Assembly: GCF_964204865.1 (NCBI RefSeq)
Contig: NC_135259.1
Coordinates: 15,748,001-15,812,000, forward strand
Reading direction: 5' to 3'
Source: Styela clava
Lineage: Eukaryota
DNA: 64,000 nt
Shown here: piece by piece, positions 1 through 64,000 of the stretch
Layout of the letters: every line of letters begins with the position of its first letter
How positions within the stretch are numbered: position 1 is the stretch's first letter
Made by a program: the position numbers and the translations under genes
Notes under the pieces: model-generated
What the model was told of the DNA's origin: nothing
The model's input: only the letters and a program-made list of their open reading frames with translations
The model's database searches: none

Positions 1-614
1 TGCAGGAGATCCATGCCACAGATTTGAACTTTGCCAATATGAAACTCGTCGACGATTTCACAGACAAGCTTGGCAACATCACATCCACTTCTGTTTAAAG
101 ACAAATTGTCGACCTGGAATATAATAATAGGGTAAATCGTATTTTTTGAATGCTTGAATGTTAAAACTGAACAAGAAGAACTTTCGTTCTATTGCAGTCA
201 CTCATGGACCTTATATGGATTATAATAAAAAAGGAAAAAAAACCTCTGCGGGCTTGCGAAGCGAATGTTAATATTTTATTGAATGTTTTCTTTCGACATG
301 ACTCGTTTTATTCACCTATTAGTATATCGCCAGAGATGTTTTGTAGGCTCGCAAAACTACAACTCAGATAGTGCATCACAAATCTTCATAAAAACCATTA
401 ATATTTTTATATTAATGTAATGAAAGACTTGACGATATGCAAATATCGGTGTGGTCATTTGTCAGCATATCCAATTTTGCCATTGTACATATTCCATCAC
501 AGTTCACATATAACCAACTTATAAGAGGTTTGTTGAGATTCGGTATGATTTTGGGGACAAGTAAATATGATCCCAAAGAATATATATGTGTTTGTTTCTG
601 AAAGTTGTACTCAC

Positions 615-3600
615 TCGTATGTTGTGTTGGTCTAATAACCTTTGTATGGTTTCTAATATTTTTTCGATTTCCAATTCACAGTTGCTATCAATAATGCAAT
701 ACATTATTCTAATCTCGCTTCCTGCTATGCTGGGGACTTTTTTTAGGAGATCTTGTAGAGCGTTTAGGTATTCACTCGAAAAACTCTGAATAGTCGCATT
801 TTGTATCTGTAATACAGAGTTTTTCATTTGTTATTGTGATCTCAATTCATTTATTACATGAGTATTATGAATGGGATTCCCTCGATAGTCAGTTTCTTAT
901 ACACAATGTGAACTGAATGTTATCGAAAAAGGCCATTGTAACTATGAGGAAGTACCCTAGTTGCCATACAATCTTGAGAGAAACGTAATAAATGGAGACT
1001 AAACGTGAAATAGTAATAAATCAGGCACTCTAAAGTAGTTGGAGTGCGGTCGTAGACAATTTTTGAGGGGGCTTAAAGCTAATGAAAGCAAAAACATTTG
1101 TTATAGGTGATCTTGCCCGCCTTTTTTGGATATTTACATTCCCTTATTTTGGATATTTACGTTCTATACACGTATTCCCACTTTTTTTTTTTGAATGAAA
1201 CATACTTTCAGCCTTACTGTATGTTATTTGTAGACTATTGTTAGCTAGGTATTTTTGAAGTGACTTTACAAATTCTAAAAATGGGGCGCGGCTTGAAAAG
1301 TTTGAGAACCACTTCTAACCACTAATTCATTAACAAAAACGGCAAAGAAAATCACTGATATCGATATTTTTTTTTTAATGGTCCAGTTCTAGGTTGAGTA
1401 AAATGAAAAAAAAATGACAACGTAATTACCAGTGGGATATGTGTAGCGAACGGAATGTCCTGCTGCCTGGCCAAAGCATTTTTTCTTTGTCCACTCGAAT
1501 TTGATTGAAGCGTTAAATTCACAAGCAATCCATTAGCGTTTAACTTCAGATTTGGAGTGCTCATGCTACGCCAAACCAAGGACAATTTTTCCCCAATTGA
1601 TTTGTCAATATATGCAACATTGAGTTCCAGAACCTGTAATGGTAATGAATGAGATTGAAAGCTCGGCTGCTCATTTTTGAGAGAGTACAAAACATGAGTA
1701 GGGTCAACCTTAGCGCTTGTACCAATTTTGGCGCACTCCAGCAAAACCAGGAATATGTGATGTAGCATTTTTCATTATAATAAAAACAATGAAGCAGTTG
1801 TGAAATATATGGGCACGAAGTTCGGGCATTAGTACCGGCACGATACGGTACGCCGATTTTTCTGTAACGATCTGCATCACATAAATCCACTCCGTGTCCA
1901 ATACATGTTTCAATTCATAATGACATTGTATACATCGCAGGATTTCTGCGGATTATACGTTATGTCGATATCATGTTCTCAGTACAAAAGCTTCACTAAT
2001 TATTATTGTTTACTATTTTTAATTTGTGACACCCAATGGTATTGATGTAACCACCAACTCATTCGTATTCTTTGACCTCATGTTGCACATTTATGTTTTC
2101 TAATATTCATCTCTATATATGAAGAATTAAATATTTCAGGTGATGATAATTTGAAAATTGCAAACAATTTAACAAACCTCTTCAGGATGATATTTCAGAG
2201 AAAGATGGTGTTTTCCAAGCCATACGTTTGGTGCTTTGATTCCCGTTACGATTTCAGCACAGAAAGTGGTTTCTTTCTTATATAAAAGAGATTCATAACC
2301 GTCTGTGTTACTCTCGACACCACGATAATTTACATATGGCGAATCATCTTTAACATCTTCAACGCCAAATAGGTAAGGAGTCTCCGAAGTCACACATACA
2401 GGTTCTTCCCATGGCAAATAGATGGATTCAACCTTGCGTAAAATAAATTAGAATATTTTTAGACGATAAATTATAGTCAATGAAAGTATAACGTTTCAAA
2501 TTGGTTAATTTAAAATTTTCATATAGAAATAACTTTCCATTACCTACCTCGTTATTATCATTAAATTCGACGACGATTTCAACTCCATTGAATGTCGCTT
2601 TCGTGCAACCTTGCTTTTCGAGAAATTTACGAAGAAAGGCGCACGTTTGGTATCCGGCATTATAATTGGCCACAATTTCAACTTCCTGTTAGATAGAAAT
2701 GAGTATACAATATTTTCAACAGACTTTAATGCAAGACAATAGGAGGGTTGCGATTTGATTTTTAGTAATGCAAAAAAATAATGGCGCTCACGTAGTATGT
2801 GAACCAAGATGGCGGACACCTGAACACAGTATGTGTACCAGGCTAGAGTTAGGCCATGATTTTATTCCAATTTTTCTTATTTTAATTCTATTACGAGTTC
2901 GGGGCTAGCCAAGTGACTCCCGTAGTATTTGTACCTGAAATTATGCCCTGACCCTAACCAGGTACACATACTACGTTCCGGTGTCCGCCATCTTGGTTCA
3001 CATACTACGGGAGTACCAAAAAAATTTTATAGCACCGGGAAAGTAACGATTTCAGACAAATTTGAGCTTTCCATAAGATATTATTCGTGTGATCTATCAC
3101 TGATCACGGAGGTGAAACCAATAGTGCTAGAGCTTCTACTTTAGTCTCAATCGTACATACATGTGTTACTTAACCCAATGATACATACCATCGACTTTTT
3201 TTTTTCGTCGGAATTTTCGTTGGTCAAATAGATTTGACATGATTGTTTCCCCAGATATACTGAATCATTGTGGCATAATATTTTGATGGATGCCACCTGA
3301 AATGATGAAAGTTTATACGTTTGCAATATGCTCCAAAAAAGTAAAATATTCACAAAAAAAAAGAAATCCAGCAGAGAAAAATGACTATCTCATCTTATTG
3401 TTGTTGTTGTTAAGAAACAAATCTAATTTTGGGGTAACTAATAAATCCGTTGGTTTTATTATGGCTAAAACTGCTAAAATTTTATTATATTTACTCAATA
3501 TTTTGCCAAGAACTTTGCGTTTTATTTAATACATGAAAACCCTCTTTTTATAAAAAATGAAAACACTTTATACATCCGCGCTCGTCTGCCTCTACACGGT

Positions 3601-6600
3601 TGTCCACCGATATTTGCGGCAAACTCAATACATAGCTAGGCAGCTCATGTCTTATCGTACATGTACCGACTGCGCGACATTTGTGGCCATATAATTACCG
3701 GTAATTTTGCTTTCGTCATCTCACTCAGTGCTGAATCCAATGTTGCAGCGTGTCTAAGATTTATGGATGAATTTTTTTTCTTCATTGAAAGGTGTGCTAT
3801 TCCTTCAAACTCTTCAGCAGTTACTGCCTGACTATCATCTCGAGAAACCTGAAGGTTGTTTGGATCACTGTTAATACCTTGAAAGTTCGTGACCAAGATG
3901 GGGATCAAAATAAATGTAAGAAAGGCTGATGATAAAAATCATAAAAGTTTTTGTTTTATTTTTTCAAATACCTTTATTTTATAAAATATATAAGAATCTT
4001 ACACTGAGAGTGCGAAGATTAATTTCGCTATTATTTATCGACAGCTTTTCAACGCTGATTTTTTCGAGCAAGGCAGCGACATATTCCATGCGACGAACTG
4101 CTTTTCGACCAATTATTATTGATTTCACCTGTGTACCAAAATATAGAATAATTCAGACACAGTTATCAAATTTATGTATTTACTCCAGGCCTCCAAGACA
4201 AAACAGTGACTAAATGGTCCAATTGACAACAAACTGGTCTGCTTAAATATCAAAAATATTAGTCGTGAGTAAATCGAAGGCAGCCATCAGCTATGCCATC
4301 TTTTTTGAAAAAAAAGTTTTTGCTTACGACTTGTACACGTGCATAATTCTCTTACTTACCTAGAGATAAACGCTATTTTTAAAATTTAATATTTACTGTA
4401 CTAAAAACTTGCACATGAGTCTGAATACTTCTTATTTAGGCGTGCGGAAAACATGTCGAGAATACAAATGTTGAAAATTTAAAATATAAACCTTGCTCAT
4501 ACGCTTGTTTGTCTTGCGGCTGAACATTGTTATAAAATCTTCAGACAATTCACATTCAATGTGTAATTCTTCGGTTCTCCCAAAGTTCAAAATAGTGCAA
4601 AAATTTTCGACATATGTTGGGCTTCTGTGCATCTTGATAATTATGTTTGCTGACATTCCCTGTTAGAACAACACCGCAAGGTTCAATACGAAAATCGTGA
4701 ATCGGTACCGGTATGAGGATGCGTGCAAGTAGCCTGTTTGTCAAACAATCGTCGCACTAGCAATCCGGATGCTGGCGTAAAGAGGTAATTAGAAATGCTG
4801 TGAAATACCATTTTTAATGAGGATCAGAGGTAATAAGGTATCCTTTAAGCGACTTCTCTGAGTAATTGAAAATTAAATCGATTACTCCATTAGATACGAG
4901 TGAAAGCGGCTTTTTGGTAAACAACAACAACAATACGCCCAATAAAAAATAAAAAAATTCAACGACAAAAATTTAGCAAGCAGTCCATATGACCACGTGG
5001 TGTGACAAAAAAACTAATGATCTAGTTATTATCGTTTCCTAAAATAAGATGGTGATAATCCTACAGTCATAACATAATGTACATTGCTAGCCTAAGAATC
5101 GCATCCATAATAGTTTTAATTAAGAATAGTAGCTGTGATGCATATGTATATTTGAACATATTCTATATTTGCCAGCTTGCCAAAACTTTTGTGCGAACTA
5201 TATCAACTAGCAATTTTGAGAATAAAACGGTATGTATACCAAACATCTCTCTACTCCGAAGTGAATTTTCAAAAAGAAAATCTATCCTAATACGCAGAAT
5301 TACTAGTACTTTTTGTATCATTTACCTGACCGCATATTTGTGCATTCCAAGAGTCATATTTCACGGACGATACATCTGCATCTACACAGAGTTTCCAAAA
5401 GTCAGCAAAAGTGTGGTTGTCAATTTCTTCGACAACATTAATACGTTTTACCTGAATGCATAAAATATATCGTTGACTTGATTTATTTTCCGACAACTTC
5501 AACTAATTAACCTACCGGCATACATATATGATATTTTGAATTATTGATCTAATTGCAAATTAAAATGACTGATCAATATATTTCAGCACGTGCTTTCTAT
5601 TTCAGAAGTCTCGTCTTGATTGCCCAATTCTAAAACAGTAATTTTCAACACTCGGAACACCAGGAGGTCTTTTACGAAACACTATTGCAACGCAGTATAT
5701 GATTATATTTTAACTTTTCGAAACCCTGGTTAAAAAAACACTGGGATAAACTTTTTAGGACGCCTGAATGAACAATTTTTAAAACTGTTTCTAATATTTC
5801 ATCGTTTCTGCGAGTAATCAGAATCGCCTCATTGTTGGATTTTTGAGATTATACGTTCATAGAGTAACAATAACCAGGTACATAGAGCTACTACAATTAG
5901 GTTAGACGTGCGATGTGAACGATACTATAACGTGGCAGCAAGCTGGAAACAATAAAAGAGACATTTCATGTAAAAACTTTGACCATGCAACATTAAAACA
6001 CTGTGTGGGTTAAGTATCTTATGAAAGCAAAGGTACAGTGGTGTGACCCAAAAATCTGAACCCTGGGTCTTTTGGAACCTTTTTCCCATGGAACATGATC
6101 ATTTCAGGGGATGAATATGCGCAAAGGGATTAGTCAACTTTTTGCGTGAACAGAGTGGTTCACGATTTACGAATCGGGTGTCCATTCTTCTTATCGTATA
6201 GTAAAGTTAACAATACATTATGATAAAACTTTAACATAAAACTATAATTCAGTATAGTTTGTAATTTAAAATCGACCATCGTGTGTGAAGCCACACCCAC
6301 TGGAGTTTATTGCTTTTCTGCGATTCGGATAACTTTGATTGGGTCGCATTGCCTAATTCCATTTACGGTCCAGTGATTTTGGCTTATTGCAGGCTCTGAG
6401 AGGTCTTATTAAGAATCTAAAGACATGACATAGGCATGGCTGGAAAAATTATTCGGCTCATTTTTAGGAAGATTTCTTTTTTCTCCTACTCCTCCCCCAG
6501 TCACGGTCCATTGATTTTGGCTTATTGCAGCCTCTGGAAGGTCTTATTAGAAATCTAAAGCAGTGTTCTTCAACCTTTTTATCGTGGTATACCCTTAACA

Positions 6601-9600
6601 ATTTTTCAAGAACTTGGCATACCTTACAAATACCATTGTTTATTTAAGGCTTAAATAAACATTAAATTTAAAGCACATATTGTACAGCAAATATCATCAT
6701 GAATCTAATAGGCTAGTGTCCGCAAACTATAAATTTGACTGACGGCCTTAACGTCAACGGGAATAATGTTTAACGCAAATTAAACGAAGTGCAAGGCAGC
6801 CGAAATCACCAACCCTTATTATCTATATATTTTGTGATGTAACAATGTGCTCAAGTCGATTCTTTGTGTAAACGACATTTTATATTTCATGTGCGCCGCG
6901 TTAGCATTGTTGTCGGCAACCCATGGCCCGCGGGCCGGATCCGGCCCGTGACGCTTCATCGAATTATAGTAACAAAACAGCTATTTTGGCAATTTTATTC
7001 TTTACGTAACATAATTTATTGTTAGACACGTGTGGACTAAACTATATTATAATCTAAAGAGTATTTAATTCACAATCACTCCTTTAATAAGCCTATAAAT
7101 TGATTATAATTAGACAAATGATTCAATGACGCAGAAAATATTCAAAGGGAAATTTTTTAGATGCAATGCAATGAGGAAATAAATCTATATTATATTAGAG
7201 AGATGTGCCAGTGCTTGATCTCTATTTCAAAAAGAATAATCTTTTGGTTTTAAATTTCTAAAAATAGGTATAGCCCGCCAATGACTTGCAGCCCTTCATT
7301 TTGGCCCGCGAGCGACAAAAGGTTGCCGCCCCCTGCTGTACACCCTTTGTATATCCTATCCAACTTATGGTCCGGTATACACTTGGGTATATCGAATACC
7401 CGGTTGAAGAGCACTGATCTAAAGACATCGGCATAGCTGGAAAAATTATTTGAATCATTTTTAAAAGAATTGTTTTTCTTCCACGCCATCGTCACGCTCC
7501 AGTGATTTTATATTATATCCGACAATGGTAATAAGTGAAGCTGCCGTATTTGGGTTATACGAGGTAATTGAGGTAAAGTTGATGACAAAAAATAATTTCA
7601 CGGTTGAGTGATCACAGACCCCCAAATTGATAAAACTCGACTTCCATTAGGAGTGATCGGTTTATGATGGGTTATTGATACTAACGGTCAAAATAGTTCG
7701 GGGGGCATCGCACCGGACAAATTTTCGCCTTACGTCCGGCGCAAAATCTTCGTGCGTCCATCGAACACCAAACGGGCGTTCGCTTTTTACTTTGTCTAAA
7801 ACTTTTCCCTACAATTCCCTTCGCGGGTAACGACGTAGTAAGAGCGACGACCTCTTCTGGATAAGGTTATAGGCCAAAACCAATCTTTGAGTTTGCTTAG
7901 TATTAATTAAATTATAAATTTGAATGTATTGCGTTATATGCTTCACAATTGAGTTTCACGATTAGAAAGGAAAACAAAGAATATTTATCACTTACCTTGA
8001 TCATTGGGAACTCACGCAACATCGGCAATGAAAAAGAATCGACTTCAAGTTCTCCGAATTCAAGTAACGTTAGATTTTTGCTGGGGCCGAATAGGCTTAA
8101 TACAATGTTGCCATTGCTGGAATCCACGCTTTTGTCCAGTTTTACTTGTTGTATTCGAGACGCGTATTTTTGTTTACATTTTCTATCGCACTCATGAAGA
8201 AGGATAATTTTTTCCATTTCTGTAATCTTTTTCCCCAATTTCTTCAGCAGAGATTCAAAAACGAAACTACGTTTAGTTTTTATGTCGTCTTGTGTAATTG
8301 CTGAAATAAAAAAAATTGTGAGCTCACAAATAGAGTTGACAAAATTAGTTCCAGTTAATTCTAGTATAAACGCCCATTACATAATTCGAGTAAGTTGATC
8401 GGAAGATGTTATATTCAATCAAATAGTCTACTAGTGTAGCCGCCCTATTTGTGTTACGAATCCTTTGTCGGCTTAGATTTATTGATTCATTTCATCTAAT
8501 GACTTTTTGGTTGGAGCAGATGAGGGCATCTTGGATTTTATAAACTTGGGAAAAAATATTTTGGTCGAGATGAAGCACCGGAAATTATTCGTAACCGCTG
8601 TTTTTATTTTATTTCATGTGATATCACGGCTTCTCGAGTATGGACACTGACTAATCAAATACATAAATTAAAAATAATTAAAAAACCAGTACAAACCGTC
8701 TGGTGTCATTTTCGAAACTACTTTGATATGCTGGTCGTCTAAAATCAATCCACAAACAAAATTTCGCACTCCAAACATTTCTGATTTTCTGAAATCTTGT
8801 TCCAAAATTTTCTCAAATTTGTCTCTGGGCATACCAATCACGAATATTGCAGCTAAAAAGTCCTAGATTAAAAAATCAGAAAAAAATGTCACCGCAAAGT
8901 ACCAAAATTTGTATGAAAAAAAAATAGATTACCCCATATTAAAACATATATATATATATGAATATTTCTATATTTTTCGTCGTTTTGAAAAATTTCATTT
9001 CAGTTTTCAAGAATAGGAATGTTTACAAAAGACATTCACATACAGGGAAATACTCATCTTTACAAATATGGGCATCGAAATATGTCACAAAGAGTCATCG
9101 GTTTATTATCATCGATTCAGAAATGCGCAATAGAGATTTTTAACGGAAGAGCTGAAATCAATACACTGCAATGTGAGAGGTTTCAAGTTATTTATTGTCA
9201 AAAGAGATTGAATAATGTCCATGCCTCAAAATGAGGTTATTGTTCTATTTTAATTTTAAACACCATCGCTGAAATATATTAAAATAAATTCTCACCTGAA
9301 TCGGTTTGTGAAATGTGTGAAAAGAATAGCATAACTCTTCTTTTGTTATATGTTGCATACATGGTTGTAATACTGCCTTTGCATTCACGAGATCTCGAAT
9401 GTTTCTAGGGTTAAAGGTGAACTGACACTTTTGACGATTCATTGGAACGTTACCTCTTAATAGACTATCGTAAGCAAAGGATCCCATAGATTTAAAAGAG
9501 TCTGTGTCGCGCCCAGTATGATGAATGGAGGTTCGAAATCGTTCACTAACTCCTACCATAACAGATGTCAAACTATGTAAGTCGTATTCTTTGTCAACGC

Positions 9601-12600
9601 TTATATCCATTAAAAATTTATGAAACATAGGGGTTTTACTAAGCATGATTATTTGCGGGAATTTTCGACAAAGATTTTCGAATGAGTTCATCACGTTTTT
9701 GTCTGGAATAATATTTTTGGTGAGTTCCCTTGAAACGCGTTCTGAATATCCCGATATTTGAACAGTTTTATAGTTTCTTTCGTTCATGGGAGTTGGGATT
9801 TTCCAAATGCCTTCCCATCTTGTCGTTGCCAACACCCACATGCCTTTATAAATATCGCCTTGAAGTATATTCAGAAGCGTCGTGTAAGATGTGGCCTTTA
9901 CTGAGTGTCCTATTTTTGAATATTGCCTGCGTTCTATTTTAGTTCGGGTAACCTTTTCTAATCCATCCAAAATAAGCAGAATTTTGTCACAGTTTTTGCT
10001 GACCCACCCTCGGCCCGATTCTATGCAGTTTTCTAAGGATCCATCTGAATCATTTTGAACAAAAATTGTTTCAAATGCAATACCCTGGCAGTTGTATATC
10101 TTTGCGCAGTCAATGTAGTGTATCATCTCGACATTGTTCAAGCCTTTCACCTTTTTGTTAAGCACAAGGTCAGCGTATCGCAGAGCAGATATGGTTTTTC
10201 CTTGTCCAGCACCACCGACTATTATGGTGCGGTTGTGGTTACTACTCTGTAATTCTAACAGTTCGTCTAATCCAAGAGCAGTCTCAAAATTGTAATGAAC
10301 ACTTCCCCGGGATTGTTTGGCTTTACCCAAGTCTATTAATATGAACTCTGTATCCCCGAACATGTGATCAGCTTGTAAGATTTTTCGAATGTGTTCCCGG
10401 GTTGCTTTATTAACAGACTCTTTGTAATCGTCTGAAATTAGGTAGAATTTCAGTTGAACTTAACTTTGAATAGTCGCAGAGCATGCCATTGACTATTCCA
10501 AAAAAGGTTCGAATTATGGCCCAATTTACCAATAATCTTTTCAAAATACAGTAGATCCTTGTTATTGGACAATGAGTAAAACACCTAAAAAAAAACTAAA
10601 CGAAAGGCTGTAGCCATAAACTTTCGCTTGTTAATTTGTCGAAGCGATTTGGGTGCTACTTCGGGAGGCGATCCCAGTGTCATAAAACTACCTTGGTACA
10701 TGATCTCAATCCCATAAATACATTCTCATGGAATTCAGTCCATAACCCTAACTCTATCACCGTTGGGTTATGGTAAGGTAGTACAAAAATCGAAACTCCC
10801 GAAGTATGTGAACCAGGATGGCGGACACCGGACCAGAGTAGGGTTAGGCAATAATTTTATTCCAATTTTTCTTATTTTAGTTTCATTACGAGTTCGAGGA
10901 CTAGGGGACACATAATACTTTCCGGTGTCCGTCTTGTTATTTTACATACTTCGGGAGTACCAAAAAATTACTGTGCCCTGAGATCGCAATTTGCTGTGCC
11001 AAACAATAATCAAATTTCACAAATCAGAAGAGTGCGTGATGCACTCAAAATCTCTATTAAGTTTAAGCATTTACCTGCTAGTCTTTGTAAATATTTCTCA
11101 TTCGCCGCAGTCACAGAGTCCTAAAAATGAAAAGCGTTAAATGTATAGTCGGAAACGTGACACAAAAACTCATTAAAAAACGTTATTCAAACATGTAAAA
11201 AACAGTATTGATGTCGCATAGTTAATTAATTCATGATAAATATAGTGTTGATCACAACCGGTAAAACTCATGATATTGAGCTTGCATTCCGGCTTACTTT
11301 TTTGTATCATACAAAATATTACTTTTCCTGTCACTTGGAAAGTTCAGGATATGTGTGAATTTCAAAAACGAAAAAAAACGCTCTCCAACAACGACTCCGG
11401 TTATGATTTCCATCTCCAGATTGACAAAAAATTCATGCTGACACACAATTTACGTACTTCGGGATAGTAGAATTTTGAATAGAAGGAGTGTGACGTATAA
11501 AATCTTTTTTATTTCAATAGAATAATTTAATCACGCATATATATTCTATAACTCCGAATCTTGACTCTGGGAAATTACTCAGGCCTATTTATGATTACAT
11601 AAAATTTTAAAACATGGCTTTGGCCGCAGCTCGAAAAATAGCCAAATTTCGACATTTCTCACAACCATCGCTGGGATAAAGATAAATGGCTTCCAGTTCA
11701 AAATTATCAGTCACCAAACTGAGTCTCACTTCCCATAGATGTTATGTTATACGGATTGGTATTTTTGCACTTCAAACGAGTTTCTCAATTATGGAATAAA
11801 AATCCTTTGTTGCGACTTCTACTTTCTCTTTATTTTTGTTGGGACAATTCCTTCAAATGCAAGAAGTCATGGGGTACCTCATAGCTCTTTAGCCAAAACT
11901 GTTTTACCCAATCAATCACTAACTCATAATTTTGCATTATTTCATTTATATATAAATATTAAACACATGTTAAACTATTCAATATTACCTTTGTTTCGTC
12001 ATCGTGTTCTCTGGATTCTGCTGGTTCCATTCCTGTAAGACGAAAATATAAAAGTGTTTAACGGCGCTTCAGCGTTTATCAAGATCGCTAAAAGGCGAAT
12101 ACGGAAACAATCTTGTTCGAAGATCGAAAAAAAAATGGTTGGATTCCCATATTGAACTATTTTGGAGGCGTTTATTCCTCGCTCATTAGGTATAAAAACT
12201 ACTTTATTTATTCAATTTATAGTGAATCCTTAGCGGGAGTTGCGCGAAAAGCGCAATACCGTTTTTGCACAGTATATTATGTGTTCATAAATAGGTATTA
12301 TTCTATTACAGTAATGAAAAAACTGAAGAATGTTAGTAACATTATAGCGAATACAAAGCAAAATTTCTTCCCAAATACGGCAGAATTCCCCCCGATTGGA
12401 AACGTTGATGTAGGACATTCGATGTATTAAAACAACCTATATAAAATGCATGTGTAAAAAATAAGATTGCGCGACATTTTGGAATCACGATTTCCTGAAT
12501 AAATGGGTATTGAAGTAACCTATCTAAGAATTTTTTAACCTAATTCATATTTCTATAGAAAAAAATGTAATAAAATTCTTCGCAATCAACTTTAATAAAA

Positions 12601-13796
12601 AATATTATCCTAAATAACAAGCAAAACTGCCTGAAAGTTATCAAATTACGTGTATTAGGTCTTATAATGGACAGAATTTTTGACAAAGGTTCATACCGTG
12701 TCCTATTCCCTCTTAGGTACATACAATACAAAATGAAAACGATAGCGAAAGCTATTCAAAACAAATTTTGTTGTTCATACAACATGATTTTAGCGATGAA
12801 ATAGTTTCAATGCCAACAAAGAGATAGATGGTTTTTGAGAGAGAGTTCGAATCATATCCTGTATCATGCATTCAACGTTTTGTGTGCCCAGCACTAAGCG
12901 TGAATGAATGAAAACAAAATAATGGAATCAAAGAGTTTGTAACAGGAAGCATCTGCTTAATGCTGATCGAGTTATATATTTGTTTTGAAGATTTGAAGAT
13001 GTATTCTATCAATTCGGCACAACTACCGTTGAAACACAATTTTGGCTGAGGACTACTTGTTCACCAGAATCGACCAGCGAAATAGTCATATAACACACAA
13101 TTTTTAAAAACCGCAAAATTTAGGGTAAAACAACAACAGCAACAACAACAACAACAATAACAGTAATCTATTCCACAACGACAATTTAGACGAACGATTC
13201 ATATGCTCATTTGCCCAATTTGAATATAATAACACAAAATGCTTGAAAGCAGACTTACCCGGAGGAGCAGGTTCAACTGTGTATATATTTACAGGTCCCT
13301 GATGAACATATTGTTGTCCAATAACTGGTTGATGCTGATTAATGTTGTTTGTAATCTTTACCTATAAATATATGAATATACATTATATAAATATATATTT
13401 AAAAATCTATTTACGCATTACATAGTTTGCCAACAATTATTAGCCATTACTTTAGAATTGTATTTTTGTGACATATGCAACTTTATATGCCTTAATATCC
13501 CCTTGAATGACATTTATTCAATTAAATCTATTCTATTCGGCGACTTTAAGAATTGATCTACAAAAGTTGTTGGAATTTGCAGTTGTTTTACGTTACCCAG
13601 AGCAGACAGATGGATTTTAAAATGGCGGATATGAAGAAGTTTTGAAAACAATTACAATTTTAACAAAATATGATGTGGTTTCCAAATTGTTTATGCTTAA
13701 CTTACAGATAATTTCGACTTACACGTTCGGTAGGCTTTTGTGTTTCTTCCCGTTCTGACACATTCGGTTGGTCATGAATCTTTGAGAGGTGTGCGG
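615..13796 (-). CDS. NLR-like (NACHT NTPase) gene 1, multi-exon; 5' end and last exon unresolved
   Basis: Phase-compatible GT-AG exons (minus): 13723-13796, 13259-13361, 11989-12032, 11075-11120, 9296-10431 (NACHT), 8697-8862, 7996-8300, 5326-5451, 4492-4659, 4003-4128, 3699-3848, 3189-3296, 2548-2685, 2178-2432, 1430-1633, 615-806. Splicing gives the winged-helix motif FHKPIQ|DFLAA, then VRNFVCGL and IILLHEC (HD2). The C-terminal phase-0 exons of 108-255 nt are less certain. Confidence 0.75.
2782..3018. mobile_element. MITE/foldback repeat with ~80-bp imperfect terminal inverted repeats (GGTACTCCCGTAGTATGTGAACCAAGATGGCGGACAC family)
   Basis: Left arm ...cgtagtatgtgaaccaagatggcggacacc... is the reverse complement of the right arm ...ggtgtccgccatcttggttcacatactacgggagtacca. 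Related copies at ~10791-10962, ~13972-14112, ~21290-21371, ~41880-41946 and ~58059-58170. Confidence 0.8.
6363..7510 (+). repeat. ~140-bp tandem repeat (about 2 copies), second copy interrupted by a hAT element
   Basis: Unit cggtccagtgattttggcttattgcag...aatctaaagacat...gctggaaaaattatt starts at ~6363 and ~6501. The second unit resumes at 7417 after the insertion. Confidence 0.7.
6561..7416. mobile_element. Non-autonomous hAT transposon with a nested second hAT MITE (~6905-7335)
   Basis: TIRs CAGTGTTCTTCAACC / GGTTGAAGAGCACTG; exact 8-bp TSD ATCTAAAG (6553-6560 and 7417-7424). Inner element has gtcggcaacc...ggcccgcgggccggatccggccc and ends ggttgccgccccctg. Confidence 0.85.
9296..10431 (-). 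CDS. NACHT domain exon of NLR-like gene 1
   Basis: ORF 9245..10363 extended to the acceptor at 10431. Walker A TIIVGGAGQGKT, Walker B LLILDGLEK, sensor-1 VLATTR, VQISGYS, KTPMF (HD1). Ends at the CAG|GTGAGA donor. Confidence 0.92.
10791..10962. mobile_element. MITE copy (same family as 2782-3018)
   Basis: ctcccgaagtatgtgaaccaggatggcggacaccgg ... acatacttcgggagtacca. Confidence 0.7.
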
Positions 13797-13840
13797 CTGT
13801 TCAACGATATGATAAATTGGAAATTAATAGTGTTCCATTA

Positions 13841-13914
13841 AAAATACATATAAATCCTTGATGAAATGATCATCCCCTATGATGATCATTTCATCAAGGA
13901 TTTATATGTATTTT
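13841..13914. repeat. Perfect 34-bp inverted repeat with 6-nt loop
   Basis: aaaatacatataaatccttgatgaaatgatcatc-ccctat-gatgatcatttcatcaaggatttatatgtatttt. Confidence 0.95.
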
Positions 13915-13971
13915 AAGTTATATGTAAACGTAACAAAATATAAATAACGCATTTATACAAAGATCGCTATT

Positions 13972-14112
13972 TTGGCACTCCCGAAGTATGTGAACCAAGA
14001 TGGGCAACACCGGAACGTAGTATTTGTACCTGGAACTATGGCCTAACTCTAACCTGGTACTCAAAGTATGTTCCAGTGTCCGCCATATTGGTTCACATAC
14101 TTCGCGAGTACC
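13972..14112. mobile_element. Short MITE copy (same family as 2782-3018)
   Basis: ggcactcccgaagtatgtgaaccaagatgg ... ccatattggttcacatacttcgcgagtacc. Confidence 0.7.
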
Positions 14113-14519
14113 GTTATTTCTGGTGACGTCTTATCCCCGCACAGCTAATTCACATGAATCTGTACCAATCTTGATAAGCGTGCAGTTTGTCGAATGACAA
14201 CAGAACGTGATAACATGGCATAACAAGGATAACTTTGCGTAGTACTATAAAATGTCTGATTGATAGTCGAAATATTTAGCTTAAACAGCACAGGTTTGCA
14301 TAGATAGCACGCTACCAGCCTTATTGCAACTAGTTAATCTCTGATTGTCATGTATCAGAGAATGATACGAAGCTAATCCTGTAGATACCAAGAAGAAGGA
14401 AGGATTGATTAATCTATCCCACAGTGCAGTGACAAAAGCCGTTTCCCCCACTTGCAGGTTGCTCAGGGTTCAAGATTATACCGAATACGACTATTTTCCT
14501 ATATTTTTGCTTTTTTCAG

Positions 14520-14681
14520 TCATTACCAACCAAGACTCTACAACGTGTGTGTATGTGTGTGTTGTGTGTGAAGACTTTTTTGTATATCGATAGTATAGAA
14601 AACCTCATTACCAACCAAGACTCTCAAATGTGTGTGTGTTGTGTGTGAAGATTTTTTTGTATATCGATAGTATTAAAAACC
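14520..14681 (+). repeat. Direct tandem duplication (~80 bp x2) containing (TG)n
   Basis: tcattaccaaccaagactct...(tg)n...gtatatcgatagtat...aaaacc occurs twice. Confidence 0.85.
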
Positions 14682-17214
14682 TCTTAGAAATTCTAGATAA
14701 AAAAAAATTCTACCTGCGTGATGATGATAGTAGGGATTAACATTTCCTTGGCTCAATTGACGTGTTGCACGCGACGTTCTTACCTAAAATGAATATTCAA
14801 ATCATTATATTGGAAATAATATTAACGAAAAACATGGTTCTAGCAAGAGAACATTTAACTGAAAGCCATATCGGGTATCGCTTCATCTGCCCATGTTCAT
14901 TGATGTTTATCGTTAATTGAAATTATCATTATTTTTGAAAGTTGACAGTGGCATATTTTGGGTGTCAACTGACATTTTCATTCACGCCTATTGGCATTAC
15001 CAGAGAAGATTTGGATATTGCAACCAATCATACTACAAATATCATATATTTACCTCGCATCTATTCCTCGCCATCCACCTTTCACCGGAAGCGTGCGAAA
15101 GCGCATGCGGTCGCCCTTTTTGCTGTCTGACCTGATTTCGTTTTTCCTAAATATAGTTACGCATGTTGATAAACTTTTCATGAATATTCAATATGCCCCC
15201 ACGTCCTTCCCCCGACCGCAATTTTTCAATTTTAATTTTTCAAAGAAAGACAGTATCTGCACAACTCAGTGAGTCGGCAATCAAAATGTGAACAAAAATG
15301 AAAAATTTCTATCATATCTATAAGTGTGTTGCATGAATGCTTTGATATGGCTCAAGTCTGAGATTTTGTCACCGCTTAAAATATCTGCTAAGAGCCGTTC
15401 AAATTTGTGACATCCAGATGTCGTGGAGCACGTCAAAGGATAAACTAATATAGACCACGTAGGGACAACTCGTATGCAATTTTTCGATCAATACCATTTG
15501 CTGGTCCATTATTGAGCAAACTTATACAAAGAACTGTTGTTTCGACATATTGTTTTATCGAATTCTTTCTTATACTAACTTTCCATCACGTTATTTGGCT
15601 TCGAAATCAATACATCAAAGTTGTTTGCCTCTTTGTCCTCTTATCAAAAATATATACACTATATTGGCTCGAGCAATTAGATGGAGGTGTAAAGGGGAAT
15701 ATCACAATTAGGATTTTAGCGATGAGTGTTGTTTTATTTTTCGAAAACGATGACAATAAATTTATCAGTTGTCGGTATTTATTATACGGTTTTTATCTCA
15801 CCACTGAATTTCTGATTTGGTTTCTTTGGTTCTGCATATCTGGGGTCAGGATGATTATTTTTTAAATGTTTTATACCAATCCCAATCTGGAACAGGTACT
15901 GTCACAAATGGGAAACATGATCAGACAATTTGTGGTGGAGAAATAGGAGAATACTATTTTGTTGTTATTTAACCTTCACCTCATTATTGTTTTCTTCGTA
16001 TAGTACTGATGCTTCCGGTGCATTGGAGCTTGCACAAGCTTGTTCGCCATTATTGATCTGTCGATTATTGCTCGAAGTCGAAGCTACAAAACATTTGTAT
16101 TACAACATTCAAAGATTGCTTACTATAAATTCTTTTCAATGGTTTATCAAATACAATATAAACATATGTCTGCGGAATGCATACTCGACTAAATTCTTTG
16201 TCAAAAAATGTATGTTCATTAAATAAAATTATTGTTGGAATTGTAAAATTATGCTAGTTTTATTCTAGCTTTATGAATAACTTTTTGTCAGGGACAAGCA
16301 ATGAAACAAATATTATAATAAATCATTATCATTTCGTTATTACAAATTAAACATATGTAAGATAATAAAAAAATGAAGATTCCTAAATAGTTAGAAATTA
16401 TATATGATTCGCTGTTACTAAGATAATCAATAAAGCCTCATATTAATATTTTTCTTTTTCGTGAAATAAACGTCATTACAGCAATGACTATTTAATTAAT
16501 TCAAATGATTATACAATATTTCTTAATTAAGGCAAATCGAAGAGTTTTTCAAATTCAGACAAATTCGTTTATACGACCATATATAATATTTTCACTTTTC
16601 AAACGGGAATTTTATAATTTTGGAACAAGAATCATTTGAACTTGATTACAAATCAAAATTTAAACCGTATTAATTGTTAACACGCCGTTAAATTTATGGA
16701 TGAAAGAAAAATAAATGCTAGTCCAATTTGATATTGGGTCCAAAATTTGATGGATTTTGAGATCTTAGGTTTCAGCCTGACAATCCAAGTTAGGTATCTA
16801 CTACTAAATTTAATTTGCTGAAAATACTCAAAGCAAGTGGCGACGCATCTCATCCTAGAAATTAATATAATAGTTGTTTTTGTTATAAATATTTTTATTA
16901 CAATTTAAAACAAAATACGCAGACAGCTAGAAAAGTATTTGGAAATTTATTTATGACATGTATAAACAACGTCAAATAATTTTTCAGTTCGGGAACGATT
17001 ATGGACGTTTCTCCCACAATTTACGCCAGAAAAATTCAATCTATATTTTAGCATTGCTAAATTTCACTGCTTATTTTAAAACCTCCCTGGGAGACATAAT
17101 GACAACCAAAATCTCAATTGTTGCGTCACTTGAGACATCTTGCTGATTAGCCAATGTTGAGAAAAGGTACAAAGAAACGGATAGTCAGGGAGACATCCGT
17201 CATCAAGTTATCAC

Positions 17215-17621
17215 TAGGGCTGGGCATTTCGAATCGAATATTCGAATCGAATCGAATAGTGAATTATTCGAATCGGTTCAGAGCTAAATTTCGAATCGCC
17301 GCCATCTTGTTTTTATCTTCCCGCTAATCTTCAAGGTGAATTCCTCATTTTTTTTCATTGGAGTCGTATTTTTTTAACGAAATTCTAACATACGACTATT
17401 TTCTTATTAATATAACGTGTTTGTTATTCTGTGTGAACGCTCAGTAATCTATCTGAGTGATTTGTTCTATGTCTTCAGTAATTCATTTGTTGAGAGGATC
17501 AATTACTATAATAAAATCGCTTACAATTATATATTTTCAAGTATTCGAGATTCGATTCTATTCGAAAAAATTATTCGATTCGATTCTGAAATCACAAGGT
17601 ATTCGAAAATGCCCAGCCCTA
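17215..17621. mobile_element. hAT MITE with TTCGAA(T)-rich subterminal repeats
   Basis: TIR TAGGGCTGGGCATTT / AAATGCCCAGCCCTA; exact 8-bp TSD GTTATCAC (17207-17214 and 17622-17629). Confidence 0.9.
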
Positions 17622-20116
17622 GTTATCACTTCAGTTCATACCTGTCCGACCATCCATTCTCTCGGCTCGTATAACATTAAAGTCTCCTAGAAAATGTTGA
17701 TGTTAGAAACTTCAATCGTAGCCTGAAAGGTTCTTTCGGAGCTGTTGCGATATTGAAAATTTCGACACGTAGGATACGCTTCGAGTATATACGAATGCTA
17801 GTTCTGTTTCGAAGTCGCGCGTACGCTCTTAAAATAGAAACCATCGTGACTCATGTGTGAAAGGCGCCAGAAGTTTCGATTGCCTTTTTCTTTCTTAAAA
17901 TGGGCCGTAAAAATGCTGCTGGCAATTGCTGAAAAGCAGAATATTGAGTAAAGCAGGTTTTTCAAACTTTTTCCTCGACTTCTTAAGGGGGCCACGTAAC
18001 GCTTTTCTCGGGGCCAAGGCCTTCAATAGGCACCATCCACGATGACTAGATCCATTTGAGGCAAATGTTAATGTTACACAGTAATATAAATCGCCTAACT
18101 CACATATACACAAGTTAAATAGTCTTATGGTGATAGAATCGAGCAATCGACAGCTACACACAACTACCGTAGTCACAAGCTCTTCAAATTCGGATACCTG
18201 GTGATTTTCGAAACGAATCTCGATTGCTTGAAACATATGTAATTGCCCGTGACTTTTTTATTGTGATGGGTCCGCCAGACATAAATTACTAAAACCTATA
18301 ATTTAACATTCGTTCAGTTCACTGAGGTTATCACACACAAGAAAAAATATGTTTCATCCACAGCTCACCGGGAAGTAATGAGTTTTATGTCAGATTGCAT
18401 TTTAAAAATATGACTTCAATAAAAAAATTGACGTATTCACCCAGACAACGTAAAACAAGATGGCGACAATTCAAAATTTTCGTCTGAACCGATTAGAATA
18501 ATTTACGATTCGATTTGAAATGTCCTGCCTCAGTTATCTCGAAGGCGAATTTTGTTTGTTGATCAATTTATAGTACTAAAATATAAATATTGTTCGTTGA
18601 ATCTCCGCTATTTCGCTGCAACAACGTTAAACTTAGTTTTTCACATTTGAAATGCAAATTTTTGTTGGACTTCCAGACAATGTTTCACAAAGTGTCCATT
18701 GTTTTTGTGCATGTCTTTTGCATTATAGTTATATTAGCAAGAACATTACTAAGCGATACTCATGCTTATTTTCAGTTTTCATGTTTCAGTGTATTTTATA
18801 CTATTAAGAGGCCAGTATCAAAACCAGCACGCCTTTCCGCATTACTCCGGGTATTTTCCATTTTTTCTAATTTTTTTTTGTTTTGTGTAGAAGGGATTTT
18901 CCTTGTAGCGTTTATACAATGTGACTACCGAATTTGAAACAAGCATTCAATAAGATTGCCTCAAATTATCAGGTCACCACTTTCGATTTTCAATAAAAGT
19001 ATTAAGTGTATCGTGGTGACTCAACGTTGGTTATGTGTGAGAATTCCTACATTGTTTTATCAATGTATGTTAAACTATTGGCCCTGGAATTCTTGAACTT
19101 GCGCAAAAAATATATAAAAAATTCGAAAATTAGTTTCTCATCGTTTGTTACATTTGTATTAACACACATCGCATGTAGTTTGACATTCTTAAATTCACAG
19201 CCCAAAACTGCTAATAGTTACAGCCCATTTCCAATGATCTTAACATACTTGCAGACACATTGACTTTCAAAAGGCGTCAGTTAACATTTTCCTGTGGTAA
19301 TTGGTCAATTGTATCCAATGTATTTATCATCGAAGCCCATATATTTTCGCTTTGGTCAAATATCGTTACAATTTTCGGGAACTTGGCCAGGTTATACTGA
19401 CAATGTCTATTATAAGAACCAATCGCCTAAATAAGTTACGCATGACACATTAACATTTTTTCGAATATACCCACTGCGTACTTTTATTTTGTGAAAATAT
19501 GTATACCTTTCTACAAACTTCGTGCTATACGTAATATAGCAAGTAAAGCAGTGCCTTGAAAACTAGCGCAAAACCTTACACCAATGATTTAATATTTTTG
19601 GTGAAAGAAACCCTAATTAAACTTCCCAGACGCTCGAGGAACCAATTTGCAACACTTCAATTGTCTCTTGTCTAACTGTATAAACTGTATGATATTTTAT
19701 TTACTGTATGATATTTTAACTGATATGATATTTTTAAATGTAAACTTGTGGAACAACTAGACTTTATTGGCAGAACCTTAGGAACCCGACTGAAGCATGC
19801 CTCTCAAATTTCTGCTATTTGCTAGTAATTTCAGGTATTTACTGGGCTATCGCAGTATAATAATAATTACCTAATAAAATAACAGTTATTTTGTGCTATT
19901 TGTGCTTTTGTTCTTTTTGCGCTTTTTGAAAACATCCAAAGTATTGAAGATTTAAGAAACGTATGCGCGGTTTGTAATGATTTCCATTCTGTTCGACCAT
20001 ATCGCCCCTTAGTTGTAAGATGCCTCGTTAATGTTGTCTGTGTTGCAGAAATATATTTTGTTCAATTTTTCCCGATAACTCGAATAAATTCAAAATTTAA
20101 TATTTGCTTGTATTTC

Positions 20117-23100
20117 TTAAATCTTATCTTTACGAGCATATTCAAGTAATTTAGTAAATCCAACTTTCATGTCTGTCCAATTACATCTTCCATCTGGTGA
20201 ATATTTTGAACCGCACCTCAAAAGTTTTGTCAATTCCCCTTCATGCCTCCAAAACGGCGACACCGCTGAGTGAAGCCGACCAAATAACCATGTAGATAAT
20301 ACACATAAATGAGTAATGGAATCCACTCCCCAACATCGATTATTCTTTGTACAATATCCTCGGATTTCTTGACAATGATAACCATAAGAATACATAATAG
20401 AATCTTTGTCCCATGTTACAGAAGCACATTCATACGAACCTTTGCAGGTTGTTCCAGAGAGTAACCTATGATATAATTGAATACAGTAAACGGTACCACT
20501 TTGATACCACACGTCTTAAACGTGACCTCTATCGCGATTGGTGCCACTTTGGTAAACATTTAATCTCATGAATACATTCACATAGAATTCAGTTCCTAAC
20601 CCTAACTAAAATCACTGAGATCACACAACCGATGAGATCACAAACCATAGTAACACCCATTAAAGCAGTGGTTTCCTTACCAAGAAATATTACTAGGAAG
20701 AAAGGGGAGTCTTCTTGACGAGACAAAAGTAAAATAAGTTTGGGGTCTAGCATTGTGGCCCCTACAATTGCTCTGTGACCCGCTAGGGGGCAAAGGGCCC
20801 CGCTTGGAAACCCCTGCACTAAAGCATTGTCATAGATTAAGAAACACTGAATAAACATGTTTTACGAAAGTTACACCACCGAATGTGTTATTCTCACCTT
20901 TGATATTTAGTCATTTCTGATTGCTGGTTAATTGAGAAAAACTTCAATGTTCGTAAATCTGTTATTTTTACGTTTAAATCGGAATCGATGTAGAAACTGG
21001 TAGCTTGAAAATCGTACTGCATCACGCTGAATATGAGATAGATATATAATTGGATAAAATTTACAAATAAGATGGATTAGCAATAGACACTCGAAGTTTC
21101 CCTATAACGGTCTTGTGACAAATGGTTTGTTAAATTGAGTCAGTGTTTGGCGCGTGTCGCCGGTATCAGATTTCGGGGAGCTCCAGGAGTGTGTGTAACA
21201 ATGTGGAAGTAACTAATTTTGTTCGCCTACTTTAGGCCTACTTCAAGTTGTTTAAAGGAACGCAAGTCTATGGACAAGGGGTATATTCAACTCGTAATAG
21301 AACTGAAATAAGGAAAATCGGAATAAAATTATGGCCTAACCTAACCTAGTACACATACTACGGGAGTACCAATTCCGGAATTATTTTTTTTCCTCGGAAC
21401 CTACAGTTTATTGGAATCGGAAACGAATCTTTGAAATTGTTTTGCTAAATCGATTTGCTAAATGTCTTATGATGTAATCGATGAAACTTCCACCTCCACA
21501 GCCCCACCTATGCCAAACTTGGGCGCGAGATGATTCGTTATTCAATAGGGCTTATTTATCACGCTATTATGCATGAATTTGTGTATGGAGAACTTTGAAT
21601 GATTTGGTTTTTGAAATACAATCCCTAGAATTACTCGCATCATCAATAAAAAGGTTAGAAATGAACATTTTCTTTCGTAAAGTATCATTAACATATAAAT
21701 TTGAAAGTGATCGTTTTTGTACTAAACATGAACCATATCATAAACGTAGATGTATCAAAATATCAAATTGTTGCAAATGCACTTGTAGGCACATTTATTA
21801 AATCAGTTCTCACCCTTTCATCCATAGTTTCTCAAACAGTATTGCAGTATTTAACATGATAATCAATGCATCAGTGCCAGGTCGTCGACTCGATTGCACT
21901 CGTTCCATAATAGCCGGAAGCCGTTTGCATTCATAAGACGCGTAATTTGAACTGCACAAACGGATTCCTTCATCGTGCCGAGATGTAACGAATCTGGTAA
22001 AATTACTGACATTTCATTTTTTTATCTAGAAAAAATTTCTGACAAAGCTTTATGTGGATTTAGGAAAATCAATAACATCAGTTATATAATATAATTATTT
22101 GAAACGAAACTTTGTCTATCAATATCATTTTATTTGTGATGTTTTATCAGCGTGTAAGAGCCAGCCTGAATGTATCCGATGCTCGTGAAACCATAAAATA
22201 TTGTACTGTAACCTTACACCCATTCACAATATATTCCATATAAATATGTGTTTCCTGACGAATTATATTCCCTAATAAAGTGTTATGCTTATGAAACAAT
22301 AATAAACAAGAATACAGTTTTGACATGATGGTTTGGTCAACAATGTTTTATCATTTAAGAAGTCATTAAATACAATATCTACTCAGGGAGCAAATAATGA
22401 TGATATAAACTTTAATGCGTTGAGCATACGACTTTACCGTACAATCATAATTGGGCATTTTGGTAAAAGTCACGATGGTGTGCGTATTGTCATAATGTTC
22501 CTATATGTTCTTATTTTAGTGTATTTCTCTATAATTGTTAATTAAAGTAATAGCTAAAATCTTGAATACGACCCCTTTTAATATAAATAATTACCGTATT
22601 TCGATAGCTCTCGATAACTCCTCCTTCTTCCACTTGTTCTCAACGCCAGTTAATTTACTATCAGTTAACGGTGATGTAATAATACATAACCCATATAATC
22701 TAGGAACGCCGTACCATCCTTGAGTTTTTAACAAATTTGTAATTTCCTTTGTTGCTATCTCAAATGATTCAACCATATTAATATTTGAACTTGTTGCCGA
22801 ATTCCAATTTATGGCTTTAACGTCGAATAATCGAGTCTTAGTTGATTCATCTGGAAATTTTTGTAATACGTTATTTCTTCTTGATACGTTCACAGCATTA
22901 GTCGAAGCTGCATTAATTTTGAATAAGTCCTCGCACCCCATGAGCTCAGATTTTGAATTTAAATTATCCATTATTAGACGGGATTCAGAATCCAATTCTG
23001 TGATTGAATTTCTAAAACCGGAATATTCTGTATTTTTTTCTGATAATTGTTGATTAACTCTTGCAATATTCTTCAACAAAATTTTCAGCAGTTTGTTCTC

Positions 23101-24833
23101 TTTATAATTGTCTCTTTCTGCAGTTTTGAGATATTTCAAACTCATGGTTTCGTGAAAAATATTCTTGTTAACTCCTTCCAAGGTACGTTTGGATCGAACT
23201 TGATCTTTCTGTCCGTTGTTTTCATAATAGCAGGGCGACACTGAATAAAACAATTTAAATATGGTAAAAAATATCCAGTTAAGTTATATAGAATTTGACA
23301 GTGAACGAAATCTGAATGCATGCATGCTTCAATGCATGAAAATTCTAAGTGTGGCTGGGGTGTTATGTTGGTATGGCTTTCTGCAGGAGATCCCAATGTA
23401 TTTTCATGAAATGATTCATGGCATCGTAATTAAATTCCCTGGTTCAATGACAATTTATGTCAGTAAGACGACTTGAAATGACTTTGTTAGTTTATTGATT
23501 GTCATAATTAAGTGTCGTGAGTCGTAAAACTTGTAAGCGAACGTATGTCGCATGTCTCAGTATATGATGTATATATACCCAAGCATAATATTTGATTTAA
23601 AATAATATGATACCGAGTATAATATTACAACATACGCAGTAGCAAAGTATCAAGTGTCATAATAAAATTTGGTAATATGATCCATATAATTCCGATTTAT
23701 AACCCACAGGCTACGATCCGACACTTGACCGCAAATTGAGTTTCATCGCTCAAGTTGGAAAAAGCTTATTTCGGAAACCGAACACGGTCGAAACAAAAAA
23801 AATAATTATATTAAAACCATGAAATATGACCAAAAGCTAAATGAATCGAATCAATGGCAGTATGTGATCTGTTTCAAAAAATGAAATAAAATTCGTTATT
23901 CGGTTCGATAAAAATTGTATTGCCATCAGACTCGATTCCGAACCTTTTTCTTGCAAGAACTGAAATTTAAAAATTCGGGCCAATCACAACTATGTACAGA
24001 ACACTAACGTAATATCTACAATTTATTTCGATATGCATTTCGCTCCTACCAAAGCTCCGTACAAGTAAACACTTCTAGATAAAAACTCAATTTATTACAA
24101 CCGGAATTGGTGGTTTGGAATGATATTTGAAAACGGGTTTTCAACTAGCGTTGCCGACATATAATTAATCCACCCCTTTAAGCAGACAAGCCAGTGTTTT
24201 CCAACCTGCGTTCCGCGGCAACATAGAGTTACGTTAGTACAGTCGAAGGGTTCTGCAATTTTTCATCCGAATCCGTCTATAATTATATTAATATATATAT
24301 ATATATGTTAATTAAATATAATCAAATACGTATTAGGTTTGCCAGTAATATTAAACTAGCTACACTTCAAAAATCTTTTTCGTTGTCAGTTTAGGTCAAT
24401 TTCAGTTTCATTTTAGCATATCTTACCTTAGGCCTTGTACTTCCATATACCTTCTAATTATAGGTGTAAATCATAAATTCACACAATATACTCATGTATC
24501 AGCGTGTTTATTCTATATGCTCAAGACATGTAAAGTAATTACTATATTTGAACTATGTACGTGTTTAAAATGTAATAATATGTGAAGGCGGATTCAATTT
24601 TTATTACCAAATTTTTAATTTATTGTTGATATCCTTATATCTACCCAGTTTAGGCCCCGTGCATTTCGTTTTGCATCGGGCCCCCCAATAATTAGGGCGG
24701 CGTTGATATTTCACTTACCAGTGTGTAAATGATGGTCAGCTGACATCATAACAACATTGATAATCCATAATACTGCTGTTATAATGAACAGTTGGACATT
24801 GGAGGTCTTTCGAACATACTTATTCAAAAGCAT
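20117..24833 (-). CDS. Secretory-pathway kinase-like protein (PKDCC/VLK-POMK-DIPK type), 5 exons, 472 aa
   Basis: Exons 24719-24833, 22595-23240, 21814-21993, 20898-21026, 20117-20465 splice in frame (1419 nt, all GT-AG). N-terminal signal anchor LFIITAVLWIINVVMM; LMGCEDL; VKAIN (beta3 Lys); KEITNL (alphaC); VPRLYGLC; catalytic-loop-like MQYDFQATSF; KITDL; Cys-rich insert C..SYEC...C...GYC...RC.G. Confidence 0.8.
20666..20816. mobile_element. Small hAT MITE in intron 4 of the kinase gene
   Basis: CAGTGGTTTCC ... GGAAACCCCTG; 8-bp TSD CATTAAAG / CACTAAAG. Confidence 0.7.
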
Positions 24834-27168
24834 CTTCGCAACTCAATCGCCAAAGAAAGTTGTCTGCGACGATGTCATATTTTCTATTGTTGAACTGCTC
24901 TATTAGAAATAACACTGAGATTATTTATTATCTTAGTTTTTTAGGAACTGCATCCCGATTTTTTGAAGTAACATATTTCATCCCCGTTTTAGCTGAATTT
25001 AACTGAACTCTATGCTGATTCGCGACAGTCGACACTACCATATCATCTATTTTATTCTGATATTCACCTCAGTCGCTTTATGGCTGTCTAATCACAGCGT
25101 TACTCGCCATCTAACTTTAACTTTACACGCTTGTCGTAATTTGTTAAATAGGACGATATAATTAATCACGCCAATTAGAATAATATTTGAATATCATTAT
25201 TCGACGTCACGATGTTTCCGATTCAATTATGACTAATTATAAGTTAAGTGATATATTATAAGTTTCGTCATGCCTGGTTGCTCGGATTACCAATTGTAAC
25301 CGATGTTATGGTTGAACCAGCTTTGCGCACAACACTACACATTGGCCTTTTCATAAATGCGTTAATATACACGAATTTGAGTAGTTATTCACAAGCTTAA
25401 ATTTTGATTGTTTATAGTACAAGGCAACTCTATTTATGGTTATGGCTTAATTAATAGAAAACTAGGAAAAACATATAAATGCCTCGATAAACCCTCAGCA
25501 GAATCAAACATACACCGAAAATTCGCACGGTGATTTATATCTACTTTTTATAGTTTTTATCCAATCACTATTCAATACTACTTGTCAAATAATTTTAAAG
25601 CTATGGCCTTGTAAGGCAATCATTCGCACCTTTCGCTGTAAGTCTGCAGAATAAATAGCCGTATTCGATAGTTACGTCAGCAATGCTTGAGGAACAATAT
25701 GCGCGAAGATAAATCCAAAATTTCAACTGAATTGCGAACTCTTGGACGAAGTTAAAACATTTATGTACTAATCGTACGAAACTTGTCAAGAGCCAACGTT
25801 TCTGACATAAATTAATAATGTATTAATATAACAAATTGTGACAAAGAAAAATATTCGGTAAACCTTTTTAGAGAATGAGAAACCATTGGCGATTAGGAAT
25901 GAAAAAAAGGTTTTCATGTTGTATTCAGTTCAATAGTTGTTATATTATAGTTGACATCTAGTAATGAAAGAGTGAAAACAAGTATTTCCAGGGCTGAAAC
26001 GAGCAACTTTCCAGTGAAAAAAGTGTAAAACAGTAAGTAATTTTATTCATTAGCTGTTTCGCGTTGGCCATCGATAATGAATTTAATGATGAGACATCAG
26101 CAATGTCCTTCCAGCATAAACTGGACACGAAATGTACCTATGGAACGTTTTGCTTACTTGTTGTTGTATTTTTCGTTTGGTTCTTGGTGTTTTCATTAGG
26201 GCTGTGTCGTGAACAATGCTTCGTAACTAATGTCATTTTTATTTGTCAAATCTCATTAAAGCTTTGTTAGATGCTCAATGTTTCATCCAAACTTATTTAA
26301 ACCATATTTATGTCGCCACGCCCACCCGGCGATATTCCAGCCGGTACCGATGAGCGACCTTCATATTCATATATTTGAGCATTGACCTGCTGTTGTTCTT
26401 TGCATGGAAATCAAATCACGCAACAGCTGCACCTAGGAGGTCCATTTTCGCGTTGTTCTGGAAAAATTAAAACATATAAGGTAATGCTTAAAACTTGTCA
26501 ATTTCTAAGTTACCTGCTGATTCGAGCAATTGAACAAATAACTCTACTAACCATGAAGTCGAATTACTGAATCACTCGATCTTCTTCTATGGCTACGTCT
26601 TTCGTAATTTGGTAGGAGGTTTCGTAACTGGTCCTGTGTATCCAGAGGAAAAATCAGAAAAAAATGAATTTATATAGTCATACGGATTTACCTAATTATC
26701 GAAAAGACAGCTGAATCCATTTTTTTCTTAATGGCAATTTTAGTTTTACGCAGTATGGGTTATATGCAAGTAACGAAAATAGAACTTGAAATAATACTCG
26801 TAAGTATTTTTAGGAAAATAGAAATTTATTGGACAAGGATGATTTTCTGGATGATACAAGGATGATACAAAAAGCCATACGCATAGAAAAACGTGTTTAA
26901 AAAAACTTTATTTTGTAAACCTGATTTTGTTGTGTTCGAGTTTGTGTTGCCGAAATATTTCCGTGCTGATGAAAGGTCACTCGCGCATTGCCTTCAATGC
27001 GTACACCGGTTGCTCCACAAACTGCAGCCGCAGAATCAGCACGTTGACTTTGAACTTGTTCTTGCAAATAAGACGAAAATGAAATATTTACAAACAAAAG
27101 GTCGTCAAGCAAAATATATTTATATGTAAAATAAATAAAAAATGAACATTTTGTGTCATAAAACCTAC

Positions 27169-27953
27169 CTGGATCTAACAGCGGATATAAAAGTGCTTGC
27201 GAGTCGTTAGAAATCTCGTTTTCATTTGCATGAAGTGAGTACTTCAAGAGAAACGTGAACGGAACGGTCGGAAGTGGGTTAGGGGGATTCGCTTGTATAC
27301 TCCTGCAGTGCTGACGAAAATCTTTATCTACGATGAAGCTGAAACCATCTTCAGGGAATACAGAGAAACCTCTAGGTCTGATTATGGATATCACACAGTT
27401 AACCGTACTATTCAGAGGAACCCACATCACTTTTTCCATTGGAAAAGTTCTTTCGAATTTTATTGAAGAGAATCTCCGCTCAATTTGTTTTTTTAGTTCC
27501 TTTTCGTCGAGAGTAAAAGTGGAAGTGAAGTTTCCATTTTTGTCGTGGTAGACCGAGTTGCTGACATAGATTTTAGAAAAGCAAACATAATTTATCGCTT
27601 TTTTGATAGTAATCAAAAATTCAGTGAAGTGATTAATTTCCAAATTAATTTTTCTGTCAGCCGTAAAAGCTTTTTCAAAGAACAACCAGGGAGAGTCATG
27701 GGATTTTTTGCTGAAGACTCGAAATCCTGCATTTGAGTTAGCAAGCCATGTCTTTATGTCAAGTTCCACGGTTCTCTGAAATTGCGTTCCTTCAGGCTCA
27801 CATTTAATCACGGGAAATACTTGAATGTGGTCGTCGATATCTAGAATCGCCATAGGATCGTAGTTCAGCGATAGTGAAATCTCGATGTAAGTGCTCTCTC
27901 CGGAATAATGAGTCTGCAATCTCCAACTTCAATATTTCCACCGGCAGAACCAA
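27169..27953 (-). pseudogene. ZU5 (plus UPA-like) exon with a frameshift
   Basis: IGSAGGNIEVGDCRLIIPERAL in one frame, then EISLSL...VFPVIKCEPEGTQFQRTVEL...W...EINHFTEF in ORF 26897..27919. These are typical ZU5 motifs (GGxL..LxIPxGAL; SPVIxCxPxGxxFxxPVxL; HFS/T). Confidence 0.85.
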
Positions 27954-28884
27954 CTGCAATCCAAAATTAAAAGGAGCAGACAGTTAATGAATTTTGACGC
28001 AATCCGATTCGTTTCACATCATTAAATTTAGCAAGTTCATTTAAGATCTGCACGTCTGGCCGGCACTATTTCGTGAGTGGTTATGAGGTTGCTCGTAATT
28101 AAAATGAGTTCACTAAAATTTTCCGTTTTCATTTTATGGATTGTAGAGATGAAAAATCAAGAGTATATATATGTGCTGGGGGTAGTGTGTTGAAATTTTT
28201 ATTTTTGGTCAATTGAAAAGAAACTGTCGATAAACAGTGATTTTCCGATAATCGGCAAATTTTTCGCTGTCGTAAAGGAAACGAAATATCAATCCGGACC
28301 TTCGGTGAAAGGATGAAATAAAGAATAAATAGTAGGGTGGCGGGATATAAAGACAGACAGACAGAGCGATTGCGAATGAGAATCTTATAAAGCGGAGATA
28401 CTGACTTTCTCTTGATTTCTTTACAAATAAATGTTTCATCTTCAATTCTTGTGAATCCCCGAAGGTAATTATCAAATTCTGAAAAAAAAAAATCATTTTT
28501 GTGTCAAATAGTTAAAACTCAGAAAATCTATTCACGTGCCAGTGTATTAATTAGTTTTTCTATTATTCTGGAAAATGAGAGAGCTATGCACAAACATGTG
28601 GGCACTGGGGAAAAAAATGAAAATTTTATCATTAATTCCCCGAAAATCATATGCGGTAACTTACCAGTAGCCGTATCGGGAAGCGGATAACTCGACTACA
28701 CGGACAACTCATCATCCACAAATCGATTATGCAGGGTACCGTACTAATCCCCGCAAAAAATATCCAATTTCGGCAGTAATTGAAGGATTTTTTCAAACCG
28801 ATAGTAAGAAATATTCTAATATAAAGAACAACAACATAATAAATAACAAAACGATCCAAAGAACCCAATAGAAACACTAGTTAC

Positions 28885-31216
28885 GGGATTCAATCCCTCA
28901 TTTAGAGCCTCTTGAAGAACATTTATGCATTTATCACTCGGCTGACGATGTAACAGCTCCAAGCGTTCGGTAACGGATGATATTAGCGTAGGTAGAAGTC
29001 CTTCAGACTCGTCGTCTTTATTTAATCTGTCTCCACTGCTGATGTCAAGGTGTTTTATCTAGTCAAAAGGAAAACATCACTCAATCTTTGCAGTCTACAT
29101 AATGAAGACGCATCTTGGTAATTTAAAAAGTAAAAGTAATATATTTGTTTTCGAGGCTATCTCTGGAAATCAAATGTATTTTAAAATTAGACAATAGACA
29201 TGTTCATTTATTTGTTGCAATAAAAGCAGTAGTGTTGGTTCTACGCCACGACCACAAGTAAGGCTATATATATTGTGTACTAGTAGAAGATTTGTAATAT
29301 GTGTTCAAATTGTACCACTGTTTCCACTTTTTACCTATTTATTACGTGGATTAGATGTATAACTTGTAAACTGTGAACTATGGAATTCATAGATTTTGCT
29401 TGTTTAAGCTTAGATATCTGTAGAATTGGAATGACACAAGGCTGAATAAATATATGTTTTATTATATTTATTTTCCTTTTGCGCATAATATTAAATATAA
29501 AAAAAAATACAAAACTCTAAAATTTCTTGTTTTTTTTGTAAATTACTTGCCTTTATATCAGTAAATAAATAAAAGATAGCTGGAGATAAAGGTTGATTGG
29601 AACGCATTCTTAATGTGTTTAATTTGCAATCTTTAACAATTCCCATCACATGTTCGCACCCTGTAGCTCCCAATTGGTTGAAGCTGATGTCAAGTTCTTT
29701 GAACTGAAACAGTATTGGCACTCATATTAGTCATCTAGAGGTTTTAAAAATAAACTGAGCAACAAAAAATAATAATAATGAAATAAGTGAAATTTTTTCA
29801 AATAGATTAATCTCAATAGCAGTAACTTAAATATTTAGCTGACAAAATATTTCCTCACCTCAGCATTTCTGAGCGATATTTTAAAATTTTCCAGGTGATA
29901 AGCCGTCAGATCGCACCGACTTATGTTAATTTTTTGCAATTTGTTTTGTTGAATTAATTTCCCAAGAGTTGCCATACCAGCAACACCAATATTATAGTTT
30001 TCGCTGATGGTTAGATTCTTCAACTGAAAAAAATAAGTAAATCACACAAAAAAAAATATTTATGACCTATGGTATGTTTTATGCAAATGTATCCATTCGT
30101 AATTTCGTTCGATAAAAACTTTTACTTTTAGTTTGTTTAAATGTATATAGAATTGACAACTCATTCCAGTACGCTCATATGATTTATTCATATTAGATTA
30201 TGAATCAGAAAAACGACACAAAAAGGAGGCCGACCGTAATATATCGAAAAGATTTTTCGAAAACTTCCAAATGCTGAGGAGTCAAGGCACACTCGCTTGC
30301 ATCCAGATTTTCAACCTTGCAATTTTCGACAATATTTCCCAAGGACTCAATCCCTTTCATTCCCATGTCCTTGTTGAACACTACGCTTAATTCCACAATC
30401 TGATAAAACCAAAGAAGTTTATATAAAACACAAGAATCTTTAGAAAATTTGCCATTATATGATTATACATGTTTATTTTTCATGATTATTGATGAATAAT
30501 CCCGTAACTGTACCGATCAACTATGTTTTATATATATATTAATAATAAAACATGAATAGACAGACTACTTAGAAATATACAGCTACAAAAAATATCAGAA
30601 ATGAAGAAAAGAAATTAAACTAGTTAAACATTGGAAGGTATAAGCCCAGTAGCAAAAAAAAAAGAATTCGACTTGTCGAAGATTGCAACAATTTTTCAAA
30701 AAGATACCGTATGTAGGTTCACTACATCTTCAATAAATATCCGTCTCAGAGATAAAAATCTTTGTATCTTGCAGCGCAGTCTTCAACTCAATCATCTCTA
30801 GATCATTAAGACTGCACATATTCAAAGTCAGTTTCTTGCTGTCACAATGATTAACTATTTTTCCCAAACATTTGACACCTTATCCTTTCATATTCCAATT
30901 TTGACTGAAATTCACTTCGTGTATCTTGAAAATACAGAAAACTAATATAACCATCGCTAAATATAGCATACACTCTTTTCCTCACTCTCTCAAAGAATAA
31001 AAATAAATAGACGTTAAGAGTGTAAGTGTACCGTAATTGTTGAATTTCTTAGTCTCTCATAAAGCGTCTGTAGACTTCCAGCTGTCAGTTTGCATGATGA
31101 TAGTTTGAGGCTTTCAACACGTGGCAGCAACTGCATAAAAGAACCCACGATGTCCATCTTGCTACTCATTGATAGATCCACAGATGACAAATTAAGATTT
31201 TTCAGTCGTGTGGATC
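28885..31216 (-). pseudogene. Six ribonuclease-inhibitor/NLR-type LRR exons (three of 165 nt, others 153-185 nt; all with phase-0 donors)
   Basis: LKNLNLSSVDL...VESLKLSSCKLT; IHEVNFSQNWNM...LTLNMCSL; IVELSVVFNKDMG...LDASECALT; LKNLTISENYNIG...INISRCDLT; FKELDISFNQLG; IKHLDISS. Confidence 0.88.
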
Positions 31217-31880
31217 CTGCTATATGCATGTGAAAATATATCCTTCGATTAAAAATAATATTGCATGTCAACATCAGATCATATTGAATTTCTGAACCTT
31301 AATTATTTTTTCTCATTTTAGTGAGATTTTTAGCGCTGCGAACCCGTCACATACAGTCGACAATGTCCGCGAGACTCGCATTTCCAAAACCGATTGGCCA
31401 AAGTTTTTAGCAGTTCAAGCACAAGTCAAAGTAATTTGTCCTTTACTCAATTGACCCCACCAACCGTGTCCCCGTATAAAAAACATTGGGAGCAGAATAC
31501 AGAAACTAAAAAGACATTTAATTTATTATGTGTGTTGTAATACGTTCGTAACATTTTTGGAGATTGCTTGCATTGACAACAGTGTGGCGCTGTTTCTAAA
31601 AACATAAAAACAGGCCTTATTAAGTTTTGCACTTTTTAGTCAATAATGTTTCACCAAACAAATACACTTTTCCATATTAAGCAAACCATTTATGTCAATT
31701 GTGTCATCAGAGATTATTTTTTCTCGCGGTCGATTTAGGCTACAGCTGTTTTTGAAAAGTCATGTATTGAAAACAACGTGGACTTAATGTAATCCGTAAG
31801 TGTCAAAATCCTAAATATATTATGTAAAAACTAATTCAGCAACATAAAATTTTTGCATGAACTCAACTCTATGTCAAGAG

Positions 31881-32711
31881 CACATCGTCACGCTAATAAC
31901 TGAATTGCGTAAGTCATTTTTAGCAGTTTTGAGAAAAACGTAAAAAACTTCCTAATGATATTGTTATGCAATTGAGAGTCAATAATTTGCCATGGTTCAA
32001 TTTTTTGATCGTAGCCGGATTTAAGTTAATTTGTATGACGCAGTTAAGTGACGTCATAATGGCGCACTGTGACTTAGGAAGAAATGTGAAAAGACTTGGG
32101 GACATACGCAATTTTGAATCTTTACTATATGCACCAGTCCTGAAAACTAAACATTCCAAAAACGAATGTAATTCTCACTATCTACAATGTCTAATCCCCA
32201 AAATAGCTAATCAGTTTCAATTGCATTACTTTTTATGTTTAAAAATATATGTTTCATCAATATAACATGTTCTGCACACCCACCGAAATGAGAATGAGAA
32301 TAAATATAAAGAATATAACAGCAATGCACCCAATATAAAAGCCAACCAAGGTGAATTGGACTCGGACAGTGAATATCACAAGTGCACGTCTTCCTATACT
32401 GTGGTATAAATTCAAATTAATACGCGCTAAGCTAGAATCCGAGATGCAAAAACTGGAAAATACTTAGCCGAGATTATTTTGCCTTTGTGACGTCACAATA
32501 GTCCTGCGGTAAACATGATAATTCATTGTGACGAAACAATTGAACAAATGTGCATGTCAAAATCTCCATTTTTATAGGTTCCGGAATACTTAAAATAAAA
32601 TCTGAGTTAACAGACAGGTGCGCAGCCTTACACAAAAAAAAACCTATTTTAATAAAAACTCAAAATCGCCAAAAATGACTTACGCAATTCGGTTATTAGC
32701 GCGACGACATG
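31881..32711. mobile_element. Non-autonomous DNA transposon with ~50-bp TIRs, in an intron of gene 2
   Basis: cacatcgtcacgctaataactgaattgcgtaagtcatttttagcagttttgag versus the reverse complement of ctcaaaatcgccaaaaatgacttacgcaattcggttattagcgcgacgacatg. Confidence 0.8.
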
Positions 32712-33179
32712 TATCAGCAAGTAGTAGTGTAGTTGTAGTATCTTCTCAGTATTTGTAATTTGGTCAGTATATGCCAATTTCATTTATTTTTAAAATAAAA
32801 ATTGTACCACAGAGCTACATCTTCGTTGTAACAGTGCAAGGTTATTCTAGTTTCTTACCGAACAGTGTTTTCGCGTTCTCCATATTCTTATGCAAGGACT
32901 CCAGTGCTTTAAATAGACTCTCCCCTTCTTTGGTTAAGATGTCTTCATGTAGATTCCCTGGCGCATCGCTGCTCGCCATTTTAAATAATACTGCTAAAAT
33001 GTTAACGGCTGCGAAATAGGAAACAACACAAGTGCATCTAGCTCAGCTGAAAAATACTTGTGCGTTTTAGGTAAATGTAATATGTTGTATTTATTTATAA
33101 ATACCGTTTTTGCCCCACTGCGCGGGTGAGGCCAGGGTTACTGGCAAATTTACATGTTAATTATATAAAAGTGCATAAA

Positions 33180-33698
33180 AACTTTACGCACGATCAACCA
33201 ACCATGAGCAGTGTCTTTTAATGTGTCAATAGAAAGCCTGCGCTTTCAAACCGTTAAATATATACATAACCACAAATAGAACTTGGCGCCGGGTAAGTTA
33301 TATTTCAAACATCTCATTGAAAATCACATTATCCGGATTACTCATACAAGTTTGTGTAAGTGCCAGATGATACAAAAATATTCTTCTATGCATTTGAATG
33401 TTTACAAACAATCTGACCAGAAATATTTTACGACCTCGAACTAACCTTTGAATCAACTATACATAAACTCGAAACATATGCTTGTAATCAGCCCTCCATA
33501 CATCAGATAAAAGCAAAGTTCGAAATTTGTTCGACGTCCTCCGCGTACAAAATTCAACAAACCGTGGCAACCGATACGGTCTGCTACTTATCAAAAGCGA
33601 ATTCGTACGTAACAATTTAAGGCTAAATGAAAGCCTTTTGACAGCACCGCCGAGGGAACTTTGTTTTCAAAAGTTTTCTCATGGGCTTGTTGTTAAAC
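33180..33698 (-). pseudogene. NACHT relic, 3' part (downstream of the LTR element)
   Basis: SLLISSRPY (sensor-1-like, 33577-33600) is in frame with the 5' part across the reconstituted empty site; AHGWLIVRKVF is HD2-like. Many stops and no Walker B. Confidence 0.5.
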
Positions 33699-33966
33699 TG
33701 TCAAGATTTATTTTTGTCAGGATTAGACCGAGGTTCTATGCACACATTAAACTTGATCCAAATATTCATCAGCCGGACGAACGGCCTTTATTAAACAGTA
33801 TACAGTAAGATTCAGCACGATATAATTACACAGTTCAATAGACAGCAGTCCTAGACAAAGAAGCCCGTGACCAACATATTCAGGCTTCACGTCACTTCTC
33901 AATTATTGCGTCATAATTACTTTAATGGAAGTCAACGTAAACAAGTCTGTAAATCATGATACAACA
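33699..33966 (-). repeat. 3' LTR (268 bp)
   Basis: Direct repeat of 38382-38652 with about 8 substitutions and one 3-bp indel by eye. Confidence 0.95.
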
Positions 33967-33981
33967 TCTCCCTTTCTTTTT
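33967..33981 (-). other. Polypurine tract
   Basis: AAAAAGAAAGGGAGA on the minus strand immediately before the 3' LTR. Confidence 0.9.
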
Positions 33982-34159
33982 AAAGTGATTAATATGACGC
34001 ATTATTTATATTCAATATTAACATTTAAAACGTCATAAACATATAATCAAATCCTAGTCCCTATCTAGCTACTAGTAGAGGGTAGACTACCTCTGCAGCA
34101 TACAAGCTTTGAGGATTATTCTGCCTCGATGTAAAGCTTGTCACCTATCGGACTAGAAA

Positions 34160-36065
34160 TTACATTTCTTCAATGCATCGTCTTGGCGATCGACGTATTC
34201 TATTTGACCTCCTTACACTAGGCTGTGTAGGATGTACGTTATTGTCTCTTGAAAAATTATGATTCTCATCCTCTTCTCTGGACGATATATGTGTTGGTTC
34301 AAAAACATCTTCTGCATCCTGAGTATCTCCTAACATTCTTCTAGTCATACGTCGTTTTCTCCGAACTGTACCTTTCGGAGTCTCAATCAAAACTGATCTT
34401 GGAGCAAAGTGTCGGCTTAACACTCTCCCTTCAGTTCTCAAATCTGGTATCCAAATTCTGTCGCCCGGAGATAAGTCATCGCCCTGAACAACTCTGTGTC
34501 GACGATTATAATCATTTGTCATTTTACTCCTATATTCTCTCTCTCTCTGACAAAGTTTAGAGTATTCCGGAACTTTCGGTATAAGTTCGTCTGGATGGCA
34601 TGGTACTCTAGTTTTCAGCTTTCTGCCCATACGCAGTTGTGAAGGCGAATATCCATTATGCAATGGAGTATTTCGATATGTCAGCAATGCGAGATATTCA
34701 TCATCGCACTTGTTCAGAATTGCCTTCATCGTCTGGACAGCTCTTTCAGTTTCACCATTTGACTGACTATATTTCGGTGATGACGTAATGTGCTCAAAGT
34801 TCCATTTCTTAGCAGATTCTTTAAACAGTCTTGAATCAAACTGTGGACCATTGTCTGAAAATAATACGTCACAAATACCATGGCGACTAAAAATCTTCTT
34901 CATTTTCAATACAGTTTCCGCTGTATCAACATTCTTGGTCACGATGCAAATTTCTACATCGCGAGAATAATAATCAACTGCTAGAAGATAGCTGTTTCCT
35001 TTGTAATAGAAAAAATCAGCGCCAATTCGTGACCATGGTCTCTTCGGAAATTCTGTTCCTCTCATTGGTTCGATTCGATCTCGTCTATATTTCTCACAAA
35101 GATTGCAGTTTCTCACAACTTTTTCAATATCACGAGACAGTCCTGGCCACCAAACAGAATTCTTCGCATGTTCACGCGATTTACTCACACCTTGATGTGC
35201 ATCATGTAAATATCTCAATATGTCTGTTCGGAGTACTTCTGGAATCACGAGCCTGTTTCCCTTCATCAAAAGATCATCATGTATATTGAAGTTCGCTCGC
35301 TCGTTCCAGTACTTATTCACAGGACCGTATAATTGCTTTTTGTTTTCCGGCCATCCAAATTTAACATTGTGCATTACAACTTTTATAATGTCGTCTTTCT
35401 TCGATTCACGTCTAATTTCATCCAATCTGGAGTTTGAAGCAGGCAAGTTAACCATTATGGATTGAACATAACAGTTCGTATCAGCTAACAACTGATTATC
35501 TTCGTCTAACTCTTGGATAGGTCCTCGGGACAATGCGTCAGCGGTGTATAGCATTTTACCCGGAACGTGCACAATTGTAAAATCATATTTCATTAACCTC
35601 ATTCGAAATCTTTGTACTCGAATGGGTAGCTCATCTATCATCTTCGTAGATAACAGTGGTACAAGAGGTTTGTGGTCTTTCTCAATTTTCAGACTCTTCA
35701 ATCCTATCAGCATAATTTGCCAATGTTCCATAGACCACGTAATAGCTAACGCTTCTTTCTCAATCTGAGCGTATCTGGACTCTGTTTCAGTCATAGATCT
35801 ACTTGCATAAGCGACAGGTCTGAGCTCTCCTGAAGCTTGCTTTTGAAGCATAACAGCTCCAAGTCCATATCCACTTGCGTCAGCAGATACAACGATTTCC
35901 AATTCTGGATTGTACATTGCAAGTATTCGATCTGACGTTAGTTCCTCCTTTACTTTCTCAAATGCCTTTTCCTGTATTGGGCCCCAACACCAAGCATACT
36001 TTTTCTTCAAAAGATCACGTAAAGGTTTCGTATGTTCTGACAAATCAGGAGTAAGTTTCATCAAT
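34160..36065 (-). CDS. pol: pol: RNase H plus integrase (frameshifted from RT near 36065)
   Basis: ADASGYGLGAVM, YAQIEKEALA, DHKPL, ADALSR; integrase HDAHQG..C..C, ADFF, SDNGPQF, GETERAV. Confidence 0.93.
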
Positions 36066-37295
36066 CTGATTCGCCATTCCCAAAAATCGCCTGAGCGCTG
36101 AAACATCAGTAGGAGTTGGAAAATCGTTTATGGCTTTAACTTTTTCGGGATCTTTACAAATTCCTTTCTCCCCAATTATTTGGCCTAAATATTCAAGTTT
36201 CGTAGCATGGAACACGCATTTATCAATGTTTAGCGTCATACCCTCTTCTTGGAGTCGATCCAGAAGTTGTTTTAAACATTCATCATGCTTCACAGCGTCA
36301 GTACTCAAAATTATGTCATCCATGTGACAAGTCGTATTGGAAAATCCATCCAAAATGTGGTTCATTCGTTTTTGGTACAATTCTGGGGCGGATGAAATCC
36401 CATAAGACAGCCTCCGGAACATGAATCTTCCAAATGGCGTAATAAACGTCGTCAGTTTACGACTTTCTGGGTCAAGCTCGATTTGGTAAAATCCGGAATT
36501 CGCATCCAACTTGGTGTAAACTGAACCTTTTGCTATTCTTCCCAAAGTGTGTTCTACAGTGGGCATTGTGTATATTTCACGTTTTACCGCTTCATTAAGC
36601 TTGGTCAAATCAACGCACATTCTAATTTCACCACTGGGTTTTGGTACGACTACAATCGGCGCGCACCACTCACTTGGTTCGTCGATGGCTTCGATAACAT
36701 CTAGTTTCACCAAGCGGTTTATTTCAGCCTCTACTTTTCCTAGTAGGGGTATCGGAATTCTACGAGGTGTTGTCACACAAAAAGGCTTCGCTTCATCTTT
36801 TAAACGAATTGTATGTTCACCTTCCAATTTACCCAGTCTATTAAATAATTTGGAATATGCTTTCAAAACATCCTCCTTAGTGCGGAGTGAAGGTACGTTT
36901 TCCCGTGAGCCTTTCTTGCAATCAACTATTTTTACAGTATATGTACCTTTGACCTCATGTATTAAACCCAATTTCTGTATGGCTGGTATCCGCAATAGGC
37001 GTTTCGATGCTTTTCGCACCACATATACTTTTTCGGTGACCTCGATTTTGTCATGTGTCATCGTCATCCCCACATAGCCAACTACGTCTAGTTTGACACC
37101 ACCAGCTCCGAATAATTCTTTATCGGTCACTGTTATTTCACCAAAAGGCGTTTTACACACATTTTCGGGCATCACCGAAACTTGTGCACCAGTATCTATG
37201 CACCAAACAAGTTCTTCATTTTCGGTTCCAGCTTTTAGTTTAATAAATCACCCTGGATCATTAGAAAATTTCCTTTTCATACGCTTTCTGCGTTT
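36045..37295 (-). CDS. pol: pol: aspartic protease plus reverse transcriptase (with premature TGA)
   Basis: WCIDTGAQVSV upstream of ORF 36045..37175 in the same frame as gag; RMCVDLTKLN, KLDANSGFYQI, HMDDII, LRRFLGM. Confidence 0.93.
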
Positions 37296-38186
37296 TCAAG
37301 ATCGATTTATAGTACCCACAAAATCAGATTTTGGCTTGCTAGGGCTTTTTATTTCCCCAACATTGATCGGAACTCTGCTTTGACAAACATAATAAAAATG
37401 ACCAACCTTGTGGCATTTGTTGCATTTCTTGTGAGCAGCTGGGCAGTTATCTTTCCCGGCATGGTGCTTGTAATTGCAATATCGGCATTTGGTCCTGCTC
37501 TGGTCAGTGCTTATCCTAGCCCGACCTCGATATTTCTTCATTGGTCTTTGTTCTCTTCTTTCGTCTTCTTCTATGGCATCAATCATAGCTGTCTTTGTTT
37601 CGTTTAGTTCTCGACTGGTTGCTTCTTTCAGGGATAAAATTTGTATCACTTTTTCTAACTTAAGTGAGGCACCTGCATCATATAATTTCAGTTTTGTGGC
37701 ATCGTCGCGACAAGAAAACGTCAGCTTATCGCGTATTGCTTCATTCACAAAATCGGCAGGAAACTTACACTCTTGCGCCATATGACGGATTGCGTTTACC
37801 CATGCATCGAAAGTCTGGTCAGGCTCCCGATTTAATTTCAACCAAAATTTCTCACGCAACATAAGCTGCGGATCACGTTTTGTGAAATATTCATCAAATT
37901 TCTTGATCACGGTTTCATAGTCATCGCGATCTTCTGCAGGCAAAGCATCGCCGCCGCTTGGATTTGGCCTTTCCGCAAAAAATGTAAAATTTGCAAAAAT
38001 GTCTATTCCCTGATCGCCAATATGGTTTAAAAAAAGTCCAATCTTTTGTTTCGCCGGTTTCTCCGACATACCAGTAGCTTGTAGATAAATTCGAAATTTT
38101 CGATTCCATTTTTCCCATATCTGCGATGGATTTCCGCAAGCTTTTATATCAAGGCCATTTGGAGGTTTTACACAACCTTCAGCCAT
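37296..38186 (-). CDS. gag: gag with two zinc-knuckle motifs
   Basis: WEKWNRKFRIY; CRYCNYKHHAGKDNC and CNKCHKVGHFYYVC. Confidence 0.9.
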   Translation of the reverse strand: MAEGCVKPPNGLDIKACGNPSQIWEKWNRKFRIYLQATGMSEKPAKQKIGLFLNHIGDQGIDIFANFTFFAERPNPSGGDALPAEDRDDYETVIKKFDEYFTKRDPQLMLREKFWLKLNREPDQTFDAWVNAIRHMAQECKFPADFVNEAIRDKLTFSCRDDATKLKLYDAGASLKLEKVIQILSLKEATSRELNETKTAMIDAIEEDERREQRPMKKYRGRARISTDQSRTKCRYCNYKHHAGKDNCPAAHKKCNKCHKVGHFYYVCQSRVPINVGEIKSPSKPKSDFVGTINRS

Positions 38187-38363
38187 TACGCTTTGGGTCT
38201 TCGTAGCCTAATCCGGCTTCCCAAAGTATTGTAAATATCTTACTGTAATCGAGTACCTTCAGTCGCGCGATAACTCTTCAATCACTGCGACGCTGTAAAA
38301 TCGTTGTCCTACGATTTCAAGTTTTAAAATCGTCCGGTAGTCTTCAGGATTGCTTTAATCAGC

Positions 38364-38381
38364 ATCCCACTTCTGACACCA
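38364..38381 (-). other. Primer-binding site complementary to the 3' end of tRNA-Leu
   Basis: TGGTGTCAGAAGTGGGAT directly after the 5' LTR; matches the ...ATCCCACTTCTGACACCA end of metazoan tRNA-Leu(CAA) as I recall it. Confidence 0.85.
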
Positions 38382-38652
38382 TGTCAAGATTTATTGTTGT
38401 CAGGATTAGACCGAGGTTCTATGCACACAATAAACTTGATCCAAATATTCATCAGCCGGACGAACGGCCTTTTTTAAACAGTATACAGTAAGATTCAGCA
38501 CGATATAATTACACAGTTCAATAGACAGCAGTCCTAGACAAAGAAGCCCGTGACCAACATATTCACGTCCCTTCACGTCCCTTCTCAATTATTGCGTCAT
38601 AATCACTTTAATGGAAGTCAACGTAAACAAGTCTGTAAATCATAATATAACA
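38382..38652 (-). repeat. 5' LTR (271 bp)
   Basis: TG...CA termini; direct repeat of 33699-33966. Confidence 0.95.
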
Positions 38653-38900
38653 TTAAACTACACATTTTGCTGGGCTCGAAAAATATAAACACGCCGATGT
38701 TCATCAATCGTTCCAACGGCTAATGCTGTCTAAACACAACCCTAGGTGGCCAAATTACTGTCTTTCCTGCAAGAGATGTCTCCCAATGGACTAATGCTCG
38801 TAATTTACCGGAATTGATCGTACTCTTTAGTCCCGTTGTTTTACCCAAAATTCTGGTTCGAAAAAAACATTCCACGATCCGGTTTTCTTCCACACAAACC
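38653..38900 (-). pseudogene. NACHT relic, 5' part (upstream of the LTR element)
   Basis: GKLRALVHWETSLAGKT (degenerate Walker A) and LMNIGVFIFFEPSKM parallel gene 1's RTIIVGGAGQGKT...LNNVEMIHYIDCAKI. Confidence 0.45.
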
Positions 38901-39789
38901 CCGCGTGTGTGTCAAAAGAAATATGGCATTTTAATTGCGAAAATTGGCAATAACAGTTGATGTTCATTTATTTAAGCATCACTTGGTAAGATAGAAATCA
39001 CCATATTGACAAAATGGCTAATTGATTTATAGCTTTCTTAATTTTTTTCATAATTTCGACTTTGGCTACACCCATTAGGGGAAATCCAAAATACTGCTCA
39101 ATCTCAACGAAACCATGCAAACAAACTCAAACTCCGTAACTTGAACTACCATGAAATATTATCAATGGCATTGCTTTTAGCGAAGTTCCAAAATAATATT
39201 ATATGAAAACAAACAGGAAAGAATAGCACAACAGTTATAGTGGGCTACACTGACATGGGCAAACTACGACCTGTGGGCCAAATCCGGACTGTTGGGTAAT
39301 TCGATCAGTCCGCCTGATGCTGTCACAACCAAACTAAAAACAAATTTAGATGTTTTTTTACCTAAAAATAACTCGAGGGTTTATTAAAACTGCGATTAAA
39401 CTTAGTTTCGTCACCAGGCCTATTGTTTTTCAATTTCGCTTGTGTGACACTGTAAATATTGTTCATAAAACGTAAATTTTTACGTTTTACTTACATGGCC
39501 AGCCAGTCTAGGTGGGCAAAATTTTTGACAAAATCTCGCCCACCCTTGGACTCCAACAACATTTCTATTTTTTGGCTTAGCTCAATAACGAGTGTTATGT
39601 TGGATTCAATAAAATTGGAATTTAAATTATAACTTTTATAATGTTTATTTCTGAATGGGAAGCTGTGTTAATCTCAAAATAAAATCATTGTTCGCTGATT
39701 CATTCGTATGATGAAAATTTTTTTTGGATGAATACCAAATCAAAACTATTCATGCTATGAAACTGGTTTCTATAAACTTTTCGTTCCAG

Positions 39790-42700
39790 TCATTCGCAGT
39801 TGGCATTGGTTTTGATGTCTTTTCTCGAAGTACAAGTTCTTGACAATCTAAAAATATATTTATTTATAACTGGCCACCATGTTTCGTTTCAACCAATTTT
39901 GTAAATCGTAGACTGGTTGGCTGGTCAAACTTTTTTTGCGGTCGTTTATCTATAGCCTATAGGTAAAAGCTGCTTATTTTGTTTCTACCAGGGCTGGGAA
40001 TTTCGAATCGATTAGTAAATATTTCGAATCAATCAGTTCGTACGAAGTTTTCGAATTGCTAATATCTTGTTTTATTTGTTATCGCAAAACGTTAAGGCGA
40101 TTTCTTTTATTGAAGCCATGTTTTTAGAATGCAATTCTAACATATGACTCTTTTTTTCTTAGTGTTTCTTCAAATACAATTACATTTCCTAGTTCCAAGT
40201 ATTCGAAAATCGATTCGAAAAAAATGTTCGATCATATTCTGAAATTATCAGGTATTCAAAAATGCCCAGCGCTAGTTACTACTCTGGATAAGAGCATCAG
40301 AGTGGCAATTGTTTCTCAGGAATTTTAACGCGGGTTTTATAAGATTTTGGGTATATTTTTGTAACAAGACGGAAAATTGAAGCACATTATGAAACCGAAT
40401 ACTGATAATACGAAAAATATATTGCGCATCATGGCATATTCCGATTGGAACATGAATTCTCAATCAATTCGGTGACGTAATACGACTTAGCGGATGTGGG
40501 AATGTTGTCATTACCTGTCTTAAAACTTTGTTTATAGGAGATTGAAGACGCGTGCGAAATTCTTTAAACTCAATACCTCGCTTCAATATCGATTCTAGGT
40601 AATAACCACTACTTTGGAGAAAATGTTTAAAAAACTTAATTCTGAGTAAATTTATATCTACCATATATATGGTATTTGAGTATCAGTAATGGTATCAGTT
40701 TTGGTATGATTTATTACGATCGTTAGGATGAAAAAAAAGCGGTCTGTAGAATATCGTTCAGGGAATAATTTAGTAAAACGAATATGGAATAGAGTATATA
40801 TATCACCTGCAGACGCCCACCATAAAAATCCATCAGAACCTCCCTGTTATAGAGATATATATTGCGTTACCTGTATTTTTCCAGTTCAACAGAATCTTTC
40901 AAAGTTTCCGGAAGCGAGGAATGCTTTGTTTCAGGTAGTATAAGCGTTAAAAGTCCAGCAATTAAACTTGAACCTCCCATGACATAGAAAGGAATCCATT
41001 TTCCTGATACCTCACCTGAACGTAATAAATCGAAAATTGTTATTTAATCTTCACATTCAAACAACGACAAGTAGCGACTGACATGAGAAAAAGCTGTAAA
41101 CTCATTCATTATAATCGCACTACAGTAGTGATAACAGGAATAATAATATATTTTGAAAAAATACATTTGAAGCTAATATTTAACCAGACAGAGAGTACGC
41201 TCACGATATACAGTGACAACGACACAAACATACAATCTTGAGAACCAACCTGAGAAAGCGAGAAAGGGCGCCATCACACATGCTACCCCAGCCGAGGTAG
41301 AAGCTATTCCAACACCTGTACTTCGCAATATTGTAGGGAAAAGTTCGGCTGTATATAAATAAATCATTCCCATAGTCGATGATGAAAATACTTTTCCAAT
41401 CATCGCCATTGCAATACTGGCTTTTTCATCTGAACAAAATAAAATATGCAGAAAATATCTGTAATTATGCAGGATTCGTATAACTGAAAATAGCATTTGA
41501 AATTAAGAAGCTTTTTATAGCAATACGATTTTTCAAATGTCAACATTTGTATTGTATTATTCATCTGCACACATGGATTGTTTCATTAGTCATCCTACAG
41601 TTATGTACATAATGTAGCCGTGTAGGCTTACCATACGTCCAAGTTTAGCTGGGAGTGTTCCAATTTTGACAAGCCTCACCACCGTCCCCCTAGGTAAACT
41701 TAAATGTCCCGATCGTGCAATGCGGCAGTCATGAATATTTTTTCATTCAATAATACAATTTTTTACCGGAGTCAGTCCATTTACCCCTGATTTGCGACTC
41801 ATTTAATAGTTCGATGAGAAAGAGAGAAAACTGATGTATATATATTGTTATATATTGTCCAAGATGTCGCAAAACCTGAACCCTAACCTGGTACACAACC
41901 TGAGTTCATCTTGGAGTTCGCCATCTTGGTGCGCATACTTCCGGAGGTCCGAAAGAAGACGCCGAAAACCGAAACTGGTTATCGAGCGGCGGCACCCTTT
42001 GGGGAAGTCTAACAGTAACGTGATAAATAGAATAAGATCGAACTAAATATTTAATAAATAAATTAAAGGAAAGGGGCAATAGGTACGTCATGGCGACCTG
42101 GTATGTACCAAGCAATCACCGTTTCAACAAAAGAAAGTCGACTCATGCACCACAGACAGCCTCACAACAATATTATGACGGTGAGGTAAATATGGTAGGC
42201 AATAGTAAAGAACATTGAACGTTCGATTATGTGCATATGGTTGCAAAGATAACGATAAAATTGAATTTATCAGTATAATATGCCAGTTATTTTAAATAAC
42301 CAGTTATTTTTTTAATATAACGTTATTTTAACGCACAAAAGAAATCGCACATTTTCCAATATTACAAAATGAGTCTAATATCACTAAGCCTCGGAATCGA
42401 ACCAAGGTTTGTCATTTCCGAACTGGCCCGGTTTCTCTTTTCATATATATGGTAAGCCTATATATGCGATTGATGACACTCCGGTTCTTCAATTAACATT
42501 TGGAACAGTGCTGCCAGTATATTGTATGCATATATTGGTCGGGACTCGTGTTAATTTATTTTCAATACATAAGTCAAAAATTACGCAATAAACAATTTAG
42601 CAATAAAATAAAACTCACAAGATCCGAGCAGTGGAGACAAAATGAGGCACATTGCTGATAACAAAAAGGCAACAGATATTGACAAACGGCGTCCGAGCCT

Positions 42701-45700
42701 TTTTAGTCCAAAAAAGGCAAGTATCCATCCAGGTATTTCTGCCGCAGCTGATAGAAAACTATTCCAATATCTACTTCCGCCCAAGTTGGAAGTGTTATAT
42801 CCAAATGTATAATAACATACAAATGAAACCATCCTGAAAAACAAAATATCCACGTTCTGACGTATTCAAACTTCTATTTATTATTATTTTCGTCAAGACC
42901 AGAAAGTACACACAAGGCGCTTTTTATGGGATATAATCTGTGATATGTATGGGGGAACGAACTTATCTGGTTCTATATATACCCCTATTATTTTATTTCC
43001 TTTATGATAGATTTAGAGTAAAATACTGTACTTTCAATTTCTTACCATAACCAACATAAAATCAGAGTTCTTTTCAGCAAAATTCTGTTATGAAAAAGCA
43101 TGGATAACGATTTCTTAAAACTGACGTGTTTTCGATTCTTCGATTCAACATTGTTTTGCTGTGCAATTAAAATCATCATAATCAACGTAATTTCACTTTT
43201 TCAATAGTTAAAATATTTCGCGAAAGTGAATAAAATTACTAAAATTTGAAAAAACACATTGTTTGAAATGCCTGAAGAATTTGAAAATATGTTGAGGTAT
43301 AAGATGAAGGTTTTTTGTTGAAATAGGTAACAACACAGGAGTTGTAATCGGGAGTTATACATAATCAATCCAGAGGTCGAGTTTATTTATTAATTTGGTT
43401 TGTTCACGTAATTGCTTTTCACATAATTTCCCAATAATACCTCATTTTGGTCATTCATTCTCGTGTTTTGCATAAGTTCGACAAATGCTTCAGATGATTT
43501 CGATTTATTTAAAAATCGTTTTGCAATGTCTACCGCTTCCACAGTTCTTCCTCTAGACATCAACCAACGCGGAGATTCTGGCAAATAACTGAACGCGAAA
43601 ATGGTATTAAATGGATTTTTTGGAGGGAAATGGAATTTATTTTGGTTTAATTTTTGTGTATGAGCAATTGAGCATAGTATTGAAATTAGAAAAAACTCTA
43701 TAAAAATTATGTTATAAATGTAGTTACACTGCAGCACTAGGACTAATCCACGAGAGCCTAAAAATTGAAGAGAGTCACAGAGAGTCCAGAAATATAGACG
43801 AATACCTAAAAGCACCTCTATGTCTTCTTCTAGTAATAAGTTGAAAGAGATAGGTTCTATGGCTAAAGTCAAAATGTGGCACTTTTCCAAAACAACAACT
43901 TAATTTTATAAGAAGAAAATGATATACTACTGTTCTGAGAAACCTTTTCTAGCCTACAGCTACACAGTATCATTTAGGGGGGAATTGTAATTCGGGATTC
44001 TATTATGGGACATGTATATTGAAGCATATTTAATCGGTAAATAGCAAATTAAAATATAAATTGGCACAGATTGGTTAGTGGCGTGGTTGGAATAGACCCA
44101 AATCATGACCACACAAGTTAAACTCTTCAAATATTTTATTTGCAGCTCTGCAATGAACTCATTAGTTAAAGTAACATCAGAATTATAATATTTCATTAAC
44201 CAATATCGAATGTCCTACATGGCCCCTACTGACTTAGGCATAATGCAACCCAGACCAAACTCACGGCTCTGATAAGTAACTCAATTCACCAGAAAATAAA
44301 ACTTGGTAACAACAATACCTCACCAGTAATACGTCATAAAAAAGATGCAGAAGAATCCAGGAATTCTTATTATCCATCTCCAGTGGCCGCAGAAATGTGC
44401 AGTGAATGTCAGCATCATATAACCAACAGACCAGCATATATTACAAAGACATACAATGAGGCCTCTGTGCTCTTTCTTGACGAGTTCTTGAGCTGAAAGT
44501 CAAGTACAGCATTGCAGATGTTTATTCAATTTTCATAAAAGTACTCTAGTGTGTTCACCAGTAACAAGGCATCAAAATTAATATTGAACCATTAATAATA
44601 TTATTACTGTTTCCGATTACCATGGACAAATGTTAAGCTGTAAGTTATGCTGCCTCCACTGCCATACAACAAAAAAAATATCCAGCTCATCCAATAATTC
44701 ACTGCCAAACTGAATCCAAAAATAACCAACATTAAAATTGTGACGCATACAAGAGTAGCAGTTCTTCTGCCGAACCTAAAAAATGGATTTTTGTTAATAA
44801 CAAAATAGCAATGCTCGAATATATGTACTCGGAACCTAATGTATCGGTAGCCTATGGCCTATGCGACTTACCGTGAGCTCCGTTATCTGATCATTCAAAA
44901 GAGTCAAAAGCAAAATTTCAGATCCCATGACGTAGCTAATTACATAGATAGTCGTACAGTCACACCTGGGCAAAGAGCACTGGATTGTTTGATGGATGGA
45001 GGTCTTGTATGACGTAATGCCACGAGGTGTCGCAATATTGGGATTGAAATATCGAATTGTAATGACTGAATCTTGGCATAATATCTTTCAATCAAATGTT
45101 TGATTGAGCTAGATTTGTGATAAATGAGCGAAAGAATAAATGCCTTGTGGGTTCATAGGACACTTGCTCGAATTCGGGTCTCAGAAATAACACAAAATTG
45201 AAATTGAACTTATATTAGTTTTAGATTCCGCTCGGACTAATTGGATATTTGACCAATAAGGAAATGCATCACAAGTATCGTTTAAATTTAATGGGACTTG
45301 ACTACTCTGTAATGTTTCGATGTATTATACTTTTTTGGCATAAAGTGATTGCATACTTTTTTTCAATGACACATTTGTCATAAAACTCCCTACAATTAAC
45401 CAATGTACAAATGATCGAAATGGTAATGTTCCAATATGCCCGTTTAGAATCACTATGAAATGTAAAAAACAAATACTTGTCTGATAGTGCTCCAGAGATT
45501 ATTCCACTAGCAAGGGCACCGATTGATAAACTCGATGTCAGGAATGGTTTTTTCCACTCTTCGCCACAAACTAAGTTGAACTGCAGAATGGAAGTTGCAA
45601 ATAATCGCGGTCTCTTATAAGACACATGCACATGCAAACTCAATTTTTAAATTGCTGAGTCCAGCTCAGTCAAAATAAAAAATAAAAAAGCAAAATAAAC

Positions 45701-47596
45701 AAACAGTTCAATGGGCTATATCATGATTGACGAATCTATTTGTTATCGCGGGCCATTTTATCAGTCACTGCCGAATAAGTGGGCCGCACTTTTTTGTCAT
45801 ACTTATGATATCTGATGATTTTTATCAACAGAAACGAACAACAAACGAAAGTACTAAAACCCATGCATCCATACAGCTAAAGTTATTTAATGATATATTG
45901 CAGCATAAAACTGAGAAAAAAAAACATTCAATGAATTTGTTCGCCTAGTCAGATTATTGGAAACTTTTTTGATTGACCAAGCGTTTAATATTAGGGCGAC
46001 CTGATTTATTTGGAAACTCTCAACTGTATACTAAGATTTTCTTCTGTATATTGATTAAGTTCGGTTTCGGGTAAGTTCGGGTGACGTCATCTCACTTGGT
46101 CTCGCACTTAGCTTGGTTGTTCGAGATTCTAATTCCCGTTCGAATACCGCAGCATTTTTGACTCGAATTTCTTGGTCGATTACCGGGTTATTACTGTACA
46201 ACCAATTTTTATTGTAGTAAAGTAAATTATGGTCTTTTTTATTTTATCGCAGATCTTGGTATTTTTCTAACGTTGATTACCTGAAGAAAATCTTAGGGTG
46301 GTAGCATTGTAATAGAGCGGACTCAGTATTGCAGGAACATATGATATTTGTATAATTCGTAACATCGCAAAATTACGAATCGAATCTAGACCTTAATGGG
46401 CAGTTTGACACGCTTTCTTATGGTCGTAGATTACTGTCATATTTCATAGCAATGTACTCATTCCTTGACTCAGCCGCATGTCACACAGAACACACAATTA
46501 AATTGACAAAGCAAGACATTATAAATGGATTCGTATTGGCCACGAATTGAATAGGCAGCTGAAAATTCATTACCCGATAAAAAGGGCCAATCAAAATATA
46601 AAAATAGAAATAATCCAGTTAGGGCTGGGAATGCAGATTGCGCCGGAAATTCAAATTTTCATATCATTTCTAACCCGAACCCTTAGATTAACTAGATAAT
46701 TAATGATTTGTTATTTTAAATATTTTATTTATTGCTAATATACCTCCATAGCTGCGGTTGTTTTGCCGTCCATGTTGTCATATACGAAACCATCTTCGCA
46801 CGGTTCGATGAGACTTTTATTTATTCGAATATATTTTTCAGAAGATTGATTAGTTTGGATTTCAACGGTGAATCTTTATGATAATAAATATAATAAGACC
46901 ATGGATTTTGTAACTAAACATACTGTTGTACAATAACTTAACATTTCACATTGTTGGTTCATGGCCTAAAAGATTTTTACTGACGACGGATACTAAAATT
47001 TGGTCTTAGTGAAAAGAATTAGAAACTATACTTCGTAGAAATTTTAGTCTGGAATTTAGTTTGTTGTTCAAATAAAAAGATTCGAGAAAAAAAAATCTTG
47101 AAACTGGTCACTTCGATACACAGAAATTGTCGTATATTTCAAATACACAATAGACATTTTAATTAAGGTAATCAGGACAACAAGGCAAAGATTCTTATCT
47201 GTACCTTCGGCAGTTACTCAACGTTTTGTTATTTTCCGAAGATGCAGGAATATAGTTGAACAAATGTGAATTGTTGAAATGAATATCATTCTGTAATAAA
47301 AAAAAATTATTCAACATATTTCAGGAATTGTGCAACTTGTTTCTTGAATCAGGTTAGCTCAAATTCAAATATTGAGAATTTATTATAAGAAACTGGAAGA
47401 CATTACGAAACTGAATCGAATACACACTCACTTTGTGATCCATCTCCGGAACTAGGCATCTATGAGGCGGTGCATGAAACACAAAAACTGGCGAAAAGTT
47501 CACCATTGCTTGAGGTATTGTAGTGATTATCAAACTTGCTAGGATTAGTTTGTGATATGCGCTGGTAGATCCCGGTTCTTCAAAAACATCGTCCAT
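39790..47596 (-). CDS. SLC22-family organic ion transporter, copy A (12 exons, 555 aa, apparently intact)
   Basis: Exons 47432-47596, 47205-47290, 46744-46873, 45477-45580, 44621-44775, 44324-44492, 43441-43588, 43046-43158, 42619-42833, 41250-41429, 40871-41015, 39790-39847 total 1668 nt in frame. Motifs PPHRC, EFNLVC, LSDKFGRR, LPESPRWL, LGRR, YTAELFPTILR, LPETK...LPET. Confidence 0.9.
39989..40274. mobile_element. hAT MITE (same family as 17215-17621)
   Basis: CAGGGCTGGGAATTT...AAATGCCCAGCGCTA; TSD GTTTCTAC / GTTACTAC. Confidence 0.8.
41623..42460. mobile_element. Non-autonomous DNA transposon with 13-bp TIR, in intron 9 of SLC22 copy A
   Basis: TAGGCTTACCATA ... TATGGTAAGCCTA; no clear TSD. 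Confidence 0.6.
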
Positions 47597-48549
47597 TTTT
47601 GTCAACGACAAACGAATTCATTCACATATAAATGTTGATATAATTTTTTGCAACTGATCGTTGTATATTTAACAATGATATATTTTTATTCCAAGTGCAG
47701 GTTTTCCTATGTTTCAAGACACCTATATGCAAGCTTATGGCGACTTTAAATCATAGATTGACCGCTTCGCAAAACAACTAGTATCTGCAATATATGGTGC
47801 GATTGGCTGTACACGACCGAAACATTGCATGTCTCACGGAGATCAATTTAAACACAAACATCTATTTTACGACATTTTGCGAAGGCACGCTTACATTACA
47901 AATTACAACACAACAGAAATAGAAAATAATAGTCACGTTGTTGCCAGTGCATTTTGCATCTTATGACTCAACTTCACAAATTAAAATCACAAAATATTGA
48001 ACAGAAGGAACACTATGAATCAAGAATTTGTGATAGAATCGATAGATTCATTCTATCCACTTGAGAATATTTTAAAATAAAGCTGCCATCGACCGAGTTT
48101 ATGTGTCTTAGAGGAGACAGGTTCGGGAATTTCACTAGTTTTTGTTTTAGTATTTGGAAACATTTAGAACTACCAAATAAAATGTTGAATAAGTAATTAG
48201 TTGTGGTTCTACTTCGATAAAAAGTATTTGCCAGATTACTTGTACCAAAATGTAGCGTGCCTATTATTTTTAAATCATTTAGGTTTCCCGATAATTCTGA
48301 CTTGAGAATTAGCTTTCACCCTCTATTAAAATGCCGCTTCTTCGATTCAGAATCATCTTTAGTGTCTTTTTGACAAGATTTGAACAATCATTTTCCTTGA
48401 TATCCGTATTGCCGTACTTTATACAAAATATCCCATCGCATGAAGCATGGCAGATGTATCAGATTGAACCTGAACTCAATTAACTGCAAAACAGCAGGAG
48501 TCTAAGATTTGACTTTTTAGCGTGAGTGTCTTTAGCGTGTAAGTAAAAT

Positions 48550-48664
48550 GGTGTCTCTAAAATGTCGAGTCCCACTTGCCCCACATGTACCACTTGTCCC
48601 ATTTGGACAAGTGGAACGAGTGGGACACTTGGGAAAAGTGGGACACGACATTTTGAGTACACCC
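48550..48664. repeat. Imperfect foldback repeat rich in GGGACA motifs
   Basis: ggtgtctctaaaatgtcgagtcccactt... versus ...aagtgggacacgacattttgagtacacc. Confidence 0.65.
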
Positions 48665-50210
48665 TAGGTAAAATACTTTTATTGTTGCTATAGGCGAGAA
48701 TAACAGTTGAATTATATAAACCAAACCAGGAATAGTTGAAAACACATATATCGTCAATATTATATATAATATGTGAGGCGCTGAATGTGCCCTCGACGCT
48801 AATTCTTCCACGGTGTGATTTTCAATTTGTTTATGTGTTGGAAAAATGAGTGTATTCAGCCAAACTTAATCCGAAACTAAATTCATTGACAGTTCAGCAT
48901 TGTAATATTTTTGATGCCTCTTTTTCGAGGTGTTTTCAACTTTACATGCACCGTATACGTAAAATTCAAACACAAAATCAATTATTTAACAACCTACCAT
49001 TTAACTGTACCAATAGCTAGTTTCCGCCATGTCCTTACCAGATTTTTCTCAACGTATTTTCGACTACCAAGGCTATACTCAAACTTATCCGAAGACAAAA
49101 AGATCATTTTGATATTTATACTGCATGGACTAGAGGCCCTCGAATGACTTAGAATGCGAAAGATCGGTGGACTAAACAAACCATCGTTGCCAACTGATTT
49201 CCAATATCTTTGCTCCCGTAGCTTGCATCCAGAACATATATATATATTTGATATTTTTACTCATAGAATTTGCACTTATTGACAATTGAACTCACATGTA
49301 GGCTATATATAACCGTAAATAAGCGCACTTATAGAATGCTGCACCTACATACATTCACATCCACGATAATAAGAAATAACAAAAGAGCAACACTCAAATA
49401 TATGGACACGTGGACCAGAGCGAAGCAGTCTTCACCCTTGACGTTACCGGTAACGTACCCTCAAAAAACTCCAATTTTTCAGTCGCAAGAATTTTCACAG
49501 TCAGCCGCCACGCTTGACGGATTAAAAACCGTGTTCCCGTAATAAAAACGTAATACAGCGCAATTCTGGATTAAATATTAGATCTCATAAGATTCATAGA
49601 CATTTTAGGAATAAATAAAAATGATAGCCTTCTGGCAAAAAAGTCAATTTAAACCACTGAAAATTGCAAAGCAATTGGTCCAGTATTCGAAGAGAAAGGC
49701 GATTTTATAATGATGAAAACGAAAATTATTAAGAACAATAACAAAACATTGAAACGATCGGTATGTTCACTAAACGTGTCCAATAATACTGGAAGTAAAC
49801 AAGACTGTTACTTGCCACCAAGTATTGTACATCTCATATGTTCAGGCTTGGTGTAGTTGAATCATAAAATATATTTTGAATTTAAATAAAGAATTTACTA
49901 ATATTTGAAAACGAATGGAAATCTATGTTAGGGTTAAAATGCGGTTGCACTATTGCTAGTTGATATAAGAGTCTAGGACTCTAGGTCATCTAGGACAAAT
50001 AGGTACAAAAAATGTTTAGATAAGCTGGAAATTGAGAAATGATTTTCAGATGGAGACCTAATCAGAAATAATACAGTCAGGCTGTAATCCCAATTTCAAT
50101 GGGATCCCCATCCCCCATGAGATTTGTGTAAATGAGATGTAAATAAAATTAAATAATTTACTTCATTTAATTAATACAAGTAATTGGAAAAATGATGGAT
50201 TCTGTTTTTA

Positions 50211-52085
50211 GGAGGGCGGTCCAAACTGCGGACCGCGGGCCGGATGCCGACCGCCGACACATTCCGTGCGGCCCGCAGAACAATTTTAGCGTACCCTACT
50301 GAACCATTGGCAGATATTTGTATTTATTAGCAGAACAGTTTAGATTTAATTTTGAACTATTTCATCTGGGAATAATCCTTTTCTTAATCTCAATGTCGGG
50401 AGTGATGTTTGTTAAATAAAATTACGGAATTTCATCGCTGTATTTATAAATGTCAAAACGGTGCGGTGCCTATATGGGAATGACGTCCTGTAGTCGGTAA
50501 AAGAAGAATGAGTTGCCTTGTGCAGACTGGACCACGCCGATGAGCTCGTGCCAAGTAACTCTTCATTTGAAGACACGTTTTGTGCCTTTTTTAGTCAAAA
50601 CACTCCTCCATTTTCAATCGTTGGCCGTGTGACAGCAGAGACGAACCACAGAGCTGACTTAGCGCCGCGCGATCCATTTTTTTTTCATCTGCGGACGGAC
50701 TTGTTTTTTGACAGTAGCACTAGGCCCGCTCACGCTACAGATAATAATTTTTTCGAATATAGCGATTTATCATACAATGAGTGTAGAAAGCAGGTGAGCG
50801 AGGTAAACTGAGAGGAGGCATATTTCTTTAGCCACAAAAATCGGTAAATCTAGTGCAGGGGTCACCAACCCGTTGCCCGCGGGCACCAAGTCGCCCGCAG
50901 GGACCACATTAGTCGCCCGCAGGTCTGTTTTAAAATGCTTCAAATATCGGCGCTTATTAGTAAGCTACATCTGTTAAATTTATTCCTGCTATTCTTGATT
51001 CTCGTTTCAGCCTTCTATGAAAAATATAAATGACAAAATATTATTTATTGTAGCGGTCAGCCTTTTCTATATGTGACATCGGTAATGTCACCTGTCATTC
51101 CAATTATGACATCACACACACTAGGTCAGCTGTGCCTGCGTGTCGTTCATTTCTAACCTTTTTTGATGGAACTTGGGCATGTCAAGCGTTGTTGAGCAAC
51201 GTTCAGCCTTGATGCGGGGCAGATGGGGCTTGCTTGACATTGTAACACTGCCAATTGACCTCCACTCCAAAGCCAATCAGGGCCTGATGACTTTCACCTC
51301 AACGCCAATCTGGGCCTGTCACACTTTATGGCTCTAGTGGACACAGAAAGTGATGTGGTGTATGAACAGCAGCTTCGATGGTCGCAAGCTTGTTTTGTTC
51401 AACCTATCTTTGTGAATAAACCTTTTATTATATAAACTTCATCAAGAACGAGCCCTAAACACACCTCACCGATGAACATCTGCAAGACTCACTCATATTT
51501 TTGGTGTCAAGTTGCAAACCAGATCATGCAATACCAGGTTTTCCACGTACTGAGGAGGAATACACCAGATTTGGTCTTGATTGAAAATATGATATCCATG
51601 ATTTGTCAAATGTGTTGGTGAAATATAACATTTGATAGCAAAACTACTATTGATAGTTTCATGGATGATTAACAATATCAGTGTCTCCTTGGCTAAATAC
51701 CGTTAATATCAAATTGGCTTTTCCGAAGAGTGCCCTTAGCTTAGTCGGTACCCAGAAAGTAGCCCGCTGCTCCATAAAGGTTAGTGACCCCTGGTCTAGT
51801 GTGTTTTCAAGTAATATCAGAGAATATAATTTTAAGCGACATTACAAAACCAAACACGAGAAATATACATAAAATACCACGATATTTCCACGGAAAGCAA
51901 TTTTAAAATAACTAAAAGCTTTATATCGTTTTCCTTGGAAAACTGATCAGAACGATAAACTCACATTCTTAAATATATTCAAAGTGAGTAAACTCGCGAT
52001 GTTTTGATCATTTTTAGGTTTCTCCTACTTCAGCCCGCGAAAACTCCTTTTCGTTTTTGCGGCCCTGCAACCTTGGACCACTCTG
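50211..52085 (+). mobile_element. Internally deleted Charlie/Buster-type hAT with a transposase zinc-finger remnant
   Basis: Ends gtccaaactgcggaccgcgggccgg ... gcggccctgcaaccttggaccactctg. EEAYFF lies before and REYNFKRHYKTKH after the nested insertion, typical of the N-terminus of Charlie/GTF2IRD2-type transposases. Confidence 0.65.
50856..51793. mobile_element. hAT element nested in 50211-52085
   Basis: CAGGGGTCACCAACC / GGTTAGTGACCCCTG; TSD ATCTAGTG / GTCTAGTG. Confidence 0.85.
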
Positions 52086-52265
52086 GTATATATGATATAT
52101 ATTTCCTAGCCGCCAAATTCTTGCTGATTGACCTAATAATCATACTGATCGAAATCAACAATAATAACGGCAAAATGAGATTTCTCTTTAGCTGTCTTGT
52201 CCAATTACCTTCTACATTGCATATACATCATATACTTTTTTATCGACTATTGAGACATAACTTAC

Positions 52266-52392
52266 CTCCATCGCCGCAGTTGTTTTGCCATCCCTATTGT
52301 CATATACAAAACCATCTTCACACTGTACGATTAAACTTCTATTCAATTGAATATAATCAGCAGATTGATTCTTTTGGACTTTGACAGTAAAT
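52266..52392 (-). pseudogene. Orphan SLC22 exon 3 copy
   Basis: FTVKVQKNQSADYIQLNRSLIVQCEDGFVYDNRDGKTTAAME|GTAAGT; no neighbouring exons in this orientation. Confidence 0.85.
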
Positions 52393-52978
52393 CTTAATAG
52401 TAACATACTGTTGTACATGTCGTAAAATCATTTGGGGACTCGAAAAAGTCCTAGCATTGGTTTGTTGCTGATGTCTGATGCTAGCATACTGCCTAAATTT
52501 ATATTATAAGCTTAAATATAAATATGCTCTAAGCACGGATTGTAGCAAAAATACTACAAAACATAGGAAAAAAGCAAGCCTGCAGACAGGCCTGGCAACA
52601 ACGTGACTATTACTTCCTATTTCTGTTGTGTTGTTTATTGAAATGTAAGCGTGCCTTTGCGGAATAACGTATCATGGATATTCAGGTTCATCTCCGCAAG
52701 AAATGCAGTGTTTCATTCGCGTAACAGCCAACCGCATCATAGACTGCAGATCCTAGTTTTCCTGCGAGGCATTCAATCTCTAATTGAAAGTCGCCGTGAT
52801 CTTGCATACAAGTGTCTTGAAACATAGGAAAACCTATTAAATTATATTATTGTCAGATATCAAAGGATCAGTTGCGAAAAAGTATATTATTATTTTTACA
52901 GTCTATTCTCCCGAAAGCGTGTAATGCCTAAATTTGAAAAAGTCGTAATAAAAATAAATTCGTTTGTCGTTGATAAAA

Positions 52979-55900
52979 ATGGACGATGTATTTGAGGAAT
53001 CGGAATCTACCAGCGCATATCACAAACTAATCTTAGCAAGTTTGATAATCACTGCAATACCGGAAGAAATGGTACACTTTTCATCAGTTTTTGTTTTTTA
53101 TGCACCGCCGCATAGATGCCTAGTTCCGAAAGTTGATCACCAAGTGAGTGTGTTTTTGATTCACTTTTGTAATTGTATTCTAGTTGCTTGGCTTAAAATC
53201 TAAATATATGACTTCTAGATAACCGGATCCTAGGACCAAGTTGTCAATTTTCTGGATTATCTTGAGTAATTTTTTTTGTTACGTAATGATTTTCACTTCA
53301 ACAACTCATATTTGTTCAGTTATAATCCTGCATCTTTGGGGAATAACAAAACGTTAAGTAACTGCCGAAGGTACAGATAATAATCTTTCCATCGTTGTCT
53401 TGATTGCTTTCATTAAAATGTCGATTGTGTAATATTATATATAGTTTTGACAAAATATACGACAACTTCTGTGTATTTAAATGACCAGTTTTAATATTTC
53501 TTATTATTCTCGAATCTTTTATTCGGGCAACTAATGAAACTCCAGCCTAAAATTTCTGTTAGATATATATATTTTACAATTATTTTCATTATTAGAAAAT
53601 TTTAGTATCCGTCGTCAGCAACAATCTTTTAAGTCAATAACAAACGATGTAATAAACGAGAATATCGGTCAGAGACCGAAGACTTATCGATCGAAAGTTG
53701 GGGGATCCCCCAAAACAGCGCTCTTATTCCATAGTGACACCTTGTATCTCATCACTAATTAATTAATAACTCGCTAAATATACGACATAATTTGCCCAAA
53801 ATCAATAGGCTCCTGTTCCGAGATAAGATGAATGCACATGCAAAATCTGGAGCAGATTCAATCTTGCTTTCGGGAGATATCGCGTGCATCTAACAGACTA
53901 CAGACATACAGACAGACAAATACTTATCAACATACTTACCGATTAAAATCGATAAGTAATAAGACGTTATTGTACAACAGTATGTTTAGTTACAAAATCC
54001 ATGATCTTCTTATATATATTAAGATTTACCGCTAAAGTCCAAACTAATCAATCAGCTGAAAACGGTATTCAAGTAGATAGAAGTCTTATCAAACCGTGTG
54101 AAGATGGTTTTGTATATGACAACAGGGACGGCAAACCAACTGCAGCTATGGAGGTAGATAATATCAGCCATAAATAACGAAAAAAAATGTCTTTAAAGCC
54201 GCAGATTACAATGAACATAAGAATATCGATTAGAAACGCATATTTTTCTGATTTAATTTAGATATCCTCGTTTGACTATGGTGGTAATTTGTTGGTTTAG
54301 CTATTTCATGTATCATTGAATTGTTTGTATATTGTGTTTGCTTTTTTTTTATCTGGATCGAACTGAACTCCGCAATTCATGAAAAATATTTTTATATTTA
54401 CTAACATTTATACAAGTTGCAATTTAAATACTAAACGATGAAAGCATGTGTACGTTAAGAGTCTGCGATTAATTGCAAATTTCATTCTGCAGTTCAATTT
54501 AGTTTGTGGCGAAGAGTGGAAAAAACCATTCCTGACATCGAGTTTTTCAATCGGTGCCCTCGCTAGTGGAATAATCTCTGGAGCACTATCAGACAAGTAT
54601 TTGTTTCTTATATTTTCAAGTGATTTAAGCGTTTTAGCAGGGTTAAAGGCGGTATATTTGAATATTGTCAATTAGTTCATTTGTACATTGGTTCGTTATA
54701 CTTTTACTCTCTCGCTTATTTATTACAAATGCATATCTAGCCAAATCAAACCATATGATTGGAAGATATTATGTCAAGGTTTAGTCATAACACAATAGTA
54801 ATTGTTTTATTTTTATCGACATTTCATGATGAAAAATGTCAGAACTACAGTTCAACCATTGGCCATTATACTCTAATCAGTAGAGCTCCTATTTTTTCGC
54901 CACGAGTGCTACATAGTGATCGATATTTCAATCCAAATTTTGCTATTTTCGGGATATTGCGACACCACGTGGAATTGCGTCATACCAGTTAAGATGCACA
55001 ATACCCAGATGTGACTGTACCTGTTGCTATGTAATTTGCTACGTCATCGATATTATCAATTTTGCTTTGATTCTTTTGAATGATCATGATAACAGAATAA
55101 ACTATAAGTCGCATACCGGTACCATATGCTCCGTGTCCGTATATTTGACTTGAGCATTGCTATTTTGTTAATATAAATGATCATCCTTTTTTAGGTTTGG
55201 CAGACGAGCTGCTACTCTTGGATGTCTCACAATTTTAATGTTGGTTAATTTTGGATACAGTTCGGCTGTGAATTATTAGATGAGCTGGATATGTTTTTTG
55301 TTGTATGGCAGTGGATGTACCATGGCTTATAACTAAACATTTTTCCATGGTAATTAGATTATGAATCAATCAATCAATCAATCGTTTATTTTGTCATCAC
55401 AAAAAACACGTTCAAACATAAAGTGACACAATGAATAAATTACAGTACTAATCATGTTTTTGCGTGACCGGAGTCGCGAGGGACCTAAGAAGGTCTTCAA
55501 GCAGCGACACCTACAGCGCTACAGGTTAGAATAAACATAATTAAATGAGGGATAAAATGAATAAATCCTAGGAATAAGTCACAACTGATACAAATACAGC
55601 GACATTCGAAATGTAACTTTCACGGAATAATTACTAACAACTAATAAAAACGCGAGGAAAGCAAGATAAAAGCACAGAAAAAATATAGGAAGGGCAAGTT
55701 TTTCGGAATATGCAACTAAAAGCAATATAAGGCAAACAGTAAATCAAAAATATTTACAGCAAATACAATTTAGGAGACACTTACAAAAAATTGATAGAGT
55801 CTAATGAGGAATGAATGTTCATTACGAACTCAGAGGGCAAAGACCTTAATTTTGATGTATTGTTAATCGTAAAGAAAATAGAGCACTTTTATGAAAATTG

Positions 55901-56096
55901 AACTGCAAAGCTGTATTTGACTTTTAGCTCAAGAACTCGTCAAGAAAAAGCACAGAGGACTCGTTATATTTTTTTGTAATATATGCGTGTCTATTGGGTA
56001 TATGATGATGACATTCATTGCATATTTTTCCGCTTACTGGAGATGGATGATAAGAATTCCTGGATTCTTATGCATCTTTTTCATGGCGTATTACTG
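52979..56096 (+). pseudogene. SLC22 copy B, truncated pseudogene (exons 1-6)
   Basis: Exons 52979-53143, 53285-53370 (acceptor AG lost), 54023-54152, 54493-54596, 55195-55349 (TGG->TAG at 55277-55279), 55928-56096. Intron similarity to copy A stops at ~56450 and there is no exon 7. Confidence 0.88.
53653..53961. mobile_element. Helentron/DINE-like non-autonomous insertion in intron 2 of copy B
   Basis: Absent from the homologous intron of copy A. Subterminal inverted repeat acttatcgat/atcgataagt, (ACAG)-type microsatellite, terminal hairpin cttaccgattaaaatcgataag. Confidence 0.55.
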
Positions 56097-57537
56097 GTGA
56101 GATATTGTTGTTACAATGTTTATTTTCCTGATGAATTGAGTTACTCATCAGAGCCGTAAGTTAGGTCTGGGTTGCATTATGCATGGGAATGCCCATGTAG
56201 GACATTCAGTCTTGGTTAATGAAATATTATAATTCTGAGGTTACTTTAAACTAATGAGTTCATTGCAGAGCTGCAAATAAAATATTTGAAGAGTTTAACT
56301 TGTGTGGTCATGATTAGGGTCTATTCCAAGATTCATCCACGCCACTAACAAATTTGTGCCAAGTAATATTTTGCTTTGATTTTCTTTCTGGTTTAAACTG
56401 TTTTAATATACATGCAGCATAATAAAATGCAAATTACAATTTACTCCTGAATGCTACTGAGTGTGCGGCAGTCTACAAACAAAACATTGAATATTAACCA
56501 CTGGTTATAATACGTGTTATGTATATTATGTTTCAAATAGTGTAGTGGAAGAACAAAATCAAATTCCATCTTTTCGTAATTTCTTCGATTGTTCCATGTC
56601 TTTACACGTGCGTTGGATACCAATTACATTATCAATTTGTAAATTCTCTTGTTAATTTCCCCTATTTTGATCTTAATATATATATATATGGTTGAAATAT
56701 AGGATTCTTGTATTTGGAACGTTATTTTTAAGGGTTTGATAATGTTGTAGTTGTCATATAAAGAATAAAGATGTATTTCTCTCACTTTAAAAGATGGATT
56801 TGTCTCGAAAAATATGCTGGAAAGCAAAACATTTTGCAATTACCGTATATCGTTTCAAATTTACTTGAAAAAAAACTCATGTTCTTCCATTTATCCATCC
56901 CACCCCATCGAAGTGGATTAGGCGATGCAACAGGGGAAATTCATGTAATTTATGTTATTTTCGGATGATTAAGGATTAATCTACTAACTAATTTGACGCA
57001 TACATACGCCGTCTGAAATATGCACATTTCGGCGTCAACCTTTTAAATATATTGATGCTGAGTGCTCAATATATATATTGCTATTGTTGCAAGTTATACT
57101 TTGCATACAAATACATGAGCTAGCAGAAAGGCAGGTCTGGCAGTAACGTGACTGTCACATCCTGTGTTTATTGATTCATATATACGAGCGTGGTTCCGTG
57201 GAATGCAGTTTAGTTTATCGTTGCGAGACACGCAGTTTTTTGATTTTGTACGGTAGCCAACCAGCTAATTTCGTATATTACAGCAGAATCAGCTGTTTTT
57301 CGAGGCATTTTCCTAACTTTATACGCAGTATTCGTCGCCTCAGGCTTGTGTACAAGTGTCTTAACTTAGAGAACTTAAAATTCAAGATATTTCCTTTGAA
57401 ATTTGTGACATGATCAGTTGCAAGAAAGTATATGCCGATTAAACAGACTATTTTATCCAAAGTATACGAGCTTCGATTTATATATGCAAACTTAGATGTT
57501 ATATTAGTAATTATAACAACGTGGGTCGTTGCCGAAA

Positions 57538-60500
57538 ATGGACGATGTATTTGAAGAACCGGGATCTACCAGCGCATATCACAAACTAATCCTAGCAAGT
57601 TTGATAATCACTACAATACCTCAAGGAATGGTAAACTTTTCGCCAGTTTTTGTGTTCCACGCACCGCCTCATAGATGCCTAGTTCCGGAGATTGATCACC
57701 AAGTGAGTGTGCGTTCGTTTTACTTATTTAATTTCTACTGGTTGCTTAGCTTGAAACCGAACATGTTAGGTCTACCGTATCCGGTTCAAGATACAAGTTA
57801 CACAATTGTTAAAATATTGTTTATCAATTCGCTTTTTTGACTTTGTTTTAGAACGATAATCAATTCAACAATCCATATTTGTTCAATTATATTCCTGCAT
57901 CAACAGAAAATAACGAAACGTTGAGTAATTGCCGAAGGTAAGATGTTTATTGTGTAATATTCTATATACGCTGGAAAAGAAGAAGAACAGTCGTTCGCGG
58001 ACTTAGATTTTTAAGAGCGACCTCTTATTTCACGATCACCGTCCCGCATTAAGCAAAACGGTACTTCCGTAGTATGTGTACCAGGTTAGGGCAGGCCATA
58101 ATTTTATTCCGATTTCCCTTATTTTAGTTCTATTACAAGTTTGGGGACTGTCTGTGTTAGCCAAGTGAATATACTCCCTGCCCATAGGCGTCCGTCCCTT
58201 TACACAACTTGATGTAAATTGTAAAGTAGGCAAACAAAATTAGTTACCTCCATATTGGTACACACTTCTGGAGCGCCAGCAAAACCTCGTTCATCTCGTT
58301 GCGGTGAAAATACAATGTTAAAACCATATGCCGATCAACCCATACTGTAAATGAGGAATTGTCGAAACATTTGACACTTCAATTATTATTGTAGCTACAA
58401 CATAAAGGTAGTTTAACTAGAATATAGTTCGAAGCTTATATCAAGTTATATATATGTAAATCACCCTTCAAAATTTAAACTTTGTAATTAGACAATAAAC
58501 GGAAATCCAGAGTGAATTAGTATTTATGCAGTCCACGCCATGGTTCTTTTATCTCAGCCAAATTTAAATAAAGTTTAATCAATAACGGTATATGACGTAA
58601 ACAACATTTCATAACATTATTCCCGCGGCCATAAAGAATCGATGTAAGGAATTCCACGTTATTGTACATCAGAATATATAACCACAAAATCCATTAAGTT
58701 CTCCTTAATTTTAATTAATGTTACGTTATGTGATTTTTTTTAATGTTACGTTATTGTACAACAGTATATTAAGTTACAAACTCCATGATCTTCTTATATG
58801 AAGATTTACTGTTCAAGTTCACAAGAATCAATCTGCTGAAAATTATATTCAAATAAATAGAAGTGCAATCGAACAGTGTGAAGATGGAATTGTATATGAC
58901 AATAATGACGACAAGACAACTGCGACGATGGAGGTATATTATAAAATCCATATTGTGTATGTCGCACGAAAACGTTCAGTGTTCTCACATGAAGGGTTGA
59001 ATAAATTTGAATCCCGTGATTTTGTCGCGTTCTAGTGTAATTCACAACTTCTCGTTTGCCCATCCTCCATAGCGGTTCCGAACCTTTATAAGGCTGTTAA
59101 ATTGCTTCCTTTGCCTATTTTGTAACTCTCAAATTTCCTCCATTGGGACACGTTGCTCTATTAAAGGTTAAGCCAATCCGTGCACCTGGAACATTGAACT
59201 GTGAAAATTTTGTGATGCTTGAGTCAGAATGCTCTGACCACAATCTAATTATATTGTCCTATCGCTATCATTGTTATTTTTGACCATGATAAATATTAAA
59301 ATTAATCAATAGGAATTTACCTTCTAGGAAACATAAATATACCGGTACTCGTCGTTAGCTAGATGGATTTCATATCTGAAGTATTTATGAAAAATTATAT
59401 TATATCACATGGATTTATATATACATGTTGCATTTTAATTACTACGTTGCATTTTAATTACTACTCCAAAAGCATTTGTCGCTTATCACATTGTAATTAT
59501 TTCCAACGTTTATTCTACAGTTCAATTTAGTATGCGACGATGAATGGAAAAGACCGTTTTTGACATTGAGTTATTCGATAGGTGCTCTCATTAGCGGAAT
59601 AATTGCTGGAGCATTATCAGACAAGTATTAGTTTAATTAAATATTTCAGATAATCCGAACTTCAAAAGCGTATATTTGCGACTAACCAAATTATTTCTGA
59701 GTACTCCACAACGCATTATTTCGTTTTATTGCACATAAAATTATGTAGATTAAATGCCTAAAGTACTTAGGAATTTTATATCGAGGAAATCTTTAATTCT
59801 GGTGAAACATACATGAAACAGATATCTTAGTTTGTAAGTAATTGATGGAAGCAAACTGGAAATGAAATAGAAAAGTCCATCAACCGGTCTATTATCATCC
59901 ATGGCCGGGCTCACACAGGCTAGCAAGGGCTCAATCATGATATTAGGGAATATCCGAGCCATGTGCCAAGCGTACAATCTAACAGCGCTCACTGGTATCA
60001 CATTGATTCTTGCTACATCATTTTTGATAACGTGTTATATAAATAACATGTAGTGCAGACGTTGATGTGAAAACATTCGAAGCCTTTACACTTCTTAGAT
60101 TACTCATTACATTTGGTTTTTTATTTTGTTAGCCTGCGGTATTGATCAACCTCACCGACTTGATATTAATTGAAAATTGCTTTCTGAACGATAATATATT
60201 ACACATGAACTTGGCCTCAGAGTGAAAGACATGGAAAATTATTTCCCGTGGGAAATAGGAATTTAGTGCCCACGGGAAATATCTAACATTGAGAAATTTG
60301 TGTGGCCTCCCTTTAATATAATTACGATCATCATTATGAATAGGTAGAAGAATTCTATATCTCACAAAATTACACAGAAAGGAACCTTGTTAAATTGGTG
60401 TTGTATTCCAGTGCAATCGCGATAATTTCGATATTGTTTTTTAATTTGTTATGAATGTGGAATCTTTTGTAGCAGGCCGCTGACAAAATAAAACATCCCC

Positions 60501-63500
60501 GTCATTGCTCAAAATAAGGAAATTAGTAATTATCCAGCTAGAGCTAGGGATACGGATTGCGCCGGAAATTCAGATTTTAAAATCATTCCTAAACCGAACC
60601 CTAACTGTATAATTACTAAGTTTTTTTTTATCTTGAAACGTTTTTTCTCAAACCTCCCATTTTTGCATTGGTGGCGGGGGATTTCTCCAATAGATCCTAA
60701 ATGTAGGTAAATTTTGTTTTCAGGTTCGGTAGACGAGTTGCTACTCTTGGATGCGTCACAATTTTAATGTTGGTAATTTTCGGATACAGTTTGGCAGTGA
60801 ATTATTGGATGAGCTGGTTTTGTTTTTTGTCGTATGGAACGGGAGCCAGCATAACGTATAGCTTGACATTTGTCCATGGTAATCAGTAATTTATTTTTTT
60901 CTCCATCATGTAAATACACTTTGTATAAACAATAAAAAACAACGTAAAAATGGCTTTTCAGGGTAAAGAGGACGCAAAAAAACTAAACTTGTTATCTTGC
61001 AGCGACACCCGTGATTAAGTATAACAGTAATCAGGAGAAAAAAATCGTAAACACTGTATCATTGAAAAAAGTTTACAGTAAAAGGAATGAGTAATGATTA
61101 ATATTTCGACGTGTTTTATGACAGGATTTTGATATTTATCCCGGAATGGCAGAGGACCATAACCAGTAAAGGTTGGCAACGGTAATAGTTTACCAGTAAT
61201 CGTTACGGAATTTAACGGTGAGGGAAGCGTAACTGAACTGCGGCTGCAGAAAACACCCGCCGCCCATTACGTAAATGTTGCCATAACAACTTAAGTATGA
61301 TTACTCTATGATGTTCTAAGGCATTTTAAAATGCTGCAAAAAGACCGAGCTGATTTCTAGCTCATAGTCATAGTCCTGATATATTTTTGATCTGTTGTAA
61401 GTGACAAATGTTTTTAGATTCGATGCAAGGATAATATAGCATAGTTTTTTGAAAATTCAGTAAAAAACTTCATTTGTCTTCCAGCGCAAGAACTGGTCAA
61501 AAAAGAACATAGAGACGTCGTTGCGTGCCTTATCAATATTTGTATGTCTTGTGGTTATATGATGATGACATTCATTGCATATTTCTGCACCTACTGGAGA
61601 TGGATAATAAGAATTCCTGGATTCTTTTGTATCTTTTTTATGACGTATTACTGGTGAGGTATTGCTGTTAACATTGTTAAATTTCGTACTGAATTGACTT
61701 CTTCGCCTAAGTAGTAAGATACTGCCGTGACGTATGTAGCCCAATACTTTATTTATCTTTCAAGTTTCTTACACTTTTAAGCCTAACCCACGAATTTAAA
61801 TTTTTGACACGTTGCCTTGATTGAAATTTCAAATTCAATTATTTTTTGCACTTTTCGTTCATTATAATAATCTACATTCATTACTATTAGACTACTAACT
61901 ACAACTAAATTAGATTTTTTTTATTCTTTCATGATCTATTTCATTTTCCATTGCGCGTTCAGTTATTTGCCGGAATCTCCTCGTTGGTTGATGTCTAGAG
62001 GAAGAAAAAACGAAGCAATAGATATTGCAAAACGATTTTTAAAAAAATCGAAAGCTTCGGAAGTATTGCTTGAACGTATTCAAAAATCAAAAATGAACGA
62101 TGAAATTGAGGTATGACATGATGAATTGTGCGATAAACGCAATTGGGTGAGCACAGAAATGGAACAAATCCATTTTGACCTAAAAATGAACAGTGTAAAT
62201 ATTCAAAAGCAGAATTCAAATTGGAGGAAGACTAGATATAGGCAATGTGCTACTATTTACACAACTTATCGCCCTTAGGGTTAGTTAAGTTCAATTCCTG
62301 ATTACAAGACATGTGAAGTAATTTAAATCAATAAAACATCTTTATTTAATAACAAAAAAATTGCTATGTTTTATTTTTTTACATCTTAATTAAACAATAT
62401 GTTGATAAATTTTTTGTAAATTGAATGCACTTTTTTATCCCGCAACTATTAAAAAAATTGAACTCACGTTGATGATGCTGATTTTTATTTCACAGCTGAG
62501 CAATTCTGAATCGAAGAATCAAAAACACATCAGTTTTTGGAAATCCTTATCGATGCTTTTTCATAACAGAATTTTGCTGAAAAGAATTTTGGTTTTATGT
62601 TGGTTATGGTAAGAAATTAGTAAACTAAAATATACAGTGTTTGTATTTATGATAAAATTGATGATAAAAAAACATGAAAAAAAAATTAGTATTGATGTAA
62701 TTGGTTATAAATAGGTTCTGTTCCATCATAATTATAAAATGGAACATAACTCCAAACGACCAATCAAATATGCTACTTTTTGATATTTCGAATTTAGATG
62801 TTTATTCCACATATGTATATATGAGATGTTATTGATTATACTTTTTGGTTATAACGACAAAGAAAGAAAAATAACGTTAATATGTTGCTCCACAGGATAG
62901 TTTCGTTCGTTTGTTATTTTACATTTGGATACAACACATCTAACCTTGGAGGCAGTATATATTGGAATAGTTTTCTATCAGCTGCAGCAGAAATACCAGG
63001 ATGGATAGTTGCTTTATTTGCACTAAAAAAGCTTGGTCGTCGTTTATCACTATCTGTAGCATTTTCATTATCAGCAATGTGCCTCATTTTATGCCCACTA
63101 CTCGGATCATGTGAGTTATTTTTTATTTAGCGATAAGATTTTTGAAAGTAATTTAGGTGGTAGTATTCTCTCCCAACTTTATGAATACCTTTGCAGTTAC
63201 ACTCCAACATCATTTTAAACAAAATCTGAGATCAGATAAGTCAAACTTTCTATCGGAAAATTAAAACCTCAGCATTCTCTCCCAACTTTATGAATACCTC
63301 TACAGTTACACGCCAACAGTATTTCAAACAAAAACTGGGATCAAACAAGCCGAACTGTCTATCGAAAAGTCAAGACCTTCGCAAGACTCAACAAAAGTTC
63401 AACTTCCAGTCGCGATACAAATGTGCTATTGTAAAAAAAATTATTAAGTGGTTAAGGAATATGCAACATAAGCAAATATCACTCTTAAAAAATAACAAAC

Positions 63501-64000
63501 ATTCGACGTCTCTAGCCGCAGGGTTTTTTAATAAATAAGTTTATTCATAGAAGCGGCAAATTTGCTGTAGTTTACATAATAAACACAAATGCTCGTGAAT
63601 TGGATTTCACTTTCACTGTTGTAGATCATATCTTTCTATAAATTTCACAATGCTATACCTTGAACCACTAATATAAAATTCGTAATCGAAGATGCGTATG
63701 AATAGACGATGATGACGAGAACCTAGAATTGACGCACGCAGATATGTTGTGTTGCATAAAATTGTTCGTTGATTTTAAAAGCGACATTTATTTTCTGCAT
63801 ATATTTTACATTTATTTTTTTACGTTTATTTTGTTTAGATGAAAAAGCGAGTATTGCGGTGGCAATGACTGGGAAAGTATTTTCATCATCAAATATGGGG
63901 ATGGTTTATTTATACACAGCCGAACTTATTCCTACAATATTGCGAAGTACCGGTGTTGGAATAGCTTCTACCTCGGCTAGGGTAGCATGTTTGATGGCGC
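57538..64000 (+). CDS. SLC22-family transporter, copy C (exons 1-10, continues beyond the window)
   Basis: Exons 57538-57702, 57852-57937, 58804-58933, 59521-59624, 60724-60878, 61485-61653, 61963-62110, 62496-62608, 62896-63110, 63839->64000. Same exon sizes as copy A and no stops seen. Confidence 0.9.
63163..63378 (+). repeat. ~109-bp tandem duplication in an intron
   Basis: attctctcccaactttatgaatacct...ctatcg occurs twice. Confidence 0.8.

Follow-up and report, generated by a model that had tools for sequence, protein, structure and literature searches.

The minus strand of the window, the 64,000 nucleotides of Styela clava DNA analysed here, carries what is probably a single transcribed gene of 12 exons, LOC120338461, which we take with the same confidence to belong to a family of more than 100 modules. 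It encodes a 40-residue N-terminus followed by leucine-rich repeats (LRRs) from seven exons, one ZU5, one UPA, a 46-residue motif, a polybasic stretch and a CCVI box, without a NACHT domain (Table 1). Our transcript evidence consists of contigs with a depth of 3-10, spliced from four public runs of two studies; these runs are presumed to be RNA, for which the GT-AG splicing of the contigs argues.

Table 1. Exons of LOC120338461 in window coordinates, with their features and the evidence for each.
Feature	Position	Strand	Features and evidence
Exon 1	32859..32979	-	ATG 32979, 40 codons + 1 base, GT donor; sequence, phases, one spliced contig
Exon 2, first LRR exon	31032..31216	-	AG acceptor, GT donor; contigs, phases
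Exon 3, LRR, 165 bases, phase 0 to 0	30760..30924	-	In-frame TAA 30882-30880, AT donor in reference
Exon 4, LRR, 165 bases	30235..30399	-	Contigs, phases
Exon 5, LRR, 165 bases	29859..30023	-	Contigs, phases; genomic relatives sit in NLR clusters
Exon 6, LRR, GC donor	29551..29703	-	Contigs, phases; host open frame matches Pfam LRR_6, E 3.4e-4
Exon 7, last LRR exon, irregular	28885..29058	-	Contigs, phases
Exon 8, linker ending ...KKSRE, phase 1	28406..28478	-	Joint to ZU5 exon in two runs
Exon 9, ZU5-UPA (FIIND-like)	27169..27953	-	Contigs, family profile, fold model; putative cleavage site HF/T 27631-27623
Exon 10, 46-residue G/N/Q/H-rich tail motif, core GNARVTFHQHGN	26921..27060	-	Joint 27169>27060; recurrence at other loci
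Exon 11, polybasic, serine-rich	26552..26633	-	Splice sites; part of RefSeq model P0001
Exon 12, ends ...CSCCVI then TGA (CCaX-type prenylation box)	26411..26457	-	Splice sites; RefSeq model

How firmly are these exons tied to one another? In a splice-phase check all phases of the chain fit, exons 2 to 8 of the LRR part included, and the contigs contain the LRR-chain joints 31032>30924, 30757>30396, 30235>30023, 29859>29703, 29551>29058 (with its GC donor) and 28885>28478. The joint KKSRE/IGSAGG (28406>27953), through which the first-pass annotation had connected the LRRs directly to ZU5 by phase-compatible exons, is seen in two runs (X1 and X2). Three runs show UPA spliced to the exon of the motif (27169>27060), and exons 1 and 2 are joined (about 32858 to 31214) in one low-depth contig of run X3. 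The G/N/Q motif exon and the last exon ending in CSCCVI, both named in that annotation, are there as well, with good splice sites, and the tail exons equal the RefSeq protein XP_077973271.1. As this protein begins inside ZU5, at the first methionine past a frame break in the reference, it suggests two separate genes, one for the LRRs and one for ZU5/UPA and the tail starting at MAILD, a possibility that the annotation had itself put forward as a check. However, in two runs there are contigs with the KKSRE exon spliced to that of ZU5. Along the family profile, the out-of-frame piece before the break covers positions 3-26 and the main frame positions 26-266, and 7 extra bases present in all runs unite both frames. 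These bases, missing from the reference at 27886/27887 within the ZU5 part of exon 9, are carried by all four runs and thereby restore the ZU5 frame. Barring chimeric contigs, the observed joints refute a division into two genes, to which we attach next to no probability.

A single gene was also what the first-pass annotation had proposed, but one of the layout NACHT-LRR-ZU5-UPA-RHIM-CaaX, with a decayed NACHT as a relic upstream. This genome offers precedents for it, since paralogues in which NACHT precedes ZU5-UPA exist as a single open frame on C19 and at C13:14952500 and C4:17163000. Moreover, the LRR exons are of the ribonuclease-inhibitor (NLR) type, as a NACHT-LRR reading expects, judging by the LRR_6 match and the 165-base phase-0 exons, and their relatives, 35-42% identical, lie in NACHT clusters on C2 and C8; an acceptor-like site some 30 bases before the ATG would, on sequence alone, permit an upstream coding exon. 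At the locus itself, however, neither Pfam, searched with every open frame in 31300-33700 and 38650-38911, nor an HMM derived from the NACHT exons of this genome and run over all window frames of at least 15 amino acids, detects a NACHT on either strand between 31300 and 40800. The interval upstream of the gene is taken up by an LTR retrotransposon (33699-38653) and then a transporter-like gene. An in-frame stop stands ahead of the ATG that exon 1 itself provides, and this exon is spliced straight onto the first of the LRR exons. The window contains just one NACHT, at 9248-10459 on the minus strand, which lies 16 kb downstream and is part of another gene. A decayed NACHT is therefore largely refuted as an account of LOC120338461, and we regard it as very improbable. 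Because the gene has no NACHT it is not an NLR.

For what follows the LRRs, structure prediction supports a ZU5-UPA fold, including the beta-rich region behind ZU5 that had been called UPA-like: an AlphaFold model of the C-terminal part (RefSeq model P0001, which also served in the searches), with a pLDDT of 70-88 over residues 1-227, finds its best fold match in UNC5b (3g5b, E 2.2e-5) and further matches in the FIIND of rat NLRP1 (E 2.3e-4), the ZU5-ZU5-UPA unit of ankyrin and CARD8, all spanning 228-250 columns. In sequence-profile comparison the family profile comes closest to the ankyrin ZU5 (E 3.8e-5); Pfam ZU5 reaches LOC120338461 only below threshold, and Pfam FIIND matches nowhere in the genome. 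The family HMM finds exactly one ZU5-UPA match in the gene. A tblastn hint of a second ZU5 at 52169-52366 on the plus strand (E 0.01) was unsupported by the same HMM and discarded. At the putative cleavage site, HFT, the four closest paralogues all keep the H and F, followed by T, S, S or C, and 13 of 15 family members have [HRGE]F[S/T/C] at this position; on these residues, self-cleavage at HF/T is plausible.

The family to which the module belongs is large. Its profile yields 103 ZU5-UPA matches in the genome, with Death-NACHT-NOD2_WH, BTB-BACK-Kelch and UBA as partner domains according to Pfam. In several clusters NACHT, LRR and ZU5-UPA matches follow one another in that order on one strand, and C19:15688631-15692542 is a single open frame of 1304 amino acids that reads Death-NACHT-winged helix-ZU5-UPA-motif. 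Among 1.84 billion representatives, phmmer with the ZU5-UPA frame as query picked up only the model of LOC120338461 itself, a single paralogue from Styela and a bacterial repeat protein judged spurious, and word-based searches with P0001, with the ZU5-UPA-motif region of the C19 frame and with P0003 gave their own loci only or nothing. As part of our best explanation we consider it probable that the family is lineage-specific, its more than 100 modules following NACHT-LRR, Death-NACHT, BTB-Kelch or UBA-repeat parts on the C-terminal side. LOC120338461 has no close DNA paralogue in the genome. Apart from the gene itself, a DNA search brings up an interspersed repeat around 28570-28740 and short matches to two further places, five of them to about 28790-28860 and one to about 30455-30540.

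The tail motif recurs within this family. Searched alone, the motif exon finds only itself in the genome, and a profile built from five sequences was needed to reach other loci; with it, nine loci, LOC120338461 included, are found at E 1e-11 or better, in each case on the strand of a ZU5-UPA match and from directly after to about 3 kb downstream of it. At the other eight loci the motif belongs to Death-NACHT, BTB-Kelch or UBA-repeat hosts. The intact paralogues that the first-pass annotation had called the real target exist as regards the C19 frame and the NACHT/LRR/ZU5-UPA clusters, but a CaaX box, which they had been expected to share, is absent from the ends of all eight further motif loci that we examined. 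In LOC120338461 it is present, with Cys at -4 and an aliphatic residue at -2 of a C-terminus that reads CSCCVI before TGA in the gene as in the RefSeq model, and would serve as a prenylation site and membrane anchor. Being unique to this gene, it can draw no support from conservation.

More difficult is the question of what the motif does. The death domain had been thought to be replaced by an amyloid-type, RHIM-like motif and a lipid anchor. A short conserved motif does stand in this place, followed by the polybasic stretch and CaaX end, and Pfam finds no death-fold domain (CARD or DD) after UPA in the tail; membership in the RHIM family and amyloid behaviour, in contrast, are unsupported. 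Up to E 10, no Pfam family, that of RHIM among them, matches the tail of this gene or those of three other types, a PDB search with the motif profile retrieves neither RIPK nor HET-s chains, and the tail core reads V-R-I-E-G-N as against the I/V-Q-I/V-G of RHIMs, so that "RHIM-like" describes a mere resemblance. An ESM Atlas search with the tail gave no usable match, and we found no effector that matches the motif. Could it then be a short linear motif of an ordinary kind or a disordered linker, such as a docking site, degron or protease site? The missing similarity to RHIM and HET-s fits this well, as do the model, in which residues 228-317 have a pLDDT of about 30 and are predicted to be disordered, and the genome search with the motif profile, of low sensitivity, in which no free-standing partner carrying the motif appeared. 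On the other hand, the motif sits exactly where NLRP1, CARD8, PIDD1 and UNC5 have their CARD or DD, a position that a Death domain holds in the C8 family (by a weak, below-cutoff Pfam match, E 0.0041), and it persists in hosts whose N-terminal parts are unrelated. It also alternates hydrophobic residues with G/N turns, other families have VQI-like or GN-rich tails, and in amphioxus RHIMs take positions usually held by death-fold domains (Kajava et al., 2014; PMC4262963). On balance we give the linear motif or linker somewhat less than an even chance.

NLRP1 is among the closest known systems. Its layout, NACHT-LRR-FIIND(ZU5-UPA)-CARD, was overlooked in the statement that NLRs normally end in LRRs, and qualifies the view that the present architecture is undescribed: the NACHT-LRR-FIIND layout is already known, and the short motif in place of a CARD or DD is the new element. 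As in NLRP1, the LRRs of LOC120338461 lead directly into a single ZU5 and UPA, and as in NLRP1 and CARD8 an aromatic residue plus nucleophile marks the ZU5/UPA border (SF/S there, HF/T here) and the presumptive signalling element comes after UPA. The upstream NACHT of NLRP1 is shared by paralogues in this genome, whereas LOC120338461 has no NACHT, PYD or CARD, but a 46-residue disordered motif and a polybasic CaaX end. PIDD1 likewise combines LRRs before ZU5-UPA with an HFS-type site (HFT here) and the absence of an NTPase domain, and in both a C-terminal fragment, once released, would be expected to nucleate a complex. However, it has two ZU5 domains and a death domain where LOC120338461 has one ZU5 and no death domain, and in contrast to PIDD1 the LRRs of our gene are encoded in NLR/ribonuclease-inhibitor-type exons of 165 bases with relatives in NLR clusters. 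UNC5 and ankyrin, with their ZU5-UPA-DD arrangement, provide the best fold match (UNC5b) and the best profile match (ankyrin ZU5), but they do not cleave themselves, as LOC120338461 is proposed to do, and they end in death domains and act as receptors or cytoskeletal adaptors.

For the tail, the brain isoform of Cdc42, RalA/B and the PRL phosphatases are lipidated proteins that end in CCaX, all of them small GTPases or phosphatases. LOC120338461 shares their Cys-Cys-aliphatic-X end with basic residues and an extra cysteine before it, but here the box terminates the tail of an immune-type receptor. The placement of a short G/N/Q-rich motif where a death fold would be expected is shared with the amphioxus RHIMs and the fungal and bacterial HET-s, PP and BASS motifs, although no relationship in sequence between the tail motif and RHIM or HET-s can be detected. 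Kajava et al. (2014; PMC4262963) describe RHIMs in place of death-fold domains in innate-immunity architectures of Branchiostoma, a NACHT protein among them, and report their apparent absence from tunicates. We did not find the pairing of such a motif with a preceding ZU5-UPA module described in the literature.

Is this copy of the gene alive? The first-pass annotation had called it broken, which is right for exon 3, with its in-frame TAA and an AT instead of a GT donor, but not for the ZU5 frameshift, a 7-base gap of the reference only. The stop in exon 3 is shared by a transcript contig, and the contigs list no difference from the reference over the TAA. Full-length protein from the exon 1 ATG thus requires that exon 3 be skipped; skipping was not observed in the spliced contigs, but would keep the frame, given a length of 165 bases from phase 0 to 0. 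With these two lesions and the gap in the reference haplotype the copy looks compromised and may be decaying. We consider it possible, though clearly less probable than the contrary, that LOC120338461 is a transcribed pseudogene, the dead remnant of an NLR-ZU5-UPA gene that yields no functional protein in any haplotype; besides the lesions, the missing NACHT, the LTR element that lies 720 bases before the ATG and the low depth of the contigs would fit this. But between the stop in exon 3 and the natural stop the transcript allele has about 620 open codons, every other splice site is intact, the frame would survive if exon 3 were skipped, and RefSeq keeps a protein model at the locus.

What might the family do, and LOC120338461 within it? 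We propose that the protein would cleave itself at HF/T in the manner of NLRP1, CARD8 and PIDD1, and that the LRR part would restrain the C-terminal fragment. Once the LRR part is lost or displaced, the UPA-motif fragment would be freed and could self-assemble via UPA and the tail motif; for LOC120338461, alone in the family, this assembly would take place on a membrane by virtue of prenylation. In its full form this amounts to a large innate-immune family of Styela clava, NLRs included, in which NLRP1-like ZU5-UPA self-cleavage and the loss of the N-terminal part free a UPA fragment that signals by a short amyloid-type motif instead of a CARD or death domain, with the fragment of LOC120338461 also held by a prenyl anchor, a conjunction that we offer as speculation and deem rather unlikely to hold in every part.

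Since LOC120338461 lacks a NACHT and looks partly decayed, it is the less valuable object for pursuing this, and more can be expected of its intact paralogues, namely the open frame on C19, the BTB-Kelch genes on C3 and the NLR array on C2. To our knowledge, NLRP1 and CARD8, with their release of a ZU5-UPA-CARD fragment, are the only well-studied sensors of the "functional degradation" type. The tunicate has a module of the NLRP1/CARD8 type more than 100 times, on NACHT-LRR, Death-NACHT, BTB-Kelch, UBA-repeat or LRR-only front ends. If the motif is an element of assembly or templating, the family would link FIIND-type release to amyloid-type propagation, two principles so far kept apart. It would then be a chordate counterpart to the NLR-associated amyloid motifs of fungi and bacteria, parallel to NWD2/HET-S, in a lineage reported to be without RHIMs.

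What does LOC120338461 encode? From stop-to-stop frames and the raw sequence of the window, which spans C13:15748001-15812000 of the 377-Mb Styela clava assembly without a single N, a 12-exon model was derived on the minus strand, its phases consistent by script (exons E1 to E12 in the table). Logan contigs from four runs of two studies, whose RNA run type is a guess only, were placed on 26930-32929. As the introns they skip carry minus-strand GT-AG ends, in one case GC-AG, we regard these contigs as spliced transcripts, and a genome search found no close DNA paralogue able to supply them. Every joint from E2>E3 to E7>E8 is present, E1>E2 in one contig of low depth, E9>E10 in three runs, and E8>E9, where KKSRE passes into IGSAGG, in two, substantiating the proposal of the first-pass annotation that the LRR exons join ZU5 directly. 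Outside the contig-covered stretch, the E10>E11>E12 joints are based on splice signals and on the RefSeq model XP_077973271.1 ('uncharacterized protein LOC120338461 isoform X1'), which is identical to E9 from MAILD onwards, E10, E11 and E12.

Features of the gene, its surroundings and its relatives elsewhere in the genome (window coordinates unless a chromosome piece, C2 to C19, is named)
Feature	Position	Strand	Description
E1	32979-32859	-	ATG; 40 codons + 1 base
E2-E7		-	LRR exons; 185, 165, 165, 165, 153 and 174 bases
E8	28478-28406	-	ends ...KKSRE
E9	27953-27169	-	ZU5-UPA
E10	27060-26921	-	motif exon
E11	26633-26552	-	polybasic
E12	26457-26411	-	ends ...CSCCVI, then stop
Ty3/gypsy-type LTR retrotransposon	33699-38653	-	near-complete; LTRs 98% and 95% identical over two segments
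Transporter-like exons	about 40870-45650	-	PESPRWL signature; directly upstream of LTR element
Sole NACHT of the window	9248-10459, with 8671-8862	-	Pfam NACHT, E 4.3e-9
C13 locus	C13:14952500		NACHT, LRR exons, ZU5, ZU5-UPA inside 8.5 kb
C4 locus	C4:17163000		arrangement similar to C13 locus
C2 array, example	2787372 > 2776740 > 2760461	-	NACHT > LRR > ZU5-UPA
C2 array, example	359634 > 371428 > 397568	+	NACHT > LRR > ZU5-UPA
C19 frame	C19:15688631-15692542	-	single 1304-aa open frame: Death, NACHT, NOD2-type winged helix, ZU5-UPA, tail motif, stop

Several intronic features accompany the gene. The E7-E8 intron holds an interspersed repeat (about 28570-28740; about 39 genome copies, 74-88% identity), and in each of the four runs contig depth rises to 65-570 over repeats of the first intron (31730-32729), presumably expressed transposon families other than this gene. 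At 30530-30643, contigs from two runs (X1 and X3) continue into 255 letters unlike the window, which could reflect a structural variant, an alternative exon or a chimeric contig.

Judged by sequence, the LRR exons are of NLR type; E5 has 86 other relatives in the genome at 31-42% identity, most of them within the NACHT clusters of C2 and C8. For the following module, a four-sequence ZU5-UPA profile matched ankyrin ZU5 domains in the PDB (best E 3.8e-5). The AlphaFold model of the RefSeq protein, computed with a 15-row alignment, has a pLDDT of 70-88 at residues 1-227 and about 30 at 228-317; Foldseek placed UNC5b ZU5-UPA-DD at the top (E 2.2e-5), followed by the rat NLRP1 FIIND (E 2.3e-4) and ankyrin ZU5-ZU5-UPA, with CARD8 lower. 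At the ZU5/UPA border, where a self-cleavage site would lie, H and F are invariant in an alignment of the four closest paralogues and followed by T, S, S or C, and 13 of 15 members of the family alignment keep [HRGE]F[S/T/C].

The NACHT relic that had been proposed upstream is absent: between 31300 and 40800, no candidate frame on either strand matched NACHT in Pfam, nor did an HMM built from this genome's own NACHT exons, run with filters off on every window frame of at least 15 aa. E1 has its own ATG, with an in-frame stop 21 codons upstream. Most of the presumed upstream part is filled by the LTR retrotransposon, which lies about 720 bases upstream of this ATG and contains, besides frames for reverse transcriptase, RNase H and integrase, a gag-like one that weakly matches a zinc knuckle (E 0.042). 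By eye, the exons beyond it resemble a sugar/SLC22-type transporter; Pfam had no match for two short pieces of them. The only NACHT of the window lies on the same strand, 16 kb downstream of the stop, and is an exon of a separate NLR gene. Upstream of that NACHT, a candidate exon at 13259-13361 reads N/Q/G-rich and was not matched by the tail-motif profile.

Is this copy broken, as was suggested? Transcripts lack the ZU5 frameshift: behind 27886, each of the four runs has 7 additional bases, which shift the frame of ...IIPERAL into that of IEISLSL.... In the family HMM, the upstream ZU5 frame aligns to positions 3-26 of the profile, and positions 26-266 are matched by the main frame; so in the reference the 7 bases are missing either through an allelic deletion or through an assembly error. 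What does stand is the damage to E3, with one in-frame TAA (30882-30880), spanned by an X2 contig with no listed difference from the reference there, and a reference donor of AT. With 165 bases, phase 0 to phase 0, E3 could be skipped with the frame preserved, but no E2>E4 joint occurs among the Logan contigs of the four runs. Beyond the E3 stop, the transcript allele has an open frame of about 620 codons up to the natural stop. The gene is probably a decaying family member.

The 46-residue tail motif of E10, with the core [GD]-N-A-[RHT]-[VAT]-x-[FITN]..., recurs after UPA in the C19 frame and one C9 copy, in two C14 genes of UBA repeats-ZU5-UPA (RefSeq XP_077973865), and as the last exon of four C3 genes of BTB-BACK-Kelch-ZU5-UPA (C3:21458000-21465999 among their loci), in which a ubiquitin-ligase-adaptor layout is joined to a FIIND-like module. 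Genome-wide, a profile of five tail sequences found exactly nine loci at E <=1e-11, the next match having E 1.4; each lies on the same strand as a ZU5-UPA match, 0 to about 3 kb downstream of it. Only the window gene among them has a CaaX end. Other short G/N-rich exons follow UPA in the C2 array and the C4 and C6 subfamilies, in C6 with a VQI-H-G string. Coexisting with the motif-tailed forms is the canonical layout, in the C8 subfamily (C8:12285000-12289999): an HFS-site ZU5-UPA, then an exon with a putative Death domain, its match below the Pfam cutoff (E 0.0041). As the motif follows UPA, where C8 has this Death-like domain, it occupies the slot of a death-fold domain. The motif is not recognisable as a RHIM, and the label 'RHIM-like' is unproven: this tail and three other tail types matched neither RHIM nor any other Pfam domain at E up to 10, the motif profile retrieved neither RIPK nor HET-s chains from the PDB, and an ESM Atlas search gave no usable match.

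The four-sequence profile has 103 ZU5-UPA matches genome-wide, alongside at least 97 NACHT matches, and at several loci ZU5-UPA comes after NACHT and LRR exons on one strand, in the C2 array on both strands. In C13:14952500-14962499, two successive ZU5-type frames, the first without HF[S/T/C], follow NACHT and LRR exons, a PIDD-like order. The clearest intact NLR with a ZU5-UPA-motif module is the C19 frame; thus the hoped-for paralogues exist, without sharing the CaaX end. Its C9 relative is interrupted by a transposable element with, by eye only, integrase- and reverse-transcriptase-like frames.

Mammalian and fish NLRP1 has the layout NACHT-LRR-FIIND-CARD (PMC11508797); ZU5-UPA behind the LRRs of an NLR is therefore not new. 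In amphioxus, many immune-type proteins, one with NACHT, carry RHIMs in death-fold-domain positions, while tunicates appear to lack them (Kajava et al., 2014, PMC4262963); catalogues of NLR-associated amyloid motifs exist for fungi, bacteria and archaea (PMC12261475). In the literature we found neither a ZU5-UPA module followed by such a motif described, nor the expansion in Styela. The first-pass observations were thus largely right, except for NACHT, and their interpretation needs three corrections: the gene has the architecture LRR-ZU5-UPA-motif-CaaX, which resembles PIDD1 and CARD8 more than an NLR; it is probably decaying; and its RHIM likeness is unproven. The interesting part of the finding is the pattern at the level of the family.
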